64,000 nucleotides of DNA from an uncultured Desulfarculales bacterium. Lineage in GTDB: Bacteria; Desulfobacterota; Desulfarculia; Desulfarculales; JAHJDS01. The stretch is taken from assembly GCA_964569795.1 (NCBI GenBank), contig CAZMVB010000005.1, forward strand, positions 107,092-171,091. The letters are read 5' to 3'. Positions 1 to 64,000 of the stretch are shown here, in pieces (the first letter of the stretch is position 1; each line of letters opens with the position of its first letter). The position numbers and the translations under genes were made by a program. A model generated the notes under the pieces. It was not told where the DNA came from. It was given only the letters and a program-made list of their open reading frames with translations, and ran no database searches.

Positions 1-2
1 GC

Positions 3-296
3 CTGGCCGGGCCGATGGCGACCGGTCCGGCCGTTGTCAAGGCGGCGGCCGCGACGGACAATGGCGTCCGGGTTTGCCGGCTTGTCTGCCGGCCCATATG
101 TCACTGGGTCGTAATGCAGCGGCGCTGCCGACCGGGGATGCTCTGCCGCTTCAAGAGCCACGTCTTTTGCCGTTGTTATGTTCGGCCCAGGGGTTGCGCC
201 AAGCGATGCCGGTCAAGGCCCGTTGTCGCGCGCTGTTCCCGGGTGGGCTGGTGCCGGGTCAGGGTCAGGTTCTGCCGGTGCGGGTATCCCCGGTGA
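3..296 (+). CDS. Cys/Arg-rich small protein, 5' end cut by window edge (possible family member CARP-F)
   Basis: The ORF is open to the window start. About 75 aa contain 13 Cys and many Arg. Motifs RVCR.VCR and ICHWV resemble the paralogs at 9995-16779. Third codon positions are GC-rich and a hairpin terminator lies 50 nt downstream. It could still be a spurious high-GC ORF. Confidence 0.4.
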   Translation: MAGPMATGPAVVKAAAATDNGVRVCRLVCRPICHWVVMQRRCRPGMLCRFKSHVFCRCYVRPRGCAKRCRSRPVVARCSRVGWCRVRVRFCRCGYPR

Positions 297-346
297 CCCG
301 GGGGCCCGGCTGGTCGCAGCGCCGCCGGCCAGGCAGAGGCATGAAT

Positions 347-379
347 AAAGGGTGGGGTTCGCCCCACCCTTTTATATTT
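347..379. terminator. Rho-independent terminator, probably bidirectional
   Basis: Stem-loop GGGTGGGG-TTCG-CCCCACCC with AAA on the left and TTTTATATTT on the right. It sits between the convergent ORFs 3-296(+) and 456-869(-). Confidence 0.6.
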
Positions 380-455
380 CGTCCGGATCGCTAGGAGGGC
401 CCGCCCCGGGCCGGCTCGAGTCGCCAGCCGCTAATGATGGGCGCTCCGGTTCGCC

Positions 456-869
456 TCAGTTGACAAAGGTATTCTTGACCCGGGTCGATTTCACGAAATA
501 ACCGATCCACAGACAGCTCAAGACCAAATTCACGATCTCGCCACCCTGCACCCGCTGGACCATGATGATCGTGATGATGTTGATCACGATCCCGATGGCC
601 AGCAGGACGACGATCAGCTTCGGCGCCCATTTCTTCTTGAGGAAGATGACGATCAGTTCCAGCACGATCAGGGCCAGGCCGATGATCATCAAGACCGTCA
701 GGGTGGAAATGAACTTGGCCAACTCCGGCGCCCGTTGGCCCAGGGCGCCAATTCCGACCAGAATGACAATCGAAAAGATCAATCCGACAAAGGCCAGGAT
801 GACGTAAACCAGTAACCAGCCGCCGATGCCCTTCAGTTCCCTGGTCTCCGGCGCCGCCTGCTCGTTCAT
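456..869 (-). CDS. Small 4-helix membrane protein, DUF2569/YdgK-like
   Basis: 137 aa with a G-rich SD 5 nt before the ATG and four hydrophobic helices. The GIGGWLL motif and the C-terminal YF.KS.RV.NTFV are shared with the paralog at 13510-13959. The family name is from memory and unverified. Confidence 0.75.
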   Translation of the reverse strand: MNEQAAPETRELKGIGGWLLVYVILAFVGLIFSIVILVGIGALGQRAPELAKFISTLTVLMIIGLALIVLELIVIFLKKKWAPKLIVVLLAIGIVINIITIIMVQRVQGGEIVNLVLSCLWIGYFVKSTRVKNTFVN

Positions 870-920
870 TTAGTCCCCCCTGTTGAATAATGCTTCTGTC
901 TCAAAGAATATTAATTTGTG

Positions 921-948
921 ATTATAACATTACTATGCAATAACTCAA
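921..948 (-). promoter_or_regulatory. Candidate sigma70 promoter for 456-869
   Basis: TTGAGT-N16-TATAAT read on the minus strand, in an AT-rich spacer about 50 nt upstream of the start at 869. Confidence 0.4.
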
Positions 949-1033
949 GCGTTTTCTCGGCGTAGATCCGCCATCCGGGCGCGCATTCTGCCGGAAGAAG
1001 CGCGGTCCAGGGCGGCCGGCCCGTGGCGCTGAC

Positions 1034-1348
1034 TCAACCGTAAAGTTCGCTCACCGCGGCCGTCACATCTTTTCTGACCGCGGCCATCCTGGGTCGCAGG
1101 ATCATCCAGAACAGCAGGCCCCCGGTCACCAGGACGCCCCAGGGCGACCCAAAGGTATCGCTGACCGCGATCAGCTTTTTCTTGTCATTGAGCCTGACCA
1201 GGGCGGCCACGTAGGGGCTCTTTTTTACCAGGACGCCCTTGCCCAGGCCCCACATCGGCCTGACGGTGTACTGGGGCAACCGTTCGGTCAGCCTGGCTTG
1301 AACCTGTTCGTAGGACGGAAAAAGACCGGGCACCGCCACTTTTTCCAT
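1034..1348 (-). CDS. Hypothetical small protein with a C-terminal hydrophobic helix
   Basis: 104 aa with SD AAGGAGGTG 6 nt before the ATG. No family recognised. Confidence 0.65.
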   Translation of the reverse strand: MEKVAVPGLFPSYEQVQARLTERLPQYTVRPMWGLGKGVLVKKSPYVAALVRLNDKKKLIAVSDTFGSPWGVLVTGGLLFWMILRPRMAAVRKDVTAAVSELYG

Positions 1349-1587
1349 GAGTCACACCTCCTTTGGCGGGTCAGCGATAAATCGAGCTCAGCCGCGTCGA
1401 ACCGGTTATTAAAATTCTTATCAGCAGCGTCACCACAGGGCAAGTCCCGATCACCTGGCAGCCGGAGTACCGTGCCGCTGCGCAACAATAGGCAGTTGAC
1501 CCCCGAATGATGAAACGATTAACATAACTTCTAAAAGGTACGGGGTATTTGACAAGGCGGATAATTATCGGGGGCCGGGAGGTGCTC

Positions 1588-2547
1588 ATGGGCAGGTCGG
1601 TTTTGATCGGTGCTGTTTGTTCACTGTTGATCGCGGCCGGGGCCCAGGCGGCCTCCCCGCCCAAGTCACCGGGACCGGTCAACGCCCTGTTCATCTACTG
1701 GCGCGGTGAGACCGACTGCGCCCGGGGGCTCAAGGCCGGATTGATCCAGCGGGGGATCAAGCTCCGCGCCATTTCATTCAACGCCGAGCGCAATAAAAGA
1801 CGTCTGGACGCATTTCTCAGAGGCCTCAGGCCCGCCAACTATAAATTCATCTACACCTTCGGGACCACGGTCAGCCTGGCGGTCAAGAAGCGAGTCCACA
1901 AAATTCCGATCGTCTTTGGGATCGTCTCGGCCCCGGTGCGGGCCGGCCTGATCAAGGCCTGGGGTCCGTCGGGCACGAACGTGGTCGGGATCAGCGCCAC
2001 CATGACCCTGGCCGACCACCTGGGGCTGATCTCCCGGCTGGGCCGATTCAAAAGGATCGGCTTCCTCCACAACCCCCTCGAAAAGAACTCGGTGATCGAG
2101 CTGGACGAACTGAAGAAGCTGCTCGCGGCCCGGGGCGTGAGCCTGGTCGTGGCCCGGGCCCGTAGCGACCGGGAGGTGCCCACTGCGGTGCGGCAATTGA
2201 TCCAGGCCCGGGTCGATCTGGTCTTTCTGCCGTCCGTGTCCCTGGTCATCGCCAACGCCCGGAAGATCGCGGCCGCCCTGACCGCCCGCCAGATCCCGAC
2301 CTATGGGGCCACGGTCGGCCTGGTCAGGGCCGGGGCCATGATCGGCCTGGGGGTGACCTACGGCCAGGTGGGCCGGCTCCTGGCGGCCAAGGTGGCATTG
2401 ATTCTGGCCGGAAAAAGTCCCGGTCATATCCCCTCCGAGCGGGTGAGCCCGAACCAGGCCACGATCTGGATCAACCCGGCCACCCTGAAAAAACTCGGTC
2501 GAACCCTGCCGGCATTTTTCAGGAAAAAGGCCGTACCCGTTCGCTGA
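1588..2547 (+). CDS. Periplasmic substrate-binding protein of an ABC transporter (ABC_sub_bind type)
   Basis: Signal peptide MGRSVLIGAVCSLLIAAGAQA and SD GGGAGGTG. Overall resemblance to the uncharacterised ABC substrate-binding family. The start was moved from the TTG at 1549 to the ATG at 1588. Confidence 0.7.
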   Translation: MGRSVLIGAVCSLLIAAGAQAASPPKSPGPVNALFIYWRGETDCARGLKAGLIQRGIKLRAISFNAERNKRRLDAFLRGLRPANYKFIYTFGTTVSLAVKKRVHKIPIVFGIVSAPVRAGLIKAWGPSGTNVVGISATMTLADHLGLISRLGRFKRIGFLHNPLEKNSVIELDELKKLLAARGVSLVVARARSDREVPTAVRQLIQARVDLVFLPSVSLVIANARKIAAALTARQIPTYGATVGLVRAGAMIGLGVTYGQVGRLLAAKVALILAGKSPGHIPSERVSPNQATIWINPATLKKLGRTLPAFFRKKAVPVR

Positions 2548-2567
2548 CCACCACGTAGGGGATATCC

Positions 2568-3224
2568 ATGATCAAGATCGTCGGATTGAGCGGCAGCCGG
2601 ATCAAAGAGGGCAACGTCGAGGCCTATTTGTCCGCCTCCCTGGACCACGCTGCGGAACAAAAAGATGTCGAGACCGAACTGATCACCCTGGCCGTTAAAA
2701 AGATCGAGCCCTGCCTCCACTGCAACTGGTGCCTCAAGAAGCAGACCGCCGAAAAATACTGCGCCCAGGACGATGACATGGCCGGGATCTATCCCAAGCT
2801 GCTCGCAGCGGACGGGATCGTTCTGGCCTCGCCGGCCCACTTCGGCCGCCTGTCCGGGACCATGGCCGACGTCCTGGATCGGACCCGGGCCTTTGTCCAC
2901 GGCAACGTCTATCGTTTTCCCCTCAAGAACAAGGTCGGCGGGGCCCTGGCCGTGACCTATTTCCGGGGGGCCGGCCTGGAGACCACCCTGTCCGGCCTGG
3001 ATGTCTTTTTCCTGTGCCACCAGATGATCCTGGCCGTGAGCGGCCTGTATCACCTCGGGGCCGGGGCCTATTCCACCCGTCATGGCCTGGGCCTGTTCGA
3101 GAAGGAGCCCCGGCAGATGACCCTGGAGGACAACTATGGCCTGGTCTCGGCCCGGGTCCTGATGGATCGGATGATCGAGCTGATTCGAGTAATCAAAGCC
3201 GGAGAACAGGCTTTGAAAGGCTGA
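2568..3224 (+). CDS. Iron-sulfur flavoprotein / NADPH-dependent FMN reductase family
   Basis: Flavodoxin-like N-terminus MIKIVGLSGSR. The compact Cys motif CLHCNWC-x9-C is typical of Isf-type proteins. Confidence 0.7.
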   Translation: MIKIVGLSGSRIKEGNVEAYLSASLDHAAEQKDVETELITLAVKKIEPCLHCNWCLKKQTAEKYCAQDDDMAGIYPKLLAADGIVLASPAHFGRLSGTMADVLDRTRAFVHGNVYRFPLKNKVGGALAVTYFRGAGLETTLSGLDVFFLCHQMILAVSGLYHLGAGAYSTRHGLGLFEKEPRQMTLEDNYGLVSARVLMDRMIELIRVIKAGEQALKG

Positions 3225-3366
3225 AGGTCCAGATTGTGACTCGCCAGTTGATTTATAAAAAGGCGGACGGCGGGCATGACTATAATCGTGATACCGGTAC
3301 GCCTGGGCCATGCTAAAATTTTACTTGGTAAGGCTGACTGAACCTTTCATTTCACGGAGGGATGTG

Positions 3367-3924
3367 ATGAGACGGTTTTCAGTGGCTTTAGGCGTTGTGG
3401 CCGTAGGTTTGTTCATTTGCCTGCCTGCGGCCCGGGCGGCCCTGGACCCCATCCTGGCCGCGATCCGGTCCGGTGATCTGAAAGCGGTGGAGGCCAGGCT
3501 GGCGGCCGCACCGAAGTCGGTCATGGCCAAGGACTTCACCGGCCACACCGCCCTGCACTACGCCGCCAATTCCGGACGCGCCCGGATCGCCGCGCTCCTT
3601 TTGGCCAAGGGGGCCGACCCCAACGCCCTGAACATCGAGGGACGCTCGCCGCTGCATTTGGCGGCCATGCGCTGTTTTCTAGAGGTGGCAAAGGTCCTGA
3701 TCGCCAAGGGGGCCAAGATCAATCTGCGGGGTACGATGTTCGGCTCCACGCCGCTGCACGTGGCCGCCGGGTTCGGGTGTGTGAAGGTGATCGCCCTGCT
3801 CCTGGACAAGGGGGCCAAGACGGACGTGAAGGACAAGCAGGGCCTGACGCCCCTGGGCGTGGCCCAAAAGGACAAGATGAAGGCCGTGGTGGAGCTATTC
3901 AAGAAGCGCGGCGTGACCAGGTAG
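3367..3924 (+). CDS. Secreted ankyrin-repeat protein
   Basis: Signal peptide MRRFSVALGVVAVGLFICLPAARA and SD GGAGGG. Repeated ankyrin cores GHTALHYAA, GRSPLHLAA and GSTPLHVAA. Confidence 0.85.
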   Translation: MRRFSVALGVVAVGLFICLPAARAALDPILAAIRSGDLKAVEARLAAAPKSVMAKDFTGHTALHYAANSGRARIAALLLAKGADPNALNIEGRSPLHLAAMRCFLEVAKVLIAKGAKINLRGTMFGSTPLHVAAGFGCVKVIALLLDKGAKTDVKDKQGLTPLGVAQKDKMKAVVELFKKRGVTR

Positions 3925-3945
3925 CTTTTTTTTGATGGTCTGATC

Positions 3946-3995
3946 GGCCGCCGGAGGACGGTACGAAAATTCCAGCGCCGGCGGCCTGCTTTTTC
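3946..3995 (+). terminator. Candidate terminator after the ankyrin gene
   Basis: GGCCGCCGG...CCGGCGGCC stem with a large 23-nt loop, followed by TGCTTTTT. Confidence 0.4.
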
Positions 3996-4093
3996 GGGCG
4001 GGTCCCAATGGGCCGGATGATCGACTGATCCAGCTGATCGAGGCCGGCCAGGAGGACCTTCGAAGGTGAGTCTCACCAGAGGTCATTGAGACA

Positions 4094-5365
4094 GTGTTAC
4101 AAGAAGACCAAACTGCTGAACTTCTATTATGGTGCGAACAGGAATTGGGCGTAGAGCTACGCCAAATAAGAGGGAATTTGACAAAAGCATTAACACGGGC
4201 TTCAGCTGTCTGGGAACTATTAGTAATTGAAGAGGCTTCTAGGCTTGGAAAGGTGCAATATGAGCCGGACGCTGAAGGCAGCCCGGATCTATTTATTGAA
4301 TTCCCTAATGGGCGTCCCGTTTGGATCGAAATTAAATATCTGGCTAGGCGTTATGTCAAAGAAGAACAACAGACGCAAGAGGTTGCTAATTGGATATTTA
4401 ATGAGGCCAAGCGGCTTGGCGTACCACCTGAATCGGTCAAGCCGCGTTTCGGTCGTTTTGTTAGTGACAAAGGAAAATCAATTAGGATTTTACCGCAAAT
4501 TAATATGAGGAAGTTTTTCCTAAACGACCCAGAATTGCGCTACTTTTTCCGTAGGATAAAAATGTTTCCACATCACAATTTTTCTTGCGACCTTACTGAT
4601 TATACCATTTCGATTGATTATTGGCCTAAATTTCCATCATCAGGATATACTAGTTGGTCTGAATTACCTCTTGAACAACCAGCAATAGCCAAAGAGAATG
4701 CCATTTATAGGGCCTTGAGAGAAAAGGGTAAACAACACAAAGTCGAGGCTCCCCATGTAATATGCATTGGAAGCGATCAAAGCCCTGCATTAAATAGAAA
4801 AATTTATCAGGGTAATCTTGCTATTGAAAGAGCAATCGAATATGCTTTCAAAGATTATAGCTCCATTTCAGCCGCCATTATTGTCTTCATCGAATCAAAT
4901 ATTGATATTTTTGGCCAGGAAGAAGAGCGGAAGGCAGAGTTGAAAATATTTGAAAATCCAAGTGCAACACACCCACTTGAGGCTTCACAATTACATTTAT
5001 TAACAACAATGAACTTTAATAGACGGAAGTATACATCTACGCTGCCAAATAATGAGACTAACGACTTGGAACGTTTTCTGCGTGTATCAGGGTGCTTAAC
5101 TTGGAGGTCAACGGAAATGAGTGAATTTGTTGAAATCCCTTCTAACACACTGATGAGGATTCTATCAGGGAAAACCAATTTATATGATTCATTTCGTATT
5201 CGACCTGGTGATTTTCGAAGAATACCCTTTGAAAATGGATGGGCCATTCGGAGTGTTTCTATGAAAGAAGGAAATATTGAAAAGGGGGAAGATTCAAAGG
5301 TCGTATTGGAACTCGTTTCACCAATATTTAATCCATACAGGCCGCACAAAAAAAGTAAAGGTTAG
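4094..5365 (+). CDS. Hypothetical protein with a possible PD-(D/E)xK nuclease core, in an AT-rich islet
   Basis: 423 aa ORF that is clearly AT-richer than its flanks. The N-terminal segment SPDLFIEFPNGRPVWIEIKY fits a D...ExK motif. The rest is unrecognised. Confidence 0.65.
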   Translation: MLQEDQTAELLLWCEQELGVELRQIRGNLTKALTRASAVWELLVIEEASRLGKVQYEPDAEGSPDLFIEFPNGRPVWIEIKYLARRYVKEEQQTQEVANWIFNEAKRLGVPPESVKPRFGRFVSDKGKSIRILPQINMRKFFLNDPELRYFFRRIKMFPHHNFSCDLTDYTISIDYWPKFPSSGYTSWSELPLEQPAIAKENAIYRALREKGKQHKVEAPHVICIGSDQSPALNRKIYQGNLAIERAIEYAFKDYSSISAAIIVFIESNIDIFGQEEERKAELKIFENPSATHPLEASQLHLLTTMNFNRRKYTSTLPNNETNDLERFLRVSGCLTWRSTEMSEFVEIPSNTLMRILSGKTNLYDSFRIRPGDFRRIPFENGWAIRSVSMKEGNIEKGEDSKVVLELVSPIFNPYRPHKKSKG

Positions 5366-5462
5366 GCAGACGTTACTGCTAAAACAGGCTGGCTGTTTTC
5401 TGATAAAGGGACTTCTTTCTGCTGGCAGCGAATTTGCCGAATGTAATAGAGGCTGTCGGCCC

Positions 5463-6026
5463 TCAACCCCGGGGCGCCTTCGGCCTGAGGACCACGGCCG
5501 GCCGGGTGCGCTCGGAATACCTGAAATCCAAAGACTCATGAACGGTCCCGTACCTGCCCTCCAGATCCGCCAGGGGACCGGCATCCAGGGCCCGGGTGGG
5601 ACAGGACTCGATGCAGGCCGGGAGTTTTCCTTGGGTCCAGAGGTCCAGGCAGAAGTCGCACTTGCCCATCTTGGCCCCCGGGGTGGGTCCGAACTGCGGG
5701 GCGTCATAGGGGCAGGCCTTGCGGCACTTCTCGTCGCAGGCCTCATTGCCCAGGCAGGCCTCCCGGTCCACGACCACGATCCCGTCCGCCTCGCGCTTGG
5801 AGATGGCCCCCACCGGACAGGCCTCAACGCAGATCGGCTTCAGGCACTGGAAGCAGGGCAGCACCAGGTAGCTGACAAAGACCTCTGGCACCTCTCCTTG
5901 TTCAGTGTAGGCGATCCGCATCCAGTTCTCCGGACCGGCCGGGATGTCATGACAATCCTTGCAGGCGACGCGGCAGGCGCTGCAGCCGGTGCACCGGGTC
6001 TGATCGAAATAGAAACCGACTTGCAT
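5463..6026 (-). CDS. 4x[4Fe-4S] ferredoxin subunit, DmsB/NrfC type
   Basis: Cys clusters CTGCSACRVAC, CFQCLKPICVEACP, CLGNEACDEKCRKACP and CDFC..CIESCP. The ATG at 6026 follows a G-rich SD, 14 nt after the catalytic subunit stop. Confidence 0.85.
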   Translation of the reverse strand: MQVGFYFDQTRCTGCSACRVACKDCHDIPAGPENWMRIAYTEQGEVPEVFVSYLVLPCFQCLKPICVEACPVGAISKREADGIVVVDREACLGNEACDEKCRKACPYDAPQFGPTPGAKMGKCDFCLDLWTQGKLPACIESCPTRALDAGPLADLEGRYGTVHESLDFRYSERTRPAVVLRPKAPRG

Positions 6027-6039
6027 GTCCACCCCCCCC

Positions 6040-8250
6040 TCAGGCCCGGGCCACTTGGACCAGGGCCGTGTTCAGGCAGGCCGCCCCGCCGCCGGAGTAC
6101 TCGTCCTTGGTTAGGGTGTTAGCGCATCCGCCCCGGTCGATCCCTGTCTCGTCCGGATCGTACCAGGCCCCCTCGAAGATGCAGACCACGCCGGGCATGA
6201 TCCGCTGGGTGACCCAGGCAGTGATCGCCACCCGGCCCCGATCGTTGAACACGTGGACCTCGTCGCCGGTCTTGATGCCGCGCGGCCCGGCGTCCATGGG
6301 GTTGATCCAGACCCGATGGGGCTCGACCTCCCGGAGCCACTCGACCTTGTACATCTCCGAGTGGACCCGGTTCCTGGGGTGCGGCGTCAGCAGTTGCAAG
6401 GGGTACTTGGCCGCCAGGGGGTCGTTCCGGTCCTCCCAGGTGGGCATGTACTTGGGGATGGGCGGGCACAGGGGGTTGTCCAGATCGGCCACCCGCTGCG
6501 AAAAGATCTCGATCTTGCCCGACGGCGTGTCAAAGGGGTGGTTGTCCGGATCCTGGATCTGCTTCCTGAAGGCGACGATGGGCTCATCCAGCTTGACCCG
6601 GTGGATCCCCTCGCGCCGGAACTTGTCAAAGTCAATGATCAGCGGCGCGGTCTCCGGGTTCTTGGTCACGAACTGGCGGAGGATGTCGTCCTCGGTAAAG
6701 GGATTGAAATCCTGGATGCCCAGCCGCTCGGCCAGCAGCCCGGCGATCTCCAGGTCGGACTTGCACTCGCCGATGGGCTCGATGGCTCGGTTGACAAAGG
6801 TGAAGTAGGGGCCCGAGGGCCAGGGCCGGGTCAGGTCGTTTCGTTCCATGGCGCTGGTCACGGGCAGCAGCAGGTCCGCGTATCGGGCCTGGGCGGTCAT
6901 GAACAGTTCATTGACCGCCAGGAAGTCGAGCTGTTTGAGGGCCCGGTCGGCCTTGTTGCTGTTGCCGGTCTGGTTGACGTAGTTGTTGCACATGGACCAG
7001 GCCATCTTGATGTCCGCCGGGTAGCCGCCCGCCCGCCCCTTCAAGATGGCGTCGAAGATCTTGTTGATGTGGATCCGCTTGACCACCCGCAGCCGGATGT
7101 CCAGGGTGCCCTTGACCCGCGGGCCGTCCAGCTCGACCGGGTTCTTGCCCGGCGGGATGGCCGACATCCTAAACATGTGGCCGATGGGGATGCCCATCAG
7201 TCCGCCGCCGGCCGAGCCGCCGGGGACGCCGACGTTGCCGGTCATGGCGCACAGGGTCATGGCGCAGCGGTTGTACTGCTCGCCCATGGCCGAGCGGGCC
7301 GGGCCCTGGCAGTCCATCAGGGCGGCCGGTTTGGTGGCGGCGTATTCCCGGGCCAGGGCCTGGATGGTCTCGGCCGGGACCCCGGTGATCGGGGCCGCCC
7401 AGGCCGGCGTCTTGGGCGTGCTGTCTTCGGCGCCCAGGACGTAATCCCGGAATCGGTCGAACCCGACAGTGTATCGGTCCAGGAAGGCCTGGTCGTGCAG
7501 GTCTTCGTCGATCATGACGTGGGCCATGGCCACCATCATCGCCGTGTCGGTCCCGGGGTAGATCGGGATCCACTGGTCGGCCAGCACGGCGGCCGTGTCG
7601 GTGTAGCGCGGCTCGACACAGATCATCCGGGTCCCGGCCTCCTTGGCCCGGATGAGGTGATACATGGTGTTGGTTCCGGAAATCATCCGGGCCGGGTCCC
7701 AGCCCCAGAGGATGGCCAGCTTCGAGTTGAGCAGGTCCTCCCGGCTGTGGCCGACCATGACCGACCCGTACTGGGTCAACGAGGCCCAGACCGCCCCCTC
7801 GGAAGAAATGTTGCCGTAGTGGGTGGTATAGCCGCCGAACTGGTTGAGCAGCCGGGCGGCGGCCAGGCCGCCCATGTGCAGGCTGGCCAGGTAGCCCCCG
7901 CCGGTCAGGAGCAGGATGGCGGCGTTGCCGTGGGTCTCCTTGACCTGTTTGAGCTTGCCGGCCAGGGTGTCCAGGGCCTCGTCCCAGGAAATCCGTTCGA
8001 ACCTGCCCTCCCCCTTGGCCCCGATCCGCTTTTGGGGGTATTTGAGGCGCTCGGGGTGATGCACGTACTGGCGCAGGGCCCGGCACCGGAGGCAGGTCCG
8101 GAGCTGGTCCGGCTCGGCGGCGTCGTCGCCCTCGACTCGAATGATGACGTTGTCCTTGACGTGGAGCCGCAAGGGACAGCGACCCCCGCAGTCAAAGGTG
8201 GAGGTCGTGCGGACGATCTTGACTGCCTGATCCGATCGTCGGCCGGTCAT
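6040..8250 (-). CDS. Molybdopterin oxidoreductase, DMSO reductase (DmsA/YnfE-like) catalytic subunit, no Tat leader
   Basis: Collinear resemblance to E. coli DmsA: FDCGGRCPLRLHV, RLKYPQKRIGAKGEGRFERISWDEA, C-terminal GGCANTLT. The start is set at ATG 8250 with SD AAGGAGG. The track extension to 8484 is R/P/S-rich and overlaps the upstream gene. Confidence 0.9.
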   Translation of the reverse strand: MTGRRSDQAVKIVRTTSTFDCGGRCPLRLHVKDNVIIRVEGDDAAEPDQLRTCLRCRALRQYVHHPERLKYPQKRIGAKGEGRFERISWDEALDTLAGKLKQVKETHGNAAILLLTGGGYLASLHMGGLAAARLLNQFGGYTTHYGNISSEGAVWASLTQYGSVMVGHSREDLLNSKLAILWGWDPARMISGTNTMYHLIRAKEAGTRMICVEPRYTDTAAVLADQWIPIYPGTDTAMMVAMAHVMIDEDLHDQAFLDRYTVGFDRFRDYVLGAEDSTPKTPAWAAPITGVPAETIQALAREYAATKPAALMDCQGPARSAMGEQYNRCAMTLCAMTGNVGVPGGSAGGGLMGIPIGHMFRMSAIPPGKNPVELDGPRVKGTLDIRLRVVKRIHINKIFDAILKGRAGGYPADIKMAWSMCNNYVNQTGNSNKADRALKQLDFLAVNELFMTAQARYADLLLPVTSAMERNDLTRPWPSGPYFTFVNRAIEPIGECKSDLEIAGLLAERLGIQDFNPFTEDDILRQFVTKNPETAPLIIDFDKFRREGIHRVKLDEPIVAFRKQIQDPDNHPFDTPSGKIEIFSQRVADLDNPLCPPIPKYMPTWEDRNDPLAAKYPLQLLTPHPRNRVHSEMYKVEWLREVEPHRVWINPMDAGPRGIKTGDEVHVFNDRGRVAITAWVTQRIMPGVVCIFEGAWYDPDETGIDRGGCANTLTKDEYSGGGAACLNTALVQVARA

Positions 8251-8293
8251 CTCTGCCTCCTTATGTGGGTTCGGGTCGTGCGCCGCCTGCCCC

Positions 8294-9871
8294 TCAGGGC
8301 CGCATGCCACGGCTCTTGGGTCCGAGCTGGCTCGGCAACAACCGATACGCCGTCTCGATCCACTCGCACAGCAGGGGCCGGGTCTCCCGGGGGTCGATGA
8401 TCTCCTCGATACGGAAGGCCTCGGCCGTGCGGAAGGGCGAGGTGACCGCCGCCAGCCGCTGCTCGATCTCGGCCCGCAGGGCATCGGGGTCCTCGGCGGC
8501 CTCGATCTTCCGCCGGTAGGCCGCCTGGACGCCGCCCTCGAGCGGCAAGGACCCCCACTCGCCCGACGGCCAGGCGTAACGCAGATTGAGGCGGCTGTGG
8601 TCGCCGTGGGCCGCGCCGGCCACGCCGAACACCCGCCGCAGAATGATCGAGCACCAGGGCACCGTGGCCTGATAGACCGAGTATATCCACCGGCCGCCGG
8701 CCCGGATGGTCCCCTGCTTCTCGCCTTCGAGGCCGATCAGGAAGCCGGGGTTGTCCACGAAATAGACTATTGGCAGATGGAACGTGTCGCACAGGTCAAT
8801 GAACCGGGTCATCTTCTCGGCCGCCCGGACGTCCATGGCCCCGCCCAGAAAGCGCGGATCATTGGCCAGGACGCCGACCGGTTTTCCGGTCAGACGCCCC
8901 AGGCCAATGACCGCCGAGCGGCCCTGCCAATACCCCATCTCGAAAAAGCTGCCGCGGTCCAGGCTCAGGTCGATGATCCGGCGGACGTCAAAGGGCCGGC
9001 GCTTGTTCCGGGGGATGATGCCGAGCAGTTCCTCCTCCCGGCGGTCAGGCGGATCTTCGGCAAGGATCACCGGTGGCATCTCGTACACCGAATCGGGCAT
9101 GTAGGACAAAAAACGCCGGATCTGGCTGAAGACGTCGTCCTCGTCCGCGGCCTCGTTATCGACCACGCCCGAGCCCCGGGCGTGGATATGGGAGCCGCCC
9201 AGTTCCTCCTTGGTTAGCTTTTGCCCCAGGGCCGGCTCGACCACGGGCGGTCCGGCCACGAATACCTGGGTTTTTTGTCTCACCATGATCGAGAAATGCG
9301 AAAAGACCACCCGGGCCGCGCCCAGCCCGGCCACCGGCCCCAGGGCGGCGCTGACCACGGGCACGGTTTGCAGCAGCCTGACCATGACGTCCATGGCCGG
9401 GTTGGCCGGGACATAGGTCCGGCCCATCATCTCCAGGTGCTTGACGCTCCCGCCGCCGCCGGTGCCCTCGATCAGGCGGATCATGGGCAGCCGCAGTTCC
9501 AGGGCCATGCGCTCGCCGTAGGGGGCCTTGGCCCCGATGGCCGCGTCGGAAGCCCCGCCCCGGATGGTGAAGTCGTCGCCGCCGACCACTACCCGCCGGC
9601 CGTCGATCCGGCCGGTGCCGGTGATGAAATTCGAGGACAGCAGATCGACCAGACGATCGCCGTCATAGGTCGCCGCGCCGGCGATGGCCCCGGTCTCGTG
9701 AAAGGTGCCCGGGTCAAAGAGCCGGTCGATCCGTTCCCGGACGGTCAATCGCCCGGCGGCGTGCTGGCGCTCTATATTTTCCGGGCCGCCCATGCGGGCG
9801 GTCATCTCCCCGCGCCGCTTGATCTCCTCGACCTCGGGCGCCCAGCCCATATCATCGCGGTCATCGTCCAT
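8294..9871 (-). CDS. Acyl-CoA carboxyltransferase (propionyl-CoA carboxylase beta / methylmalonyl-CoA decarboxylase alpha family)
   Basis: 525 aa with typical carboxyltransferase motifs: RLTVRERIDRLFDPGTF, GRIDGRRVVVGGDDFTIRGGA, FVDNPGFLIG. Start at ATG 9871 (MDDDRDD). Confidence 0.9.
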   Translation of the reverse strand: MDDDRDDMGWAPEVEEIKRRGEMTARMGGPENIERQHAAGRLTVRERIDRLFDPGTFHETGAIAGAATYDGDRLVDLLSSNFITGTGRIDGRRVVVGGDDFTIRGGASDAAIGAKAPYGERMALELRLPMIRLIEGTGGGGSVKHLEMMGRTYVPANPAMDVMVRLLQTVPVVSAALGPVAGLGAARVVFSHFSIMVRQKTQVFVAGPPVVEPALGQKLTKEELGGSHIHARGSGVVDNEAADEDDVFSQIRRFLSYMPDSVYEMPPVILAEDPPDRREEELLGIIPRNKRRPFDVRRIIDLSLDRGSFFEMGYWQGRSAVIGLGRLTGKPVGVLANDPRFLGGAMDVRAAEKMTRFIDLCDTFHLPIVYFVDNPGFLIGLEGEKQGTIRAGGRWIYSVYQATVPWCSIILRRVFGVAGAAHGDHSRLNLRYAWPSGEWGSLPLEGGVQAAYRRKIEAAEDPDALRAEIEQRLAAVTSPFRTAEAFRIEEIIDPRETRPLLCEWIETAYRLLPSQLGPKSRGMRP

Positions 9872-9937
9872 GGCTGCCCCTTTCAGGTGAAAGACTAGCC
9901 ATAGCCCATTTTTGATTTGTATGCAATCGTCTAGAAA

Positions 9938-9969
9938 CCCAAAAAAGGGCCGGGGCAGAACCCCGGCCC
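9938..9969 (-). terminator. Rho-independent terminator after CARP-A
   Basis: Minus strand reads GGGCCGGGG-TTCTG-CCCCGGCCC followed by TTTTTTGGGTTT, about 25 nt after the stop at 9995. Confidence 0.75.
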
Positions 9970-9994
9970 TCACCGGCCCCCGCGGAGCGAAAGC

Positions 9995-10366
9995 TCAGCC
10001 CCGGATGACGCAGACCACGACAGTGCAGCGCAAATGGTACCGGCAAGCCCGCCTCGTTACCCATTGGCAAATTTTGTGCGTCACCCACTGGCAGATGGAC
10101 TGACATCTTCTGCGGATCATGTTGCCCACCCGGCTGTGCCAGCATTTTTGCAGCGGGTGGCAAATTCGCTGCACCTTGCAGACTTGCCTCGAGACCGGGC
10201 CGCAGGTCTTTACGTAGTTGCATTTCCGGCACGGAACCGTCTTGGCGATTTGGAACGTGACCCGGGACCGGACGGCAACCGCCGGGGTCGCCTTGTTACC
10301 GGCCGCCGCCGGGCCAACCAAAGCGACCAGCAGAACCAGGACTGCCATTGACCAGAGAACCTTCAT
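9995..10366 (-). CDS. Secreted Cys/Arg-rich mini-protein CARP-A (long type, 12 Cys)
   Basis: SD GAGGAGG and signal peptide MKVLWSMAVLVLLVALVGPAAA. The Cys spacing is shared with CARP-B and CARP-E. Internal ICQWVT(H/R)(K/R).C duplication. C-terminal VIRG. Confidence 0.8.
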   Translation of the reverse strand: MKVLWSMAVLVLLVALVGPAAAGNKATPAVAVRSRVTFQIAKTVPCRKCNYVKTCGPVSRQVCKVQRICHPLQKCWHSRVGNMIRRRCQSICQWVTHKICQWVTRRACRYHLRCTVVVCVIRG

Positions 10367-10423
10367 GCTGTTTCCTCCTCGTGACCTTTTCGCCGGACCG
10401 GCCCCCGATCCAACGAGAGTTTT

Positions 10424-10535
10424 TAGGCGTCACCGGGGACACGGTCCCGCGGTGACGACGAAGTTGATTTTCCTGACCGGTCGCCGGGGGGAGTAGAAGC
10501 CGCGTCCTCTTCCCGGGGACCGGTCTGACCGCCTG
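10424..10535 (-). pseudogene. Duplicated 3' end fragment of the 11976-12440 gene
   Basis: About 100 nt are nearly identical to 11968-12075. It encodes GFYSPRRPVRKINFVVTAGPCPR versus GFYSPWQPVRKINFVVTAGPCSR. There is no signal peptide or homologous upstream part. Confidence 0.6.
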
Positions 10536-10645
10536 GTGCGGGCGTTGTCTGTTCGGGCCCATTGGCTGGCCGTATGAGGTTCCACGGTCAGTCGTTTTTC
10601 ACGGCCATCACACTGGGCGATCATTCGAACCTTCGGCGCCCCCGT

Positions 10646-11914
10646 TCACCGGGGCGGGGGAAAGATGATCGGTCCGGACGGGAAGAAGACGTGCTGCAGG
10701 CGTCCCCCGCGGAAAAAGGCGATGATATGTTTCTTCAGATAAAAAAGAGAGTGCACCGTCCCTCTCCGGAACTTTTGGGTAATGACCTTGTCCGGCGAAC
10801 CGAAGATGCGTTCGAACTCGGCCCTGGTCAGGGACCCCGGTCGCTCGAAGTCGATCACCACCCCCGTAACCATGGCCGGTGGCCTGAAGTCGGCCGAACA
10901 AAACCTTATCTTGAATTTTTGGGGGTCGATCTTCAGGCCGGGGAACAGGTAGGGCAGCAGGGGGTCCAGGCCACGATGGCAAGGCTCATTGAAGAGCAGG
11001 CCGATCTCGCCGGGAAAGGTCTTCTTCAAATCCCAGGCGTGACCGTCCGCGATGGAATACGTCATTTGCCGGCGGATGGCCTCGATCAGGAAGTCGTTCT
11101 CCGGCCGCCAGGCCACGCCCTGGGCCTCGGCCGCCCGGCGCAGCTTGGCATAGAGATCCGGCCGCTTGGCCAGACGCCGGACCAGGGACCAGGGCACGAT
11201 CCAGCCGCAGGAGAAACTTTTTTCATCCCGAGGCCGGGGGCCGACCCGACCATGGCTGGGGCCGGAGTGGATGATCACCCGGACGACTTGTCCCTGATTG
11301 ACCCAGCAAATCATGTTGCGCCAGACGTACCACTTGACCTCGGACGGCAGTTTGAGGGCGTTCCCCGGGGGCAGCTTGACGTTCAGGACCAGGTCCGGTT
11401 TGCCCAGGGCGGCGGTGAATTTTTGAAGGCTCGCGTCCGCGGCCAGCGGGGCCGACGGGGTCCCACCCTGGATCATGACCTTGATCACCGTGCCGCCTCT
11501 GACGAATAAATCGGCCTTCAACCGCTTGTAGTCCACGTTTTTGATCTTCAAGAAGTTGAAGAACTGCCCCAGATATTGCCGGGCCCTGGCCGGCCCCATC
11601 TTCCTGGTGTTCAGATGCTTGAATATCGGTCCAAAATAGTGGGCGTAAATGACCAGATCGGCCTCGGTCAGGTTATGCTTTTTCAGGAAGGCCTCGATCT
11701 TGGCCCTGATTTCGACCGGATCGCCGAAGCCCAGGGCCGCGATCTGGTCCAACCTGTCGAAGGGCCGGCCCACGGTCAGGCCGTGGAAGGTGAAGGGCCA
11801 GACCACGTAGCGGAAGCCGCGCGGGTCGGTCACGATCCGACCGGGCTTTGCGTCCGCACGGCCGTACCCGGCCAGAAACACCAGGGCCAGCACGACAACG
11901 ATTGTCCTTTTCAT
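10646..11914 (-). CDS. Secreted hypothetical protein (422 aa)
   Basis: Start set at ATG 11914 with signal peptide MKRTIVVVLALVFLAGYGRADA. No family recognised. The long N-terminal extension in the track was rejected. Confidence 0.75.
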   Translation of the reverse strand: MKRTIVVVLALVFLAGYGRADAKPGRIVTDPRGFRYVVWPFTFHGLTVGRPFDRLDQIAALGFGDPVEIRAKIEAFLKKHNLTEADLVIYAHYFGPIFKHLNTRKMGPARARQYLGQFFNFLKIKNVDYKRLKADLFVRGGTVIKVMIQGGTPSAPLAADASLQKFTAALGKPDLVLNVKLPPGNALKLPSEVKWYVWRNMICWVNQGQVVRVIIHSGPSHGRVGPRPRDEKSFSCGWIVPWSLVRRLAKRPDLYAKLRRAAEAQGVAWRPENDFLIEAIRRQMTYSIADGHAWDLKKTFPGEIGLLFNEPCHRGLDPLLPYLFPGLKIDPQKFKIRFCSADFRPPAMVTGVVIDFERPGSLTRAEFERIFGSPDKVITQKFRRGTVHSLFYLKKHIIAFFRGGRLQHVFFPSGPIIFPPPR

Positions 11915-11975
11915 GAAACTCTCCCCCAGCTGACCATTCAAGGCCGGGCCTTGAACCGGCGAGCCTCTTTCGGCA

Positions 11976-12440
11976 TCACCGGGAACACGGTCCGGCGGTG
12001 ACGACGAAGTTGATTTTCCTGACCGGTTGCCAGGGGGAGTAGAAGCCGCGTCCACTCCCCGGGACCGGCTGACCATTGGCGTCGAACCTGATACCGCCGG
12101 TGAAATAGCGCCGCTGGATCTCCACCACTGCCATACCGGGCCGCAGGGCCTTGATCTCGGCGACATAGGCCATGGAGTGGATGAAGTTTCTCCCTACGGT
12201 TAAACTGTTTCCCCTGGTGACCACGGCCCGGTAAAACGGACCGTTCTGGCTGCCCACGGCACCCAGGCGCAGGTTGAATTTTTGGCCGACCCGCAGGCAC
12301 CGGGACGAGGTCGTCACCTTGACCGCTGGGGGCCTGACCGTTGCGGCCCGGGAGACGCCGCCGGCCGGAAACACACCGCCCAGGCTTCCGGCCAGGCAGA
12401 CCACCATCAAGGCCTTGAAACCACTTTTCCTCAGACACAT
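11976..12440 (-). CDS. Secreted hypothetical protein (154 aa)
   Basis: Start set at ATG 12440 (MCLRKSGFKALMVVCLAGSLG) with an AAGGA SD. Its C-terminal tail is duplicated at 10424-10535. Confidence 0.7.
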   Translation of the reverse strand: MCLRKSGFKALMVVCLAGSLGGVFPAGGVSRAATVRPPAVKVTTSSRCLRVGQKFNLRLGAVGSQNGPFYRAVVTRGNSLTVGRNFIHSMAYVAEIKALRPGMAVVEIQRRYFTGGIRFDANGQPVPGSGRGFYSPWQPVRKINFVVTAGPCSR

Positions 12441-12513
12441 GGGTAGATTCCTTTTATCACGGGCCCGGCCATGGCCCCCCAGCCAGGCCGCTTCTTCTCT
12501 TCTCCGGGGGACC

Positions 12514-12831
12514 TCACCGCTCGACTCGACCGCACCTGTAACACGAACCTTGATCGGTGCTGTAACAGCGACCATTGCAATACCACGCCTTGTCGCTCGG
12601 ACAGCAAGCCCTGTATTTCCAGCAGCAGTCATCGCCTGACGGGCAGCAGAAGCTCCCGCAATTGACCGGATAGTTGGCCGGACACCTCCGTCTGGCCAAT
12701 TGAACGGTTGTTCTCGTTTCCCGTTTGCAGCGCTGAACCGCTGTATGCCCTGCGCCCAGGGCCATGGTCGGCGCCAGGCAAATCGCCAGCAAGAACACCA
12801 CGATCAAGACGCTGATTCCTCCCCTTCTCAT
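12514..12831 (-). CDS. Secreted Cys-rich mini-protein with CC doublets (distinct from the CARP family)
   Basis: SD AAGGAGG 7 nt before ATG 12831 and signal peptide MRRGGISVLIVVFLLAICLAPTMALG. The mature part contains C-x7-C-x3-CC-x5-CC-x5-CC-x7-C-x3-C-x7-C-x2-C. Confidence 0.75.
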   Translation of the reverse strand: MRRGGISVLIVVFLLAICLAPTMALGAGHTAVQRCKRETRTTVQLARRRCPANYPVNCGSFCCPSGDDCCWKYRACCPSDKAWYCNGRCYSTDQGSCYRCGRVER

Positions 12832-13078
12832 GACGTGTCCTCCTTGACCCCCTGTTACTTCCATGGATGTTTCCCGCTCACGCTTCCGCCGGATTGGCTG
12901 GCCGGATTCGCCCTGGTCCGGCCTCTTCAGTTCGATTGGGTTCTCCTGGGTCCATGGCGTATCCTCCGTTTCCTTGGGGAAGCTGGATAAGTTGTCTCCC
13001 CAGTCGTTTTAGTGTTCCCCCGGCCGCGGCCGCGCCCTTGCGGCGGACATCATCGGGCCAGGGTGATCACCCCCGGCC

Positions 13079-13438
13079 TCAGTCTCGCACCGCACATATC
13101 GCCGCGACATGGACCTGCCGGCACCGAATCCGGTTGACCAGGCGGCAGTACTGGCGGGTCAGCCACCGGCAGATCCGGCGGCACTGCTCGACGATGCGGT
13201 TGCCGATCCGCGACCGGGTGCAGACGTGGGTCGGCTGGCAATAGCGCTGGGCTTGGCAGACCCGCATGGGCGCTTTTCGGCAGACCCGCACGGTCTTGTA
13301 ACACGTCTTGGCCAGCCTTTGCGCCGGCCGGGGCGGCGCGGCCGAGGCCGTCAGGGGCACGATCGTCAACCCCATGGCGACCAGGGCGATCAACATCCAG
13401 CCGAAGCAGATACCCAACTTGACACGACTTGAATACAT
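13079..13438 (-). CDS. Secreted Cys/Arg-rich mini-protein CARP-B (long type, 10 Cys)
   Basis: SD AAGGAGGAGG. Leader MYSSRVKLGICFGWMLIALVAMGLTIVPLTASA. By manual count the mature 86 aa hold 18 Arg, 3 Lys and 10 Cys with only 2 acidic residues. Core motifs are shared with A and E. Confidence 0.85.
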   Translation of the reverse strand: MYSSRVKLGICFGWMLIALVAMGLTIVPLTASAAPPRPAQRLAKTCYKTVRVCRKAPMRVCQAQRYCQPTHVCTRSRIGNRIVEQCRRICRWLTRQYCRLVNRIRCRQVHVAAICAVRD

Positions 13439-13509
13439 TTGATCCTCCTCCTTCTTGGGTCACGGACGGTCGATAACCGCGGCCGCCTCGGTGACCCCGA
13501 TCGGATGCC

Positions 13510-13959
13510 CTAGCGCACGAAGGTGTTGGCCACCCGTTTTGATTTCTTGAAGTACAAGATCCACAGCACCGACGCCACCATCCCGATGAAGTATAAGGGC
13601 AGGCCCCCCCGCGGCCCGACCCAAATAAGCAGGACCACCAAAGTAAGCCCGTACAAGATCAAATTCAGTCCCAGGCAGACGACAATGGTCCGAGGTCCCT
13701 TCACCCGGCGTCGATAGAGCGCCCACAAGACAACCAGGCTCAAGGCCAGATCCCAAATATAGCTCGCGAATATGATTACAATCAGGGTCTGGAGGACCCC
13801 ACTAGCCACCGCGACCATGTACGGGACGGCCTCGACGATATCCACCAAGGCAAACAGCACTGTTATGATCGTGTAAAATAATAGCCAACCGCCGAACCCG
13901 GACAACTCGTTTTCCCTGCCACGGCTGCTGGTTTGGGACATGACGATCTGATTATCCAT
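13510..13959 (-). CDS. Small 4-helix membrane protein, DUF2569/YdgK-like (paralog of 456-869)
   Basis: Start set at ATG 13959 (MDNQIVMSQ). The FGGWLLFY motif and the C-terminal YFKKSKRVANTFVR match the 456-869 protein. Confidence 0.8.
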   Translation of the reverse strand: MDNQIVMSQTSSRGRENELSGFGGWLLFYTIITVLFALVDIVEAVPYMVAVASGVLQTLIVIIFASYIWDLALSLVVLWALYRRRVKGPRTIVVCLGLNLILYGLTLVVLLIWVGPRGGLPLYFIGMVASVLWILYFKKSKRVANTFVR

Positions 13960-14077
13960 GGTTGCTCCCTTTGACAGGTTCACCGGACCGCCTGGGTAAA
14001 AACGGGAATACGTTTGTGGCGCCCTCTCGAGAGGCCGTCCGGGCCGCCCCGGCCACCTCTCTGGGCGGGATCGAGCC

Positions 14078-14371
14078 TCAACCTCGGATGGCGTTGCAGG
14101 AGGTCTCGCAACGCGTCTCCCTACGGTAAAAACGCCGCCGAACCCACCGGCAGACATGAGTTCCATTCAACCACTGGCACACCTTTTGAAGCACGGTGTG
14201 GGGCACCCGAACCGTTCTGCACACTCGATGGCACACCCTCTTGGCCAGCATCGTCCCCCCGTTGTTCCTCGCCGCCGAGGCCACCAGGGGCACGAACATC
14301 AGCCCCAGGGCGATCAGGGCGATCAAGACCCAGCCCATGCCGGCTCCCCACTTGACAGACTTGCCAGACAT
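14078..14371 (-). CDS. Secreted Cys/Arg-rich mini-protein CARP-C (short type, 6 Cys)
   Basis: Start at the second ATG (MSGKSVKWG), preceded by GGGAGGGG. The leader is nearly identical to B and D. Cys pattern C-x3-C-x13-C-x8-C-x13-C-x3-C. C-terminal AIRG. Confidence 0.8.
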   Translation of the reverse strand: MSGKSVKWGAGMGWVLIALIALGLMFVPLVASAARNNGGTMLAKRVCHRVCRTVRVPHTVLQKVCQWLNGTHVCRWVRRRFYRRETRCETSCNAIRG

Positions 14372-14489
14372 TTTCCCCTCCCACATCTTCGGTCATCGAA
14401 CTCGGTCATGACGGGCGCGGCCGGGCCGCCCCGGCCGCATCGCGTTGTCCACCCAGGCATCCGCCGCCTTTCAGAGGCGAGGTACGGCC

Positions 14490-14831
14490 TCAACCTCGGA
14501 CGGCAAGGGCGCAGGTTACATGGCACCTTCTCTCAATCCGGTACTCAACTATGGCCCTCAAGTGGCATAGTTGGCGTTTATACCAATCGCACACCCTTTG
14601 GAAAACGGTATGGGGCACCCGAACCCTCCGGCACACTGTATGGCACACTCGTTCGTAATGCCGTTTGGCCAGCATCGTCACACCGGTGTTCGCCGCCACC
14701 GCGTGGATCCCGGGATGATCGGGGACACCTTTCGCCGAGGCTGCCAAGGGCACGAACATCAGCCCCATGGCCACCAGGGCGATCAAGATCCAGCCGAAGC
14801 CGTTTCCCCACTTGACACGCTTGTCAGACAT
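14490..14831 (-). CDS. Secreted Cys/Arg-rich mini-protein CARP-D (short type, 6 Cys)
   Basis: Leader MSDKRVKWGNGFGWILIALVAMGLMFVPLAASA. Cys pattern C-x3-C-x13-C-x7-C-x13-C-x3-C. C-terminal AVRG. Tandem paralog of CARP-C. Confidence 0.8.
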   Translation of the reverse strand: MSDKRVKWGNGFGWILIALVAMGLMFVPLAASAKGVPDHPGIHAVAANTGVTMLAKRHYERVCHTVCRRVRVPHTVFQRVCDWYKRQLCHLRAIVEYRIERRCHVTCALAVRG

Positions 14832-14925
14832 TTTCTACTCCCATGTCTTCAATTAAAGAGCTTGGTTAAATAAGACCTCCCTCAGGGGCGGGTTGGCCGA
14901 TGTTAATGATCCGGACCTGAACCTC

Positions 14926-16170
14926 TCACCCCGCCGGGTTGACCACCCGTCCCATGAACAGGATCGTTCCGGTCCGGGTGTCCATCACCACGAACAGGAA
15001 GGGATGATCGGCCCGGAACACCGGCGGGCCGGACGGCGATCTCGTGGCGATGACCACGGCCGTGGCCGCGGCGGCCACGGTCCCGGCCTCGTTGACCTCG
15101 ATGAAGGCCTTGTGAAACACGCCGCTGATGTGCAAGTTCTTCTTTCTCCCGTCCATGCGAGAGAAATCGGCCTTGTCACCCTTGAAGGCGTCCTTGATCC
15201 CCAGGGCCTTGAGCGATTTTTTGAGGCTGATGGTCGGCGTGGTGACCTTGAACCGGGGCAGTGAGACCTGGACCACCCTCCCGGGGCGCACTGACGACAG
15301 CCACTTTTTCAGGTTGGCCGGGGTGAGGGCCCGTTCCAGGCCGGCCAGGCCGCCGGCCCGCTTGGGCAGCAGCACGAACATGGACAGGGACCGGTCGGCG
15401 TAAGGCATCTCCAGGACCTTGAGGGAGCCCAGATCGGCGTAACCGAACGGCTTGATGCCCCGACCGTTGGTCTGGGACATCATCTTGACCCGGACCTTTT
15501 TGTGGGGAGCGATGAAAAAGTCGGCCTCATGGGTCTTGGCCTTGTCGAACTTGAGCCGCCAGGTGCCCTTGAAGTACACGGCGTTGGTCAGCACCAGCGT
15601 GGTCAGGTTGGTGATCGACCCCGGTGGCAACAGGTCCTTGACCCTGTCCCGGGTCTTCTTGGCCGCCCAGGCGTTTATATTGCGACGCGAGGCCTCGGGC
15701 TGTGCTGCATAGTTCTGGGGAAACAGGGCGTTGCCATAGTTAACCTTGATCCTCTGCAAAAAGGATTTGAGAAAGGGATAGCCCTTCTGGGGAAACAGGG
15801 CGTTGGCGGTCAGCAGCACGGCGCCATTCCGGCCGGAGCGTTCCAGGCGCCGGATCAACCGGCCCAGGCGGAGGTGCCACGCGGCCTCGGGGCCCCTCAG
15901 GCCCAGGGCCGCGGCCATTTGACGCTGCGTCTCGTGGGCCGCCCCGGCCAGGGTCATGGACAGGGCCACGGTGATGCTGTAGGGCGAAAACACGATGTTG
16001 GCCGGGCCTTTGCGGAAGTCCTTGAGCCTGGTCAACTGGCCGTAGAGTTTGAGGGCAAAGGCGGTGTCCTTGCCGACCATGCGGCGCGGGATCGGGGCCA
16101 CGGCCGCGGCCGTGGACAGACCCAGGGTCAGGCTCACCAGGACAACGATCAGCAGTCGAACCGGTCTCAT
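14926..16170 (-). CDS. Secreted serpin (serine protease inhibitor), inhibitory-type hinge, predicted P1 Arg
   Basis: Signal peptide MRPVRLLIVVLVSLTLGLSTAAA. Serpin body and C-terminus FRADHPFLFVVMDTRTGTILFMGRVVNP. Reactive-centre loop EAGTVAAAATAVVIATR-S. Confidence 0.9.
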   Translation of the reverse strand: MRPVRLLIVVLVSLTLGLSTAAAVAPIPRRMVGKDTAFALKLYGQLTRLKDFRKGPANIVFSPYSITVALSMTLAGAAHETQRQMAAALGLRGPEAAWHLRLGRLIRRLERSGRNGAVLLTANALFPQKGYPFLKSFLQRIKVNYGNALFPQNYAAQPEASRRNINAWAAKKTRDRVKDLLPPGSITNLTTLVLTNAVYFKGTWRLKFDKAKTHEADFFIAPHKKVRVKMMSQTNGRGIKPFGYADLGSLKVLEMPYADRSLSMFVLLPKRAGGLAGLERALTPANLKKWLSSVRPGRVVQVSLPRFKVTTPTISLKKSLKALGIKDAFKGDKADFSRMDGRKKNLHISGVFHKAFIEVNEAGTVAAAATAVVIATRSPSGPPVFRADHPFLFVVMDTRTGTILFMGRVVNPAG

Positions 16171-16329
16171 GATTTCCCCCTGAAAAGAAGTTCCGGCCAT
16201 CGGCCCCAATGCCCTTTTGGCATCAGGATGAAATGGTTAGACCGAATCCGTGCCGTTCCGGTTCCCCTTTTTTTCCACCGGGCCGGATGAATGCGCTCGA
16301 TAATGAATGCCCCCCTGCCCCTGATGGCC

Positions 16330-16359
16330 AATAAAAAAGGCCGGGGGATTCCCCCGGCC
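16330..16359 (-). terminator. Rho-independent terminator after CARP-E
   Basis: Minus strand reads GGCCGGGGG-AAT-CCCCCGGCC followed by TTTTTTATT, about 30 nt after the stop at 16390. Confidence 0.8.
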
Positions 16360-16389
16360 CTGATCGGCGCTGCTCCAGTCGGTCGATAA

Positions 16390-16779
16390 TCAGCCCCGCA
16401 CGGCGACGCAGACCGTCTGGCACCTGGGCTGCAGTCGGCACTGCAGGCGGTAGATGAACCGGCAGATTCGCCGGGTGAGCCACTGGCAAACAGACTGGCA
16501 GCGTTGGACGATCTGATTGCCCACCCGGGACCTGGTGCACAGGCGCCGGGGCTGGCAGTAGCGCTGAAGCTGGCAGACCCGACTGGGGACCCGGCGGCAG
16601 ACCCTGACGTTGGTGCACCGCCGGAAGCATTTCCTCTTCTGCTGGGCCAGCCGCGCCGGCTCCACCCTGGCCCGGACTGAACCAGTCTCGGCCGGGTCCA
16701 TTCGCCCCTGGGCCATTGCCCCGGGACTGACCACCATGGCAGCCAGCATCAGGACCATCACCATGTAACTGACCTTCAT
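16390..16779 (-). CDS. Secreted Cys/Arg-rich mini-protein CARP-E (long type, 12 Cys)
   Basis: Signal peptide MKVSYMVMVLMLAAMVVSPGAMA. Same Cys spacing and QRYCQP / TRSRVGN / CQWLTR motifs as CARP-B. C-terminal AVRG. It has its own terminator. Confidence 0.85.
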   Translation of the reverse strand: MKVSYMVMVLMLAAMVVSPGAMAQGRMDPAETGSVRARVEPARLAQQKRKCFRRCTNVRVCRRVPSRVCQLQRYCQPRRLCTRSRVGNQIVQRCQSVCQWLTRRICRFIYRLQCRLQPRCQTVCVAVRG

Positions 16780-16941
16780 GTCTTCAACCCCATGACCTGT
16801 TTTGCCCGATAGGAACGGGCCGTTGGCATAGGTTTAAATTTTGGACCCCGGAAAGAGGCCGAGTCAACAATATTTTTAGTATCTTATCCCACCCTGATCA
16901 TACTCGAGGCAATGGTACCAAAATCGCCCCGAAAAACGGTG

Positions 16942-16970
16942 TTGCGCCCGGATTTTTATGCTAATATTAT
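16942..16970 (+). promoter_or_regulatory. Candidate sigma70 promoter for the crotonase / acyl-CoA synthetase genes
   Basis: TTGCGC-N17-TATTAT in an AT-rich spacer about 75 nt upstream of ATG 17046. Confidence 0.3.
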
Positions 16971-17045
16971 AGATTAAGATGAGCCCATCCCAAATTTTCA
17001 GGGTCCTTGAATCGCTCGCCACAGACCATAACCAAGGTTTATCCC

Positions 17046-17819
17046 ATGGAATTCGAATGTATTCTGTATGACAAGGCCGAGGGCGTGGCCTGCATCAGGC
17101 TCAACCGCCCCCGGGTCCTGAATGCCATGAACCGGCGTTTGTGGTTGGACTTTGAAATGGCCCTGGAAGACGCCCGCCAGGACCCCGGGGTCAAGGTCGT
17201 GATCATCACCGGCGAGGGCCGGGCCTTTTCCACCGGGGCCGACCTCAAGGAATCCAAGGACCGCAGCCCGGAGGACTATCGGGCCTACCTGGAAAAACTC
17301 CAGGAGGTCTCCCGGAAGCTCATCCGGTTCCCCAAGCCGACCATCGCCGCCATCAACGGCTATGCCCTGGGCTCGGGCTATGAACTGGCCCTGGCCTGCG
17401 ACATCCGCCTGGCGGCCGAGGACGCCCGGATCGGGTCTCCCGAGGCCCGGGTGAACTCGTCGGTCACCGGCGGGGCCATGCGCCTGATCCAGGACCTGAT
17501 CGGCCCGGGCCGGGCCCGCGAATTTTTGTACTCCGCCCGCGAGATGGACGGTCGCCAGGCCGAGCGGATCGGGCTGGTCAACCTGGCCGTGCCGGCCGAC
17601 CGGCTGATGCAGTCCGCCCGGGAGATGGCCGCGGAAATGGCCCGGAACTCGGCCCTGTCCCTCAAGCTGATCAAGAAGGGTCTGGGCCTGGCCCCCGAGG
17701 TCAGCCTCGAGGCCCTGATGGATTACGAGGTCGAGGCCTGCCTGGCCTGTGTGTCCACCGAGGATCGCCGCCAGTCACTGGAGCGCTTCGAGGGGCGCAA
17801 AAAAAGCGAACCCAAGTGA
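17046..17819 (+). CDS. Enoyl-CoA hydratase/isomerase (crotonase) family protein
   Basis: MEFECILYDKAEGVACIRLNRPRVLNAMN, GEGRAFSTGADL and AAINGYALGSGYELALACD are typical crotonase motifs. Confidence 0.9.
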   Translation: MEFECILYDKAEGVACIRLNRPRVLNAMNRRLWLDFEMALEDARQDPGVKVVIITGEGRAFSTGADLKESKDRSPEDYRAYLEKLQEVSRKLIRFPKPTIAAINGYALGSGYELALACDIRLAAEDARIGSPEARVNSSVTGGAMRLIQDLIGPGRAREFLYSAREMDGRQAERIGLVNLAVPADRLMQSAREMAAEMARNSALSLKLIKKGLGLAPEVSLEALMDYEVEACLACVSTEDRRQSLERFEGRKKSEPK

Positions 17820-17830
17820 GAGGATAGTTC

Positions 17831-19984
17831 ATGCCTTTGGACAGGGTCCTGAACCCGGAGTCAGTGGCCATTGTCGGAGCTTCCAAGGTCGAGACCAAGC
17901 GGGGTTTTCAGGCCCTGCGCACCCTGCTGGACGAAAAATTCGAGGGCCGGATCTACGCCGTCAATCCCAGGGAACAAACCATCCTCGGCGTCCCCTGCTA
18001 TGACAAGGTGTCGGATATCGAGGACCAGGTCGATCTGGTACTGATCACCACGCCGGCGGCGACCATCCCCGCCGTGCTCGAGGACTGCGGCAAAAAGGGC
18101 GTGGCCGGGGCGGTGATCATCGCCGGGGGTTTCGGCGAGCTGGGCGACGAGGGCAAGCAGCTCGAGGACGAGCTCATCGACGCGGCCCGCAAATACGGCG
18201 TCCGGGTCATCGGCCCCAACACCTCGGGCATGATGAACCTTACAAAAAACCTGAACCTGGTCGGCCTGCACGACGCCCCGGCCGGGGACATCGCCCTCAT
18301 CTCCCAGAGCGGCAACATGGCCCTGACCCTGATCACCGAGGCCAAGCTCAAGAGCCACAAGGGATTTTCGTACTACGTGGGCGTGGGCAACGAGTCGGAG
18401 ATCCATTTCCACGAATACCTCGAGTTTTTCAAAAACGATCCCGACACCAAGGCCATCCTGATGTACGTCGAGGGCCTGCGCGAGGGTCGGCGCTTTCTCC
18501 AGGAGGCCTACGAGACCACCCTGCACAAGCCCATCGTCCTGCTCAAGGGCGGACGCTCGCGCACCGGGAAACGCTCGGCCGGGTCGCACACCGGCGCCCT
18601 GGCCGGGATCTCCGAGGTGGCCCGGACCGCCTTCCAGCGGGCGGGCATCATCGTTGTCGAGAAATCGGACGCCCTGTTCCCGGTGGCCGAGACCCTGAGC
18701 AATCTGCCCCCGATCAAGAACAACCGGGTGGCCATCCTGGCCGACGGCGGGGGGCACGCCACCATCGCCGCCGACATCCTGAGCGACCGGGGTATTTCCA
18801 TACCGGAGATGACTGAAAAAACCCAGGACAAGCTGAAGAAAATCCTGCCCTTCACCGCCTCGGTGGTCAATCCGGTGGACGTGGCCGGGGGGACCGACGC
18901 CGATCCGTCCCTGTTCGCCGAGTGCGCCCGGATCATGCTCAAGGACCCCAATGTGGGCGGTCTGTTCCTGGTCGGCCTGTTCGGGGGGTACGGCATCCGG
19001 TTCGCCCAGAGCCTGGCCTGGAAGGAGGAGGACGCGGCCCATCAACTGGGCAAGCTGGTGGCCGAGCGGGACAAGCCGATCCTGGTGCACAGCCTGTACA
19101 GTTCGGCCAAGCCCCATGCCCTGGACCTCCTGCGCTACTACAAGATCCCGGTGTACGACTCCCTGGACGTGGCCTGCCGTTGCGTCGCCGCCTTGGCCGA
19201 ACGGGGCAGCTATCTCAAGGAATACCACGCCAAGGTCAGCTTCAAGTTCAAGTGGCAATCACACGCCAAACCCGAGGGACGCCAGATCATCGACCGGGCC
19301 CGGCAGCAGGGCCGGCGGACGTTGCTGGAACCCGAGGCCAGGAGCCTCTTCCGGTTGCACGGCGCGCCGGTGGGCGAGCACGCCCTGGCGACCACGACCG
19401 ACCAGGCCATCGAGATCGCCCGGAAACTGGGCGACAAGGTGGCCCTCAAGATCGTCTCGCCCAATATTCTGCACAAGATCGACGCCGGCGGCGTCTGGCT
19501 CAACCTCAGAAACGACATCGAGGTCGGCCGGGCCTTCGAGGAAATCATCGCCAGCGCCAGGCGCTACAACAACACGGCCGACATCCGGGGGGTGATGGTC
19601 ACCCCCATGGCCGAACCCGGACTCGAGGTCATCATCGGCACCAAGACCGACGATCAGTTCGGACCGGTGATCATGTTCGGACTGGGCGGGGTCATGGTCG
19701 AGGTCTTGAAGGACGTTTCATTCAGGGTCCTGCCCATCTCACCGCGCTCGGCCCGGGCGATGATCCATGAAATTCGGGCCTCGTCGGTCCTGGAGGGCTT
19801 CCGGGGCCGGCCGCCATATGATCAGGCCGCCCTGCAAAAGCTGCTGCTGATCTGCTCGGAGATCGTCGAGGCCTATCCGGACATCGCCGAGATGGACCTC
19901 AACCCGGTGATCGCCTATGAACGCGGGGCCCGGATCGTCGATGCCCGGGTGATCCTCAGGGACGAGGTGGCAGTGGCCACTTAG
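17831..19984 (+). CDS. ADP-forming acetyl/acyl-CoA synthetase (fused alpha-beta, NDP-forming)
   Basis: 717 aa with a CoA-binding N-terminus (VAIVGAS), a succinyl-CoA-ligase-like middle (SQSGN, phospho-His loop GSHTGALAG) and a C-terminal ATP-grasp domain. Confidence 0.9.
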   Translation: MPLDRVLNPESVAIVGASKVETKRGFQALRTLLDEKFEGRIYAVNPREQTILGVPCYDKVSDIEDQVDLVLITTPAATIPAVLEDCGKKGVAGAVIIAGGFGELGDEGKQLEDELIDAARKYGVRVIGPNTSGMMNLTKNLNLVGLHDAPAGDIALISQSGNMALTLITEAKLKSHKGFSYYVGVGNESEIHFHEYLEFFKNDPDTKAILMYVEGLREGRRFLQEAYETTLHKPIVLLKGGRSRTGKRSAGSHTGALAGISEVARTAFQRAGIIVVEKSDALFPVAETLSNLPPIKNNRVAILADGGGHATIAADILSDRGISIPEMTEKTQDKLKKILPFTASVVNPVDVAGGTDADPSLFAECARIMLKDPNVGGLFLVGLFGGYGIRFAQSLAWKEEDAAHQLGKLVAERDKPILVHSLYSSAKPHALDLLRYYKIPVYDSLDVACRCVAALAERGSYLKEYHAKVSFKFKWQSHAKPEGRQIIDRARQQGRRTLLEPEARSLFRLHGAPVGEHALATTTDQAIEIARKLGDKVALKIVSPNILHKIDAGGVWLNLRNDIEVGRAFEEIIASARRYNNTADIRGVMVTPMAEPGLEVIIGTKTDDQFGPVIMFGLGGVMVEVLKDVSFRVLPISPRSARAMIHEIRASSVLEGFRGRPPYDQAALQKLLLICSEIVEAYPDIAEMDLNPVIAYERGARIVDARVILRDEVAVAT

Positions 19985-20150
19985 ATTCGCGGGGTTTGGC
20001 GCAGATGGTGCGAACTTTAGAGCCGCGAGGGCACTGTGTATCTTTGAATTTCCGTGGCCAGCAGTGGCTACTTAGATTCGCGGGGCCGGCCAAGGGTGGT
20101 GCGAACCTCTCGGCCGCCAGGCCACGATGGATAAAGGAAATTCCAGGGGG
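19969..20150. repeat. Tandem repeat array 1 (2 units, ~91 nt)
   Basis: Unit consensus GGCAGTGGCCGCTCTTGATTCGCGGGG..GGTGCGAAC..GAGCCGCGAGGGCAC plus a variable tail. It begins inside the last codons of the acyl-CoA synthetase gene. Confidence 0.8.
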
Positions 20151-20181
20151 GGGCCGTCAACACCTATTTCGGAGGTAACTC

Positions 20182-20598
20182 ATGGAAAAAGTCAAGGAAT
20201 ACGCCTTTTCGGCCGTGCTGGACACCACCTTTGAGGAGGCCGTGGCGCGGGTCAAGGAGACCCTGAAAGACGAGGGCTTCGGGGTCTTGACCGAAATCGA
20301 CGTCAAGGCCACCCTCAAAAAAAAGCTGGACCAGGATTTCAGGAAATACGTCATCCTGGGGGCCTGCAATCCACCCTTTGCCTATCGGGCCGTTCAGGCC
20401 GACCTGGACGTGGGACTTCTGCTGCCCTGCAACGTCATCGTCTATGAGACCGACGATCAGAAGGCCTATATCGCGGCCATCAATCCCATCTCCGCGCTGC
20501 AGATAATCGAGAACCAGGAACTGCGCCAGATCGCCCAGGAGGTCTCGGGCAAGCTGGAAAAGGCAATCCAGGCGGCCAGCGGCAGTGGCCGCTCTTGA
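20182..20598 (+). CDS. DUF302 domain protein
   Basis: 138 aa. The sequence (VKETLKDEGFGVLTEIDV..., ILGACNP) matches my memory of the DUF302 family. SD GGAGG. Confidence 0.8.
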   Translation: MEKVKEYAFSAVLDTTFEEAVARVKETLKDEGFGVLTEIDVKATLKKKLDQDFRKYVILGACNPPFAYRAVQADLDVGLLLPCNVIVYETDDQKAYIAAINPISALQIIENQELRQIAQEVSGKLEKAIQAASGSGRS

Positions 20599-20880
20599 TT
20601 CGCGGGCTTGCTTCCGGGTAGTGCAAACCACTGAGCCGCGAGGGCACGACGGATTTGAAAAATTACCGTGATGGCAGCGGCAGTGGCCGCTCTTGATTCG
20701 CGGGGTGGGGTGCAGGCGGTGCGAACTCTAGAGCCGCGAGGGCACGGTAGGTTTTTATAATTCCCGTGATGGCAGCGGCAGTGGCCGCATCTAATTCGCG
20801 GGATTGGGTGCAGGTGGTGCGAACTCTAGAGCCGCGAGGGCAGGGTGGATGGTGGCCGTATCTGACTCGCGTAGCCGCCC
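20581..20880. repeat. Tandem repeat array 2 (3 units of 98/98/71 nt plus a partial unit)
   Basis: Unit starts are at 20581, 20679, 20777 and 20848. The first unit supplies the last codons and the TGA of the DUF302 gene. Confidence 0.85.
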
Positions 20881-20882
20881 CC

Positions 20883-21000
20883 TCAACCCCCCCGGTAAAA
20901 TCCGCCGTGGATCACGATTGACTTGCCTATCCGGAAAGCCCATGCGGCCCACCAAGATCATGGCCTCCTGACCGGCCCTGACTTCACCCCCAGGCTCGGG
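20883..21000 (-). pseudogene. Degenerate duplicate of the 3' end of the SDR gene at 21845-22633
   Basis: The reverse translation gives SIVIHGGFYRGG-stop, against SIVIDGGFYRGI-stop in the intact gene. Further upstream it gives EVRAGQEAMILVGRMGFPD against EVIAGWEATIPVGRLGFPDE. The two matching stretches are separated by a ~50 nt deletion and a frameshift. Confidence 0.65.
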
Positions 21001-21121
21001 CCCTTGTGTTTCGTGGCCTGGGGGTGTAATGAAAGGCGGGTATGACCACGGGACTGTCCCAGCCGCTCAGGTCAGGTTCCGAGGAAAAAATTCGCACCCT
21101 GACACCCTCGAGGAGACATTC

Positions 21122-21625
21122 ATGAAAGCACGGTCGGCCGCCATCGCCCTGATCATGGCCCTGATTTTGTCCCTGCACCTCATCGCCCCGGCGTCCGCCG
21201 CGTCAGACAAAGCCCAGATCAGATCAGTTATCAAGAACTACATCACCCTCCTGGCCAAGGGTGACATCCAGGGCGCCCTCCAATTAAAAATCAGAAAGCA
21301 GAGCATCCCGCCCCGGAACAGCTTCGAGTACCGGATGATCACCAAGCTGGCCGGGGCCTTTACCGGAATCGGTCAAATCCGGATCAAAGGCGATCGGGCC
21401 TGGGCCGTTCTCAACTTCGACCCCAAGGTAGCCGCGGATTTGGCCCAGCAGGACTATGCTTTTGCGCTCGACCAGGCCAAAAAGATCACCGACCCCCAAC
21501 CACGTGCCGACACGGTCGGGCACCTCAAGAAAAACAGAGACCGCGAGATTGCCAAGCGGATGAAAAGCTTCACCCAGCCCCGAATGCGTCTTCAAAAAAT
21601 AAGCGGCCATTGGATGATCCGCTAG
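21122..21625 (+). CDS. Secreted hypothetical protein (167 aa)
   Basis: Start set at ATG 21122 with signal peptide MKARSAAIALIMALILSLHLIAPASA. No family recognised. Confidence 0.7.
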   Translation: MKARSAAIALIMALILSLHLIAPASAASDKAQIRSVIKNYITLLAKGDIQGALQLKIRKQSIPPRNSFEYRMITKLAGAFTGIGQIRIKGDRAWAVLNFDPKVAADLAQQDYAFALDQAKKITDPQPRADTVGHLKKNRDREIAKRMKSFTQPRMRLQKISGHWMIR

Positions 21626-21627
21626 GC

Positions 21628-21843
21628 GGCGGTGGCCGCTTTTGATTCGCGGGGTCGCGCCCAGGTGGTGCGAACATCTGAGCCGCGAGGGCACGGTTGA
21701 TATGGGAAATTCCCTGGTGGCAGTGGCCGCTCTTGATTCGCGGGGTTGGGCGCAGTTGGTGCGAACCGCTGAGCCGCGAACGCACGGCGGATTTGTAAAA
21801 ATCTCATGATGGCATTTGCCACCTTGATTCGCGGAACCGCCCC
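21628..21843. repeat. Tandem repeat array 3 (2 units of ~91 nt plus a partial unit)
   Basis: Unit starts are at 21628, 21719 and 21811. The array begins 2 nt after the stop of 21122-21625 and ends at the stop of the SDR gene. Confidence 0.85.
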
Positions 21844-21844
21844 C

Positions 21845-22633
21845 TCAAATCCCCCGGTAAAATCCGCCGTCGATCACGATCGACTGGCCGGTGATGAACG
21901 CCGCCTGCTTTGAGGCCAGAAACGCGGCCAGGGCCCCGATCTCGTCCGGAAAACCCAGACGGCCCACCGGGATCGTCGCCTCCCAGCCGGCGATCACCTC
22001 GGCCGGACTGGTCCCCTTGTCCGCGGCCACCTTTTGGGCCAGCTGCTCCACCCGGGCCGTACGGGTGTAGCCCGGGCAGATGTTGTTCACGGTGATCCCG
22101 TCCGCGGCCCATTCAGTGGCCAGACTCTTGGCCAGGCCGACCACGGCGTTGCGCACGGCGTTGCTCAGGATCAATCCGTCCAGGGGCCTCTTCACCGAGA
22201 CCGAGGTCAGATTGATGATCCGGCCCCACCCGGCCCGGCGCATCAGCGGTCCGGCCGCCCGGATCAGGTTCAGACCTGACATGAAATTCAGGTCAACCGC
22301 CCGCTGCCAGTCGTCCAGGTCGAAATCCCCAAAAAAACCGCCGGGCGGTCCCCCGGCATTGGTCACCAGGATGTCCAGGCGACCGTACTTTTCGTGCACT
22401 TCCCGGACGAATTCAGCAGCCGCTGCAAAATCGGTCACGTCCAGGCCCTTGTGAAGAACCCTTGTCTTGTAACGGGCCGCAAGCTCACCGGCGGTCGCCT
22501 CAAGTTCCGCCTCAGAACGGGCGCACAGGGCCAGGTCAACCCCCTCGCCAGCCAACGCCTCGGCCACGGCCCGGCCTAAACCCTTACTTGAACCGGCCAC
22601 CAGGGCCGCCCTGCCCTCAAGTCCTAAATCCAT
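21845..22633 (-). CDS. Short-chain dehydrogenase/reductase (3-oxoacyl-ACP reductase-like)
   Basis: ALVAGSSKGLGRA (glycine-rich NAD(P)-binding motif) and NNICPGYTRT. ATG 22633 follows AAGGAGG by 5 nt. Confidence 0.9.
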   Translation of the reverse strand: MDLGLEGRAALVAGSSKGLGRAVAEALAGEGVDLALCARSEAELEATAGELAARYKTRVLHKGLDVTDFAAAAEFVREVHEKYGRLDILVTNAGGPPGGFFGDFDLDDWQRAVDLNFMSGLNLIRAAGPLMRRAGWGRIINLTSVSVKRPLDGLILSNAVRNAVVGLAKSLATEWAADGITVNNICPGYTRTARVEQLAQKVAADKGTSPAEVIAGWEATIPVGRLGFPDEIGALAAFLASKQAAFITGQSIVIDGGFYRGI

Positions 22634-22726
22634 GTCCACCTCCTTCAACCGGTACTTTAAATTTTCGTTTGTTCTCCCTGAGCCTTAACTTTAACTTAGC
22701 TCGTAACTCACTTTTATAATTGAATA

Positions 22727-24835
22727 TTAATCATCCTGCCTGACTCCGGCCTGAAGCTCGACCAGGCGGCGGTACAGGCCTTCCCTGGCCATCAACTCGG
22801 CGTGGGTCCCCTCCTCGACCACCCTGCCCCGGGAAATTACGAAGATCTTGGACGCCCGCCGGATGGTCGAGAGCAGATGGGCGATGACGATCGTGGTCCG
22901 GCCGGCCATGAGCCGCGGCAGGGCCTCCTGGATCTTCCCTTCCGTGTCCGGGTCCACGCTCGAGGTCGCCTCGTCCAGGATCAGGACCTCGGGCCGCCGC
23001 ACCAGGGCCCGGGCAAAGGCCAGGAGTTGTCTCTGGCCGGCCGACAGTTCGGCCCCGCCGCCGGTCAGGACCTGATCATACCCGTCAGGCAGGGCGGAAA
23101 TGAACTCGTCGGCCTTGACCGTCTTGGCCGCGGCCACGATCTCGTCGCGGCTCACCGGCCGGGGCGACCCCAGGGCGATGTTGTCCGCCACCGAGGACTC
23201 GAACAGATACACGTCCTGCATCACCAGGCCTGTCCGAGCCAGGATCTCATCCTGGCTCATGTCTGCCACATCCCGGCCGTTCCACAGGATGTGGCCTGAC
23301 TCGGGCAGGTAGAACCGGAGCAGGAGGTGGATCAGGCTGGTCTTGCCCTCGCCCGTGGCCCCCACCAGGGCCACGGTCTGCCCCGGCTCGACCGTGAACG
23401 ACACCTGGTCCAGGACCGGCTGGTCGGCCCGGTATCTGAATCCCACCCGGCGCAGTTCGATCCGGACCCCCGGGCCGTTCTCGGGCAGCCGGGCCGCTCC
23501 CTGGGGCAGTCCGGTCCGGGTGTCCATCAGCTCGAAGATGCGCTCGGCCGAGGCGTTGGCCGACTGGAGCAGGTTGTATTTCTCGGCCAGGTCCCGGATC
23601 GGCCTGAAAAAGAGCTGGATGTAGGCGATGAAGGCCACCAGGACGCCCAGGGACAGCCGATCCTGGATCACCTGGCCGCCGCCGTACCAGATGATCAGTC
23701 CCAGCCCGATCGCCCCCAGCAGCTCGACCACCGGACCGAACAGGGCAAAGACCATCACCTGTCTCATCCCGGCCTTGAACAGTGAAAAGTTCAGCCCCCC
23801 AAACCGATCCTTGAGCCGGGACACCTGGTTGAACAGGGTCGATTCCTTGACGCCCCCCAAGAACTCCTGGACAAAGGCGTTCAGCCGGGCCAGCCGGTCC
23901 CGCACCTGGCGAAAGGCCTGCCGCGACAGCCGGGAAAACACCCAGCTGGCGGCCGCGATCAGCGGGACCAGGACCAGACACCACAGGGTCAGCCTCGCGT
24001 CCAGGTGAAGCATGACCACCACGATCCCGATCAAAAGCAGCAGGTCCTGGAACAGGGTGTTGACCACTGACTTGAACATCTCGGCGATGTTCTGGACGTC
24101 ATTGGTCGTCCGGGTGACCAGGCGGCCGATGGGTTTGGCCCGGTAAAAGGCCAGGGACTGGCCGATGAGATGGGAGAACAGGTCCATCCGGAGCCGGTGC
24201 ATCATCCGCTGGCCCGCGATCTCCAGGATGACCAGTTGCCCCACCCAGGCCGCCAGATGGATCAACGCGATCAGCAGAAAGGCCGCGCCCAGCGCCCACA
24301 GCACGGACAGGTCCTTTCCCCGGATCGCCCGTCTGACGGACGCTGGCAGACGAGACAGATCATCAAAGGTGATGAACAACCGGCCGCCGGCGATGATTAT
24401 TTTACTTTTATATTTAATTAAAGAGCTTGTCAGGTGGGGCTCGGCCCGCGTGTAATAATAGCGCTGGGGCGAAATGAAGCGCTTCAAATGAGCCACCAGC
24501 CTCGGGTCCAGCCGCTTGAGGTCCGGCCCGGTCATGAAGCCCTGTCGCGGTCCGACCCGGATGTACCCCGGGGAGGCCGTGATCCGGGCCTGATCGCGAT
24601 GATGGTCGGTCCCCCAGTTGAATAAATGGGCCGTGGGGACAATGGCGTCATCCAGGGCCATCCGGGTGAGGTAAGGCAGGGCCAGGTCCCCGGCCGAGAC
24701 CAGGCCCACCAGGACGATGGCCGCCACGAAATGCCGCCAAAAGGTCCGGCCGTAGCCCAGCAACCGCCACAACAGGCGGAGGTTATAGCCCCGGCCCAGC
24801 CGGCCTTCCTCCATGTAGCCGTAATTACCGTTCAT
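22727..24835 (-). CDS. ABC exporter, fused permease/ATPase, with a large TM1-TM2 loop insertion
   Basis: 702 aa with Walker A GATGEGKTS, signature LSAGQRQ and Walker B ILDEATS. It overlaps the upstream partner gene by 11 nt. Confidence 0.9.
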   Translation of the reverse strand: MNGNYGYMEEGRLGRGYNLRLLWRLLGYGRTFWRHFVAAIVLVGLVSAGDLALPYLTRMALDDAIVPTAHLFNWGTDHHRDQARITASPGYIRVGPRQGFMTGPDLKRLDPRLVAHLKRFISPQRYYYTRAEPHLTSSLIKYKSKIIIAGGRLFITFDDLSRLPASVRRAIRGKDLSVLWALGAAFLLIALIHLAAWVGQLVILEIAGQRMMHRLRMDLFSHLIGQSLAFYRAKPIGRLVTRTTNDVQNIAEMFKSVVNTLFQDLLLLIGIVVVMLHLDARLTLWCLVLVPLIAAASWVFSRLSRQAFRQVRDRLARLNAFVQEFLGGVKESTLFNQVSRLKDRFGGLNFSLFKAGMRQVMVFALFGPVVELLGAIGLGLIIWYGGGQVIQDRLSLGVLVAFIAYIQLFFRPIRDLAEKYNLLQSANASAERIFELMDTRTGLPQGAARLPENGPGVRIELRRVGFRYRADQPVLDQVSFTVEPGQTVALVGATGEGKTSLIHLLLRFYLPESGHILWNGRDVADMSQDEILARTGLVMQDVYLFESSVADNIALGSPRPVSRDEIVAAAKTVKADEFISALPDGYDQVLTGGGAELSAGQRQLLAFARALVRRPEVLILDEATSSVDPDTEGKIQEALPRLMAGRTTIVIAHLLSTIRRASKIFVISRGRVVEEGTHAELMAREGLYRRLVELQAGVRQDD

Positions 24836-26579
24836 GGTCGTCCAGGCCGCCCATTTCCTCGAGGAGCTTCAGTCGATTTATCAGGTCGGCATAGGCCCCG
24901 CCCGCGGCCATCAACTCGGCCGGCGGCCCCTGGTCCGTGATCCGTCCCCCGTCCAGTACGGCCACGTGATCGCATTGGGCCAGGACCGTGGGCCGGTGGG
25001 TGACCAGGACCACGGTGCGGTGTTTCCCCAGCAGCCCCTCGAGGATGAGCCGCTCGGTGGCCGCGTCCACGTGGGACAGGGCGTCGTCGGCCACCAGGAT
25101 CGGGGCCCTGGTCAGCCAGGCCCGGGCCAGGGCCACCCGCTGGCGCTGGCCCCCGGACAGGGTCAGGCCCTTTTCCCCGACCAGGGTGTCCAGGCCGGCC
25201 GGAAAGGAGGCCAAATCATGGGCCAGGCCCGAGGCCGCAGCCGCGGCCTCGATCTCCTCGGCCGAGGCCTCGGGGCGCCCGAAGGCGATGTTCTGACGGA
25301 TGGTGTCCGAAAACAGGAAGCTCTCCTGGGGGACAAAGGCCAGCCGGGACCGCAGCGAGGCCAATTGGATGTCCCGGACGTCCATCCCGTCCAGGAATAC
25401 GGTCCCGGGCGGGGTCTCGTACAGCCGGCCGAGCAGGGCCAGCAGGGTCGATTTGCCCGATCCGGTCGGCCCGGTCAGGCCGGTGATGCCGCCCGCCGGA
25501 ATGTTCAGGGTCACCCCGGACAGCACCGGCCGTTTTTCCTCCGGATAGGCAAACGTCAGGTCCCTGATCTGGATCCCGCCCGGCCCCTGGGGGGCTGGCC
25601 GGGCGTCCGCGGCGTCCGTGACCTCGGGCCGGGTCGCCAGGATCTGGCCCAGGCGGGCCAGGGAGGCCGATCCCCGCTGCACCAGGCTGATGACCCACCC
25701 CAGGGCCATCATCGGCCAGCTCAACAGGGCCAGGTAGGCCCCGAAGGCCACGAAGTCGCCCGTGGTTATGGACTGATTGATGGTCAGCCGGCCGCCGAAC
25801 AGGAGCACCGCCGCGGCGCTGAGGTTGGTGAAGAAGAGCATGATCGGGAAAAACAGGCCCGAGGCCCAGATCAACTTGATGTTCTTGGTAATGAAATCGC
25901 GGCTGGCCACGTCCAGGCGCCGGGTCAGCACCCCCTGGGCCTGATAGGCCTGGATCAGATGGACCCCGGAATAATCCTGCCGGACCATCTCGGTCAGACC
26001 GGAAAAGGCGGCCTGAACGTCGGTGAAACGCCGGTGAGTCAGCCGGGACAGCCGCCGGGTGACGATCACCAGCAGGGGCATGGGCAGGATGGCGATCAGG
26101 GTCAGTCCGGGGTGGATCCAGAGCATGAATCCGATGGCCGCCAGCCCCAGGAAAATGCCGTCCACAAAGGCGACCATCCCGATCCCGACCGACATCCGGA
26201 CCGCGTCCATGTCATTGGTCAGCCGGGCCATCAGGTCGCCGTGGGGTGTTTTCTTGAAAAACCCGATGGACAGGCGGCTCAGATGATCGAAGACCTGGCC
26301 CCTCAGGTCCCGCTCCACCTGCCGGGCCTGGCCCAGGACCATCCGCCGCCAGACCACCCGCAACAGGGCCATGAACCCGCCCAGCAAGACGATCAGTCCG
26401 GCCTGCCCCAGCAGGCTCATCAGGGTCGCCTGATCCAGGGTCAACTGGTCAACCGCCCTCTTGATCAGGCGCGGGATGAAGAGCTGGGCCAGATCGACCA
26501 GCATCAGGGCCGACAGACCCAGGGAGATCATCCACCAGTGCCGCTTGAGAAAGGGCGTGACCAGTCGAAAGTTCTTCAT
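24825..26579 (-). CDS. ABC exporter, fused permease/ATPase (heterodimer partner)
   Basis: 584 aa with Walker A GPTGSGKST, signature LSGGQRQ and Walker B VADDALS. Confidence 0.9.
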   Translation of the reverse strand: MKNFRLVTPFLKRHWWMISLGLSALMLVDLAQLFIPRLIKRAVDQLTLDQATLMSLLGQAGLIVLLGGFMALLRVVWRRMVLGQARQVERDLRGQVFDHLSRLSIGFFKKTPHGDLMARLTNDMDAVRMSVGIGMVAFVDGIFLGLAAIGFMLWIHPGLTLIAILPMPLLVIVTRRLSRLTHRRFTDVQAAFSGLTEMVRQDYSGVHLIQAYQAQGVLTRRLDVASRDFITKNIKLIWASGLFFPIMLFFTNLSAAAVLLFGGRLTINQSITTGDFVAFGAYLALLSWPMMALGWVISLVQRGSASLARLGQILATRPEVTDAADARPAPQGPGGIQIRDLTFAYPEEKRPVLSGVTLNIPAGGITGLTGPTGSGKSTLLALLGRLYETPPGTVFLDGMDVRDIQLASLRSRLAFVPQESFLFSDTIRQNIAFGRPEASAEEIEAAAAASGLAHDLASFPAGLDTLVGEKGLTLSGGQRQRVALARAWLTRAPILVADDALSHVDAATERLILEGLLGKHRTVVLVTHRPTVLAQCDHVAVLDGGRITDQGPPAELMAAGGAYADLINRLKLLEEMGGLDDHER

Positions 26580-26751
26580 GATCAGGCGGTGCGCCGGCTA
26601 GCCGATGATCAGGGGCCGCGGCGATTCGGTGCGAGATTTTTTATCAAGCAATGCACTGGAATAAATAAACATTTCAGCCTCGAATGAAAGTCCCGAGTGT
26701 TGATTTTTGCTGCTTGATGCTTATTTTATAAGTCAAAGGAGGTTGAGGCAA

Positions 26752-26889
26752 ATGGATCCTCAGGTCAAAAGCGCGATCCGGTGGGACGAAATCGACGCCT
26801 GCCTGAAAAACTGGCAGCCTCCCGAGGAATGCCTCCCGTCCGACCCGGATTGGAAAGAGGCGTTGAAAAAGGTCGTGTCCGAGAACTGA
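26752..26889 (+). CDS. Small hypothetical protein (45 aa)
   Basis: AAGGAGG 9 nt before the ATG and a strong terminator 24 nt after the stop. No family recognised. Confidence 0.5.
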   Translation: MDPQVKSAIRWDEIDACLKNWQPPEECLPSDPDWKEALKKVVSEN

Positions 26890-26912
26890 CCCCCAAAACC
26901 ATATGTTTCTCG

Positions 26913-26943
26913 ACCCGGTCCCGATAAAGGGCCGGTTTTTTTT
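26913..26943 (+). terminator. Rho-independent terminator
   Basis: CCGG(T)CCC-GATAAA-GGGCCGG stem followed by a run of 8 T. Confidence 0.75.
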
Positions 26944-26948
26944 CACCG

Positions 26949-27620
26949 CTACGTTTCGCTGTTAGAAATTCCGGCCGGCCGCTTGATGAGCCAGACCGCG
27001 GCGTAAACGACCGGCGTGTCCAGAAGGGCGATGGCCAGCTTGACCAGGTACTGCCCGATCATCATCGGCACCAGGGGAAACACGCCGGCAAAGGCGATGG
27101 TGATGAACAGGACGGTGTCAATGGCCTGGGAGACCATGGTCGAGCCGTTGTTGCGCAGCCACAGCCATTTGCCCTTGGTCTGAACCCGAATCCGGTGGAA
27201 CAGGATCACGTCGTTCATCTGGGAGACCAGGTAGGCGATCAGCGAGGCGATGATGATCCGCAGGGTCGAACCGAGGACACACCCGAACGCCGGCTGGCCC
27301 TTCCAGAACCCGGCCGGGGGGACGACGATGGCCAGCCAGGCCAGTCCGTAAAATACGGCCAGGGCGAAAAACCCGGCCAGGACGACCTGTTGCGATCGTT
27401 TCTTGCCCCAGATCTCGCTGATGACGTCGGTGCAGGCAAAGGTGACCGCATAGGCCAGGACCCCGGCCGGAAAGGTCAGGCCGAACAGGTGCACCGGCTT
27501 GACGGCCAGGATGGCCGCGCCGACCAGGCACCCGGCGAACACGGCCGAGATCGAGGTAAAGGCCCCGGGCCGCCAGGTAACCGGCGCGGGATGGGCAAAG
27601 GGGTCAGGCATGGCGGTCAT
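26949..27620 (-). CDS. yhhQ: Queuosine-precursor transporter family (YhhQ/VUT, DUF165)
   Basis: Multi-helix membrane protein with AYAVTFACTDVISEIWGKK and GSTMVSQAIDTVLF motifs. The exact start is uncertain (27620 or 27611). Confidence 0.75.
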   Translation of the reverse strand: MTAMPDPFAHPAPVTWRPGAFTSISAVFAGCLVGAAILAVKPVHLFGLTFPAGVLAYAVTFACTDVISEIWGKKRSQQVVLAGFFALAVFYGLAWLAIVVPPAGFWKGQPAFGCVLGSTLRIIIASLIAYLVSQMNDVILFHRIRVQTKGKWLWLRNNGSTMVSQAIDTVLFITIAFAGVFPLVPMMIGQYLVKLAIALLDTPVVYAAVWLIKRPAGISNSET

Positions 27621-27810
27621 TGTTACCGGCCCGACCTGGTCCGTCAAGGGGAGACCTGAAACCGGGGCCCTGCCCTGCCCTCGGCCCAGGGGCCGGGCCT
27701 TTGATCCGCCGATCATTCATCCCCGTCCCGGACGCGTCATCCGAGCCCGCCGGACGACTTCAGGGCCTGGCCCGATATCGCTTCACAGTCTTGCCCCGGA
27801 AACAAATGCC

Positions 27811-28620
27811 ATGCTAAGGTGCGTTATGGCCCGGGCGAACCTGATAATCTGGCTGGCAATCTCGGTCCTGGTCGGTCTGGGCTGGTCGCAGGGATGGGCC
27901 GCCCGGCCCATAAAAATCAAGTTTCACATCCCCCGTCAGGTCCTGACCAAGGACGGACTGCTGCGGGCCGACGTCCTGATTGACGAGACCCGTCGTATCC
28001 TCCGGGACGGCTCGACCGACCCGCGGCTCAGATTTTTCCCCCAGATCATCTTCCTGCTCATGGACAAGCCGTATCGGCCCAAAACCGTCCGCCAGATCAT
28101 GAAGCGGGTGGCCGACACCCAGGACCCCCGGGTCATGAAACTGATCTATTTCACCCTGGGCCTGGCCGATCTGGCCGAGGGCAGGCTTGACGAGGCGGTC
28201 CGGCACTTTGACCTGGCGGCCTGGGGCAAGGGCAGTTCCCCGGTGGCCCGGCTGAACCTGGCCCAGCTGGCGATCGTCACCCATCAGCCCTGGGCGGCGA
28301 TCGAGGTCCTGGGCGCGGCCCGGATTCCGGCGTTCAAGGATTACTCGGGCCTGGCCCGGTATCACCTGGCCCAGGCCTACGCCCTGCTGTGGAAGGTCAA
28401 GCCGGCCATGGCCATGCTGGAGGGGGCCTTTCTCGAGCCCGGGGACCCGCCCCTGCTGCGGCAAGACCTGCCCGTGCCCCCGGCCTATCTGGACAAGGAC
28501 CCGGCCCTGAACGTTCTGAGGGGCAGGCGCGACTTCAAGGATTTGGTGGCCCTGATCAAGAGCCTGTGGGCCGAGGAAAAGGCCCTCCAAAAACCGATGG
28601 GCCGGCGATCGGCCAGGTAA
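27811..28620 (+). CDS. Secreted TPR-like hypothetical protein
   Basis: Start set at ATG 27811 with a hydrophobic N-terminus ANLIIWLAISVLVGLGWSQGWA. Helical-repeat-like sequence. Confidence 0.6.
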   Translation: MLRCVMARANLIIWLAISVLVGLGWSQGWAARPIKIKFHIPRQVLTKDGLLRADVLIDETRRILRDGSTDPRLRFFPQIIFLLMDKPYRPKTVRQIMKRVADTQDPRVMKLIYFTLGLADLAEGRLDEAVRHFDLAAWGKGSSPVARLNLAQLAIVTHQPWAAIEVLGAARIPAFKDYSGLARYHLAQAYALLWKVKPAMAMLEGAFLEPGDPPLLRQDLPVPPAYLDKDPALNVLRGRRDFKDLVALIKSLWAEEKALQKPMGRRSAR

Positions 28621-28980
28621 GTCGATCTTCTGAGATTCAAAATCAAGGTCGGAATTTAATGAGAACGGCGACCTGGTCTCCCCGGCCGCCGTTTGTCGGA
28701 TCAGAATCGATTTGTGGTTACCGACAGGCCAGGCAGCGGCGATGGACTCTCCATTGCAGGCAGCGACGGCCCCTGTACCCCCAGGCGCGACAAACGCGAT
28801 GGCCCGCGCCCCAACGTACACACCTGCCGGCGCGATAGGCCAGGCACCGCCGTCCGGCGTGCCGCCAGGGACGCACCGCCCCCTTCCCCGCCGGACGTGC
28901 GTCAGCAGGTCACGATCAGGGGCCGTATCCGCCGGACCGGCCCCTGGTTATTTCACCCGGATCAACCCGGTCCGGGCCGA

Positions 28981-29508
28981 TCAATAGACTTTCATGAACT
29001 CGGTGCCTTCAGAACCGCACACCGGACACTCGGCCGGGGCATCGCCTTCCCGGGTGTGACCGCAGCAGGAGCAGACAAAGTACGGAACGTTGCCCTGATC
29101 GCCGTCCCAGGTCTCCAGGAACCTCTGATACAGGTCGAGGTGTGTCTTTTCGGCCTCGTTGGCCCAATGAAAGGTGCGCCGGGTCTCTTCCTCGCCGTCC
29201 GCCAGGGCGTGAATGATCATGGCCGGATACATCACGTCGAACTCGTAGGTCTCCCGGGCCCGGGCCCTTTCCAGGTTCTCCCTGGTGCCCTGCACGGCCC
29301 CCAGCGCCCCGAAGTGGTTGCGGGCGTGGACGGCCTCGGCCAGGGCCACGGCCCGGAACAGGCGCCCGACCTGGGTAAAACCCTCCTCGTCCGCCCTGGC
29401 GGCAAAGGCCAGGTATTGATGGTTGGCCTCGGCCTCGGCGGCAAAGGCCTTTTCCAGATGATGCTGGATGTTGGTCGGCTTACGTTTGCCTTGGATATTG
29501 ACCGACAT
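28981..29508 (-). CDS. rbr: Rubrerythrin
   Basis: Di-iron ferritin-like motifs (EAEANHQY, EAVHARNH) plus a C-terminal rubredoxin-like CSCCGH..CPVCG. ATG 29508 is preceded by AGGAGGTG. Confidence 0.9.
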   Translation of the reverse strand: MSVNIQGKRKPTNIQHHLEKAFAAEAEANHQYLAFAARADEEGFTQVGRLFRAVALAEAVHARNHFGALGAVQGTRENLERARARETYEFDVMYPAMIIHALADGEEETRRTFHWANEAEKTHLDLYQRFLETWDGDQGNVPYFVCSCCGHTREGDAPAECPVCGSEGTEFMKVY

Positions 29509-29588
29509 ACGCCTCACCTCCTGTCTGGGAGTTATCGGCGCGGCCGGGTGCCCCAAAACAAGGGGCACCTCTTCTTTTGTCTGGCCCT

Positions 29589-30110
29589 TTACTGGTCAAT
29601 GAAGTGGGCCCGGCGGTTTTTCTGCCAGCAGGTCTCGTTGTGCTCGGTGCACAGGGGCCGGTCCTTGCCAAAGCTGACGGTCCTCATCCGGTCGGCGCTG
29701 ATGCCCAGGTCCGTCAGGTAGCGCTTGGCCGACTTGGCCCGGCGGTCGCCCAGGGCCAGGTTATAGGCTCGCGAGCCCCGTTCGTCACAGTTGCCTTGGA
29801 TGACCACCCGCACCCCTGGGTTGGATTTCATGTACGCGGCCTTGGCCTGGAGCACGAGCCGGGCGTCGGGTCGGATGAACGACCGGTCAAAGTCGAACAG
29901 GACGTCCTGGTTATAGAATTTTTGGCGGAGAAGCTGCCTTTGACGCATGGCTTCCGCCCGCCTGGCGGCCGCCTCCTGGGCCGCCCTGCGCCGGGCCAGC
30001 TCCTGCTGGCTGACGCCTGGGATCGCTTCCCTGGCGCAGCCAATGAATTGAACCATGAGCAGCACGGCCAGCAGGGCCAGTCCAGTCCCCATCAAGTAAC
30101 GCTTGAACAT
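29589..30110 (-). CDS. pal: Peptidoglycan-associated lipoprotein (Pal/OmpA family)
   Basis: Lipobox LMVQFIGC. OmpA-like C-terminal domain (VVIQGNCDERGSRAYNLALGDRRA). Confidence 0.85.
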   Translation of the reverse strand: MFKRYLMGTGLALLAVLLMVQFIGCAREAIPGVSQQELARRRAAQEAAARRAEAMRQRQLLRQKFYNQDVLFDFDRSFIRPDARLVLQAKAAYMKSNPGVRVVIQGNCDERGSRAYNLALGDRRAKSAKRYLTDLGISADRMRTVSFGKDRPLCTEHNETCWQKNRRAHFIDQ

Positions 30111-30461
30111 GTCTGCCTCCACGGTGGATGTCTGCGGTCGTTGCAGGGGCCGGCGCATATTCCCTCCGGCCCTGGGAGCGAGTACCTAGTCCTCCCTTCG
30201 CGTTATTGCAAATGTATCTCAGTAGCCGAGGAAGAACAATGAAGCCCAGACCTCATTGACAGACCAAACTGCCCCCATTTCAGGGAAGCCATCGCTTCAG
30301 CCGCCGGGGCCCCTATTTATATTTATTTATTTTAATTGGCACTCCAGGATCGTCAGGCGGCCGTCAATCGGGATCCTCAGCCAGCCTGGCCGGGTCAAGG
30401 CAGGGCTTTCGGTTTCGCCTCGATTCCGATATACTGGAACGGTCAAACCTGGCGAGCGGCC

Positions 30462-30584
30462 ATGAAATCCTATCGCAAAGAGCGATGGTTCGAGGTGCCG
30501 AGCCGGCGGGCCTTCATCCACATCACCCCGCAGGTCGAGGAGTGCCTCCGGGAGAGCGGGATCAAGGAGGGCCTGTGCCTGGTC
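30462..30584 (+). pseudogene. yjbQ: yjbQ (UPF0047) 5' part, 41 codons, cut by element insertion
   Basis: [41 protein letters not shown], then 7 element-derived codons and a stop. The continuation [10 protein letters not shown]... lies at 37774. Confidence 0.8.
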
Positions 30585-32244
30585 AAGACGAAGCATATGG
30601 AGTTTTGACCTCCACTCCGACTCCCTTTCCAACAATCTTACCGGCCTTCGCCGCCGCCTTGGTATCCCCGTCAAGAGGACGTTCCGCCGCAGCATAGACG
30701 TCCCCCGACCGAGCCTGTAAATGGCCCCATATGGTCCCCAGGCGGCCGTAGGCCTCGAACTCGTATCGGTGTGGGTTCCCTCCCAGGAACTTGATGTAAA
30801 CGCCGAACCGGCGGCCACCCGGGCCTGTCCCACCAAACACCAGGTTGACCAGGTCCTGTAGTTCGTCGTCGGGCATGTCATTGAAGGCGACCCCCGAGGA
30901 AATGTAACTCTCGACTATCCGCCGTACCAGTTGGGCGTCTTGGCTGTTCCGTTTGGCTTCGATTTCGGACTCCCGAGGCAGTGCCAATAACTGCTCGTCG
31001 ATGGCAGTCAACTCCTTCTTGTGGTTGGCCAACCGAGATTCAAGCTTCTTGAGGTTTCGCTGGGCCTGATCGTCGGTGACAATTCCCTTCCCGATGGCAG
31101 CCACGATTCGGTCCATTTCTGTTTGGACCTGTCGGACCTCTTTGAAGTGGAACGCCCTCTTGTCCAGGAGTTCCTTGACCACCTTTTCACTCGACTCGTG
31201 GCCCTCGAACACCGCGGCACGGAAGTCACCCTGGTTCGACAACATCACGGCCAGTTCATCCAAGACGGCCCGCTCCAAAACCTCGGCGTTGATACTGTAC
31301 TTGTAGCCGTCGCCGGAGTGTGGCCGGTAATACCTAAGGCCCCCTCGGTTTGCCGTCCCGGTCAAGGCCTTGCCCGTGTCGGTGTCGAAAATCTTGCGGC
31401 CCAATAAGTACCGGTGCTTGATATGCCCCCTGGCGTAGGTCTTCCGGGCCTTGGCCCTATCCTTGATGGCCTGGATTGTCTCCTCAGGCAGGAGTGGAGG
31501 CACAGGAGTCGGGACGGTCTCGTCGATCCTCGCCCACTCCAACCTGAACCTCTGATCCCAAGTGGCCCCGGCGGTCTTGGTTAACACCCGCCAAAGGTAC
31601 TGCCCGTTCATGCCGAACTTTCGTCCGAGTTCGTTGAATCCGGCGTTGGTCTCCAGGTACTCCCTGGCTATGGCCTCTATCTTGGCCTTGGCCTCGGGGT
31701 CAACCTGCCAGCCGTCCTCCTGGGACCAGGTCCGGCCATAGGGCCTCTTGCCACAACTGGGCCTCCCCTGCCTGGCACTTTCGATTTTGCCCAAAACCGA
31801 TTTGTAGGCCTGCTGGCCGGCAAAGAGCTCCCCGGCCTCGACACTCATCCCCAACACGAAAAAGGGCTCGGGATTGGTCAGCTCGTACTCCATCGGTCCG
31901 ACAAAAAACCTGACCCCCTTCATCCGAAGTGCCTTCAGGTTACCCTTGTTCTTCTCGTTGTCCCGGCTCCACCGACTAATGTCCGCCACGATCACGGCGT
32001 CAACCCGGCCATCCAGAGCATCGGTCATCAGTCGGTCAAGCTCGGCCCTTTCCCAGTTGGCGGTGGCGTGTTCCTGCCCGCCGTACCAGTCGACCACCTG
32101 CCCCCCGAGCCGGTCTATTGTCTGCTTGAGGTACCTCCGTTGGGTCTCCAGGCTTGTCCCCCGGTCAGCCTGTGCCTCGGTGCTGACCCGGATCAGGGGG
32201 GCGAACTTGATCGGCTGTTCTACCACGGCCTCGCCCTTTTTCAT
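30583..32244 (-). CDS. Large serine recombinase
   Basis: 553 aa. N-terminal resolvase domain with the catalytic Ser context LIRVSTEAQ, then a recombinase domain and a coiled-coil C-terminal part. Its stop codon sits at the attL core. Confidence 0.9.
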
Positions 32245-32272
32245 TGGACCACCCTCTCATCCTCCAGGGTAC

Positions 32273-32566
32273 TCACCGGTCGGCCCCTCCGCCCTTGACC
32301 AGTTCCAACTTCCCCCCCTTGTCCTGGATGGCCTCGGTCAAAGTGCTGTAGGAGGCAAAGTCGTTCAAGATCCCCAGCCACAAGGTCAACTCGACGGACT
32401 TGGGCATTGGGTAACGCCTCGTCAGCCAATTGCTGAGGGTGCCGTCGGACACCTCCAGGAATCGGGCTGCCTCGGACTGGGTTTTCCCAGCCGCCTGGAG
32501 TGCGGCCCTAAGCGGGTGAGCATTCGGGACCTCTTTTTGTGGCCTGCCGGGCCTTCCATCAGCCAT
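32273..32566 (-). CDS. Small helix-turn-helix DNA-binding protein
   Basis: 97 aa with SD GGAGGGGAG. HTH segment KTQSEAARFLEVSDGTLSNWL. Confidence 0.7.
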   Translation of the reverse strand: MADGRPGRPQKEVPNAHPLRAALQAAGKTQSEAARFLEVSDGTLSNWLTRRYPMPKSVELTLWLGILNDFASYSTLTEAIQDKGGKLELVKGGGADR

Positions 32567-32615
32567 GGTCTCCCCTCCACTGGGGGTTGAGGGTTTTTTT
32601 GAGGCCGGTCACCTG

Positions 32616-32644
32616 CCTCAATTACATTATTTGTGTGCAAAAAA
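32616..32644 (-). promoter_or_regulatory. Candidate sigma70 promoter for the HTH and recombinase genes
   Basis: TTGACA-N17-AATAAT on the minus strand in an AT-rich spacer about 50 nt upstream of ATG 32566. Confidence 0.45.
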
Positions 32645-32710
32645 ATCTTGTCAAGCATTTTTTGAAAAGATTTGTTATCTGACCCACTACAGGTAGTAGT
32701 TTCACCGGGC

Positions 32711-32775
32711 CATGGCCCCACAGGGGGACAGGTGAGATCTCCCCGCCATGGACGAATGCTTAAGCCCCCCACCCA
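32711..32775. repeat. Element intergenic motif, copy 1
   Basis: Shares GAGATC.CC.CGCCA.GG.C.AATGCTTAAGCCCCC with copy 2. Confidence 0.45.
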
Positions 32776-32807
32776 GTTTTTAGGCCAGGGGCAGGGGGGT
32801 CAAAAGT

Positions 32808-33743
32808 CTAAAAATTAGATTTTTCAGCTTCTGGCTGGTCATCGGCTAGTATGCCCGCAGGTAGGTCGAGGAGCTTCGTGGCCAATAGAAGCTTCACGTT
32901 CTCCACCGCCGCTACGACTGATTTGAGATCATCGGACAGATGTCTTAAAACCACTTTGCGCTCATCCTCCCCCAACGCAGGAGGACCCCCCCAGTTCCGG
33001 AACAGCAGGTCCGAAGTTTCTCCAACAGCTCGAAGCTGGTTTCTCAAGCGGACAATGAGGTCGTTTTTTCGTTTCTGTTGCCTGGCGACGATCCGGTCTC
33101 GGCCGCCGTTCTCCGCCCACACGCGGGTAATCTGCGGGCCATCGTCCTGCGGGTGGGTCGCCTGACCATGGTCCCACCACTGACCCTCTCTGACTCTTTT
33201 GTAGTCACCTGGGAACCTCTCCGGCTCAATGCCCACTATCTTCTGATAGCGCAACACGAACTCATCAACCTCGATTTCGCCCGACCGGTATGTCTTGTAG
33301 ACCTCCATGATTTGCTTCTGGTAGGCCCGGAATTCATCGGGATTGTCCTTGACCAGGGCCACGATCTCCTTGGGGAGCTTCCTGACGTCCATCAACACCG
33401 TCAGGGGGTATCCTTCGATCAAGTCCCTATGATACTCAAGGGTCTTGCAGATTGAAACGTAAAGCCAGGCGGTCTGGTAGGACAAATCGCCCCCCCAGTG
33501 GTCCTGGATGAAACGCTTATACTGGCCGTGCGGCAAGATGGCTTTCGCCTCCAGCAACGCCGTCCCGATGTCGTAGATGTTGTGTTTTATCGCGCTCAGC
33601 CGGAGGTCAACCTTTTTTGTAATTCTGGCCAATTTCCGACACTTAGAAGGAAAAAACTCACCGCCGTCACTATACTTGTGGAATTTTTTTGGATCATACC
33701 TTTCCTGCTCCCTGGCAGCGACATCTGGCAGAATCGGTTCCAT
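32808..33743 (-). CDS. Hypothetical protein, DUF3102-like N-terminal region
   Basis: 311 aa with SD AGGAGGTG. IGTALLEAKAILPHGQYKRFIQ resembles DUF3102 of phage and plasmid proteins (from memory). Confidence 0.6.
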   Translation of the reverse strand: MEPILPDVAAREQERYDPKKFHKYSDGGEFFPSKCRKLARITKKVDLRLSAIKHNIYDIGTALLEAKAILPHGQYKRFIQDHWGGDLSYQTAWLYVSICKTLEYHRDLIEGYPLTVLMDVRKLPKEIVALVKDNPDEFRAYQKQIMEVYKTYRSGEIEVDEFVLRYQKIVGIEPERFPGDYKRVREGQWWDHGQATHPQDDGPQITRVWAENGGRDRIVARQQKRKNDLIVRLRNQLRAVGETSDLLFRNWGGPPALGEDERKVVLRHLSDDLKSVVAAVENVKLLLATKLLDLPAGILADDQPEAEKSNF

Positions 33744-33814
33744 ATCGCACCTCCTGTTCGTCTGTATCTACATCTATTTTAGCATGTATTTACAAAAGTC
33801 CTGAAAGATTGTCG

Positions 33815-33875
33815 GGCCCTGGGCAGGGGCTTGATCGAGATCGCCTCGCCACGGGCAAATGCTTAAGCCCCCGGC
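33815..33875. repeat. Element intergenic motif, copy 2
   Basis: CCCTGGGCAGGGGCTTGATCGAGATCGCCTCGCCACGGGCAAATGCTTAAGCCCCC. The left half matches copy 3 and the right half matches copy 1. Confidence 0.45.
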
Positions 33876-33900
33876 CCGGATTTGGTGGTGGGCTTCCGGT

Positions 33901-34476
33901 TCACAGGCACACTTGGTCTTCCACGGCGGCGATCTCATCGGCCGTGATTCCAATGTACCGCCGGGTGATGGCAGGGGAGGAATGGCCAAACTTGGCTTGG
34001 ATCAGTTCAATGGGGATTCCTTTCTGCCGGGCCTGGTAGCCCCAGGTTTTCCGGAGGGTGTGTGTGCCACACCGTTCCTTGACCCCCACGGCCTCGCACC
34101 AGGACTTCATCAATGCCCAGGCCCGGACCTTGTCCAGGGGCTTGTCCGATCGGAGTGACTTGAACAGCCATTGGTCGGCCTCGGGATACCCCACCTTATC
34201 GAAGTACCAGGTCAAGGCCTCCTTGGCGCTGTCGTTGATGGTGATCTTGGCGTCCCGGTTGGTCTTGCCCTCCCTGATGGTGAAGTGGGGCCTGACTTCA
34301 TATTGGGCATCGAGGACGTCCCCGACCTTCAACCGGAGGAGGTCACCAACCCGCAGGGCAAAATTGATCCCCAGGACAAACAGCAGGTAGTCCCTCGGGT
34401 GGCCCTTGGCCTTGAGCATCGACCTGATGGCCATGATCTTTTTTTCGTCTCTGATGGGTTCGACTGCATTGGACAT
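33901..34476 (-). CDS. Tyrosine recombinase (phage-integrase family), minimal 191 aa form
   Basis: ALRVGDLLRLKVGDV (Arg I region), THTLRKTWG (H-x-x-R) and GHSSPAITRRYIG (catalytic Tyr region). Start set at ATG 34476. Confidence 0.8.
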   Translation of the reverse strand: MSNAVEPIRDEKKIMAIRSMLKAKGHPRDYLLFVLGINFALRVGDLLRLKVGDVLDAQYEVRPHFTIREGKTNRDAKITINDSAKEALTWYFDKVGYPEADQWLFKSLRSDKPLDKVRAWALMKSWCEAVGVKERCGTHTLRKTWGYQARQKGIPIELIQAKFGHSSPAITRRYIGITADEIAAVEDQVCL

Positions 34477-34606
34477 CACGGCATCTCCACTTAATGTTTG
34501 ATCCAATTATAGAGGGTTATATTATGCAAATCAAGCATTTTTTTGCCCCGGTGACCGGCCATTTTGAGAAATGGCTTTAACATCAACCTGTTAATGATCT
34601 GGGCTT

Positions 34607-34636
34607 AACACAATAAAATGACAGTTTTATTGTGTT
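34607..34636. repeat. Perfect 12-bp inverted repeat
   Basis: AACACAATAAAA-TGACAG-TTTTATTGTGTT, about 130 nt upstream of the tyrosine recombinase start. Confidence 0.7.
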
Positions 34637-34674
34637 GGTGGTTGGTGGGGGTGCCAGTTAGGTAAAACCACACA

Positions 34675-34725
34675 CCCTGGACAGGGGCTTGATCGAGAAC
34701 TCACCGCCACGGGCCTGTCATGCCG
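34675..34725. repeat. Element intergenic motif, copy 3
   Basis: CCCTGGACAGGGGCTTGATCGAGAACTCACCGCCACGGGCC matches copy 2 over about 40 nt. Confidence 0.45.
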
Positions 34726-34954
34726 AAAAAATGGGCCACCCCAGACCATGATGTCCAAGTGATCCAGGGTGGCCCCGCCGCTCAGCCTATCCCCTCTTAA
34801 CCTTGGTGGAGGAAACCAAGGCGGCCTCGGGCATGGAGGTAAATTTTGGGTTGGCCCCTGGCGCCTCGGGGGCCACACCAACGGACAACCAGACCAGGGG
34901 GAAGCCATCTCGGCCTCTGCTGAAGGGGCGGTCCCTGGCCCGGTTGACCTTGAT

Positions 34955-35695
34955 TCACACTTTGACCTTTTCAGAGAAGTTGCCTCTGGCCTTCCTCAAG
35001 GGGGGTGGTGGTGCCGCTTCCGGGTAGGCCTTCCACACGTCCTCCCTGGTGATCCCGAAGTGCTGACGGAGTTCTTCATCGGTCATGGCAATGGCAGTCC
35101 TGGGGATCCTGTCCCGCAAGGTCATCCTGGCCACGTTTTTTTGTGTGACCTGGTCCTTGGCCACCTTCACGGCCATGGGGGCCTTGCCAGAGCGGATGTC
35201 CGTCTGCGTGATGGTCAACAGTGACCAGTCCGGCAACTTGGGGTCATGGGCAGGAAGTTCGTCCTGGCCGGTCTCTATCTTTTTGGCCCTGGCCCACAGC
35301 TTGCCGATCTTGGCGTGGTCGTGGCACTTGACCTCTGCCGCCTTGATGAGGTCGATGTAGTGGGCCTGGGCGTCGGCCACCTGGGCCATGATGTCATTGA
35401 ACTCCTGCCGTAGCTGGGCTTGGGCTTCCTCTGCCTCGGCAAGGGCGGCCTGGACCAAAGGCGCGGGAGTGATGGCATCGAGGGCCGCTTGTTGATCGGC
35501 CAGCCACCCTTTCCTTTCCTCGATCAACTTTTCTGCCTTGGCCCGTCGTTTGGGATCGGACATCAGGTCAGCCGCTTTGATCTCCTTTTCCAAGACCTCG
35601 ATCTCGGACCTGGTGTCAGCCATCAGTCTTTCATAGGCCCGGCGCTCGGCTTTTTCGTTCGCCTGGAACTTCTCCAGGGCGTCAAATGATTTCAT
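34955..35695 (-). CDS. Hypothetical coiled-coil protein (246 aa)
   Basis: SD GGGAGG. The start overlaps the upstream stop (ATGA). The N-terminal half is rich in A/E/K/Q heptad-like sequence. Confidence 0.7.
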   Translation of the reverse strand: MKSFDALEKFQANEKAERRAYERLMADTRSEIEVLEKEIKAADLMSDPKRRAKAEKLIEERKGWLADQQAALDAITPAPLVQAALAEAEEAQAQLRQEFNDIMAQVADAQAHYIDLIKAAEVKCHDHAKIGKLWARAKKIETGQDELPAHDPKLPDWSLLTITQTDIRSGKAPMAVKVAKDQVTQKNVARMTLRDRIPRTAIAMTDEELRQHFGITREDVWKAYPEAAPPPPLRKARGNFSEKVKV

Positions 35696-35982
35696 TCCTG
35701 GCCTCCCTCATCCTTGTCGGGCTTGGGCCAGAGAGAAGGACTGTTGGGGTACATGGCAGCAATGCCACCACGGGCCTGGCCGGCGCGGACCTTGGCATCT
35801 TGAGCGGCCTTCTGCCGGGCTGAGGCTTGATACCAATCCGTCTCAGGTGGGTTGGTCTGCTGGCGGTCATGTTCTGCCAGGCCGTCCATGACACCCTTCT
35901 TGACGGATTCGGCCATGGGGTCAACTTCCTGATCGGCCACGGCCCGTTCTTCTGGTGTCTGATTCTGATTGTCGTCGGTCAT
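35692..35982 (-). CDS. Hypothetical protein (96 aa)
   Basis: SD AAGGAGAA. Translationally coupled to the downstream gene. Confidence 0.6.
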   Translation of the reverse strand: MTDDNQNQTPEERAVADQEVDPMAESVKKGVMDGLAEHDRQQTNPPETDWYQASARQKAAQDAKVRAGQARGGIAAMYPNSPSLWPKPDKDEGGQE

Positions 35983-36090
35983 CGTTTCTCCTTGCCGCTG
36001 TCCACACTAAGCGCCACTAAGGGCCTTCAAACTTAGTTTCTATTAGGGCCTTTTTTTGGTGGTTTCACTACTTGTCATTTGACGGTTTGC

Positions 36091-36378
36091 CTATTGGCAA
36101 TTCACTGCCTTGCTGAAAAGTGGATCGTGATATGCCCGCAGTCCATTGGGCAGGCGTCCCTTCTTGCCCACTGTCTTCTTGTAGATGTGCGCGTTGTGGC
36201 GCTCCACTAACCACTTGGCCACAGCCCGCTCAAGTTCATATTGCCCAGTGGCCAGGGTGGCCGTCTGCAGGTCGGCGGTGATCCTCACTCCTATGTGCTG
36301 AAACGGGGGTGGAGTGACCACTTCATGGCCCCGTTGCAGGTACCGGCCAGGTATGCCGTGGACAGTGAACCTAAACAT
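36091..36378 (-). CDS. Hypothetical protein (95 aa)
   Basis: SD AAGGAG 9 nt before the ATG. No family recognised. Confidence 0.55.
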   Translation of the reverse strand: MFRFTVHGIPGRYLQRGHEVVTPPPFQHIGVRITADLQTATLATGQYELERAVAKWLVERHNAHIYKKTVGKKGRLPNGLRAYHDPLFSKAVNCQ

Positions 36379-36757
36379 GATAAGGTACTCCTTCGGGGAT
36401 GCAGCCTTGGGTCAGGAAGGATTGGTTTGCTCGGCCAGGCCAGATCGAAGCTAACATCTCCTGCCCAACCTCTCCTGATTCTTCCTGGCCAAGGGTGGTC
36501 CCTGCGGGACCACCTTGTTGCTTAGTAAAATAAGTCTCTGGGGAGGGATCAAGCTGAGCAAAGCAAGGCTTCCTGACCCAAGGCTTATTCTTAATAAGCA
36601 ACAGGATCATAAAATGATCATATCTACCTGAATTATTTTTGGCAAATTTTGATTGTAAAATCAACGCAGTACATTTTAAAGCATGATCATTGACTATCTG
36701 TAACCTGTTGATTTTAGGAAAGTGGATCATAATTCTACGGCCGAATCAAAAATGATG

Positions 36758-37549
36758 TCATTTTTGACTCCGTCCCCTTCCTTGTTGCAGGTTGAAGCTG
36801 GCCAACTTCCGTCGCCACTCGGGCGTGTCACTAACAAAAGACACGCGATTGAATTTGCTCCCCTCATAGCCCACCCGAGTCCCGATGGCATAGATGTAGC
36901 CGGAGTGCGGGCCTGGCTTGACCACCTTTTCGAGGATGCCGAGATCGACGCAGGCCCTGATGTATTTCGTGACCATCCCTGGTGACAGCCCCAGCCTTTT
37001 TGCTGCATCCTGGTTGTCGATCTGGAGCAGCATAAGGTCCCGCCGGTCGGTCTGGCCTTTGCGCTCCCCCGATTTGACCGGGACCGGTCTTGATCGACGA
37101 TGCTCTGGCAGGGGGGCTGCCAATCTATCGGACTCCTCCTTGTTGGCAGTGTTGGCAGTGGTTTCCCAGAGGTAGTTGTAGAAGTCAGCCAGCCGAGTGC
37201 GCCTGAACACCTTACTGTCCCTGATCCCTGGGTCCGACGCCATCCATCTCCGCGGCCACCCCCCCTGTCGTGGAGCCAGCTCGGCCTGATATTCGTTCTT
37301 GATGTCCGCGATCCATTCCTCCACGAATGAGACGTAGGGCTTAACCACGTCCCGTCTGGCCTTGAGTACCTCCTTGTCCATGGCCTTGCTGTCAGGGGGG
37401 AGCAAATGCGGGTGCTCGCCCGCATCGACCTCGGCGCGAAGTTGGTCTTCAGCCCCCTGGACTTCTTCGCCGATTCTCCACTTGATCGCACGAAGTTGCT
37501 TCTGGAGTATTTGGTATCGAGGGTGTAGGTCATCCGCTTTTTTCGTCAT
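36758..37549 (-). CDS. Hypothetical protein with a C-terminal winged-helix-like segment (263 aa)
   Basis: SD ACGGAGG. DAAKRLGLSPGMVTKYIRACVDLGILEKV resembles an HTH. It is the first gene of the element on the minus strand. Confidence 0.65.
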   Translation of the reverse strand: MTKKADDLHPRYQILQKQLRAIKWRIGEEVQGAEDQLRAEVDAGEHPHLLPPDSKAMDKEVLKARRDVVKPYVSFVEEWIADIKNEYQAELAPRQGGWPRRWMASDPGIRDSKVFRRTRLADFYNYLWETTANTANKEESDRLAAPLPEHRRSRPVPVKSGERKGQTDRRDLMLLQIDNQDAAKRLGLSPGMVTKYIRACVDLGILEKVVKPGPHSGYIYAIGTRVGYEGSKFNRVSFVSDTPEWRRKLASFNLQQGRGRSQK

Positions 37550-37688
37550 CGCCTTGGCCTCCGTTCTGGCCGTGAATCCTGGGCTCGGGGCTGGGTGAAC
37601 GGCCCCAGCCCCTCAACCGCCTGGCCAGACGGTGCCCAGGAATTTGAAGGTTCAGGTTTGAATTTAGCATCTGGAAGCCTCCCGCCCC

Positions 37689-37717
37689 TTGTGTTTCCAC
37701 GGGCGCCTGGCTACAAT
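37689..37717 (+). promoter_or_regulatory. Candidate outward-facing sigma70 promoter at the right end of the element
   Basis: TTGTGT-N17-TACAAT, 33 nt upstream of ATG 37750, which opens the chimeric ORF running into the yjbQ 3' part. An AAGGGA SD-like sequence lies in between. Confidence 0.35.
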
Positions 37718-37773
37718 TTCACCACGCAGTTTGAAGGGAATGATTTTACATGCAGAACTTTGTGTGTTTGGTA

Positions 37774-38070
37774 AACGCCATGCACATTACGGCATCGGTA
37801 TTCATCAACGACGACGAGTCGGGCCTGCATCACGACTACGAGAAGTGGCTCGAAGGCCTGGCCCCTCACGCCCCGGTGAGCCAGTACCAGCACAACCGGA
37901 CCGGCGAGGACAACGCCGACGCCCATCTCAAGCGGCAAGTGATGGGCCGGGAGGTGGTGGTGGCCGTGACCGACGGCCGCCTGGACTTCGGCACCTGGGA
38001 GCAAATCTTCTACGGCGAGTTCGACGGCCGCCGCCGCAAGCGGGTCCTGGTCAAGATCATCGGGGAGTAA
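37774..38070 (+). pseudogene. yjbQ: yjbQ (UPF0047) 3' part, 98 codons
   Basis: [17 protein letters not shown]...[53 protein letters not shown] aligns with the C-terminal two thirds of E. coli YjbQ (from memory). It is preceded by 8 element-derived codons starting at ATG 37750. Confidence 0.8.
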
Positions 38071-38091
38071 CGATCCTTTGGGGGGGACGCA

Positions 38092-38949
38092 ATGGAGTTA
38101 GTTAAGCCCGAACGCATTTGGGTAAAAGACCACCCTTCCCTTAACGAAAAGTGGGTCCAGTCTATAATCGAGGACGACCCTTCAATCCTTGGCTTGGGTG
38201 AGCTTGATTTCAGGGACAAAGAACGCCGTCATCCTCGGGCTGGCCGGCTGGACTTGTTATTGGAAGACTCTGAGGCCAATCGCCGATATGAAGTTGAAAT
38301 TCAACTTGGGGCAACGAATGAAAGTCACATAATTCGAACTATAGAGTATTGGGACATCGAACGTAAAAGGTATCCACAATATGACCACTGCGCAGTCATT
38401 GTAGCCGAAGACATTACTAGCCGGTTCTTGAACGTAATTGGTCTGTTTAACGGATTCATTCCAATCGTTGCCATTCAATTTCAAGCTATGATGTTCAATG
38501 ACAAAATTGCCCTGATTTTTACAACAGTCTTAGACGAAATGACTTTGGGTGAAGATGAAGGAAACGGACCTCTGCCGAGAGTCGACAGGGGTTATTGGGA
38601 AACAAAACGGGGCACCAAAGAAACCGTTGCGCTAGCTGACGGAATTCTTGATTTAATCCATTCATTTTCTCCCGAATACGAACTAAATTATAACAAATAC
38701 TACATAGGACTTGTAAAGCAGGGGCAACCAAACAACTTTGTAATTGTCAAGCCAAAGAAAAAATATGCAGTAGTCGAAATTAAACTGGCCAAGACAGATG
38801 AAGTTAATGGCCAGTTGGAAGACAGTGATCTGGACGTGATCGATCATCATAAAAGTGGGAGATGGAGAATCAGGCTGAAAAAGAAAGATATTCTCGCAAA
38901 CAAGGAGTTGTTAACTGAATTGTTAAAAAAAGCCTCCAATGAATTTTGA
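38092..38949 (+). CDS. NucS/DUF91-like PD-(D/E)xK fold protein (hypothetical), AT-rich
   Basis: 285 aa. GRLDLLLEDSEANRRYEVEIQLG resembles a D...E.(K/Q) nuclease core. The IIRTIEYWDIERKRYPQYDH block is known to me from widespread uncharacterised homologs. Confidence 0.65.
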   Translation: MELVKPERIWVKDHPSLNEKWVQSIIEDDPSILGLGELDFRDKERRHPRAGRLDLLLEDSEANRRYEVEIQLGATNESHIIRTIEYWDIERKRYPQYDHCAVIVAEDITSRFLNVIGLFNGFIPIVAIQFQAMMFNDKIALIFTTVLDEMTLGEDEGNGPLPRVDRGYWETKRGTKETVALADGILDLIHSFSPEYELNYNKYYIGLVKQGQPNNFVIVKPKKKYAVVEIKLAKTDEVNGQLEDSDLDVIDHHKSGRWRIRLKKKDILANKELLTELLKKASNEF

Positions 38950-39131
38950 TAATAGAAACTGGACCGGGGCTAATGGGCGTTGTATTGTCGAGAGCGTAAA
39001 ATCAAGTTATATCGTCATAAGGCCAGACATTAACTTTCCATAAAAAGTTATGATTCCACAAAAGCCCCACCATCATCCATCACGGAAGGCGAAAAGTCAA
39101 TAGGGGGTATCGAGGCGGTTGGGATTTCTCC

Positions 39132-40421
39132 TCATGGTTTAGCCCTGGATAACAGTTCATGTATGTGCCTACTAGATATCGCAAAGTTTAAATTCTGACC
39201 TGTCTTAATTGACAATGTTACTATACCAATAACCTTACCCCCATAATTCAATAATGGGCTCCCGCTTGACCCTTGCGATATGGGGGCCGTGAACTGAATG
39301 AGATATCCATATTTTTTAACCTTTCTAACTCCGGAAACAATTCCATTTGATACTGTATGATATAATAATCCTAAAGGGCTTCCTATAACCACAATAGGTT
39401 CTCCCACTTGAGGTAGTCTATTTGATAATCTTAGATGATGGAATATGTAGCCTTTATGCCCAAGATGCAGGATTGCTATATCATGTGGTATAGAAAATGC
39501 GACTACCCTGGATATTTTAAATAATTTTCCATTATAGTCACGGATAAATAGCGAAGTCGCTTTCGCTATAACATGATAGTTTGTCACTATTAATTGCTTT
39601 CCTTTAATAAAAAATCCGCTGCCTGCCTTTCTGCGTCTTGATTTAAAGACCGCGTACACTGTGACTATGGACCGTTGCACCTTTTTGATCAAATTTGGGA
39701 GTGACCTTGTGGTATCGCTTGACCCCACATCACGGCGATTATAACTAGACCTACTTTTAAGATATAGCCTGGGTTTGTACCGTTTCCACCTCTGGCCCGT
39801 GGTCACTGCAGTCACGAATTTGGCAAAATGTATGCCAGTAACTTTTTTCAAGTCGGCGAAAAAATGAGCCTCCACCACCACAATTCGTTTCCTGAGATAA
39901 CTACGCACTTTTTCAGGCATACAATTAATCAACATTTCTGCAAATCTAATGTACCGCAGACTCCTCCAAAATAAACCTGTAGCTTGTCTATATTTCTTCT
40001 CTTTAAAATTTCTCGCTCCATATTTAAACATTACCTGTGCGAGTCTAACCATGTCTCCAATAAAACTATCATAAACTATTGTAAACCTTTTTACCTGCTT
40101 TGGCCCCGCAATATTTTCTGCCTTTATTAAAAGGGCTAAGCTGCTCTTCAGTCGCCGATAGCTTGCTTTGGGATGCCCATTCCAATAAAGTATTTGGCCT
40201 TTCCTGAATTCTTGTCGAGCCTTTTTAACCAACTTGATAGCGGAATCGGGTCTAGAGGTGGATGCAAAAGAAATGGCAGGCATTGAAAATGTAAATAGTA
40301 ATATTACTAACAAGTTTGCAAGAAACCATATGTATGGGGACTCCCGAAACTGCAAATTTTCAACTGATTTCTTCTGACGTTCAGGTGCTTGAATCGGAAC
40401 CAAATAGCGGAAGAACTTCAC
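39132..40421 (-). CDS. Trypsin-like serine protease (S1C-like) with an N-terminal membrane anchor and helical region, AT-rich
   Basis: Catalytic triad contexts TNYHVI, DIAILHL and GSSGSPLL. Hydrophobic helix IWFLANLLVILLFTF. Confidence 0.8.
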   Translation of the reverse strand: MKFFRYLVPIQAPERQKKSVENLQFRESPYIWFLANLLVILLFTFSMPAISFASTSRPDSAIKLVKKARQEFRKGQILYWNGHPKASYRRLKSSLALLIKAENIAGPKQVKRFTIVYDSFIGDMVRLAQVMFKYGARNFKEKKYRQATGLFWRSLRYIRFAEMLINCMPEKVRSYLRKRIVVVEAHFFADLKKVTGIHFAKFVTAVTTGQRWKRYKPRLYLKSRSSYNRRDVGSSDTTRSLPNLIKKVQRSIVTVYAVFKSRRRKAGSGFFIKGKQLIVTNYHVIAKATSLFIRDYNGKLFKISRVVAFSIPHDIAILHLGHKGYIFHHLRLSNRLPQVGEPIVVIGSPLGLLYHTVSNGIVSGVRKVKKYGYLIQFTAPISQGSSGSPLLNYGGKVIGIVTLSIKTGQNLNFAISSRHIHELLSRAKP

Positions 40422-40595
40422 AAGGCCCCCCTGTATCGATCTTTATAGTATAACTCAAACTGGCCGAATTAGGAAGCCTGGCCGTGCGTGGTTTACAAGC
40501 GGCTGATCAATAATAACTTTTCCGTAGAAGTTAAGAATTTATATTGGATATTCACGAACTTGCGATTGAAAAGCTGGACTAGCCCCTCACCCCTT

Positions 40596-40622
40596 CCCTC
40601 TCCCCACCCGGTGGGGAGAGGG
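40596..40622. repeat. REP-like GC hairpin, copy 1
   Basis: CCCTCTCCCCAC-CCG-GTGGGGAGAGGG, a perfect 12-bp stem, preceded by CCCCTCACCCC. Confidence 0.7.
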
Positions 40623-40845
40623 AGACGTTCGGCCGGCCGCCGGAGTCGCCTTGCGGCCCGGCAGTCTGGGGCGCGGCTCAACCCTGGAGTTTATATACTG
40701 CGAAGCCGGAATGAAATGGAGGCGGCAAGCGCGAACGAGGAGTTGGCCAAGCACCAATCGGTTATCGCGAGTCAAGAGGCGCCCACTGGCGCCCGGTCAC
40801 CCCCCTTCCGGGGGGTGACCGCTTTGGTGCCAGTGCCGGCTCGCG

Positions 40846-41412
40846 TCAGCGTCTGCGGCGGTTCTGATTGCCACTCGTTGACCGTGACCGGTTATTTCCG
40901 ACGTTTTGGTTCCGCGCTACCGTGGGGCGCGAAACAGTGTTGATTCGACGCACGTTCACCTGGGGTCTTGAGACCCGAGCCGTGGGGCGCGAAACAGTGT
41001 TGATCCGACGCACGTTCACCTGGGGTCTTGAGGCCCGAGGCGCTCGCCGGCTGACGTTCCGGGTCGGTGTCGGCCGGGAGATGCGGCGCGAACCGGTGTT
41101 GTTTCTACGCAAGGCTGGCCGGGGACCGGCCCGGTTGACTGCCGTTCCGGTAACGCGACGGCGCGGCTGATTTCGGCCCCGGGCCCGATTGCGGTGAATG
41201 GCCGGGCCCTGATAGCTGTTTTGGCCGCGGTAAAAATGTACCGGGCCGCTTTGGTTATAGTAGTAGCCGCTGGAGTTGTACTGAGGGACGGCCGGTCCGT
41301 AATAATAGCCGCCGTCGGTATAGAAGTACTGGTCAGTGGGGACACACCCCACACTCGTGACACCGATAAGACCGACGAACAGCATGGCGACGAGGGCTTT
41401 TTTCGCGTTCAT
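40846..41412 (-). CDS. Lipoprotein with a Tyr/Gly-rich and an Arg-rich repetitive region
   Basis: Lipobox LIGVTSVGC. Contains YYYGPAVPQYNSSGYYYNQSG, then two SRPQVNVRRINTVSRPT.. repeats and an RRRR tail. Confidence 0.75.
   Translation of the reverse strand: MNAKKALVAMLFVGLIGVTSVGCVPTDQYFYTDGGYYYGPAVPQYNSSGYYYNQSGPVHFYRGQNSYQGPAIHRNRARGRNQPRRRVTGTAVNRAGPRPALRRNNTGSRRISRPTPTRNVSRRAPRASRPQVNVRRINTVSRPTARVSRPQVNVRRINTVSRPTVARNQNVGNNRSRSTSGNQNRRRR
40921..41040. repeat. 60-bp tandem duplication inside the lipoprotein gene
   Basis: 40921-40980 and 40981-41040 differ at 3 positions. Each copy encodes one 20-aa repeat. Confidence 0.9.
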
Positions 41413-41709
41413 GGCGACCTCCTTTCCGAACCCGTCTCCATTGACGGATTCAGTCCTTGGTCCGCCTTATTGAAGGGCACACAGTGTGCCATTGGTCTCA
41501 ATTTGCTGATATTATTGATTATATGAAGCGAAGGGCCCTGTTTCAGCCTGAGGATTGTTTAGATTTTATCCAGACGGCCCGACTGATGGATAATAAGGTT
41601 ACATTTTCTCGGCCAACGGGGCCTTGCTTCCGAGATTCGGACCGTTGTCAATAAATTTCCGACAATTGGAATGTATCATTTCTTCTTGATCGAGGCCCCC
41701 TCACCCTGT

Positions 41710-41733
41710 CCCTCTCCCCGCAAGGGGCGAGGG
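41710..41733. repeat. REP-like GC hairpin, copy 2
   Basis: CCCTCTCCCC-GCAA-GGGGCGAGGG (one mismatch), preceded by CCCCCTCACCCTG. Same family and orientation as 40596-40622. Confidence 0.6.
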
Positions 41734-41840
41734 AAACTTACTGAAAATGGGGGCGGCCCTTCCCGGCCTTCTTATTCGTAAAAAAAATCCCGGCCAAAAC
41801 TGGGCGTCCCGGCCGGGATTTCAATTCCAGTTAAAGGGCG

Positions 41841-43037
41841 CTAGGACAGATCGGCCAGGGCCTTTTCGAAACGATTCAGCCCCTCCTCGATGGTCTTCAT
41901 CGAGGTCGCATAGGAGATGCGGATACAGGCGTCATCGCCAAAGGCCGCGCCGGGCACCAGGGCCACGTTGGCCTCGGTCAGCAGGTACTCGGCCAGGGCC
42001 ACCGAGCCGTCGATCTCCCGCCCCTTGAACTTGCCGCCGAAGATCTCGTTCACCTTGGGAAACACATAGAACGCGCCGCCCGGGACGTGGCAGCTCACCC
42101 CGTCGATCTTGTCGATACGCTCGAGCACGTAGTCCCGCCGGCGCCGGAACTCCTCGACCATGCCAATAATAAAATCCTGCGGGCCTTTCAGACCGGCGAT
42201 GGTCGCCGCCTGGGCGATGGAGTTCGGGTTCGAGGTGGACTGGGACTGGATCTTGTTGACCCCCTTGATGATCGGCTCGGGGCCGGCCATGTATCCGATC
42301 CGCCAGCCGGTCATGGCATAGGTCTTGGACACGCCGTTGAGTACCATGGTCCGCTCGATCATGCCCGGCCGGGTGGCGATGGAATCGAATTTTTCCCCGG
42401 TGTACATGATCTTCTCGTAGATGTCGTCCGAGATGACCACCAGGTCGTGCTTGACGGCCAGATCGGCCACCATATCCAGTTCGTCTGACGAAAAGACCGA
42501 GCCGGTCGGGTTGGACGGCGAGTTAAGTACGAAAGCCTTTGTTTTCGAGGTGATCGCCGCCTCGATTTCGGCCCGGGTCGGCTTGAACTGGTTGGCCTGG
42601 CTGGTGGGGACGATGATCGGCTTGCCCCCGGCCAGCATGACCATGGGCGGATAGGACACCCAGTAGGGGGCCGGGACGATCACCTCGTCGTCCGGGTTGA
42701 TGATCGCCTGGCAGAGCTCGTAGAACGAGTGCTTGCCGCCGCAGTTGACCGTGATCTGATCGATCGAGTATTCCAGGCCGTTGTCCCGGCGGAACTTGTC
42801 GGCGACTGCTTTTCGTAATGCGGCAGTGCCCGGCACCGGGGTGTAACGGGTCTGGCCCTCGTCCATGGCCTTCTTGGCCGCCTCGCGGATGTGCTCCGGG
42901 GTGTCGAAGTCCGGCTCGCCGACCGCGAAGCTCAGGACGTCTATCCCCTGGGCCTTGAGTTCGGTGGCTTTGGCGTTGATGGACAGCGTCGGCGAGGGCG
43001 GGATTTCCAGGATGCGGCGGGCCAGTTCAATGCTCAT
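41841..43037 (-). CDS. PLP-dependent aspartate/aromatic aminotransferase (class I)
   Basis: 398 aa with typical motifs GEPDFDTP, NSPSNPTG and SKTYAMTGWRIGY (Lys for PLP). Confidence 0.9.
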   Translation of the reverse strand: MSIELARRILEIPPSPTLSINAKATELKAQGIDVLSFAVGEPDFDTPEHIREAAKKAMDEGQTRYTPVPGTAALRKAVADKFRRDNGLEYSIDQITVNCGGKHSFYELCQAIINPDDEVIVPAPYWVSYPPMVMLAGGKPIIVPTSQANQFKPTRAEIEAAITSKTKAFVLNSPSNPTGSVFSSDELDMVADLAVKHDLVVISDDIYEKIMYTGEKFDSIATRPGMIERTMVLNGVSKTYAMTGWRIGYMAGPEPIIKGVNKIQSQSTSNPNSIAQAATIAGLKGPQDFIIGMVEEFRRRRDYVLERIDKIDGVSCHVPGGAFYVFPKVNEIFGGKFKGREIDGSVALAEYLLTEANVALVPGAAFGDDACIRISYATSMKTIEEGLNRFEKALADLS

Positions 43038-43432
43038 TTTCCATTTTCCTCGGTGGCCAATTTTTCCGGATCAACGAACGGATGGGACACCTCCTCCAGG
43101 ATCCCGTCCGGGTCTTCGGCGTTGTAAACGATCAGATTGCGCAGATGGACATAGGAGTCCAGGTCCAGGGAGGTGAACTCCACGGCCAGACCGTCGTCGG
43201 TCACCCTGACCACCCGCCCCTCGGCGGTCAACCGCAGATCAGAGCTGGCCCCCAGCAGGCGGATGGTGATCTGGCAGGCCGCGCCCGGCTCCAGGTGCTG
43301 ATCGGTATAGATAAATATACCGGTCATGCTCACGTCCCGGGACCGGGTGGATTTGACTGTCAGGTCACCCGAGGCCAGCTCCACTTCGGTGGTAAAGACA
43401 ACCCTGGTCCGGCGTCGGCGTTCATCTTCCAT
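43034..43432 (-). CDS. PilZ domain protein
   Basis: RRRRTRV (RxxxR) and DVSMTG (D.S..G) motifs. Its stop overlaps the aminotransferase start. Confidence 0.75.
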   Translation of the reverse strand: MEDERRRRTRVVFTTEVELASGDLTVKSTRSRDVSMTGIFIYTDQHLEPGAACQITIRLLGASSDLRLTAEGRVVRVTDDGLAVEFTSLDLDSYVHLRNLIVYNAEDPDGILEEVSHPFVDPEKLATEENGK

Positions 43433-43637
43433 GGTTTGCCCCTGGTGAAAGTAACCATTCTATTTATCATAAATGATTTTTCAGGGCAAGGGGAAGGCCT
43501 GATTTCCTCCCGATCGGCCTCGGCCCGGTGGTCCGGGCCTGCCCCCCCGGCCCCAATCAGGATAAAAAAAGTCCTGGTTGCCCCTGGCAGGGGCGGCCTA
43601 AGGTGCATATATTTAATATTAAAAAAAGGAGACAGCC

Positions 43638-44153
43638 ATGTACTCTGAAATCGTGATGGATCATTTCAAGAATCCGCGGAACGTGGGGGAGATCGAAAAC
43701 GCCGACGGCGTGGGCGAGGTCGGTAACCCGGTCTGCGGCGACATGATGTCCGTGTATATCAGGGTCAAGGACGAGAAGATCGACGACATCAAGTTCAAGA
43801 CATTCGGCTGCGGGGCGGCCATCGCCGTGTCGAGCATGGTCACCGAAATGGCCAAGGGCAAGACCGTGGACGAGGCGATGAAGATCTCCAATCGGGACGT
43901 GGCCTCCGAACTGGGGGGACTGCCCAAGAACAAGCTCCACTGCTCGAACCTGGGGGCCGACGCCCTGCACCTGGCGGTGACCGACTACCTGGATCGAAAG
44001 GCCGGCAAGCCGCCCAAGGAAGTGGCCCGCAAGGACGTGCACGAGCACACCCACGGCGACAAGTGCTACTGCCCCTACTGCGACGCCGAGTTGGAAGAGC
44101 CCGCGCCCCCCTTCTGCAGGTCCTGCGGCCGGGAAATCGAGGCCGAGCACTGA
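43638..44153 (+). CDS. nifU: NifU/IscU-type Fe-S scaffold with a C-terminal Cys-rich tail
   Basis: NPVCGD, FGCGAAIA and LHCS scaffold cysteines. SD AAGGAG. The tail is CYCPYC..CRSC. Confidence 0.9.
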   Translation: MYSEIVMDHFKNPRNVGEIENADGVGEVGNPVCGDMMSVYIRVKDEKIDDIKFKTFGCGAAIAVSSMVTEMAKGKTVDEAMKISNRDVASELGGLPKNKLHCSNLGADALHLAVTDYLDRKAGKPPKEVARKDVHEHTHGDKCYCPYCDAELEEPAPPFCRSCGREIEAEH

Positions 44154-44191
44154 TCGTCATCAACCGCTGACCGGATTCTAGCGAGGTAGAG

Positions 44192-45349
44192 ATGCAACGG
44201 ATCATCAATCTGGATAACGCCGCGGCCACGCCGATTCATCCCCAGGTCAAGGCGGAGATGATCGACTATCTGGAAAACGTTTACGCCAACCCTTCGAGCC
44301 AGCACCGCCTGGGGGATCGGGCGGCCGAGGCCCTGGACAAGGCCCGGGAGCAGGTCGCGCTCCTGATCAACGCCGAGCCGCGGGAGATCGTCTTCGGCTC
44401 GGGCGGGACCGAGTCAATCAATCACGCGGTCAAGGGCGTGGCCTTTGCCAAGCGCGACAAGGGCAAACATATCATCACCAGCAACATCGAGCACAACGCC
44501 GTCTTGCGGACCCTGCGGGCCCTGCGGCTGATGGACTGGCGGGTGACCTCGCTGGAGGTGGATCATCACGGCCGGCTCGATCCGGCGGCGGTCGAGAAGG
44601 CCATCACCGATGAGACCGTCCTGATCACGATCATGCACGCCAACAACGAGATCGGGACCATCGAACCCATCGCCGAGATCGGGGAGATCGCCGGCAAGAT
44701 CGTGTTTCACTCCGACGCCGTGGCCTCGACCGGGATCATTCCGGTGGACGTGAAGGCCATGAACGTGGACCTGCTGTCCCTGTCGGCCAATCAGTTCTAC
44801 GGGCCTTCGGGCGTGGGGGCGCTGTACGTCAAGCGGGGCACGGCCCTGTGGCCCCTGCTGGACGGCGGGGTCCAAGAGCAAAACAAGCGGGCCGGCACCC
44901 AGAACATGGTGGGCATCGTCGGCCTGGGGGCCGCGGCCGAGCTGGCCCGGGCTGAAATGAATCAGCGGGCCAAGCACACCCGGACCCTCAAGGAGAGAAT
45001 GGCCGCGGGCCTTTCGGAACGGATCGACCACCTCATCTTCAACGGTCATCCCGAGCACAACCTGCCGCATCTGCTGTCGGTCTCGGTCGGGTTCATCGAG
45101 GGCGAATCGATGATGATCATGCTCGACGAGGAGGGCGTGGCCGTGGCGACCCGGTCGGCCTGCGCCGCCGGGGCCCTGCAGGCCAGCCACGTGCTCCTGG
45201 GCATCGGGCTGGATTTCGCCGACGCCCAGGGGACCCTGGTGTTCACCTTCAGTCCGGACAATACCGCCGCCGACGTCGATTTCGTGGTAGAGAAGCTGCC
45301 GCCCATTGTCGAGCGGTTGAGGGAGATGAGTCCTCTATACAAAAAATAA
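44192..45349 (+). CDS. nifS: Cysteine desulfurase (NifS/IscS)
   Basis: 385 aa with FGSGGTESIN, the SANQFYGPSG region and the active-site loop ATRSACAAG. Confidence 0.9.
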   Translation: MQRIINLDNAAATPIHPQVKAEMIDYLENVYANPSSQHRLGDRAAEALDKAREQVALLINAEPREIVFGSGGTESINHAVKGVAFAKRDKGKHIITSNIEHNAVLRTLRALRLMDWRVTSLEVDHHGRLDPAAVEKAITDETVLITIMHANNEIGTIEPIAEIGEIAGKIVFHSDAVASTGIIPVDVKAMNVDLLSLSANQFYGPSGVGALYVKRGTALWPLLDGGVQEQNKRAGTQNMVGIVGLGAAAELARAEMNQRAKHTRTLKERMAAGLSERIDHLIFNGHPEHNLPHLLSVSVGFIEGESMMIMLDEEGVAVATRSACAAGALQASHVLLGIGLDFADAQGTLVFTFSPDNTAADVDFVVEKLPPIVERLREMSPLYKK

Positions 45350-45503
45350 TTGTTCTCAAACCTTGGCCTGAATCGGTGCGGAGTGAGTCATCGTAGTTGT
45401 CTCGTTGTAAAATATTCCTGACCCGCCCCAAGGCCGGCCTGAAACGCCCGAAGCCGTGTAACGGGCGTCCGCTATAAGGATCGCCCTCCGTCCAAATTGG
45501 GTA

Positions 45504-45532
45504 TTGACTGCCCAGTTCCATCTATATAGAAT
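45504..45532 (+). promoter_or_regulatory. Candidate sigma70 promoter for the PAS gene
   Basis: TTGACT-N17-TAGAAT, about 90 nt upstream of the GTG at 45622. Confidence 0.45.
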
Positions 45533-45621
45533 GGTCAATCGTTTTTAAATGAAACAATTGGTTTAACTCCAGGATATAATTGATTGATTTCGCCAAGTGG
45601 CGATGAAGCGCGAGGCTGAAG

Positions 45622-46287
45622 GTGACAGTTGAACTTGACACCGGGAACCAATCCCCTTCCGAGGCCGGGTGCGAGGACAAGTATCGGCTTTTGGCCGAGA
45701 ACATCCAGGAGGTCATCTGGTCCCTGGACCTGGCCAGCCTCAAATTGACCTACATCAGTCCGTCCGTGGAAAAGAAATCGGGTTACACGGTCCAGGAACT
45801 GCTGGACATGCCGCTGGGGGAGCGCATGTCTGCCGAATCATTTCAGACGGTAATGAGGCTGTTTCAGGAAGAGATGGCCCTGGAAGCCACCGGCCGGGCC
45901 GCCCCGGACCGGACCCGGACCCTGGAACTGCTGGAATACACCAAGGACGGCCGGCCGGTCTGGGTCGAGACGACCATGTCGTTTCTGCGCGATGAGGGCG
46001 GCCGGGCCACGGGCGTGGTCGGCGTTTCCCGGGACATCACCGAGCGGAAGCAATTCGAGGAGGAGCGCGAGCGGCTGATCAGCGAGCTGGAGGCGGCCCT
46101 GGCCAAGGTCAAGACGTTGAAGGGCCTGGTGCCGATCTGTCCCTCTTGCAAGAAGATCCGCGACGACCACGGATTCTGGCACCAGGTCGAGATCTATATC
46201 CGGGATCATTCCGAGGCCGAGTTCAGCCATAACATCTGCCCCGAGTGCTTGGCCAAACTCTATCCCGAATACGCCAAGGGCAAGTAG
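45622..46287 (+). CDS. PAS-domain protein with a C-terminal four-Cys module
   Basis: PAS core (IQEVIWSLDL...YISPSVEKKSGYT), a coiled linker, then ICPSCKKIRDDHGFWHQVEIYIRDHSEAEFSHNICPEC. Confidence 0.8.
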   Translation: MTVELDTGNQSPSEAGCEDKYRLLAENIQEVIWSLDLASLKLTYISPSVEKKSGYTVQELLDMPLGERMSAESFQTVMRLFQEEMALEATGRAAPDRTRTLELLEYTKDGRPVWVETTMSFLRDEGGRATGVVGVSRDITERKQFEEERERLISELEAALAKVKTLKGLVPICPSCKKIRDDHGFWHQVEIYIRDHSEAEFSHNICPECLAKLYPEYAKGK

Positions 46288-46309
46288 CTCTCAAAATCGT
46301 ATTTCGAAA

Positions 46310-48265
46310 TCACAGGGCGTCGATCTGATGGGCAGCTCGGGCGCCTTCGCTGGTGGCGTGCAGGATCTTGCCCGGGTTCAGGGCGTCGCCCACCAAAAAG
46401 ACGTGGTCGTGTTTGCCCTCGAGCTTTAACGCCAGATCGTCACGGGGACGGACGCCCATGGCGTTGACGATGGTGTCCACCCCGGTCAGTTCGCGATGAT
46501 ACCGCTGGCCGTCGCGCTCCTCGAGAATGTACGAGATCCTGTCCGGATGAATCCGCCTGACCTTGCACCTAATCAGACGCCTGAGCTTGAGTTCCCTCAG
46601 CCGGCGCATCAGCAAAAAACGCCGGGCCGGGCCCAGGTCCAGGCCGATCTGCTGGCCCATCTCGATGACCGTCACTTTATGCCCCTGGTGCAGGAGCAGG
46701 TGGGCCGTCTCCAGGCCGATGTTGCCCCCGCCCAGGATGACCACCTTGTCGCCGACCCGAGCCTTATCGGCCAGGACGTCGTGGGCGGTGACCACGCTCG
46801 GGTTGTCCATGCCCGGCAGGTCAGGCACCAAAGGCACCGCGCCGGTGGCGATGACAATGGCCTCCGGGTTTTCACCCAAGATCGTGTCGGCGTCGGCCAT
46901 GACCCCCAGGCGCAGCTCGATCCGGCTTCGATTGAGCGTTTCCTGATAAAAACGGATCACCCCGAAAAACTCGTCCTTGTCCGGCGGCCGGCCGGCCAGG
47001 TTGACCTGACCGCCGATTTTTTCATCCGCCTCGAACAGGATGACCTGGTGGCCCATCAAATCCAGGACCCGGGCCGCCTCCAGGCCGGCCGGACCGGCCC
47101 CGACCACGACCACCTTTTTGGATTTTTCGCTCTGGCGGACGGCCAGCTGAGATTCGTGTCCGGCCTCGGGATTGTAGAGGCAGGTCACCGGGCGCTCGGC
47201 AAAGAAGTAGTCGATGCAGCCCTGGTTGCAGCCGATGCAGGGGCGAATGGCCCGCCAGTCCGAGGCCCGGGCCTTGGCGGTCCAGGCCGCATCGGCCAGC
47301 ATGGCCCGGCCGCAGGCGATCAGGTCGGCCTGACCCCGCTTCAGGGCAAGTTCGGCCTGGGCCGGGGTGGTGATCCGGCCGACGCCGATGACCGGGACGT
47401 CCACCGCCGCCTTGACCGCCTGGGCCAGGGCCAGGTGGGTGCCGTGGGCCACGGGCAGGGGCGGAATCAAGAGGTGCGGCGTCTCGAACACGCCGCCGGT
47501 GACGTTCAGGACGTCCACCCCGGCCTCGGCCAGCAATTTCGCCAGGGCGGGCGTGTCCTCGGGTCCCAGGCCGCCGCTGACATAGTCATTGGCGTTGAAT
47601 CGAAACGACAGAATTTTGTCCTGAAAGTCGTGCTTGATCCGCCGGACGATTTCCAGCGGAAAGCGCATCCGCTTTTCCGGGCTGCCGCCGTAGGCGTCGG
47701 TCCGCTGGTTGCAGTAGGGAGAGATGAACTGGTGGACCAGGTATTCGTGGGCGCCGTGGATCTCGACCCCGTCAAAGCCGGCCTCCACGGCCCGATCCGC
47801 GGCCCGGCCGAATGCCTCGACCATCAGTTCGATCTGGTCCAGGGTCATCTCGACCGGCGTCATCCGGCCGACCGGGCCCCGGACGGGCGACGGCCCCAGG
47901 GGCGTCCGGCCCGAGACCCGCAAATCGGTGTTGCGCCCGCCGTGAAAGAGCTGCAGGATCACCGCCGCGCCCTCTTGGCGAACGGCCGCGGCCAGTTTGG
48001 CGAAACCGTCGATCAGGTCGTCGCGGGACAGATCGAGCATCAGGGGATAGGCCCGGCCCGAGGGGTGGACGGCCGTTCCCTCGACCACGATCAGGCCCGG
48101 CCCATCGGCCGCCCGGGCGGCATAGTAGTCGATCAGCCGGTCGGTGACCTCGCCCTGACGGCTGGCCAGGTTGGTCCCCATGGGCGACATGACGATCCGG
48201 TTGCGCAGTTCGAGCCGGCCCAGCCCGAACGGTGAAAACAGGTGCTGATAGACGCTCACGACCAC
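46310..48265 (-). CDS. Old-yellow-enzyme / 2,4-dienoyl-CoA reductase-like flavoprotein (OYE domain + FAD/NAD(P) domain)
   Basis: N-terminal OYE TIM-barrel (RIVMSPMG, GFDGVEIHGAHEYL), a CxxC..C cluster (CIGCNQGC), then VVVVGAGPAGLEAA and VVILGGGNIGLE dinucleotide folds. The start is GTG 48265 or 48259. Confidence 0.85.
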   Translation of the reverse strand: MVVSVYQHLFSPFGLGRLELRNRIVMSPMGTNLASRQGEVTDRLIDYYAARAADGPGLIVVEGTAVHPSGRAYPLMLDLSRDDLIDGFAKLAAAVRQEGAAVILQLFHGGRNTDLRVSGRTPLGPSPVRGPVGRMTPVEMTLDQIELMVEAFGRAADRAVEAGFDGVEIHGAHEYLVHQFISPYCNQRTDAYGGSPEKRMRFPLEIVRRIKHDFQDKILSFRFNANDYVSGGLGPEDTPALAKLLAEAGVDVLNVTGGVFETPHLLIPPLPVAHGTHLALAQAVKAAVDVPVIGVGRITTPAQAELALKRGQADLIACGRAMLADAAWTAKARASDWRAIRPCIGCNQGCIDYFFAERPVTCLYNPEAGHESQLAVRQSEKSKKVVVVGAGPAGLEAARVLDLMGHQVILFEADEKIGGQVNLAGRPPDKDEFFGVIRFYQETLNRSRIELRLGVMADADTILGENPEAIVIATGAVPLVPDLPGMDNPSVVTAHDVLADKARVGDKVVILGGGNIGLETAHLLLHQGHKVTVIEMGQQIGLDLGPARRFLLMRRLRELKLRRLIRCKVRRIHPDRISYILEERDGQRYHRELTGVDTIVNAMGVRPRDDLALKLEGKHDHVFLVGDALNPGKILHATSEGARAAHQIDAL

Positions 48266-48366
48266 CTTCCCCGAAAGAATACTTTATTAACTTGTCTGGA
48301 AATAACCCCGGGGTCAAGTCCTTGTTCCAGGAATTACTTGGGGGGTCGCCGCCCGGCCAGCCAAAT

Positions 48367-49368
48367 TCAGCCGGAAACGGCCCAGACGTGGCCGTGCGAC
48401 CCGCCCTTCTGGGCGACGCCGATCGCCCCCTTGTCCAGGTAGAGGGCCATGGCCCAGTCCGGCTCGAACGAACTGGTGGTCGAGGACCAGTACACGTCCC
48501 GCGGGTTTCTGAAGGGATGCCCCACGGGCAAGGCCGGCGAGTGCCGGGAGGCATCGACCAGGGATTCCAGCTCGTTGATCGTGGGCAGCCGCCAGTCAAC
48601 GCGACCCGAGGTCTCATTCAGGCGGCGGACCGCCTCCAGGGCGGCGGCCCAGTCCACTGGCCCGTCCGCCAGATCGGCCTCCCGGGTCCAGGTGAGCCGG
48701 GTCAGCTCGTCCCTGATGCCGACCCCATGCTCGATGAATCTGGGCCGGGGCCAGGCGACGCCCAGGCGCAGTTCGCCGTCCTGACCCGTGCCCTGGGGGC
48801 CTACCGGCCGGCCGGCGTCATCAAAACAGGTTGTCTGCCCGGTCTGGGGAAGGACCAGGCTGCCCGGACCCCGGACCGGCCAGACCAGGTAGGACATATC
48901 CTTTTTCCCGAAAAACATCCGGCCGCCTTCCAGATGCACGTACCAGGCATAGGCTGGATTTCCGGCCCAACTGGTGCTGGTCCAGTGCCAGCCCAGGAAG
49001 ACATTTTGGAAGGGATGGCCCGCGGGCAGGGCCGGATTTTTATCGGCAAAACTGAGGAGGCTGGTCAGTTCCCGGCTGTTGGGCAGCCGCCAGTCGCGGC
49101 CGTCGAGATATCCCGTCTGGTTCAGGTCATGGACATGGGTCAGGGCCTCGGACCAGGTCAGCGGCAACCCGGCCGGGTTGCCGTCCCCTGACCAGACAAG
49201 TCCGGTCAGCCGATCCTTCACGACCTCGCCCTGGATCTCGAACCGGGGTTCGGGCCAGGGCAGGCCCGTTTTGAACTCGGCGTCCTGACCGCTCCCGGCG
49301 CAGGGGATCACCTCTCCCTCGACCGAGTAGCATTGACCCTGGCCCGTACCCAGACAGAAGCGGCCCAT
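48367..49368 (-). CDS. DUF1566 (Lcl C-terminal-like) repeat protein
   Basis: Repeated DWRLP(N/T)..EL motifs. No signal peptide seen. Confidence 0.7.
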   Translation of the reverse strand: MGRFCLGTGQGQCYSVEGEVIPCAGSGQDAEFKTGLPWPEPRFEIQGEVVKDRLTGLVWSGDGNPAGLPLTWSEALTHVHDLNQTGYLDGRDWRLPNSRELTSLLSFADKNPALPAGHPFQNVFLGWHWTSTSWAGNPAYAWYVHLEGGRMFFGKKDMSYLVWPVRGPGSLVLPQTGQTTCFDDAGRPVGPQGTGQDGELRLGVAWPRPRFIEHGVGIRDELTRLTWTREADLADGPVDWAAALEAVRRLNETSGRVDWRLPTINELESLVDASRHSPALPVGHPFRNPRDVYWSSTTSSFEPDWAMALYLDKGAIGVAQKGGSHGHVWAVSG

Positions 49369-49424
49369 CGGTCAATCCCTGGCCTCCTGTTTGATCAGGC
49401 GCGGCCGGTCATCCCGGGACATGC

Positions 49425-50189
49425 TCACCGGGCCTCGGGCAGAAATTGAAAAAGCACGAAAATCTCCTGATTGCCCTTGGGACCCTTGATCACGGCGTCC
49501 GCCCTGCCCTCCTCGACCAGGCCGAGGGACCGGGCCAAGGCGGCCACCTCGTCCACGGCCGCCCGGCGAACGGCCTCATCCCGGACCACCCCGCCCTTGC
49601 TCACTTTTTCCGGCCCGGCCTCGAACTGGGGCTTGATCAGGGCCAGCACCCGGGCCCCGGGTTTGAGCAGTTCCAGCAGCGGGGGCAGTATTTTTTTTAA
49701 AGAGATGAAGGACACGTCCACCGTGGCCAGATCGAATCTATCCGTAAAATCGGCCGGCGCGGCGTGGCGGAAGTTGTATCGTTCGAGGGCGACCACCCGG
49801 GTGTCTTGGCGTAGCTTCCAGTCGAGCTGGCCCCGGCCCACGTCCACGGCCCAGACCCGGGCCGCGCCGCGCTGGAGCAGGCAGTCGGTGAACCCGCCGG
49901 TCGAGGCCCCCACGTCCAGGCAGACCAGGCCGACTACATTCAGCCCGAAATGATCCAGGGCCCCGGCCAGCTTGACGCCGCCGCGACTTACGTAGGGATG
50001 ATCGGGTTCCTTGAGTTCGATCCGGGCATCGACCGGGACCAATGAGCCCGGCTTGGGACGGTCAATCCCCTCGACCAGGACCTGCCCCGCCAGGATCAAG
50101 GCCTGGGCCCGGGTCCGGGACGGAGCCAGGCCCCTTGTCTCCAGCAGCTTATCGAGCCGCTCTTTGGCTGAAGGCGGGGGTGTGGACAC
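49425..50189 (-). CDS. tlyA: TlyA family rRNA 2'-O-methyltransferase
   Basis: S4-like N-terminus ERLDKLLETRGLAPSRTRAQALI and SAM motif LDVGASTGGFTD. Confidence 0.9.
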   Translation of the reverse strand: MSTPPPSAKERLDKLLETRGLAPSRTRAQALILAGQVLVEGIDRPKPGSLVPVDARIELKEPDHPYVSRGGVKLAGALDHFGLNVVGLVCLDVGASTGGFTDCLLQRGAARVWAVDVGRGQLDWKLRQDTRVVALERYNFRHAAPADFTDRFDLATVDVSFISLKKILPPLLELLKPGARVLALIKPQFEAGPEKVSKGGVVRDEAVRRAAVDEVAALARSLGLVEEGRADAVIKGPKGNQEIFVLFQFLPEAR

Positions 50190-52080
50190 CGGACACGATT
50201 TCCAGGGTGGCCTTGACTATCCCGGCTTGATCCAGGCCAAAGGCGGCCCGCATCTCGGGCTGGGTGCCGTGGGGCACGAACACGTCCGGGATGCCCAGCC
50301 GCTTGAGGGAGACGTGGCCCAGACCCCGGTCGGTCAACATTGCGGCCACGGACGAGCCGAACCCGCCGTGGATGACGTTCTCCTCGACGGTGACGATCCG
50401 TCCTGTCCGCTCGGCCAAGTCCGTGATGAGATCGGCGTCCAGGGGCTTGATGAACCGGGCGTTGATCACGGCCGCGTCGATGCCCTGCCGGGCCAGCTGG
50501 GCGGCGGCCTCGGCGGCCGGCTCGACCATGGCCCCCACGGCGATCAGGGCCGCCTCACCTCCCTCCCGCAACACCTCTCCCCGGCCGACGGGCAGTTCCC
50601 GGAATTCCTGGCCGAGTTGGACGCCCAGGCCGTATCCCCGGGGATACCGGAAGGCAAAGGGGTGGTCCTGGTTGAGGCCGGTGTACAGGAGGTGGCGCAG
50701 CTCTTCCTCGTCCTTGGGGGCGCAGACGATCATCCGGGGCAGGGCCCGCAAATAACTCAGGTCGAACAGTCCCTGGTGGGTCGAGCCGTCCTGGCCGACG
50801 ATGCCCCCCCGATCCAGGGCGAAGACCACCGGCAGGTCCTGATGGCAGACGTCGTGGAGGATCTGATCAAAGGCCCGCTGCAGGAAGGTGGAATAGATCG
50901 CCACCACCGGCCGGAAACCCTCGACGGCCAGCCCGGCGGCCACGACCACGGCGTGCTGCTCGGCGATGCCCACGTCCATGAAGCGGTCGGGGAATTTTTC
51001 GGCAAACTCGATCAGCCCGGTCCCCTCGGGCATGGCCGCGGTAATGGCGATGATCCGCTGGTTGTCCTCGGCCAGACGGCACATGGCGTGGCCGAAGACG
51101 TGGGTGTAGCTGGGGGCGTGGGGCCCTTTCTTGTAGGGCGAGCCCGAGTTGACGTCGAACTTGCCCACGCCGTGGTAGTGGGCCGGGTCGGCCTCGGCCG
51201 GGGCAAAGCCCTTGCCTTTCTGGGTCACCACGTGGATCAGGATCGGTCCGGACAGGTCCCGGACGTTCTCGAAGGTGGTGATCAGGCGGTCCAGGCGGTG
51301 GCCGTCCACCGGTCCGAGGTAGTTGAACTTGAAGGCCTCGAAGAGCATGCCCGGGGTGACAAAACTCTTCCAGGACTCCTCGCTCTTGCGGGCCAGGTTC
51401 ACCACGGACTCGCCGATGCCGGGGATGGATTTCAGGAGCTTCTCGATCTCCTTGCGCAGCCGCTGGTAGAACCGGCTCGAGAGCTGACGGGACAGGATCG
51501 AGGACAAGGCGCCCACGTTTCTGGAAATGGACATCTTGTTGTCGTTCAGGACGACGATCAGGTCCTCGTCCAGGTCGCCGGCCTGATTCAGCCCCTCGAA
51601 GGCCAGCCCGCCGGTCAGGGAGCCGTCTCCGATGACGGCGATGACCCGGCCGGGTTCTTTTTTGAGGCGCTTGGCCACGGCCATGCCCAGGGCGGCCGAG
51701 ATCGAGGTCGAGGAGTGCCCGGTGTCATAGGTGTCGTACACGCTCTCGCTGCGCCGGGGAAATCCGGACAGCCCGCCCTGCTGCCGCAGGGAATCGAACC
51801 GGTCATACCGGCCGGTGATCAGCTTGTGGGCATAGGTCTGATGGCCCACGTCCCAGACGATCCGGTCCTGGGGGGCGTCAAAGACCTTGTGCAGGGCCAG
51901 GGTCAACTCGACCACACCCAGGGACGGGGCCAGGTGGCCGCCGGTCCGGGACACGGTGTCAATGATCTTGGCCCGGATCTGTTCGGCCAGGTCCTCGAGA
52001 TCGGCCAGGTCCAGGCCCTTGAGATCGGCCGGCGACTTGATGTCGGCCAGGTTGACTTTCGGTTTGTCGATTTCGTCCAT
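50149..52080 (-). CDS. dxs: 1-deoxy-D-xylulose-5-phosphate synthase
   Basis: 643 aa with GGHLAPSLGVVELT, the GDG thiamine-diphosphate motif (IGDGSLTGG) and GIAEQHAV. Confidence 0.95.
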   Translation of the reverse strand: MDEIDKPKVNLADIKSPADLKGLDLADLEDLAEQIRAKIIDTVSRTGGHLAPSLGVVELTLALHKVFDAPQDRIVWDVGHQTYAHKLITGRYDRFDSLRQQGGLSGFPRRSESVYDTYDTGHSSTSISAALGMAVAKRLKKEPGRVIAVIGDGSLTGGLAFEGLNQAGDLDEDLIVVLNDNKMSISRNVGALSSILSRQLSSRFYQRLRKEIEKLLKSIPGIGESVVNLARKSEESWKSFVTPGMLFEAFKFNYLGPVDGHRLDRLITTFENVRDLSGPILIHVVTQKGKGFAPAEADPAHYHGVGKFDVNSGSPYKKGPHAPSYTHVFGHAMCRLAEDNQRIIAITAAMPEGTGLIEFAEKFPDRFMDVGIAEQHAVVVAAGLAVEGFRPVVAIYSTFLQRAFDQILHDVCHQDLPVVFALDRGGIVGQDGSTHQGLFDLSYLRALPRMIVCAPKDEEELRHLLYTGLNQDHPFAFRYPRGYGLGVQLGQEFRELPVGRGEVLREGGEAALIAVGAMVEPAAEAAAQLARQGIDAAVINARFIKPLDADLITDLAERTGRIVTVEENVIHGGFGSSVAAMLTDRGLGHVSLKRLGIPDVFVPHGTQPEMRAAFGLDQAGIVKATLEIVSGVHTPAFSQRAAR

Positions 52081-52985
52081 CAGACTTTTCTTTCCACGAT
52101 GTAACGGGCCAGGGCGGCCAGGGGTTCGGCCGGCCCGCCCCAGGGCTCGATCAGGGCCGCGGCCCGCCCGGCCAGTTCCCGGGCCCGCCTTCGGGCGGTC
52201 TCGAGACCGACCAGGGCCGGATAGGTGGCCTTGCCCCGGGCCGCGTCCGAGCCGACGGCCTTTCCCAAGGAGGCGGCGTCGCCCTCGACGTTCAACAGGT
52301 CGTCCTGGATCTGAAAGGCCAGGCCGATCTGGCGGCCGTAGTCGAGCAGGGTCTGGATCCGGTCCTCGTCGCCTTGGCCCAGGATCGCCCCGGCCCCGAC
52401 CGCGGCGGTGATCATCGCCCCGGTCTTGGCGCCGTGGATGAACTCGACCGTGGCCAGGTCCACCTCGACCCCGGCCGCGGCCACGTCCACGTCCTGGCCG
52501 CCGACCATGCCCCTGACGCCGGCCGCCTGAAAGATCAGGTGCGCCGCCCGGAGCAGCCGGTCCGGACTGAACCGACCGCTAAAGTCGGGATTCAAGCACA
52601 AGACGGCCGCCTCGGTCAAGAGGGCGTCCCCGGCCAGGAGGGCCCGGGCCTGACCGAACTTGACGTGGCAGGTCGGCTGGCCCCGCCGGAGATCGTCGTC
52701 GTCCAGGGCGGGCAGATCGTCGTGGATCAGGGAGTAGGTGTGGATGAACTCCAGGGCGCAGGCCACTGGCAGCAGGGATTCGAGATCGATCGGACCGCTC
52801 GGGGCCACGGCCTCGGCCCCGGCCAGGCAGAGGATCGGCCGGAGGCGCTTGCCCCCGGCGAACAGGCTGTGGGCCATGGCCATAACCAGGGGCCTGACCA
52901 TCCCCTCGGCCGGCGCCAGGAACCGCGGCAGGGCGGCCTCGATCAGGGACCGGCGTTCCTCGAGGTATGCGGTCAGGTCGAACAA
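52080..52985 (-). CDS. ispA: Farnesyl-diphosphate synthase (polyprenyl synthetase)
   Basis: DDxxD motifs (IHDDLPALDDDDLRRG and FQIQDDLLN). Sits in the conserved xseB-ispA-dxs order. Confidence 0.9.
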   Translation of the reverse strand: MFDLTAYLEERRSLIEAALPRFLAPAEGMVRPLVMAMAHSLFAGGKRLRPILCLAGAEAVAPSGPIDLESLLPVACALEFIHTYSLIHDDLPALDDDDLRRGQPTCHVKFGQARALLAGDALLTEAAVLCLNPDFSGRFSPDRLLRAAHLIFQAAGVRGMVGGQDVDVAAAGVEVDLATVEFIHGAKTGAMITAAVGAGAILGQGDEDRIQTLLDYGRQIGLAFQIQDDLLNVEGDAASLGKAVGSDAARGKATYPALVGLETARRRARELAGRAAALIEPWGGPAEPLAALARYIVERKV

Positions 52986-52986
52986 G

Positions 52987-53232
52987 TCAGGCTTCGTCCT
53001 CGTCGGCCTCGGTCCACGGCTCGGCCCGGACCTGTCCGTTTTCCTTTTTGAGGAGAAGCTCGACCTTGGCCTCGGCCTGGCTCAGGGTCTTATCCAGTTC
53101 CCGGGCCAGCTTCATCCCCTCCTCGAAGGCCTCCAGGGACTTCTCCAGGGGCATTTCGCCGGATTCGAGTCGGGCGGTGAGGCCCTCCAGTTTCTTGAGC
53201 ATCTGCTCGAAGGTCGGCTTCTTGTCGGCCAT
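52987..53232 (-). CDS. xseB: Exodeoxyribonuclease VII small subunit
   Basis: 81 aa. FEQMLKKLEGLTARLESGEMPLEKSLEAFEEGMKLAR is typical of XseB. Confidence 0.9.
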   Translation of the reverse strand: MADKKPTFEQMLKKLEGLTARLESGEMPLEKSLEAFEEGMKLARELDKTLSQAEAKVELLLKKENGQVRAEPWTEADEDEA

Positions 53233-53235
53233 GAT

Positions 53236-54600
53236 TCAGTTCACCTCGTCAACCGTGACGCCCAGGCGCCCCTCACCCAGCCGGACCCGAAGTTTTTCGT
53301 CCACGGCGACCTCGGTCGAGCGCCGGATGACCCTGGTCTCGCCAGCGTCCAGGACGATGGCGTAGCCGCGGGACAGCACGGCGACCGGGCTCAAGGCCTC
53401 GAGGCGCTGGTGGATGCCCGAAAATCTCAGCCGCGCCGTCTTGACCTGGTCGGCGATCAACCGGGCCAGGTCCCGGGCCAGCCGGTCCCGTTCCCGCCGG
53501 GCCAGGGCCACGCTCCGGTCCGGTCCGGCGGCCCTCAGCCGGGCGGTCAAGGTCTCCAGGCCGCGCCGGGCGTCCCGGAGGGCCTTGAGGATCAGCCGGT
53601 CCATCCGCCCGGCCAGGTCGTCCAGGCGCTGGAGGTATTCCCCCAGGGCCCGCCGCGGATCGCGCAGGGCCCGTTTCGCGGCCTCCAGGCGCCAGCGCAG
53701 ATTTCCCAGGCCAACGGCCAGGCCCCGGGCCAGCCCCCGGGTCAACTCGGTGGTCCGGGCGATCAGGTCTTGCCGGGCCCCGGCCAGAAGGGCCGCCGCG
53801 GCCGTGGGCGTGGCCGCCCGGAGGTCGGCCACGAAGTCGCAGATGGTGAAGTCGGTCTCGTGACCGACCGCCGAGACGGTCGGGATCCTCGAGGCGGCCA
53901 CGGTCCGGGCCAGTCGCTCGTCATTGAAGGCCCACAGGTCCTCGACCGATCCCCCGCCCCGGGTCAGGACGATGACGTCCACCTGGCCCTGCCGGTTGAA
54001 ATACTCGACGGCCTCGATCAGCCGCGGCGGGGCGGCCTCGCCCTGGACCGGGACCGGATAGATCTGAACCTCGAACACCGGCTCGGCCGGGTGAATCGTC
54101 CGCAAAAAATCCCGGACCGCCGCCCCCTGGGCCGAGGTGACCAGGCCGATGCGCCTCACCGGGACCGGCAAAGGACGCTTGCGGGCCTCATCCAGCAGGC
54201 CCTCGTCGGCCAGCTTGGCCTTGAGGGCCACGAAGGCGGCCATCAGGGCCCCGGCACCCCGCGGCTCGATGGTGTCCACCACCAGTTGCAGATCGCCCCG
54301 CGGGGCAAACAAATTGATCCGGCCCAGGATCAGGACCTGGTCCCCGTCCAGGGGGACGTACTTCAGCCGGGAGGCCTGCCACTTGAAACAGACCGCCCGC
54401 AACTGGCCGGCCTCGTCCTTGAGGCTGAAATAGAGGTGGCCCGACCCGGCCCGGCGCAGGCCGGAGATCTCCCCTTCGACCCAGACGAACTGGAATTTTT
54501 CTTCCAGGGCCCCCTCGATCTGCCGGAGAAGCTCGGACACGGTGAACACGTGCCGGGTCGGGGCGAACAGGGGCAGTTCTTCCTGGGGGGGATGTTTCAT
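53236..54600 (-). CDS. xseA: Exodeoxyribonuclease VII large subunit
   Basis: 454 aa with an OB-fold N-terminus (VWVEGEISG..GHLYFSLKD) and the VISAVGHETD-like motif (VSAVGHETDFT). Confidence 0.9.
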   Translation of the reverse strand: MKHPPQEELPLFAPTRHVFTVSELLRQIEGALEEKFQFVWVEGEISGLRRAGSGHLYFSLKDEAGQLRAVCFKWQASRLKYVPLDGDQVLILGRINLFAPRGDLQLVVDTIEPRGAGALMAAFVALKAKLADEGLLDEARKRPLPVPVRRIGLVTSAQGAAVRDFLRTIHPAEPVFEVQIYPVPVQGEAAPPRLIEAVEYFNRQGQVDVIVLTRGGGSVEDLWAFNDERLARTVAASRIPTVSAVGHETDFTICDFVADLRAATPTAAAALLAGARQDLIARTTELTRGLARGLAVGLGNLRWRLEAAKRALRDPRRALGEYLQRLDDLAGRMDRLILKALRDARRGLETLTARLRAAGPDRSVALARRERDRLARDLARLIADQVKTARLRFSGIHQRLEALSPVAVLSRGYAIVLDAGETRVIRRSTEVAVDEKLRVRLGEGRLGVTVDEVN

Positions 54601-54678
54601 AACCTAAAAGTTTAACACGGCCTCTACGGGACGCAATTAAAAAAGGGTGGGTCCGATCCCAGGCGGCCGGTAAATCCC

Positions 54679-54707
54679 TTGCCAACCGGTCGCTCTGGGA
54701 TTAATAT
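54679..54707 (+). promoter_or_regulatory. Candidate sigma70 promoter for the PEPCK gene
   Basis: TTGCCA-N17-TAATAT, about 105 nt upstream of ATG 54812. Confidence 0.4.
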
Positions 54708-54811
54708 CAAAACCTCAAAAGTGTGTTTTGGAGGGAATTAATAGTAAATACATCCGGTTGGTCACCTTTTACTCATCGACGGCGAACAGTACCTACTTCA
54801 GGGGAGCTCTC

Positions 54812-56776
54812 ATGTTTGAACTGGGAAAAGGGGTGGACATCCTGTCCGACATCGGCGGCGTCAAAGACCAGGCCCGGGCCGAGGCCGTCTTCAGCGAGCA
54901 CATGGCCGAGGCCGAGCTAAACAAGATCCAGCGGATCACAAATAAAAAGGCCCGCCTGAAAATAGCCAACGCCATCGCCCTGGGCCGGCCGGACGAGGTC
55001 TTCATCAACACCGGCAGCGAGGCGGACAAGCAATACATCCGGGAGATGTGCCTCAAGTCAAAGGAGGAGCGCACCCTGGCCATCCCGGGGCACACCCTGC
55101 ATTACGATCTGGCCCAGGAGCAGGCCCGGATCGTGGATCGCACCTTTTACATCGCCAATGACGACGAGACGGTCAGCTCCCTGGCCAACCGGATCGGCCG
55201 CCAGGAGGCCTACGATTATGTCCGGGAGTACATGGTCGGCATGATGCAGGGCATGACCCTGGTGGTCGGGTTTTACAGCCGGGGACCGATCGGGGCCCAT
55301 GCGGCCATCCCGGCCATCGAGGCCACCACCTCGTTCTACGTCTGCCACTCGGCCGAACTGCTCTACCGCAACTGTTACGAAAAATTTGACGCCGAGGTGG
55401 AACGGGTCGGCCTCTTCTTCACCAATGTCCACTGCCAGGGTCCCAACCGGCCCGAGGATTTGCCCAATGCCCGGGTGTTCATGGACCGGGCCCATCAAAC
55501 GACCTACAGCACCTTCTGCACCTACGCCGGCAACACCTTACTTTTAAAAAAGGGAAACCACCGCTTTGCGGTTGATCGGGCGACTTATTACCTGCGGGGT
55601 GATGAACTTTCCGAGCACATGTTCATCACCGGCCTCAAGGGCCCGGGCGGCCGGGTGACCTTTTTCGCCGGGGCGGCCCCTTCCGGGTGCGGCAAGACGA
55701 CCACGGCCATGGTCGGCGACGAGTTCATCTCCGACGATCTGGCCCAGATCTGGATCGCCGAGGACGGGACCATCCGGAGCATCAATCCCGAGACCGGGAT
55801 CTTCGGGATCATCGAGGACGTCAACTGGACCGACGACCCGATGATCCTGGACATTCTGCGGCACGAGAAGACCGAGGTGATCTTCTCCAACGTCCTGGTG
55901 GATGATCAGGGCACGCCCCACTGGGTGGGCAGCGGCGAGGAGAACCCGACCAAGGGCTTCAACTTCCAGGGCGAGTGGCATGACGGAAAAACCGACGCCA
56001 AGGGTAAGAAGATTCCCCTGTCCCACGCCAACGCCCGGTTCACCATCCGAGCGGAAATTTTGGCCAACTGCAGCCCCCGGCTGCACGATCCGGCCGGGGT
56101 GGTCACCCGGGTCTTCACCTACAACGGCCGGGACGCGGACACCATGCCCCCTGTCCGGGTGGCCCGCGACGCGAACGAGGGGGTGGTCATCGGGGCGTCC
56201 ATCGTCAGTCAGGCCACGGCCACCGAGGTCGGGGTGACCGGCGTCAAGCGCCAGCCCTGGGCCAACCAGCCCTTCATCCCCGGGGCCCTGGGCGACAACA
56301 TGGTCGCCCAGTTCGAGTTCTTCAACAGCCCCAAAATTTCGGCCGAAAACCGGCCGATCATGGCCGGCCTGAACTACTTCCTGACCCACGGGGCCCGGGA
56401 CGGCCAGGGCAAGGCCCTGCTGGGCGAAAAGCGGGATGTCAAGGTCTGGCTGGGCTGGCTGGACCGGCTGATCCACGGCGACGTGGGGAGCATCGCCACG
56501 CCCGTGGGCCTGATCCCCAGGTACGAGGACCTGCGGGCCATGTTCGACGAACTGCTGGGCAAGGAGTATCCCCGGGACCTGTATGAAAAGCAGTTCTCGC
56601 TCTACGTGGACAACATCATCGCCCGGATCGACCTCCAGTACGAGGCCTTCCAGGCCGAGGAAAACATCCCCTCGATACTGTTCGAGATTTACGACCAACA
56701 AAAGCAAGAACTGGTGGCCCTTAAAGAACGCTGGGGGGCAGTGGTAAGTCCCGAACAAATTGCGGCGGACGCATGA
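54812..56776 (+). CDS. pckG: Phosphoenolpyruvate carboxykinase (GTP)
   Basis: GTP-PEPCK kinase-1a loop GAAPSGCGKTT and NARFT motif. Start moved to ATG 54812 (MFELGKG). Confidence 0.85.
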   Translation: MFELGKGVDILSDIGGVKDQARAEAVFSEHMAEAELNKIQRITNKKARLKIANAIALGRPDEVFINTGSEADKQYIREMCLKSKEERTLAIPGHTLHYDLAQEQARIVDRTFYIANDDETVSSLANRIGRQEAYDYVREYMVGMMQGMTLVVGFYSRGPIGAHAAIPAIEATTSFYVCHSAELLYRNCYEKFDAEVERVGLFFTNVHCQGPNRPEDLPNARVFMDRAHQTTYSTFCTYAGNTLLLKKGNHRFAVDRATYYLRGDELSEHMFITGLKGPGGRVTFFAGAAPSGCGKTTTAMVGDEFISDDLAQIWIAEDGTIRSINPETGIFGIIEDVNWTDDPMILDILRHEKTEVIFSNVLVDDQGTPHWVGSGEENPTKGFNFQGEWHDGKTDAKGKKIPLSHANARFTIRAEILANCSPRLHDPAGVVTRVFTYNGRDADTMPPVRVARDANEGVVIGASIVSQATATEVGVTGVKRQPWANQPFIPGALGDNMVAQFEFFNSPKISAENRPIMAGLNYFLTHGARDGQGKALLGEKRDVKVWLGWLDRLIHGDVGSIATPVGLIPRYEDLRAMFDELLGKEYPRDLYEKQFSLYVDNIIARIDLQYEAFQAEENIPSILFEIYDQQKQELVALKERWGAVVSPEQIAADA

Positions 56777-56865
56777 ATTGCCTCGGTAGGCAGGATTGAC
56801 TAACGTAATTTGCCGTCAAAGAGTTGCCTGAATCGGGGCGACTGCTTTTGTAGTCGCCCCGTTAT

Positions 56866-57699
56866 TTAATTGACATCCGCCACGGCCTGATTGATGACGA
56901 TCGCCCGCTGGCTCCTGACCTGGATCAGATAGTGATCATTTTCCTGCCAGCCCTCGGTGGTCAGGGTGTCCCCGGGATAGACCACATCCGAGAAGCGGGC
57001 CTTGAACTCCAGCAGGCGGTCCGCCTCCCCGTCCAGGAGACCGTTGACAATGGCCCGGGTGGCAAAGCCATAGGTGCACAGGCCGTGGAGGATGGGCCGG
57101 TCGAACCCGGCACCCTTGGCGGCGGCCGGGTCCAGGTGGAGCGGGTTGACGTCGCCGCTGAGTCGATACAGGGCGGCCTGATTCTCGGCGACCCGGTCTG
57201 ACACGCTGAAGTCGGGTTTCCGGTCCTGGGGAAACTCGATCTTGGGGGCGGGCGGTCCGGGATCGCCCCCGAAGCCGCCGGCGCCCAGGTAGAAGACGAC
57301 CCAGTCGGCGTCGTAGAGCGTGCCGCCGTCCTCGGCCGTGCCGGTGATCCGGATGCGATAGAGCGCGCCCTTGCCCTTGTCAAAGATGTCGGTCACCTCG
57401 CCGACCTGGCTGATCTTTCCGGACGGTTCCAGCGGCCGATGGAGCCTGATGGCCTGCTCGCCGTGGATGAACAAGGGCCACTCGATTTCTTCCCTGGCCA
57501 GGGGAAAGGCCTTCATGGCCGCCACGACGCAGAAGCTGGGCAGGACCTTCAGGCCGCCTGGGGCGTGCTCGTAAACGAACGACAGATCCCCGGCCCCGGC
57601 CCCGACCCCCAGGGCGTAGAGGACCACGTCTTGCCAGGTGTACTCGAAGGTCACCGGCCCCCTCTTCCGGCCGATCACGCTCAGGTCAACTTCGGGCAT
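56866..57699 (-). CDS. MaoC-like (R)-hydratase, double hot-dog fold
   Basis: 277 aa with N-terminal and C-terminal MaoC dehydratase halves (YRLSGDVNPLHLDP). Confidence 0.8.
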   Translation of the reverse strand: MPEVDLSVIGRKRGPVTFEYTWQDVVLYALGVGAGAGDLSFVYEHAPGGLKVLPSFCVVAAMKAFPLAREEIEWPLFIHGEQAIRLHRPLEPSGKISQVGEVTDIFDKGKGALYRIRITGTAEDGGTLYDADWVVFYLGAGGFGGDPGPPAPKIEFPQDRKPDFSVSDRVAENQAALYRLSGDVNPLHLDPAAAKGAGFDRPILHGLCTYGFATRAIVNGLLDGEADRLLEFKARFSDVVYPGDTLTTEGWQENDHYLIQVRSQRAIVINQAVADVN

Positions 57700-57759
57700 G
57701 ACTCTCCCCCCGGGCTGGCTGTTGCATGATTGATCCAGGCGAAACCCAACGGTCCGAAC

Positions 57760-58239
57760 TCAGGCCTGGAACCTGGCGACCAGTCTGTCGAAAGTCGCCT
57801 CGAGGTGCTCGGGCACGACCCGGACCTCGGCCAAAACGGTCATGTAGTTGACGTCCCCGCTCCACCGGGGCACCAGGTGATAGTGGAGGTGGGATTCGAC
57901 CCCGGCCCCGGCGACGCGGCTCAGGTTGAGGCCGATGTTGAACCCGTCGGGTTTCATCTCGGCCTTGAGTGCGGCCAGGGCCCGGCACTGGAGGTCAGTC
58001 AGCCGGGCGACCTCGCCGGCCGACAGATCGTCCAGGCCCGAGACGTGACGCCGCGGGGCGATCAACAGGTGACCGTTGTTGTAAGGGTACCGGTTCATCA
58101 TCACCAGGGCGGTCTGGTCGGCGTACAGGACCAGGCGGTCCTTGTCCGGCCCCTCCCGGTCCAGACAGAAGATGCAGCCCTCGGTCTTGTCTTCGCCCAG
58201 GATATAGGTCATCCGCCACGGGGCCCAGAGATTGTCCAC
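57760..58239 (-). CDS. HIT family protein (Ap4A phosphorylase / GalT-like branch)
   Basis: Histidine triad HLHYHLVPRW. N-terminal LWAPWRMTYI and CIFC motifs. Confidence 0.85.
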   Translation of the reverse strand: MDNLWAPWRMTYILGEDKTEGCIFCLDREGPDKDRLVLYADQTALVMMNRYPYNNGHLLIAPRRHVSGLDDLSAGEVARLTDLQCRALAALKAEMKPDGFNIGLNLSRVAGAGVESHLHYHLVPRWSGDVNYMTVLAEVRVVPEHLEATFDRLVARFQA

Positions 58240-58248
58240 GCCTCACTC

Positions 58249-58722
58249 CTATATATTGAATATTTCGCCCCGGATCGTCTGCCCCAGGCTGAGGCGGCCC
58301 ATGGTCCCGCCGGCAAACAATCTCCCCCGGGCCGCGCCGGGGTTGAACATCAGGACGCCGCCCAGGATCTCGTTACAGACGTGGTGGGTATGCCCGAAGA
58401 CGATGCAGTCCACGTCGTCGAACTGGTTTCTGACCTTTTTCATCAAACCGAATGGCGAGCCCCAGCCGTGGATCAGGCCGATGCGCTTGCCGGCCAGGTC
58501 CAGGATTTTTTGCTCCGGGAGCCGGCCCCTGAGTTCGGGCAGGTCCATGTTGCCGGCCACGGCCTCGACCCGGGGAAAGGGCAAGGCCGTAAGCACCTTG
58601 GCGCTGACCATGTCGCCGACGTGGAGCAGGACCTCGCAGCCCGTCCCCAACTCGGCCAGGCGGTCCATGAAATCCTGATCCGGCTCGCGCAGATGGGTGT
58701 CCGAGATGACCGCGACGTCCAT
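58249..58722 (-). CDS. YfcE/MJ0936-family metallophosphoesterase
   Basis: VISDTH, HVGD, GNMD and FGHTH metal-binding motifs. Confidence 0.85.
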   Translation of the reverse strand: MDVAVISDTHLREPDQDFMDRLAELGTGCEVLLHVGDMVSAKVLTALPFPRVEAVAGNMDLPELRGRLPEQKILDLAGKRIGLIHGWGSPFGLMKKVRNQFDDVDCIVFGHTHHVCNEILGGVLMFNPGAARGRLFAGGTMGRLSLGQTIRGEIFNI

Positions 58723-59450
58723 TACAATCCTTTCATCTCGACCTGGCCGCCGGCGGCTATTTTGTCATGCAGCACGGCCACCGCCCCGCGGACGCCGCCC
58801 ATGTTCAGGGCCCAGGCCACGGCCCGGTTCAGATCGGCCGCCCGCTGGACCCGGTTGGCCGCGGCCGTGGCCACGGCGTCTGCCAGGGCGGCCGACTCGG
58901 CGACGACGCAGACCGCGTCGGCCCGCCCGAGGCTCAGGGAATGGCCGACCGTGCCCGACGAGGTGCAGACCCCGAAGGGTTTTTCGTAATGGGCCAGGGC
59001 CAGTCCCACCCGTCCGGACAGGGGAGATTCGCCGGCCCACAGGGCGACGGTCACCGGCCGGTCCGAACTGATGAACACGTCCCCGCCGTTTTCAATGATC
59101 AGGCGCGGGCTCAGGGGCAGTACCTCGAGGCCGACCGTCTCGGCCACGGCCCCGGCCACGGCGGCCATGGGCCCTACCCCGGCCGCCTCCCCGGCCTGAA
59201 TCATCAGCCTGACCACCGCCGGGGCCAACTCGTCGTCAGGCCACGGCGCCAGGCTCTCCAGGAAACCGGGCGTTCGGCCGGCGTAATCCTCGATCTGGCG
59301 GCGGCAGCGCCCCAATGACAAAAGGACCTCGGCGGACAGGTCGCGCTCGGCCATGACCCACAGGTCTGATTCCTTGACCGCGGCCCGAAAACCGACCAGG
59401 TCCTCGCCAGACACCAGCCGCCGGTAAGTTCGATCCTGATGAGCGCCCAT
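58722..59450 (-). CDS. UPF0280 / ApbE-like family protein
   Basis: 242 aa with GVGPMAAVAGAVAE and GHSLSLGRADAV segments, as in UPF0280 proteins (from memory). Confidence 0.55.
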   Translation of the reverse strand: MGAHQDRTYRRLVSGEDLVGFRAAVKESDLWVMAERDLSAEVLLSLGRCRRQIEDYAGRTPGFLESLAPWPDDELAPAVVRLMIQAGEAAGVGPMAAVAGAVAETVGLEVLPLSPRLIIENGGDVFISSDRPVTVALWAGESPLSGRVGLALAHYEKPFGVCTSSGTVGHSLSLGRADAVCVVAESAALADAVATAAANRVQRAADLNRAVAWALNMGGVRGAVAVLHDKIAAGGQVEMKGL

Positions 59451-59483
59451 GGGGGTTAAGAGTATAACAAAAAATCCGGTTCG

Positions 59484-61364
59484 TCACCGTCTTCGGCGTC
59501 GGCGCCCGCGCCGGACCGAACGGTTCCGGTCGCCGGGCCCCTGGGAGAGGTGGCGGATGTAGGCCCGGATGCCGTTGGTCAGACCCTGGGCCAGACTGAC
59601 GAGATAGGCCCGGTTGACGATCCGCCGCCGTTCCTGGGGATTGGACAGGAAACCGATCTCGATCAGGACGGCCGGCATCTCGGCCCCCATCAGCACGAAG
59701 AAGGGCGCCTGCTTCACCCCCAGATTGCGCACGCCCTTCCAGTGGTGTCTCAGCCCGGAGATCATGCCCCTCTGGACGAACCGGGCCAGCCGGGCCGATT
59801 CATTGATCCGGGTGTTGAGCATCAGGTCCTGGAGGATCATCCTCAGGTCGCTCATCTTGCGCTGGGAGGTGGCGTTCTCCCGGGCGGCGACGCGCATGGC
59901 GTCCCGGTCCGTGGTCAGGTTGAGGAAGTAGGTCTCGATGCCCTTGATCCGCGACAGGGGGTGGGAGTTGACGTGGAGGGAGATGAAGATATCGCCGGCC
60001 AGGGCGTTGGCCTTGGCCGTGCGGGCCTCGAGGGCCACGTAACGGTCCCGGCGCCGGGTGAGGATGACCTTCAACCCCAGTTGTTTTTGGATCCGCCGTT
60101 TCAGGAGCCGGGCCAGCCAAAGGACGATCCGCTTCTCCTTGATCCCATGGCAGCTGGCCCCCGGGTCCCGGCCGCCGTGGCCGGCGTCGATGATCACCCG
60201 TTTGATCTTCAGGCCCAGTTGCCGGGCCAGGCTGTAGCGCGAAGGCTTGACCCGGGCGGGTCCCCGGGGAGTGGTCTTCCGCCCCAGACGCCGGGCCACC
60301 GTCTCCGGCCGGTTCGGGTCACGGGGGACCCGGGCCTGACGCACGGCCCGCCGGCCCGAGAAATCGACCACGATCCGGAACGGACTCTCCAGGGCGAAGA
60401 CCTGAAACCGTTTCAACTGGTGCAGGTCCAGGACAACCCGGACCGTGTTCCGATCGAACTGACCGACCCTGATCCGCCGCAGCAGGCCGTGACCATGCTT
60501 GACCCAGTGTCTCAGGCGCCGGGCGGACCTGGCCTTGTGGACGTCGATGTAGAGCCGGTAATCGTGGCCCCGGCGGGGAGGCAGGAGATGATGCTCGAAG
60601 TCGGCCGGCCGGTCGAGGCGGATGACCACCCGGGTGTAGCTGGGGGTGGTCCAGTTCTGTATTCGCTCGACCAGGGCCGGTCCCTTGAGATGGGCGGGCC
60701 GCCGGGCCGTGTAATAGCGCCGGCGGGGCATCTTGACCGGGACCGGCCGGGTCGCCGGCCGCGACTTGACCCGGGGGGCGGCCTCCGGGGACGGCGCGGG
60801 CGGGGCCTGGCGGGCCGCCCGGGCGGGCGGGGCGGCCTCCAGCCGGGCCCGGATCACCTTGAGACGCTCCCGGGCCCGGGGGACCATGTCCCCCTTGGGA
60901 AAGAGGAGTTCGACCTTGAGGTATTCCCGGAAGGCCTTGAGGTCGTTTTTGAGCAGGAACTCGTTGATGTATCCGATCATGTACTGGGCGTCGTCGCCGA
61001 GCCGGCTGTCGGCGAAGCGCATCACCAGGCGGCGGAAGGCGTCCAGGGAGTGATCCAGGTCGGACCGTTTCCGGTAGCGTTGGTAGAGGTCCAGGTAGGC
61101 GTGGCCCAGGCGGAACATGGCCCTGTCGGCCAGGGGTCCCTGGGGCTCGGCCTTGTAGATGCGTTCGAAGCGATTGATGATCCGCCGCCACCGCTCTCGA
61201 AACGCGGGGGTGGCCGGGGTCTTCTTGATGGCCAGATAGGCCCGCACCGCCTGCTTGTACTGGGCCATCAGTCCCTGCCGGGCGACCGCCGTCCGTCCGG
61301 CCCACGGCGCCAGGCATAGCAGCGCCAGGACCGCCGCGATCGAGATGCGACCCCGGGCGGTCAT
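59484..61364 (-). CDS. N-acetylmuramoyl-L-alanine amidase (Amidase_3) with N-terminal TPR-like and AMIN-like regions
   Basis: Signal peptide. Catalytic domain VIIDAGHGGRDPGA...FISLHVNS. Basic low-complexity linker. Confidence 0.85.
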   Translation of the reverse strand: MTARGRISIAAVLALLCLAPWAGRTAVARQGLMAQYKQAVRAYLAIKKTPATPAFRERWRRIINRFERIYKAEPQGPLADRAMFRLGHAYLDLYQRYRKRSDLDHSLDAFRRLVMRFADSRLGDDAQYMIGYINEFLLKNDLKAFREYLKVELLFPKGDMVPRARERLKVIRARLEAAPPARAARQAPPAPSPEAAPRVKSRPATRPVPVKMPRRRYYTARRPAHLKGPALVERIQNWTTPSYTRVVIRLDRPADFEHHLLPPRRGHDYRLYIDVHKARSARRLRHWVKHGHGLLRRIRVGQFDRNTVRVVLDLHQLKRFQVFALESPFRIVVDFSGRRAVRQARVPRDPNRPETVARRLGRKTTPRGPARVKPSRYSLARQLGLKIKRVIIDAGHGGRDPGASCHGIKEKRIVLWLARLLKRRIQKQLGLKVILTRRRDRYVALEARTAKANALAGDIFISLHVNSHPLSRIKGIETYFLNLTTDRDAMRVAARENATSQRKMSDLRMILQDLMLNTRINESARLARFVQRGMISGLRHHWKGVRNLGVKQAPFFVLMGAEMPAVLIEIGFLSNPQERRRIVNRAYLVSLAQGLTNGIRAYIRHLSQGPGDRNRSVRRGRRRRRR

Positions 61365-63973
61365 CAGACCTCCCCCTTGAGCCGGTTGAGGACGTTCAAG
61401 GCCTCGAGCGGGGTCAGGCGTTCGACGTCGAGCCGGGCCAGTTCCTTGATCACCGGGTGGGTCGGGGCGGCGAACAGACTGATCTGCTCCTGGCCCGGGG
61501 CCGGGTGCTTGGCGCGGGCCGGGTCCAGCCGGGTGGTGCGGTCGGCGTCCTCGGACTCGAGGGTGGCCAGTACCTCCCGGGCCCGATCCAGGACCGCCTC
61601 GGGCAGGCCGGCCAGCCGGGCGACCTGGATGCCGTAACTCCGGGAAACCCCGCCCTTGATCATCTGCCGCAGAAACAGGACCTCGTCGCCCAGTTCCTTG
61701 ACGGCGATGGTGAAGTTGCGGACCCGGGGCAGGAGGCCGGCCAGGTCGGTCAGCTCGTGATAGTGGGTGGCGAACAGGGTCTTGACCCCCACGCCCTCCA
61801 GGGCGTGGAGGTGCTCGACCACGGCCCAGGCCAGGGACAGCCCGTCAAAGGTCGAGGTCCCCCGGCCGACCTCGTCCAGGATGACCAGGGACCGCGGCGT
61901 GGCGTTGTGCAGGATGTTGGCCGTCTCGCACATCTCGACCATGAACGTCGAGCGCCCCCGGGTCAGGTCGTCGGCCGCACCCACCCGGGTGAAGACCCGG
62001 TCAATGACCGGGACCAGGGCCGCCTCGGCCGGGACGAACGATCCGGCCTGGGCCATGATCACGATCAGGGCCGTCTGCCTCAGAATGGTCGATTTGCCGG
62101 CCATGTTGGGGCCGGTCAGGATGATGATCTGCTGGCGCTGATGGTCCAGGTGGACGTCGTTGGGCACGAACTGCCCGGCCGGCAGAAAGGATTCGACCAT
62201 GGGGTGCCGGCCGGCCCGGATGTCCAGCTCATCGCCGGCGTGCAGGCGGGGCCGGACGTAGCCGTTCTCGCGGGCCCGCTGGGCCAGGGCGGCCAGGGCG
62301 TCCAGGCGGGCCAGACGCCGGGCCGTATCGGCCAGCCGCCGTGAAGCGCCGGCCACCCGGTCCCGGATTCTTTCGAAGAGCTCGGCCTCGAGCTGGATCC
62401 GTTTCTCCTCGGCGCCTAGGACCTTGTCCTCGACCTCCTTGAGCTCGGGGGTGATGTAGCGCTCGGCGTTTACCAGGGTCTGCTTCCGGATGTAGTCCTC
62501 GGGCGCCAGGTGGGACTTGGTCTTGGAAATCTCGAGAAAGTAGCCGAAGACCCGGTTAAAACCGACCTTGAGGCCGGGGATGCCCGTCCGGCGTCGTTCC
62601 TTGTCCTCCAGGGCGGCGATCCACTGCTTGCCCTGGGTGGCCGCGGTTACCAGCTCGTCCAGGCCAAGGTCGTACCCGGCCCGAAATACCCCGCCCTCGC
62701 CCAGTCCGGCCGGCGGCTCGTCCACCAGGGCCCGGTCGAGTTCGTCGGCCAGGTCCTCGAGCCGGTCCAGGCCGCCGGTCGTCTCCTGGAGCAAGGGCGC
62801 CTGGGCGTCATTCAGCAGGTCCGCCGTGGCGGGCAGGGACAGGAGGCTAGCGCGCAGGGCCGCCGCCTCGCGGGGGCCGAGCTGGCCCAGGACCGCCCGC
62901 GAGCCCAGCCGCTCCAGATCGGCCATCCCGGCCAGGCGGCGTCGAATTTCGTCCCGCCACTCGTCCCGGTCGGTGAGTTCGGCCACGGCCTCGTGACGGG
63001 CGACGATCCGGTCCAGGTCGCGCAAGGGGTAGAGGAGCCACTGCCGCAGCCGCCGCCCGCCCATGGCGGTCATCGTGGCGTCCAGGACGTGCAGGAGCGA
63101 GCCCCGCCGCGAGCCGTCCCGCAGGGACCGGGTCAACTCCAGGTTGCGCCGGGTGGCGTCGTCGATGATCAGGGCCGACTCGTCGGACAGGGGGGTCAGC
63201 CGCAGGACGTGGCTGGGCTTGACCTTTTGCCGGTCCAGGACGTAGTTCAAGACGGCCGCCGCGGCCGACAGGCCCGCGCCATAGCCGCCCAGGCCGAAGC
63301 CCTCCAGGCTGGCCACCTCGAAAAAGTCGATCAGGTCCCGCGTCGCCCGGCCCGGTCCCGGGGCGACCACGGGATTGACCGTCCACTCGGCCCCGGGCGG
63401 GCGTGAATCCTGGTCCCACGGCCGCCCGTCCTGGCCCTCGGGCACCAGGAGTTCGGCCGGATCGAGCCGCCACAGCTCCTCGAGCACGGCCTCGTCGCTG
63501 GTGACCTCCTTGACCACGAACCGCCCCGTGGACAAATCCAGGGCCGACAGGCCGAAGGTCCCCGACCGTTCGACCACGGCCGCCAGAAAGTGATCCCGCT
63601 TGGGATTCAGGGCCTCGGGATCGACGACCATGCCCGGGGTGATCACCCGGATCACCTCGCGCCGGACCAGGCCCTTGGCCTGTTTGGGGTCCTCGGTCTG
63701 CTCGCACACGGCCACGGTCAAGCCGGCCTGGGTCAGCCGGCTCAGGTAGGTCCCGGCCGAGTGATGGGGAACGCCGCACATGGGGATGGGCCGGCCCTCG
63801 AGCCGGCCCCGGGAGGTCAGGGCGATGTCCAGAACCGGGGCCGCCTTTTCGGCGTCCTCGAAGAACATCTCGTAAAAATCGCCCATCCGGAAGAAAAGAA
63901 TCGCCTCGGGATACTCCTCCTTGAGGCTGAAGTACTGCCTGACCATGGGTGTCAGATTACCAGGGCGACCCAC
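61364..63973 (-). CDS. mutS: DNA mismatch repair protein MutS
   Basis: 869 aa with N-terminal TPMVRQYFSLKEEYP..FFRMGDFYE, Walker A GPNMAGKST and DEVGRGTSTFDG. GTG start at 63973. Confidence 0.95.
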   Translation of the reverse strand: MGRPGNLTPMVRQYFSLKEEYPEAILFFRMGDFYEMFFEDAEKAAPVLDIALTSRGRLEGRPIPMCGVPHHSAGTYLSRLTQAGLTVAVCEQTEDPKQAKGLVRREVIRVITPGMVVDPEALNPKRDHFLAAVVERSGTFGLSALDLSTGRFVVKEVTSDEAVLEELWRLDPAELLVPEGQDGRPWDQDSRPPGAEWTVNPVVAPGPGRATRDLIDFFEVASLEGFGLGGYGAGLSAAAAVLNYVLDRQKVKPSHVLRLTPLSDESALIIDDATRRNLELTRSLRDGSRRGSLLHVLDATMTAMGGRRLRQWLLYPLRDLDRIVARHEAVAELTDRDEWRDEIRRRLAGMADLERLGSRAVLGQLGPREAAALRASLLSLPATADLLNDAQAPLLQETTGGLDRLEDLADELDRALVDEPPAGLGEGGVFRAGYDLGLDELVTAATQGKQWIAALEDKERRRTGIPGLKVGFNRVFGYFLEISKTKSHLAPEDYIRKQTLVNAERYITPELKEVEDKVLGAEEKRIQLEAELFERIRDRVAGASRRLADTARRLARLDALAALAQRARENGYVRPRLHAGDELDIRAGRHPMVESFLPAGQFVPNDVHLDHQRQQIIILTGPNMAGKSTILRQTALIVIMAQAGSFVPAEAALVPVIDRVFTRVGAADDLTRGRSTFMVEMCETANILHNATPRSLVILDEVGRGTSTFDGLSLAWAVVEHLHALEGVGVKTLFATHYHELTDLAGLLPRVRNFTIAVKELGDEVLFLRQMIKGGVSRSYGIQVARLAGLPEAVLDRAREVLATLESEDADRTTRLDPARAKHPAPGQEQISLFAAPTHPVIKELARLDVERLTPLEALNVLNRLKGEV

Positions 63974-64000
63974 TGACTCTCCTGCAGGATGGTAATAATT

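What the first reader, a model, noticed from the sequence alone, without database searches (positions are those of the whole stretch)
9995..16779. Paralogous family of secreted, hyper-cationic, cysteine-patterned mini-proteins (CARP-A to E) filling one minus-strand gene run
Five minus-strand ORFs are involved: 9995-10366, 13079-13438, 14078-14371, 14490-14831 and 16390-16779. Most have a good SD (GAGGAGG, AAGGAGGAGG, GGGAGGGG; weak for CARP-E). Each has an N-terminal hydrophobic signal-like segment ending in small residues (ASA, AAA or AMA). The mature part is about 55-100 aa with roughly 1 residue in 4 Arg/Lys and 1 in 8 Cys, and almost no acidic residues. CARP-B mature has 18 R, 3 K, 10 C, 1 D and 1 E in 86 aa by manual count. 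All five end in (V/I)R(G/D)-stop. The three long members keep identical Cys spacing over the core, C-x7-C-x5-C-x5-C-x12-C-x3-C-x7-C-x7-C, with invariant QR(Y/I)C(Q/H)P, SR(V/I)GN and C(Q/R)W(L/V)T. The two short members keep C-x3-C-x13-C-x7/8-C-x13-C-x3-C. Cys counts are even (6, 6, 10, 12, 12), which fits fully disulfide-bonded extracytoplasmic folds. I do not recognise a named family. Inference: these could be defensin-like cationic antimicrobial or competition factors. They could instead be polyanion (eDNA, EPS, polyphosphate) or metal-binding periplasmic/extracellular proteins. The whole run from the serpin gene (start 16170) down to CARP-A (stop 9995) has only short gaps and one strong terminator at its end, so it may be one operon. 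CARP-E is monocistronic with its own terminator.
Basis: partly seen in the sequence, partly recalled or inferred. Interest (0 to 1): 0.88.

Follow-up and report, generated by a model that had tools for sequence, protein, structure and literature searches.

The report
Orphan cationic cysteine-rich exported mini-proteins
Five neighbouring genes in an uncultured sulfate-reducer-type (Desulfobacterota) genome encode a real, previously undescribed family of small, exported, very positively charged, cysteine-patterned proteins; only two other examples turned up among 15 billion public proteins, and their function, possibly antimicrobial or protective, is still only a guess.

Summary
The five minus-strand ORFs exist, are paralogous and are read in the claimed frames. 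Each has a Sec-type signal sequence and a Cys-patterned mature part with net charge +10 to +23.

The family matches no Pfam, NCBIfam, PADLOC, PHROGs or PDB sequence. An exhaustive HMMER scan of 1.84 billion representatives and two word-indexed searches found only the five proteins and two metagenomic homologues, P0007 and P0008. Both keep all 12 Cys. P0008 is the CARP-E orthologue from Mai Po wetland sediment, with core dN/dS of 0.28.

In that relative the single CARP gene sits directly upstream of the carboxyltransferase gene. The ~6.4 kb between CARP-E and that gene here (serpin to CARP-A) is therefore a lineage-specific expansion, flanked by CARP-plus-terminator repeats.

The structure is unresolved (AlphaFold pLDDT 54-58, helical). 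Cys spacing is mirror-symmetric, which suggests a disulfide-laddered hairpin around an amphipathic Arg/Trp helix.

Function is inferred only. My best guess (0.35) is exported polycationic, envelope- or polyanion-targeting competition factors, with an Arg-P1 serpin and a DUF2569 membrane protein as accessory genes. Rivals are protease inhibitors, matrix binders and thiol/metal binders. This is a new family within a known general kind.

The parts
16390..16779 (-). CARP-E. Long form, 129 aa, 12 Cys in the mature part, net charge +23. It is the ancestral-position copy, with orthologue P0008 in L083.
16337..16361 (-). Intrinsic terminator after CARP-E: 11-bp GC stem followed by a U-tract. 81% identical to the terminator after CARP-A.
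   Evidence: D8; z -2.45
14926..16170 (-). Exported serpin, 414 aa with a signal peptide. Inhibitory-type hinge, with reactive bond inferred as Arg-Ser (AVVIATR|S).
   Evidence: (PF00079, 1.6e-110). The P1 assignment comes from P17-Glu counting and resemblance to antithrombin's AVVIAGR|S, which is my own knowledge.
14490..14831 (-). CARP-D. Short form, 113 aa, 6 Cys with spacing 3-13-7-13-3.
14078..14371 (-). CARP-C. Short form, 97 aa, 6 Cys with spacing 3-13-8-13-3.
13510..13959 (-). DUF2569 inner-membrane protein, 149 aa, lying between CARP-C and CARP-B. Candidate accessory or immunity protein (inference only).
   Evidence: (PF10754, 1e-09)
13079..13438 (-). CARP-B. Long-type core with 10 Cys (lacks C2 and C11), joined to a C/D-type signal peptide and RBS, so it is a mosaic.
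   Evidence: (D1)
12514..12831 (-). Unrelated second Cys-rich exported ORF, 105 aa, 13 Cys after the signal, with three CC doublets. No family match.
11976..12440 (-). 154-aa exported protein of unknown function. Its 3' end is duplicated upstream of CARP-A.
   Evidence: (D2)
10646..11914 (-). 422-aa exported protein of unknown function. It has only two homologues in public data, neither next to a CARP.
10398..10517 (-). Pseudogene fragment, 86% identical to 11944-12063 (the 3' end of the 154-aa gene plus 32 nt downstream). A scar of segmental duplication just upstream of CARP-A.
   Evidence: D2
9995..10366 (-). CARP-A. Long form, 123 aa, 12 Cys, net charge +21, no acidic residue in the mature part. 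Contains an internal 8-residue tandem repeat, ICQWVTHK / ICQWVTRR.
9945..9971 (-). Intrinsic terminator after CARP-A: 12-bp stem followed by a U-tract. Homologous to the terminator downstream of P0008 in L083.
   Evidence: z -2.19
3..296 (+). Possibly related in theme, but homology is not shown. Partial ORF cut by the window start, ending in a 13-Cys, 20-Arg, 80-aa segment. It is the only open frame with high GC3 (0.79).
   Evidence: SW z is at most 2.3 against the CARPs.
456..869 (-). Second DUF2569 membrane-protein gene, 31% identical to 13510-13959, convergent with the ORF at 3-296.

Best explanation
Shown:
- CARP-A to CARP-E are genuine genes of a new, lineage-restricted protein family.
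- Each precursor has a Sec-type signal sequence and, in A, D and E, a poorly conserved linker that holds all or most of the few acidic residues (B and C have only a 10-12-residue linker without them).
- The linker is followed by a conserved, hyper-cationic core of 57-82 residues with 6, 10 or 12 Cys.
- The genes multiplied locally by tandem duplication and recombination.

Inferred:
- After export the Cys pair into disulfides. These staple an antiparallel hairpin-like scaffold around a long amphipathic Arg/Trp-rich helix (SRVGN...CQWLTRRICRF).
- The resulting protease-resistant polycation acts on polyanionic targets of other cells, such as membranes, LPS or nucleic acids. It would be a bacteriocin- or defensin-like competition or defence factor in anoxic sediment communities.
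- The co-encoded exported serpin (P1 Arg) would shield these Arg-rich proteins from trypsin-like proteases, or gate removal of the linker.
- The DUF2569 membrane protein would serve as a self-protection or handling partner.
For: Real and coding:
- GC3 is 0.70-0.86 in the claimed frames.
- Differences are enriched at third codon positions.
- The orthologue pair E/P0008 has 80% core identity and core dN/dS 0.28, against 0.87 for the N-terminal signal-plus-linker part and 1.0 for the linker alone.
- All 12 Cys, QRYCQP, RVGNQI and CQWL are kept in P0007 and P0008 from two other metagenomes.

New family:
- Nothing in Pfam, NCBIfam, PADLOC, PHROGs or PDB.
- Only 7 sequences in total across the searches.

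Exported and disulfide-bonded:
- The N-termini have n-h-c regions ending ASA, AAA or AMA.
- Cys counts are even in all seven members. An even number of conserved Cys in exported proteins is the usual indicator of disulfides (PMC3870256).
- Cys distances from the central 12-residue loop are 6/4, 12/12, 20/20, 26/26 and 30/30. Permutation p is 0.03 to 0.0007.
- CARP-B has lost C2 and C11 together.

Membrane or polyanion activity:
- Net charge is +10 to +23 and pI is 10-11.5.
- An alpha-helical hydrophobic moment of 0.55-0.85 recurs in the same segment of all long members.
- Trp and two Arg are invariant.

Conflict-gene style evolution:
- Local amplification, with a mosaic 5' region (dS 0.1-0.36) against an older mature part (dS 0.6-1.2).
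- Fast-evolving cores in some pairs: A/P0007 has 36% core identity and omega 0.72.
- Patchy occurrence. The related organism in L083 has one copy where this genome has an island.

Context:
- Every gene in the island encodes an exported or membrane protein.
- The serpin has an inhibitory hinge and Arg at P1.
- Two DUF2569 genes each lie next to Cys/Arg-rich ORFs.
Against: - There are no functional data of any kind.
- Omega is below 1 everywhere it is measurable, so diversifying selection is not shown.
- Both AlphaFold models are low confidence (pLDDT 54 and 58). Foldseek finds nothing. The fold and disulfide map are therefore conjecture.
- The short forms keep a different subset of Cys (C5, C6, C8, C9, C11, C12 by local alignment) than a simple ladder predicts, so they would need re-pairing.
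- In a diderm bacterium Sec reaches only the periplasm, and no outer-membrane export system is encoded nearby.
- Sulfidic sediments are unfavourable for extracellular disulfides. The organism's Dsb/VKOR capacity was not examined.
- The most conserved element is a loop Arg (SRVGN). That fits a binding or inhibitory loop at least as well as a membrane-lytic role.
- The role assigned to DUF2569 is pure guilt by association, based on 2 cases.
Confidence: 0.35

Rival explanations
1. CARPs are canonical (Laskowski-type) disulfide-rich inhibitors of trypsin-like serine proteases. The invariant Arg of the disulfide-bounded C6-C7 loop (C-x3-R-V-[GP]-[NH]) would be P1. Together with the Arg-P1 serpin they would form an exported anti-protease island that protects the envelope or periplasm, as ecotin does in E. 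coli.
For: - An invariant Arg lies in the best-conserved loop between two invariant Cys.
- E and B read C-T-R-S at the loop start, like the Bowman-Birk CT(K/R)S reactive site (the comparison is from my own knowledge).
- The adjacent serpin has P1 = Arg.
- Plant alpha-hairpinins with a twin CX3C motif include potent trypsin inhibitors that use an Arg in the inter-helix loop (PMC7191063).
- The short CARPs carry an outer twin CX3C.
Against: - No sequence match to any inhibitor family in Pfam or PDB.
- A net charge of +20 is not needed for inhibition.
- Reactive-site loops are usually the most variable part of inhibitor paralogues, whereas here the loop is the most conserved part.
- CTRS itself is not conserved: CTSS in P0008, CSQY in P0007, CWHS in A.
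Confidence: 0.15
2. CARPs are self-directed polyanion binders. As structural polycations they would condense or cross-link the producer's own extracellular DNA, acidic exopolysaccharide, polyphosphate or negatively charged mineral surfaces in the periplasm or biofilm matrix.
For: - Extreme positive charge with almost no acidic residues in the core.
- Arg is strongly preferred over Lys (12-24 R against 2-7 K in the window members, 17-21 R against 1-2 K in P0007/P0008), as in nucleic-acid binders.
- Several paralogues could be co-expressed as bulk components.
- All neighbouring genes encode exported proteins.
Against: - Matrix components are usually widespread within a clade. This family is absent from all 185,579 species-representative genomes scanned by pattern. 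It is also absent from the nearest Desulfobacterota MAG loci.
- A precisely conserved 12-Cys framework and an amphipathic Trp-bearing helix are more than charge-based binding requires.
Confidence: 0.2
3. The Cys are not disulfide-bonded. They would act as thiolates that bind soft metals, metal-sulfide clusters or sulfur species in the anoxic, sulfidic periplasm.
For: - The habitat is anoxic sediment. P0008 comes from Mai Po wetland sediment.
- The organism is a Desulfobacterota relative.
- Mature proteins are 7-12% Cys.
- Neighbouring Arg could lower thiol pKa (inference).
Against: - No CxC, CxxC or CxxCH motifs appear anywhere in the cores.
- The proteins are rich in aromatic and aliphatic residues, unlike metallothioneins.
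- Strictly even Cys counts, and loss of Cys in pairs (B: C2 and C11), point to disulfides.
- A +20 protein repels metal cations.
Confidence: 0.08
4. The ORFs are compositional artefacts of GC-rich DNA: spurious Arg/Cys-rich reading frames, or the shadow of genes on the other strand.
For: Arg/Cys-rich, acid-poor ORFs are common in GC-rich DNA, at 2.5% of ORFs of 80-200 aa. Long antisense ORFs overlap every CARP.
Against: - GC3 favours the CARP frames.
- Differences are enriched at third codon positions, and core dN/dS is 0.28.
- Cys columns are conserved across three organisms.
- Signal peptides, Shine-Dalgarno sites and terminators are in place.
Confidence: 0.02

Closest known systems
Plant alpha-hairpinins (EcAMP1, MBP-1, VhTI, BWI-2c, Luffin P1)
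   Same: - Cationic, disulfide-stapled peptides with a mirrored C-x3-C ... C-x3-C motif. In alpha-hairpinins the pairs are outer-outer and inner-inner on an antiparallel helix-loop-helix.
- Their activities span antimicrobial action, DNA binding and Arg-P1 trypsin inhibition (PMC7191063).
- The short CARPs have an outer twin CX3C (3-13-7/8-13-3). The low-confidence model places the two CX3C motifs on the first and last helices.
   Different: - No sequence homology was detected.
- CARPs are bacterial and Sec-exported. They are not cut from vicilin-type precursors.
- They are 2-3 times longer (64-106 aa mature) and have 6-12 Cys rather than 4.
- The long forms mirror around a 12-residue loop with spacings of 3-5-7.
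- The helical hairpin is not established.
Cationic disulfide-rich antimicrobial peptides of bacteria (bacterial cis-defensins such as actifensins, actinomycesin and xanthusin; laterosporulin)
   Same: Small, cationic, ribosomally made proteins with an even Cys count, produced by bacteria and thought to act in competition (PMC11561630, PMC8819291 and PMC6989792, listed).
   Different: - cis-Defensins are about 35-50 aa, with 6-8 Cys and the CS-alpha-beta signature (C-x3-C in the helix plus C-x-C in a strand).
- CARPs have no C-x-C at all, are much larger and give no profile match.
- Known bacterial defensins come mainly from Actinomycetota and Myxococcota, not Desulfobacterota.
Cationic dual-function antiproteases (SLPI and elafin WAP domains; BPTI/Kunitz; Bowman-Birk inhibitors)
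   Same: Small, basic, multi-disulfide, exported proteins. Some are both protease inhibitors and antimicrobials, with a P1 Arg/Lys in a disulfide-framed loop. Here an Arg-P1 serpin is encoded alongside.
   Different: No match to the WAP, Kunitz or Bowman-Birk models. The Cys frameworks differ. The putative reactive loop is conserved rather than variable.
Twin-CX3C / CX9C helical hairpin proteins (small Tims, CHCH domain)
   Same: Mirror-image Cys spacing on two antiparallel segments, giving a disulfide ladder.
   Different: Those are eukaryotic mitochondrial intermembrane-space proteins with 4 Cys, and they are neither cationic nor secreted effectors. The resemblance is geometric only, recalled from knowledge and not tested.

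Membership tests
alpha-hairpinin | Cys motif Xn-C-X3-C-Xn-C-X3-C-Xn with exactly four Cys | tested here: not met
   Short CARPs have an outer C-x3-C ... C-x3-C but carry two extra Cys between them. Long CARPs have 10-12 Cys. The motif definition is from PMC7191063.
alpha-hairpinin | Helix-loop-helix fold with C1-C4 and C2-C3 disulfides | tested here: inconclusive
   The AlphaFold models are all-helical but have pLDDT 54 and 58. Foldseek against PDB gives no significant match. The disulfide map is not obtainable in silico.
cis-defensin (CS-alpha-beta) | C-x3-C in the helix paired with C-x-C in the C-terminal strand; 6-8 Cys in about 35-50 aa | tested here: not met
   No C-x-C spacing occurs in any of the seven members, and mature length is 64-107 aa. 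No defensin model in Pfam matches at E <= 1.
Bowman-Birk / Kunitz / WAP / Kazal protease inhibitors | Match to the family profile and its Cys framework | tested here: not met
   There are no Pfam or PDB sequence hits. The only NCBIfam 'protease inhibitor' hit scores 16 bits against a cut-off of 197.
Metallothionein / metal-binding Cys clusters | C-x-C, C-x-x-C or CC clusters, with few aromatic residues | tested here: not met
   The smallest spacing in the family is x2 (once, in A) and otherwise at least x3. Trp, Tyr and Phe are present.
c-type cytochrome | CxxCH haem-binding motif | tested here: not met
   No CxxCH is present in any member.
RiPP precursors with radical-SAM maturation (SCIFF, sacti- and ranthipeptides) | Cytoplasmic leader peptide and an adjacent maturase gene | tested here: not met
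   The N-termini are Sec-type signals. No radical-SAM or other maturase domain is present in the island or its flanks.
Sec-dependent bacteriocin with immunity gene | Signal peptide, a small cationic mature product and an adjacent membrane immunity protein | tested here: inconclusive
   The signal peptide and cationic product are present. A DUF2569 membrane protein is adjacent, and a second one lies next to another Cys/Arg-rich ORF. DUF2569 has no known immunity role.
Sec-dependent bacteriocin with immunity gene | Demonstrated killing activity | not testable with these tools
   This needs expression and bioassay.
Anti-phage defence systems | Match to a PADLOC model | tested here: not met
   All 10 island proteins give 0 families.
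Serpin (neighbour gene 14926-16170) | Serpin fold profile and an inhibitory hinge with small residues at P15-P9 | tested here: met
   PF00079 matches at 1.6e-110. The best PDB serpin hit is 2.9e-80. The hinge reads EAGTVAAAATAVVIATR|S.

The most novel reading that the evidence does not exclude
CARPs would define a new fold: an exported, six-disulfide, mirror-symmetric hairpin ladder carrying about +20 charge. Together with an Arg-P1 serpin and DUF2569 membrane proteins they would form a previously unrecognised toxin / protector / immunity module. Anaerobic sediment Desulfobacterota would use it for interbacterial or anti-predator warfare, and DUF2569 would gain its first function, as the immunity or handling partner.
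Probability: 0.2. Interest if true: 0.7.

Novelty: new variant of a known kind. Interest (0 to 1): 0.5.

Why it matters
If the proteins are active polycations, they would be the first disulfide-rich, defensin-scale effectors described from Desulfobacterota. Their Cys framework and probable fold are unrelated to any known antimicrobial or inhibitor scaffold, which makes them potentially useful as hyper-stable peptide templates.

The locus also offers a testable first function for DUF2569 (YdgK-like) membrane proteins. It offers a rationale for exported bacterial serpins as well: protecting the cell's own Arg-rich effectors, or controlling their maturation.

The limits are real. The family is confined to a handful of uncultured sediment organisms, with seven sequences in 15 billion. 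Nothing is known experimentally. It touches no long-standing open question.

Tried and rejected
Family and homologue searches:
- Profile searches of the five proteins and four neighbours against Pfam and NCBIfam gave no CARP family; all ten island proteins against PADLOC and nine of them against PHROGs gave nothing either. Only the serpin and DUF2569 were recognised.
- A PDB sequence profile search gave one chance hit at E = 1.4.
- The word-indexed search of 5.8 billion clusters found only the five proteins themselves at first. It found P0008 once P0007 was added to the query.
- Pattern scans of species-representative genomes, JGI metagenome contigs and IMG/VR found no relatives. My own degenerate DNA pattern should match P0007's gene, so that metagenome is evidently not in the scanned collection.
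- tblastn against the plasmid and phage collections gave no match.

Synteny:
- The adjacent carboxyltransferase gene retrieved 80 loci, the nearest being Desulfobacterota MAGs at 72-77% identity.
- None holds a CARP, the serpin, DUF2569, or the 422-, 154- or 105-aa proteins.
- The 422-aa neighbour has two homologues, and neither contig holds a CARP gene.

Structure:
- Two AlphaFold runs on 7-sequence alignments gave low confidence.
- Foldseek against PDB gave nothing usable, and I draw no fold assignment from it.
- I first considered a pure beta-hairpin ladder, because all arm steps between Cys are even. I dropped it as the sole model after the hydrophobic-moment analysis showed a strong alpha-periodic segment.

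RNA elements:
- Rfam on the island gave only sub-threshold hits on the terminators.
- GC-rich hairpins after CARP-B, C and D are no more stable than shuffles, so I do not call them terminators.

Other leads:
- The ORF at 3-296 was tested as a sixth CARP. Similarity is not significant (z at most 2.3), so it is not counted as a member.
- Literature searches for the sample identifiers, DUF2569 and bacterial Cys/Arg-rich exported proteins gave only the Mai Po origin of one metagenome and general background.

Full report
**1.

ORF listing shows all five minus-strand ORFs at the coordinates given.
- They align with one another, with invariant Cys, Trp and Arg columns.
- With signal peptides removed, the short cores (C, D) still score far above composition-preserving shuffles against the long cores. 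Smith-Waterman z is 10.7 for C against E and 8.5 for D against E, and 14-23 among the long forms. The short and long forms are therefore truly homologous.
CARP-B mature has 18 R, 3 K, 10 C, 1 D and 1 E in 86 aa. Mature Cys counts are 12, 10, 6, 6 and 12.
- The long forms share 7-5-5-12-3-7-7. The short forms are 3-13-8-13-3 and 3-13-7-13-3.
- Net charge is +10 to +23.
- The Shine-Dalgarno strings and the (V/I)R(G/D) C-termini can be read directly.

**2. The frames are coding, and composition alone would not have shown it**

- GC at the third codon position is 0.70-0.86 in the claimed frames and 0.48-0.63 in the competing ORFs, including 10034-10351 and 13109-13432. Confident genes of the window have 0.85-0.9.
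- Between CARP-E and its orthologue, differences fall 9, 11 and 20 on codon positions 1, 2 and 3. Between B and E they fall 15, 15 and 27.
- As a control I counted Arg/Cys-rich, acid-poor ORFs of 80-200 aa in 1.4 Mb of comparable GC-rich DNA. They are common, at 83 of 3,270. The striking composition is therefore not evidence by itself.
- Only the CARPs and their orthologues combine it with a strongly hydrophobic N-terminal segment.

**3. How rare the family is**

- Pfam, NCBIfam, PADLOC, PHROGs and PDB sequences give nothing above threshold.
- The word-indexed search of 5.8 billion clusters returned only the five proteins themselves. They come from one 184,808-bp NCBI contig and one SRA run.
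- The exhaustive HMMER scan of 1.84 billion representatives added one protein, P0007 (125 aa, JGI metagenome 3300057049).
- A second indexed search that included P0007 added P0008 (132 aa, JGI 3300010413). PMC6461988 identifies that metagenome as Mai Po wetland sediment.
- Both keep all twelve Cys with identical spacing (3-5-7-5-5-12-3-7-7-5-3). Both keep QRYCQP, RVGNQI and CQWL, and end in RG.
- Pattern scans of 185,579 species-representative genomes, JGI metagenome contigs, IMG/VR, plasmids and phages found no more.
All three failed to materialise.

**4. Organism and locus history**

The adjacent carboxyltransferase is 72-77% identical to proteins of Desulfobacteraceae / Thermodesulfobacteriota MAGs. 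None of those loci has a CARP or shares the island.

The short contig L083 is more telling.
- P0008 is the orthologue of CARP-E, with 83% nucleotide identity over the core. It is followed by a terminator and then directly by the carboxyltransferase gene. That stretch matches window 9969-9777 at 78%.
- In the window, CARP-E and the carboxyltransferase gene are separated by about 6.4 kb. This block holds the serpin, CARP-D, CARP-C, DUF2569, CARP-B, a second Cys-rich ORF, the 154-aa and 422-aa exported proteins and CARP-A.
- CARP-A carries a terminator 81% identical to that of CARP-E (D8).
- The island is therefore a lineage-specific expansion bracketed by CARP-plus-terminator repeats.

Further scars of local rearrangement:
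- A 120-nt fragment of the 154-aa gene lies just upstream of CARP-A (86% identity, D2).
- B, C and D share a 134-nt block of RBS plus signal peptide, 70-81% identical to the CARP-C copy (D1). Its synonymous divergence (0.1-0.36) is far below that of the mature parts (0.6-1.2).
- CARP-B is thus a long-type core joined to a C/D-type 5' end.

**5. Selection**

- For the E/P0008 orthologue pair, the Cys core has 80% identity and dN/dS 0.28. The N-terminal signal-plus-linker part has dN/dS 0.87, and the linker between signal and core taken alone has 1.0.
- Paralogue cores give 0.28-0.72.
- A/P0007 is the fastest pair, with 36% core identity although its signal peptides are 68% identical.
- This shows purifying selection on the scaffold with rapid turnover of the residues between Cys. 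Positive selection is not demonstrated.

**6. Anatomy of the protein**

- The N-termini have a basic n-region, a 15-20-residue hydrophobic h-region, and ASA, AAA or AMA before the predicted cut. This is by inspection only, as no trained predictor was available.
- The linker that follows is variable. In A, D, E, P0007 and P0008 it carries all or most of the few acidic residues; in B and C it is only 10-12 residues long and has none. It ends in a basic site (LAK[RT], QQKR[KR]) just before the first Cys.
- In the core, an alpha-helical hydrophobic moment of 0.55-0.85 recurs over SRVGN...CQWLTRRICRF in every long member. The last ~20 residues show beta-type periodicity in E, P0008, B and D.
- CARP-A has an internal 8-residue tandem repeat (ICQWVTHK / ICQWVTRR).
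- Cys positions are mirror-symmetric about the 12-residue C6-C7 loop. Outward distances are 6, 12, 20, 26 and 30 on one arm and 4, 12, 20, 26 and 30 on the other.
- Four of five exact matches occur in 3% of permutations of the same intervals, and in 0.07% under a uniform null.
- CARP-B has lost exactly C2 and C11, the partners predicted by an antiparallel ladder.
- The short forms are perfectly palindromic, but around a different loop (C8-C9 by homology). Pairing must differ between the two subfamilies.
- AlphaFold on the 7-sequence alignments predicts helices only, with pLDDT 54 and 58. Foldseek finds nothing. I treat the fold as unresolved.

**7. Context**

- Every gene of the island encodes an exported or membrane protein.
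- The serpin is a standard inhibitory serpin (PF00079, 1.6e-110).
- Its hinge and reactive loop read EAGTVAAAATAVVIATR|S. Counting from the P17 Glu gives P1 = Arg and P1' = Ser, close to antithrombin's AVVIAGR|S. The counting and comparison are from my own knowledge; the sequence is. It should therefore target trypsin-like proteases, the enzymes most dangerous to Arg-rich proteins.
- The DUF2569 membrane protein sits between CARP-C and CARP-B.
- At the window's start a second DUF2569 gene (456-869, 31% identical) lies convergent with a partial ORF (3-296). That ORF is the only open frame there with high GC3 (0.79). It ends in an 80-aa segment with 13 Cys and 20 Arg, and is not significantly similar to the CARPs.
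- Two DUF2569 genes, each beside a Cys/Arg-rich small ORF, are a lead and not proof. The literature holds no function for DUF2569.
- The run from serpin to CARP-A has gaps of 61-279 nt and no U-tract terminator inside it. The GC hairpins after B, C and D are no more stable than shuffles. One operon is plausible but unproven.

**8. Interpretation**

I regard the following as shown:
- This is a new, real, exported, Cys-scaffolded, hyper-cationic protein family.
- It was amplified locally.
- It is almost unique to a few uncultured sediment Desulfobacterota.

The rest is inference. My preferred reading (0.35) is a disulfide-stapled polycation that acts on anionic envelopes or polymers of other cells. 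The serpin would act as protector or maturation gate, and DUF2569 as the handling or immunity partner.
- For it: the charge, the amphipathic Arg/Trp helix, the anionic linker, the conserved-signal and variable-core pattern, the tandem amplification and the patchy distribution.
- Against it: there is no outer-membrane export route nearby, the habitat is sulfidic, omega is below 1, and the most conserved element is a loop Arg.

That loop Arg, together with the Arg-P1 serpin and the alpha-hairpinin precedent (PMC7191063), keeps a protease-inhibitor reading alive (0.15). Self-directed polyanion or matrix binding (0.2) and thiol or metal chemistry (0.08) are the other options. An artefact is effectively excluded (0.02).

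**9. Comparison with known families**

- The nearest analogues are plant alpha-hairpinins (mirrored CX3C motifs, cationic, antimicrobial or trypsin-inhibiting).
- Bacterial cis-defensins and the cationic antiproteases SLPI and elafin are the next closest.
- CARPs fail the defining motifs of each. They have more than four Cys, no C-x-C, and no profile match.
- They are therefore not members of any of these. At most they work like them.
- I rate this as a new variant of a known general kind (disulfide-rich cationic exported mini-proteins), built on an unrelated and unclassified scaffold.
- Interest is moderate at 0.5. The family is clearly new and has a testable locus model. It is also narrowly distributed, has no known function and bears on no standing question.

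Noticed in passing
window 3-296 (+): Partial ORF cut by the window start. Its visible end (TDNGVRVCRLVCRPICHWV...CRCGYPR) has 13 Cys and 20 Arg in 80 aa and is preceded by ...AVVKAAAA, which looks like the end of a signal peptide. It is the only open frame there with high GC3 (0.79). It is not significantly similar to the CARPs (z at most 2.3). A hairpin with a T-run follows at about 349-378.
   Followed up: partly
window 456-869 (-): Second DUF2569 membrane-protein gene (PF10754, 8.3e-10), 31% identical to the one inside the CARP island. It is convergent with the Cys/Arg-rich ORF at 3-296. Both DUF2569 genes of the window therefore lie next to Cys/Arg-rich small ORFs.
   Followed up: partly
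window 12514-12831 (-): Unrelated Cys-rich exported ORF of 105 aa inside the island. It has 13 Cys after the signal and three CC doublets (CGSFCCPSGDDCCWKYRACCPSD, loosely granulin-like by eye). It has no Pfam, NCBIfam or PDB match.
   Followed up: partly
window 10398-10517 vs 11944-12063: A 120-nt duplicate at 86% identity. It covers the 3' end of the 154-aa gene plus 32 nt downstream and reappears as a dead fragment just upstream of CARP-A. It is a scar of segmental duplication.
   Followed up: yes
window 13340-13473, 14273-14406, 14733-14866: The RBS plus signal-peptide regions of CARP-B and CARP-D are 70% and 81% identical to the reference copy at CARP-C, with much lower synonymous divergence than the mature parts. 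This indicates gene conversion or a mosaic origin, and CARP-B is a chimera of a C/D-type 5' end and a long-type core.
   Followed up: yes
window 14926-16170 (-): Exported bacterial serpin whose reactive loop AVVIATR|S closely resembles antithrombin's AVVIAGR|S. P1 Arg is inferred.
   Followed up: partly
window 30583-32244 (-) and 38000-40500: A serine recombinase (Resolvase domain) lies upstream of a low-GC stretch (0.40-0.44). That stretch holds a DUF5655 protein (38092-38949) and a 429-aa trypsin-like peptidase (39132-40421). It is probably a mobile or foreign segment.
   Followed up: no
L084 9159-9794 (+): In the metagenome contig that carries the homologue of the 422-aa protein, the upstream gene encodes an exported protein with Met/Gly/Tyr-rich repeats (MMPGWSGYHMGPG) and an Arg-rich tail. 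It is reminiscent of Spy/ZraP-type periplasmic stress proteins. No CARP is on that contig.
   Followed up: no
window 16764 vs 16779 (CARP-E start): NCBI calls CARP-E from the second ATG (124 aa, P0003) and Logan from the first (129 aa, P0006). The MKV... start is shared with CARP-A and P0007, which favours the longer form despite its weak Shine-Dalgarno site.
   Followed up: partly

Follow-up and report, generated by a model that had tools for sequence, protein, structure and literature searches.

Precursors of RiPPs and bacteriocins, such as the prochlorosins and the double-glycine leader peptides, combine a conserved leader with diverse cores, and one leader type on differing core types within a single genome is also found among the CARP genes described here. 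In anuran antimicrobial peptide precursors and in conotoxin superfamilies, a conserved signal is followed by a hypervariable mature part (PMC6245896, PMC4494067). Segmental concerted evolution was described in H. pylori for babA/babB, sabA/sabB and homA/homB, with chimeric paralogs arising by gene conversion (PMC3960876). The CARP genes lie in the window, i.e., the whole stretch of 64,000 nucleotides that was analyzed. As the first-pass annotation had proposed, leader and core types are uncoupled among them, the leader of CARP-B being shared with CARP-C and CARP-D and its core being closest to that of CARP-E. Ordinary gene conversion among neighboring paralogs is our preferred explanation of this pattern, in a family that is otherwise an orphan.

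The CARP locus

The five ORFs previously annotated, CARP-A to CARP-E (hereafter A to E), are all present on the minus strand (Table 1), B, C and D being tandem paralogs inside 1.8 kb. The Cys counts first attributed to them are right for B (10) and for C and D (6), but mature A and E contain 12 Cys and not 10. B has an AGGAGG Shine-Dalgarno sequence 7 nt upstream and a GC3 of 0.86. C was listed as an ORF spanning 14078-14386; its start at ATG 14371 is backed by the position of the Shine-Dalgarno sequence (GGGAGG) and by a database gene call (P0004). With this start, the N-termini of B, C and D align gap-free. D carries a linker insertion of 12 residues. A terminator follows A (9971-9945) and an intrinsic terminator follows E (16361-16337). 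An assembly artefact was rejected, as an independent Logan assembly of SRR14802574 matches positions 12883-15117 of the window exactly.

Table 1. Features of the CARP locus, with positions in the window.
Feature	Position	Strand	Length	Description
CARP-A	9995-10366	-	123 aa	ORF; type-1 leader MKVLWS..., long 12-Cys core
CARP-B	13079-13438	-	119 aa	ORF; mosaic; type-2 leader, long 10-Cys core nearest to that of E
B leader, codons 1-33	13340-13438	-		MYSSRVKLGICFGWMLIALVAMGLTIVPLTASA; predicted Sec signal peptide, ends in ASA
B breakpoint zone	13307-13339	-		Codon 34 to LAK motif; affinity changes from C/D-like to E-like
DUF2569 membrane protein	13510-13959	-	149 aa	Between B and C; Pfam PF10754, E = 1e-9
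CARP-C	14078-14371	-	97 aa	From ATG 14371; type-2 leader 14273-14371, short 6-Cys core
CARP-D	14490-14831	-	113 aa	ORF, = P0007; type-2 leader 14733-14831, short 6-Cys core
Serpin	14926-16209	-		Between D and E; N-terminal signal-like segment; Pfam PF00079, E = 1.6e-110
CARP-E	16390-16779	-	129 aa	Type-1 leader, long 12-Cys core

The CARP genes cluster with the serpin, which is predicted to be secreted, and with further Cys-rich ORFs whose products are also predicted to be secreted. A neighboring pair encoding an enoyl-CoA hydratase and an ADP-forming acyl-CoA synthetase is conserved in Desulfobacterales-type MAGs with 66-80% identity; neither a CARP nor a serpin block was found beside this pair in these MAGs. 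The nearest ABC exporters (22727-26579) contain ABC_membrane and ABC_tran domains only, and neither a modifying enzyme nor a C39-peptidase ABC exporter was found adjacent to the CARP genes.

An orphan protein family

The CARP proteins are small, rich in Cys and Arg, and strongly cationic (pI 10-11.5), with 6-12 Cys in a framework largely retained across the family. This family is an orphan, with seven members among about 15 billion proteins. Indeed, the core gave no match above threshold in sequence searches against Pfam, NCBIfam and PDB, and a single-sequence search with B recovered B itself alone. The family profile retrieved the window's own genes and P0005 only from 1.84 billion representatives, and P0006 in addition from 5.8 billion clusters, where B and D were missing from some runs, making such negatives imperfect. 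Orthologs of B, C and D were found neither in protein searches nor in scans of genome and metagenome contigs, and the leader-motif scans of these contigs yielded no confirmed relative. The core-motif scan of metagenome contigs was also negative, which is a weak result since that collection evidently does not hold the short JGI contigs carrying P0005 and P0006. AlphaFold2, given an alignment of 6 sequences, modeled E with low confidence (pLDDT 60, pTM 0.29).

P0005, a relative, shares the leader type of A, and P0006 is the ortholog of E. The cores of E and P0006 are 80% identical, with 7 of 22 signal residues in common; leaders are hence not intrinsically conserved in the CARP family. The expectation, stated at the outset, that signals diverge faster than mature domains thus holds for this ortholog pair, but it is not universal (PMC6245896). 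E is the slowest-evolving member and, in the identity matrix, the closest to the B core. Its core is under clear purifying selection (dN/dS of 0.28 against P0006).

Divergence of leaders and cores

The leader was confirmed as the best-conserved segment across core types, with an identity far above that of its flanks. Over codons 1-33, amino-acid identity reaches 58% for B-C, 70% for B-D and 76% for C-D, and nucleotide identity 75, 81 and 86%, respectively, with 79-91% identity at third positions. In the mature parts, B-C and B-D show an amino-acid identity of 38-44% and a nucleotide identity of 50-53%; the leaders are thus clearly above the rest of the gene at the nucleotide level. Mature amino-acid identity is 55-57% for C-D and 55-56% for B-E. 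The leader/core contrast was unchanged with an alternative short-to-long core alignment involving a single 29-residue deletion. The 33 codons align gap-free, as first described, but "almost identical" overstated their similarity, 19 of the 33 positions being invariant, and B departs from the proposed G.G(F/M)GW motif by a Cys instead of a Gly at position 11 (GICFGW). This Cys, within the n-region, is the sole one of the leaders.

In sliding windows, identity was 0.8-0.93 within the leader vs 0.2-0.5 outside, with a crossover at about +95 to +130 nt. This is in line with the maximum chi-square test, which placed a single breakpoint at codons 34/35 of B, immediately downstream of ASA, the predicted signal-peptidase site (chi-square of 43.0 for B/D/E and 30.0 for B/C/E, permutation p <= 0.0002). 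In the B/D/E test, B agreed with D at 31 sites and with E at 2 sites to the left of the break, vs 17 and 52 sites, respectively, to its right. The nucleotide-level search for recombination breakpoints suggested in the first-pass annotation therefore returned one significant break, where the signal peptide ends. Upstream of the coding region, similarity continues over the untranslated ribosome site, and does so clearly for C-D, starting at about -30; this is consistent with a DNA tract rather than with peptide-level selection.

Silent sites differ in the same direction. Synonymous differences per site (pS), estimated on three copies with about 25 synonymous sites per leader, were 0.18 in the leader and 0.63 in the core for B-C (permutation p = 0.0003), 0.28 and 0.66 for B-D (p = 0.0035), and 0.10 and 0.44 for C-D (p = 0.0033). 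At identical residues, the B leader uses the same codon as C and D in 14/17 and 15/20 cases, where codon usage alone predicts 9.0 and 10.5, and the C and D leaders do so in 20 of 21 cases. Tested against the codon-usage null, this excess gave p = 1e-5 for C-D, and p = 0.011 and 0.031 for the two B pairs, values that are modest (0.01-0.03) and mutually non-independent. Codon identity of the B core with those of C, D and E is at chance level under the same null. The leader dN/dS was about 0.5-1.8, with no peptide-level purifying signal, so that the similarity of the leaders reflects recency and not amino-acid constraint. As judged from these silent sites, the leader is younger than the cores and is not under stronger peptide constraint.

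Probable gene conversion of the signal module

The B, C and D leaders have the features of a Sec signal, with a basic n-region (MSDKRVK, MSGKSVK and MYSSRVK, net +2), a hydrophobic stretch of 15-18 residues comprising the h-region GW(I/V/M)LIAL(V/I)A(M/L)GL..V, and VPL.ASA, in which Pro at -6 and Ala at -3 and -1 form a canonical signal-peptidase I site. No RR pair occurs in the five n-regions, as would be required by the Tat motif (S/T-R-R-x-F-L-K), and no TIGR01409-type match was obtained. The lipobox L-(A/S)-(G/A)-C is absent from the cleavage site, ASA being followed by A, A and K. In E. coli Sec substrates, Lys at +1 and Arg at +2 are unfavorable for Sec export and processing. The type-2 leader is probably an ordinary cleavable Sec signal, although the atypical residues following ASA in D (Lys at +1) and C (Arg at +2) leave some doubt.

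The recombination between paralogs envisaged in the first-pass annotation is supported by the single breakpoint bordering the signal peptide and by the much lower synonymous divergence of the leader. It is also favored by the cores, in which B is no closer to C or D than a star-like tree predicts (0.32-0.34 observed vs about 0.30-0.33 expected via E). From these patterns we infer the recombination mechanism, its direction, and the export and cleavage of the leader. In our main reading, to which we give a probability of about 0.6, segmental gene conversion among B, C and D would have homogenized their 5' module after the cores had diverged. The module, about 120 nt long, would begin at the ribosome-binding site and end at ASA, the predicted signal-peptidase site, and would have been exchanged by non-allelic homologous recombination between the tandem paralogs once the divergence of the mature domains had reached synonymous saturation. 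B would in effect be a chimera, its signal peptide being of the C/D type and its core long, old and most like that of E. As an ordinary cleavable Sec signal, the leader would be removed from the product and could hence be exchanged without effect on core function. Conversion would end at the point where the sequences are no longer similar, or where exchange is selected against in the diversified cores. The longest exact runs now common to the leaders are 12-14 nt (14 nt for B/D). RecA-dependent conversion could not act efficiently on such short runs today, and the events are hence not very recent.

Alternative explanations

A first alternative is vertical descent, in which B, C and D would have inherited the type-2 leader from a shared ancestor while their cores diverged very fast, possibly under diversifying selection, and the C/D lineage lost 29 residues by deletion. 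In this case, the leader would be conserved in appearance, by contrast alone. Mature dN/dS is indeed high in some pairs of paralogs (about 0.65 for C-D and 0.9 for A-P0005, vs 0.28-0.32 for E-P0006 and B-E, from few sequences), the long core plainly gave rise to the short one through one internal deletion, and a conserved signal with a hypervariable mature part is frequent in secreted peptide families (PMC6245896). The core phylogeny, being star-like, is also compatible with a B + (C,D) grouping, and the quartet analysis has too few informative sites to settle the tree. Moreover, the leaders of A and P0005 are better kept than their cores (68% vs 37% amino-acid identity). Because these two sequences come from different samples, within-genome conversion cannot account for their contrast, which is a hint that rapidly evolving cores play a part in it. 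However, fast protein evolution does not account for a silent-site saturation that affects the cores and spares the leaders. Besides, the leaders of C-D (pS 0.10) and B-C/D (0.18-0.28) are younger than the C-D cores (0.44), so that no single tree fits. Vertical descent is therefore considered unlikely.

It is decidedly unlikely that the leader functions beyond Sec targeting, whether through a dedicated partner (the adjacent DUF2569 protein, for example), accessory export or retention as a signal anchor, and is conserved by selection. Such a role, put forward in the first-pass annotation, would agree with the unusually long n-region (12-13 residues) and its invariant V6, K7, G9, G13 and W14, with a membrane protein gene lying inside the B-C-D cluster, with the charged residues following ASA in C and D, and with a strongly cationic C-terminal domain (net +10 to +19) that could favor a membrane-retained topology. 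Nevertheless, judged on the three leader copies, it was not supported. With the leader dN/dS given above, silent sites are conserved at least as much as amino acids, the Sec features and the signal-peptidase site are ordinary, and the homologous cores of A, E, P0005 and P0006 carry plain short Sec signals. Curated signal-motif families (YSIRK, KxYKxGKxW, ESPR etc.) gave no match in Pfam at E <= 1 or NCBIfam at E <= 10. Pattern scans covering the remainder of the window, JGI metagenomes and 185,579 species genomes revealed no further carrier of the leader, whose 5-residue words are common to just four proteins among 5.8 billion clusters. Less probable still, the type-2 leader (VK.G..GW + VPL.ASA) could be a dedicated targeting or retention module with a lineage-specific partner, possibly the DUF2569 protein, that was maintained and spread adaptively as a portable cassette to differing Cys/Arg-rich cores.

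Constraint on the nucleotide sequence itself would produce the same silent-site pattern as conversion. Least probable, however, is a nucleic-acid element covering the ribosome site and the first 100 coding nt (mRNA structure, or a regulator or small-RNA site) and co-regulating the three genes: third-position identity does exceed amino-acid identity (79-91% vs 58-76%) and conservation does start in the untranslated ribosome-site region, but the RNAalifold covariation term is unfavorable (+1.23), compensatory change is seen in 2 of 39 pairs, no Rfam match exists even at E <= 1, and the substitutions are scattered and mostly single-step hydrophobic swaps.

Comparison with known systems

Read as gene conversion, the locus offers a clean, small-scale case of modular evolution in bacteria, in which the signal module would evolve in concert and the mature domains diverge freely. 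It illustrates that silent-site analysis can tell recency from constraint, and that leader-concentrated similarity is no basis for inferring core orthology or common function in annotation. More unusual than this is the host family itself, made of lineage-restricted, cationic, predicted secreted proteins with 6-12 Cys in a Desulfobacterota-like genome.

Regarding RiPP and bacteriocin precursors, the CARP cores (64-106 residues) are far larger than RiPP cores. A double-glycine or RiPP precursor was rejected, the CARP leader being hydrophobic and ending in ASA (AXA), instead of being hydrophilic with a GG/GA site.

As in anuran peptides and conotoxins, the signal of the CARP proteins is better kept than the cationic, Cys-framework mature region, the genes are multiple and in tandem, and some pairs show a high mature dN/dS (about 0.65-0.9). 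Unlike CARP, these systems are eukaryotic, with a separate signal exon and documented positive selection. In CARP, the silent-site pattern instead points to DNA exchange and not to differential selection, and one member, E, is under clear purifying selection.

Like the bab and hom genes of H. pylori, the CARP genes are paralogs within one genome that share a homogenized terminal segment and are divergent over the remainder, and in both cases the homogenized segment can be separated as a module from the variable part that carries the function. The tract differs, since it corresponds to the signal peptide in CARP (about 100-120 nt), the bab/hom tracts being hundreds of base pairs long and mostly 3'-terminal. 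The CARP genes are also tiny (97-119 codons), and their leader identity of 75-86% indicates old events rather than ongoing ones. Chimeras of the bab/hom genes arise by intragenomic recombination, and the same reading would apply to CARP-B.

Gene content of the CARP cluster

The CARP genes (five paralogs, CARP-A to CARP-E, hereafter A to E, encoding small Cys/Arg-rich predicted secreted proteins) look real, since their GC3 is 0.70-0.86 for a GC2 of about 0.5, Shine-Dalgarno sequences are present, intrinsic terminators with clear T-tracts lie behind A and E, and the E ortholog from another metagenome is under purifying selection. The predicted mature proteins contain 6-12 Cys and 12-24 Arg, with a net charge of +10 to +23 and a pI of 10.1-11.5. 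Downstream of B, C and D, only GC-rich hairpins without T-runs were seen. As C starts only ~100 nt past the stop codon of D, these two genes may be co-transcribed.

Table. Features of the CARP region and relatives from JGI metagenomes
Feature	Position	Strand	Description
CARP/serpin block	9995-16779		five CARPs plus the five other genes listed below between 10646 and 16209
CARP-A	9995-10366	minus	further paralog located near B, C and D; long core
414-aa protein	10646-11890		predicted secreted
ORF	11976-12632		~170-218 aa
Cys-rich ORF	12514-12864	minus	116 aa, predicted secreted; directly downstream of B
CARP-B	13079-13438	minus	119 aa; long core
DUF2569 membrane protein	13510-13959		between B and C
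CARP-C	14078-14371	minus	97 aa; short core; start at the ATG after GGGAGG, as in the database gene call P0004
CARP-D	14490-14831	minus	113 aa; short core
Serpin	14926-16209		predicted secreted; between D and E
CARP-E	16390-16779	minus	further paralog; long core
Truncated ORF	3-296	plus	cut by the window start; 11 Cys, many Arg
Serine recombinase	30583-32244		Resolvase domain
GC dips listed	4001-6000; 38001-40000		
P0005	L002 647-1024, JGI 3300057049		leader of A type; core very divergent
P0006	L024 866-1264, JGI 3300010413		E ortholog; core 80% identical, signal diverged

Uncoupling of leader and core

Codons 1-33 of B, C and D, which encode the predicted signal peptide (type-2 leader), align without gaps when C is begun at the ATG given in the table. 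Leader identity for B-C, B-D and C-D was 58, 70 and 76% in amino acids and 75, 81 and 86% in nucleotides, and reached 79-91% at third positions. Over both alignments tried, amino-acid identity of the mature parts was 38-41% (B-C), 39-44% (B-D), 55-57% (C-D) and 55-56% (B-E). In sliding windows, B sided with C and D between roughly the start codon and +95 nt; beyond about +130 nt, its resemblance was to E, up to the gene end. The uncoupling of leader type from core type reported in the first-pass annotation is thus real. Its details needed correction: the leaders, described as almost identical, are invariant at only 19 of 33 positions, B reads GICFGW and fits the proposed motif inexactly, and mature A and E carry 12 Cys instead of 10. 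Assembly collapse was excluded, since an independent Logan assembly matches 12883-15117 exactly and identical runs between leaders span at most 14 consecutive bases.

The breakpoint search suggested in the same annotation, performed by the maximum chi-square test on codon-threaded alignments, returned one break, which separates codons 34 and 35 of B immediately past ASA-A. In the B/D/E triplet, B agreed with D at 31 sites and with E at 2 to the left of the break, and with D at 17 and E at 52 to its right (chi-square 43.0, permutation p <= 0.0002). The position was identical for B/C/E and B/D/P0006. The LAK motif ahead of the first core Cys, encoded by CTGGCCAAG in B and C and by CTGGCCAAA in D, forms a small patch of similar sequence where the breakpoint zone ends on its downstream side.

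Age of the leader

The proportion of synonymous differences (pS, Nei-Gojobori counts) was compared between leader and core by permutation, giving 0.18 and 0.63 for B-C (p = 0.0003), 0.28 and 0.66 for B-D (p = 0.0035), and 0.10 and 0.44 for C-D (p = 0.0033). Because codon bias is strong in this genome, a second null was drawn from the codon usage of the window. Identical leader residues had matching codons in 14/17, 15/20 and 20/21 cases (9.0, 10.5 and 10.9 expected; p = 0.011, 0.031 and 1e-5), and codon sharing of the B core with C, D and E was at chance level. Leader dN/dS was ~0.5-1.8, replacements being as frequent as silent changes and mostly single-step hydrophobic-to-hydrophobic swaps, which argues against any particular constraint on the peptide. 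The leader thus appears younger than the cores, the alternative being constraint on the nucleotide sequence.

The best explanation of the uncoupling, with a probability of about 0.6, is that the tandem paralogs B, C and D have undergone segmental gene conversion or recombination with one another, in which the unit exchanged would be a Sec signal module that can pass between paralogs. A single shuffle would be insufficient: since the C-D leaders (pS 0.10) and the B-C and B-D leaders (0.18-0.28) are all younger than the C-D cores (0.44), more than one round of homogenisation, i.e., concerted evolution limited to the 5' module, is deduced. Vertical descent with fast core evolution is an improbable alternative.

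Core history and outside relatives

Every other family member is nearest to E and its ortholog P0006, which indicates a star-like core radiation with a slowly evolving E. The core identity of B to C and D (0.32-0.34) equals that predicted by a star tree via E (~0.30-0.33), so that the cores give no apparent sign of B as a close sister to C/D; a quartet analysis, with too few informative sites, contributed nothing further. The short 6-Cys core of C and D corresponds to the long core of E minus 29 residues (P65-R93) flanked by two VCQ repeats, with two further Cys substituted, a pattern suggestive of a deletion event between two short direct repeats.

Among 1.84 billion cluster representatives, a profile search found only the window's own genes and P0005, a second search adding P0006; with these as the sole relatives found outside the source genome, the CARP family is tiny. 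Between E and P0006, 66/82 core residues (dN 0.12, dS 0.42) and 7/22 signal residues are identical; hence CARP leaders are not intrinsically conserved. Between A and P0005, the leader is ~68% identical and the mature part 37% (dN/dS ~0.9), so fast core evolution probably adds to the leader-core contrast in part of the family, a case that within-genome conversion cannot explain. The premise that signals diverge faster than mature parts therefore holds for the first pair, the orthologs, and not for the second.

Nature of the leader

In the type-2 leader, a basic n-region carrying a net charge of +2 precedes a hydrophobic segment 15-18 residues long, Pro occupies position -6 and Ala-Ser-Ala positions -3 to -1. 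The leader is predicted to be a canonical signal-peptidase I substrate with an n-region longer than usual. By inspection, it contains no twin-arginine motif, lipobox or double-glycine site, and it matched none of the curated signal-motif families. The possibility that it is a common signal on unrelated proteins did not hold within the window, where no likeness was found beyond B, C and D at DNA or protein level and where the serpin, the 414-aa protein and the Cys-rich ORF carry unrelated signals. The suggested homolog survey, by motif scans of 185,579 species genomes and JGI metagenomes, gave no confirmed carrier, and a leader profile run against 5.8 billion clusters, a search of imperfect recall, gave only four word-sharing candidates. 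Of the two options first put forward, paralog recombination is favored by the breakpoint and the low leader pS, whereas a functionally special leader, slightly less probable even than vertical descent, is opposed by its dN/dS and ordinary Sec features. A nucleotide-level regulatory element is the least credible reading, as neither an Rfam match nor covariation was found over the leader.

Genomic context

The genes on the flank, for enoyl-CoA hydratase and ADP-forming acyl-CoA synthetase, have counterparts with 66-80% identity in Desulfobacterales-type MAGs, whose corresponding loci contain no CARP or serpin genes; hence the block appears lineage-specific. It encodes mostly predicted exported proteins. 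The Cys-rich ORF is of another type, with paired cysteines (CGSFCCPSGDDCCWKYRACC), and had no match in Pfam or NCBIfam. The truncated ORF (…VRVCRLVCRPICHWVVMQRRCRPG…) showed weak similarity to the E core in a search within the window (40% over 40 aa, E = 0.001) and no match to the CARP family HMM, and is a possible distant sixth Cys/Arg-rich gene. From a background of ~0.62, GC content falls to 0.48 and 0.42, and together with the serine recombinase this may mark a mobile-element region.

Comparison with known systems

CARP cores had no match in Pfam, NCBIfam or PDB sequences, and the AlphaFold model was too poor for use. Speculatively, their properties would fit antimicrobial-like or inhibitor-like secreted effectors. 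The more unusual aspect is this orphan family itself, rather than the leader-core uncoupling, which belongs to an already known kind. Examples of that kind are the bab and hom genes of H. pylori, in which concerted evolution is restricted to a segment (PMC3960876), as well as peptide families with a conserved signal and a hypervariable mature part (PMC6245896).

Follow-up and report, generated by a model that had tools for sequence, protein, structure and literature searches.

DUF2569/YdgK proteins are widespread in bacteria and archaea and, to our knowledge, have no assigned function. The functional leads on this family are hits in HOCl/NaClO screens only (PMC8228696, PMC9065344). The closest described systems outside the family are bacteriocin immunity proteins. 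[quoted passage not shown] Immunity to bactofencin A, a cationic bacteriocin, was shown experimentally to come from a cognate protein, BfnI, which is paralogous to DltB, a general membrane protein, and typical class II bacteriocin immunity proteins are 50–150 aa long (PMC3809560). Here we describe a stretch of DNA of 64,000 nucleotides (the window) that carries two DUF2569 genes, DUF2569a and DUF2569b, each next to a gene from a different Cys/Arg-rich exported protein family, CARP1 and CARP2, respectively. The features of locus 1, which contains DUF2569a, are as follows.

9945..9971, minus strand: intrinsic terminator at the end of the minus-strand array (12-bp stem with 9 GC pairs, T-run; fold z-score −2.85)
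9995..10366, minus strand: CARP-A (CARP1; 12 Cys, net charge +21), final gene of the minus-strand array, with a canonical terminator after it
10646..11914, minus strand: ORF for an exported orphan of ~422 aa
11976..12437, minus strand: exported orphan of ~153 aa, with its 3′ end duplicated at 10398-10517
12514..12864, minus strand: Cys-rich exported orphan of a third kind, with 13 Cys in the mature part and CC doublets
13079..13438, minus strand: CARP-B (CARP1), 119 aa; mature part with 10 Cys, net charge +19, and pI 11.2
13510..13959, minus strand: DUF2569a, 149 aa, inner-membrane member of the DUF2569/YdgK family with four TM helices
14078..14386, minus strand: CARP-C (CARP1, short 6-Cys form), tandem duplicate of CARP-D
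14490..14831, minus strand: CARP-D (CARP1, short 6-Cys form), assigned from the ORF, family alignments, and composition
14926..16209, minus strand: serpin (PF00079, E 1.6e-110) with a signal-like N terminus, inside the island
16337..16361, minus strand: canonical intrinsic terminator after CARP-E
16390..16779, minus strand: CARP-E (CARP1; 12 Cys, net charge +23), with its own terminator

The initial annotation described the ORF at 13510-13959 as a DUF2569-like, four-helix membrane protein, and both parts of the description are upheld. DUF2569a matches the whole Pfam PF10754 model with 39.4 bits compared to a gathering threshold of 26.5 bits, and the DUF2569 proteins of the window cover model positions 2-143 of 143. 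The start codon is the ATG at 13959, and the gene has its own SD sequence (AAGGGAG at 13965-13971) five bases upstream. The public gene call P0001 specifies the same 149 aa. A 218-aa ORF beginning at 14166 was considered as the DUF2569a start and was dropped because it overlaps CARP-C and conflicts with the database gene call. The AF2 model, built from a 39-sequence alignment, has a pLDDT of 87 and a pTM of 0.77. It places helices at residues 24-50, 55-83, 88-113, and 120-139, followed by a short amphipathic C-terminal helix at 141-148. Hydropathy and the positive-inside rule are consistent with four transmembrane helices arranged as in the model. The charge distribution predicts an N-in/C-in topology with the loop between helices 2 and 3 also in the cytoplasm; there are five Lys/Arg residues in this loop region (YRRRVKGPRT) and five in the C-terminal tail. 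The predicted topology leaves periplasmic loops of only 4 and 6 residues and puts both hallmark motifs of the DUF2569 family at the cytoplasmic face. A Foldseek search of the model against the PDB returned only generic helical bundles, every one with E>0.2, and sequence searches of the PDB were empty or insignificant. When 5.8 billion proteins were searched by word index for close homologs of DUF2569a and CARP-B, nothing but the queries came back. The best relative of DUF2569a is P0008 with 65 bits, compared to 42 bits for the b-type copies.

The placement of DUF2569a between CARP-B and CARP-C on the same strand also stands as annotated, with a 118-nt gap to CARP-C upstream and a 71-nt gap to CARP-B downstream. 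The array runs from 16209 to 9995 on the minus strand in the order serpin, CARP-D, CARP-C, DUF2569a, CARP-B, Cys-rich orphan, two exported orphans, and CARP-A. All array genes other than DUF2569a encode exported proteins (four CARP1 proteins, the serpin, and three orphans). CARP-E is located just upstream of the array, and neither CARP-A nor CARP-E adjoins DUF2569a. There are no further canonical terminators in locus 1 besides those at 9971-9945 and 16361-16337. The intergenic hairpins within the array have no U-tails, and their stability is no better than that of shuffled sequence. Co-transcription of DUF2569a with the flanking CARP genes is plausible from this arrangement. Repeat families show that a conserved CARP unit starts ~35 nt upstream of each start codon, and the CARP-C/CARP-D tandem duplication is seen in families D1, D3, D5, and D8. 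Because the repeat families delimit the CARP units, DUF2569a is considered a discrete cassette between complete CARP units.

The initial annotation viewed a small polytopic membrane protein gene next to these exported protein genes as the classic bacteriocin-immunity layout, and we found no bacteriocin hallmark beyond this adjacency. We did not find a dedicated exporter, C39 peptidase, lysis gene, or known immunity family at the locus, and the island has no regulator, Dsb gene, or transporter gene. The ABC transporters at 22.7–26.6 kb have no C39 domain and are >6 kb away. PADLOC matched none of 10 island proteins to a known defense protein, searches of PHROGs and NCBIfam gave no match, and Pfam gave no immunity family, DUF2569 being the one match for DUF2569a. 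A large secreted protein as a third component common to both loci was not found, as the 422-aa and 409-aa proteins are unrelated. There are no rRNA, tRNA, or Rfam matches in the window.

The CARP1 family consists of the five window genes CARP-A to CARP-E, all on the minus strand. Each protein has an N-terminal signal-type segment with an AXA-like site at its end, and these signal peptides are of the ordinary Sec/SPase I type. The mature parts are 64–106 aa with 6–12 Cys, a net charge of +10 to +23, and a pI of 10.1–11.5. CARP-B has a signal-like N terminus that ends in ASA with Ala as the next residue, and its gene has a strong SD sequence (GAAGGAGGAGG). CARP1 gave no match in Pfam, NCBIfam, the PDB, PADLOC, or PHROGs, and its AF2 model is poor with a pLDDT of 51.5. 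A CARP1 profile search of 1.84 billion representative proteins returned five clusters, four from the window and a fifth, P0052, the sole CARP1 homolog found outside the source genome. The P0052 gene is on a 1.2-kb JGI contig (L174), where it adjoins a DUF2330-like gene and has no DUF2569 within 1.2 kb. In the serpin of the island, our alignment to antithrombin numbering suggests that the P1 residue of the reactive-center loop is Arg.

The second DUF2569 gene is found at the window edge in locus 2, which has the following features.

3..296, plus strand: CARP2 gene, 5′-truncated at the window edge, with the signal peptide outside the window
347..372, bidirectional: hairpin terminator in the gap that separates CARP2 from the convergent DUF2569b gene (11-bp stem with A-run/T-run flanks)
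456..869, minus strand: DUF2569b, 137-aa paralog in its own transcription unit (PF10754, 39.7 bits; orthologs P0004, P0005, P0006)
921..948, minus strand: candidate sigma-70-like promoter upstream of DUF2569b (TTGAGT, 16-nt spacer, TG-TATAAT)

The DUF2569 HMM detects just two ORFs in the window, DUF2569a and DUF2569b, so 456-869 is the only paralog in the window, as the initial annotation had it. DUF2569a and DUF2569b share 31% identity (E 2e-10) as well as the ELxGxGGWLL and YFxKSxRVxNTFV motifs. Both motifs had been noted as features shared by the pair. They are real in both proteins, but the GGWLL and YFxKSxRVxNTF sequences are family-wide and not specific to the pair. The residues that are invariant in the 39-sequence DUF2569 alignment are G24, W25, L26, Y136, S140, R142, V143, N145, T146, and F147. 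Some DUF2569 homologs have N-terminal DZR or GYF_2 fusions. The distance between DUF2569a and DUF2569b is comparable to their distance from homologs in other phyla, and by this measure they are anciently diverged paralogs and no recent duplication. The adjacencies of the two genes to CARPs would be either ancient or independent because the paralogs are not recent duplicates.

DUF2569b and ORF 3-296 are tail-to-tail with a 159-nt gap, in line with the convergent arrangement reported earlier. The promoter-like site upstream of DUF2569b has 10/12 matches plus an extended −10 TG and is identified by consensus match alone. This site, together with the terminator shared with the convergent CARP2 gene, marks DUF2569b as a separate transcription unit. 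The initial annotation called ORF 3-296 CARP-like and allowed that it might be noncoding. Full-length homologs and invariant Cys residues identify it as a real coding gene. The ORF is 65% identical to a full-length ortholog with a signal peptide (L002:6699-7079), carries 10/10 invariant Cys of the seven-member CARP2 family (four lineages), and matches the CARP2 HMM with an E of 1.9e-41. It is Cys/Arg-rich as described, but homology between CARP1 and CARP2 is not detectable (hhalign probability 5%). What the two families have in common is limited to a QRxCxPxxxC-like motif and an arrangement as two six-Cys modules. Judged from these comparisons, ORF 3-296 belongs to a second Cys/Arg-rich family that is distinct from CARP1. 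CARP2 proteins are built of two six-Cys modules in tandem, in which the Cys are spaced as C-x3-C-x8-C-x5-C-x6/7-C-x-C. Full-length CARP2 proteins with signal peptides are encoded by three tandem copies in L002, at least two copies in L007, and one in L006. Taken together, the CARP1 and CARP2 proteins have 6–13 Cys and a net charge of +10 to +23. CARP2-centered scans of GTDB genomes and JGI metagenomes returned no relatives, and the seven aligned CARP2 sequences vary too much for a pattern scan.

Among the 48 DUF2569 proteins found in a profile search, P0004, P0005, and P0006 are the nearest DUF2569b relatives with usable flanks. The convergent DUF2569b–CARP2 pairing recurs in three other metagenomic lineages (L002-L005, L006, and L007) as one syntenic locus. 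The number of CARP2 copies in this locus varies from 1 to 3 across lineages, an acetyltransferase gene lies between the pair in L006, and an ABC_sub_bind gene and a 104-aa gene are each found in only some of the lineages. Because the pair was kept despite the copy-number change, the insertion, and the gene gain/loss, it survived local rearrangement. The neighboring proteins in these relatives are 76–91% identical, and DUF2569b is 55–85% identical. Every CARP2 locus was reached via DUF2569. The b-locus is conserved synteny and not independent recurrence because the relatives are close and the loci were found through DUF2569. With relatives at what appears to be about the genus/family level, its conservation is moderate evidence of a link at most. 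The initial annotation had counted two independent adjacencies. Both adjacencies are real and the one at the b-locus is kept in the three further lineages, but the kept cases are one syntenic locus and not independent events.

A survey of distant DUF2569 loci covered 160 loci, made up of 80 GTDB-genome loci and 80 JGI metagenome loci. The GTDB-genome loci span Paenibacillus, Providencia, DPANN archaea, Patescibacteria, and others. CARP1 or CARP2 HMM matches at E≤10 were found at 0/160 of these loci, as were credible Cys-rich exported neighbors. Small exported cationic genes account for 6/297 immediate neighbors versus 12/2029 in the background, which is no meaningful enrichment, and none of them is convincing. 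Clustering across the 160 loci did not reveal a universal DUF2569 neighbor, and the only synteny is lineage-specific, in Paenibacillus and Providencia. The intermediate relatives P0009, P0013, and P0024 have no CARP in their readable flanks, and P0008, the closest DUF2569a relative, has no CARP in the ~400 nt on each side. The enrichment of CARP-like genes beside DUF2569 genes that the initial annotation anticipated thus takes the form of a pairing kept inside the clade, but it is absent from the DUF2569 family at large. These data suggest that the DUF2569–CARP link is confined to one narrow clade of uncultured bacteria.

The explanation we favor, with a probability of roughly 45%, is a lineage-specific functional coupling of DUF2569 and CARP proteins, with self-protection of the cell from the polycationic proteins that it exports as the favored mechanism. 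In this clade, DUF2569 copies would have been recruited as membrane-side partners of polycationic, disulfide-rich exported proteins. Their most plausible role would be to shield the cytoplasmic membrane of the producer from the CARPs in an immunity-like manner. Protection would take place at or within the bilayer and not via a periplasmic binding domain, and the coupling would be specific to the lineage and not a general DUF2569 function. Three observations argue for coupling: the two distant DUF2569 copies each abut a different exported polycationic Cys-rich family, DUF2569a lies between CARP genes of its own strand, and the b pairing is kept in relatives. By a rough count, a CARP gene borders ~9 of the ~55 intergenic slots of the window. 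This puts the chance that both DUF2569 genes adjoin CARPs at a few percent within the window, not 1e-5, and far less genome-wide, an estimate that is weakened by the proximity of the two DUF2569 loci, which are just 13 kb apart. The restriction to one clade, the 0/160 result, and the P0008 flanks without a CARP count against coupling, as do the CARPs without a DUF2569 partner (the L174 gene, and CARP-A and CARP-E, which do not adjoin DUF2569a). The apparent transcription of DUF2569b separately from CARP2 and the lack of an exporter, lysis gene, or known immunity family point the same way. The cytoplasm-facing motifs and the 4- and 6-residue periplasmic loops of the modeled topology would disfavor direct binding.

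Nearly as likely as coupling is the explanation that there is no specific coupling, and that the DUF2569 proteins have a general YdgK-like membrane function and came to adjoin CARP genes by descent, chance, or hitch-hiking. In that case, small accessory genes would pile up in a variable 17-kb stretch, and the b-locus would be the ordinary synteny of close relatives. The identity of 76–91% between the neighboring genes of the b-locus carriers is in line with this explanation, which also draws on the distant loci, which show neither the association nor a conserved neighbor beyond lineage-specific synteny. The cytoplasmic orientation predicted for the family motifs fits it, and so does DUF2569b with its own promoter-like site and a terminator, convergent with CARP2. 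P0008 and L174 are examples of each partner without the other, in short visible stretches, and E. coli ydgK adjoins rsxA and no Cys-rich peptide genes. However, two DUF2569 subfamilies occur in one genome, each beside its own Cys/Arg-rich exported family; DUF2569a is cleanly set between CARP units of its own strand, with neither side closed by a terminator; and the b pairing outlasted several local rearrangements. These three points favor coupling.

The DUF2569 proteins could also be coupled to the CARPs in a role other than immunity and aid CARP export, folding, anchoring, or sensing, which we consider a long shot. They might, for example, keep CARPs at the inner membrane's outer face or report their presence to the cytoplasm via the conserved cytoplasmic motifs. 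A helper role draws on the same adjacency evidence as self-protection, and the cytoplasm-facing motifs together with the DZR/GYF_2 fusions of some homologs would suggest a cytoplasmic partner. The CARPs, however, have ordinary Sec/SPase I signal peptides that need no special exporter, the periplasmic loops of DUF2569a are tiny, five divergent CARP1 proteins would all rely on a single DUF2569a, and the island is without a regulator, Dsb gene, or transporter gene. An annotation artefact, in which the DUF2569a ORF or its CARP neighbors are noncoding products of high GC, is already refuted: the window is 60–68% GC and full of spurious overlapping ORFs, but DUF2569a exceeds the Pfam gathering threshold, is modeled confidently by AF2, and is preceded by an SD sequence, and the CARPs have conserved Cys frameworks, signal peptides, and homologs in other organisms.

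Self-protection remains the favored mechanism, and it has a bolder version. The DUF2569 paralogs might be cognate immunity proteins for two new hyper-cationic, Sec-exported, disulfide-stapled families, CARP1 and CARP2, that act on competitor membranes, and the serpin with its putative P1 Arg might shield the CARPs from trypsin-like proteases. We regard this version as unlikely. DUF2569a is, from its family assignment, an added member of the known DUF2569 family, and what is unusual is its neighborhood. A reproducible pairing of DUF2569 with exported polycationic proteins would be a testable clue to a membrane-protection role. If the immunity reading is true, it would provide the first functional handle on DUF2569/YdgK, whose role would then be to guard the cytoplasmic membrane against polycations. 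The genes paired with DUF2569 are also unusual in themselves. CARP1 and CARP2 are two orphan families essentially without relatives in 1.84 billion representative proteins, and the CARP1 genes share a tandemly duplicating island with a serpin. If the CARPs are antimicrobial, they would constitute a new class akin to bacteriocins, and their immunity protein would be of a new kind as well. If not, this would be an ordinary DUF2569 gene in an unusual neighborhood.

The proteins of the window resemble E. coli YdgK and other PF10754 members in their length of about 140–150 aa, four transmembrane helices, and (I/F)GGWLL and YFxKSxRVxxTFV motifs. They differ in sharing only about 25–33% identity with other family members and in their CARP neighborhood, which is specific to the source clade; E. 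coli ydgK lies upstream of rsxABCDGE in a setting that has no Cys-rich peptide genes. Of the features of bacteriocin loci, only adjacency was found in the window, here to exported polycationic, Cys-rich proteins. DUF2569a can be set beside class II bacteriocin immunity proteins, whose genes are co-transcribed downstream of the structural gene, for its size range and for its position on the same strand directly downstream of a small exported-protein gene (CARP-C). In contrast to class II systems, the CARPs have no double-glycine leader and there is no dedicated transporter, and DUF2569 is not a known immunity family and occurs in hundreds of genomes without CARPs. The immunity proteins of pore-forming colicins are likewise small polytopic inner-membrane proteins that are encoded beside the gene of a membrane-active exported protein, and the opposite-strand layout of the colicin immunity gene resembles that of DUF2569b and CARP2. 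These immunity proteins have no sequence or family relation to DUF2569, the window locus has no lysis gene, and the CARPs, unlike colicins, are 60–105-aa, Sec-exported, Cys-rich proteins. BfnI belongs to another protein family, is much larger (396 aa), and functions in a Gram-positive host, and the bactofencin cluster has an ABC/C39 exporter and an accessory protein that are absent here. The colicin and bactofencin precedents are best taken as analogies of mechanism and not of membership. As such, BfnI illustrates the recruitment scenario: a paralog of a general membrane protein located beside the gene of a highly cationic, disulfide-containing exported peptide.

CARP1, a family of Cys/Arg-rich exported proteins, is almost unique: of the five CARP1 clusters that a profile search recovered among 1.84 billion representatives, four come from the window. 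The sole foreign member found is P0052, whose gene (L174:647-1024, on a 1.2-kb JGI contig) adjoins a DUF2330-like gene. L174 and L002, a related metagenomic locus, both originate from JGI sample 3300057049. The CARP1 genes and the other genes considered here are as follows.

9995-16779, minus strand: the five CARP1 genes, CARP-A to CARP-E
12514-12864, minus strand: Cys-rich exported orphan of a third kind; pI 9, with several CC doublets and a mature part containing 13 Cys
14926-16209, minus strand: full-length serpin (PF00079, E = 1.6e-110)
3-296, plus strand: CARP2 gene of the window
L002:5870-7079, L007:1218-2008, L006:10093-10461: CARP2 genes of related metagenomic loci
3310-3924, plus strand: ankyrin-repeat protein; L002 orthologue at 3299-3862
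4094-5365, plus strand: orphan ORF of 423 aa in a low-GC stretch
P0020, P0022, P0040 and L009:4832-5716: DUF2569 homologues with N-terminal fusions or motif duplication
L173:5251-5691: E. coli K-12 ydgK (DUF2569)

Proteins of CARP2, the second Cys/Arg-rich family, have two six-Cys modules in tandem, spaced C-x3-C-x8-C-x5-C-x6/7-C-x-C, and then a Pro-rich tail; their genes are present in one to three copies per tandem array. CARP1 similarly resembles two six-Cys modules, each opening with C-x3-C. The module pattern suggests disulfide-stapled helical hairpins; the AF2 model was of too poor quality to confirm this fold.

The CARP1 island also encodes a serpin with a signal-like N-terminus. Its reactive-centre loop reads ...TAVVIATR|SPSG, and when it is aligned to antithrombin numbering the Arg falls at P1. 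This residue would make the serpin a candidate inhibitor of trypsin-like proteases, an activity that could protect the Arg-rich exported proteins. The Cys-rich orphan, encoded directly downstream of CARP-B, is unrelated to CARP1 and CARP2. Segmental duplications occur in the island (10398-10517 versus 11944-12063, and 13340-14866). The 120-nt segment at 10398-10517, upstream of CARP-A, is an 86% identical copy of the 3' end of gene 11976-12437, and its duplication produced the gene fragment at 10430-10624. The CARP-C/CARP-D pair is a second case, duplicated in tandem with a period of 412-460 nt.

Near the DUF2569b gene, the ankyrin-repeat gene adjoins an FMN-reductase gene, an arrangement conserved in L002. 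The N-terminus of the L002 ankyrin orthologue is signal-like, an unusual trait in a bacterial ankyrin protein. The 423-aa ORF, which has no Pfam match, lies where GC content drops sharply to 0.38-0.41, versus 0.60-0.69 in the surroundings, and this stretch may be recently acquired DNA.

Some DUF2569 homologues carry an extra N-terminal domain, GYF_2 (PF14237) or a double zinc ribbon (PF12773), and these fusions are consistent with a cytoplasmic N-terminus. The C-terminal motif is duplicated in the homologue P0007. In E. coli, the genes of the SoxR-reducing system start with rsxA, 76 nt downstream of ydgK. The only functional hints for the DUF2569 family are that ydgK was among the genes of an HOCl-resistance overexpression screen and that NaClO induces ydgK in Salmonella (PMC8228696, PMC9065344).
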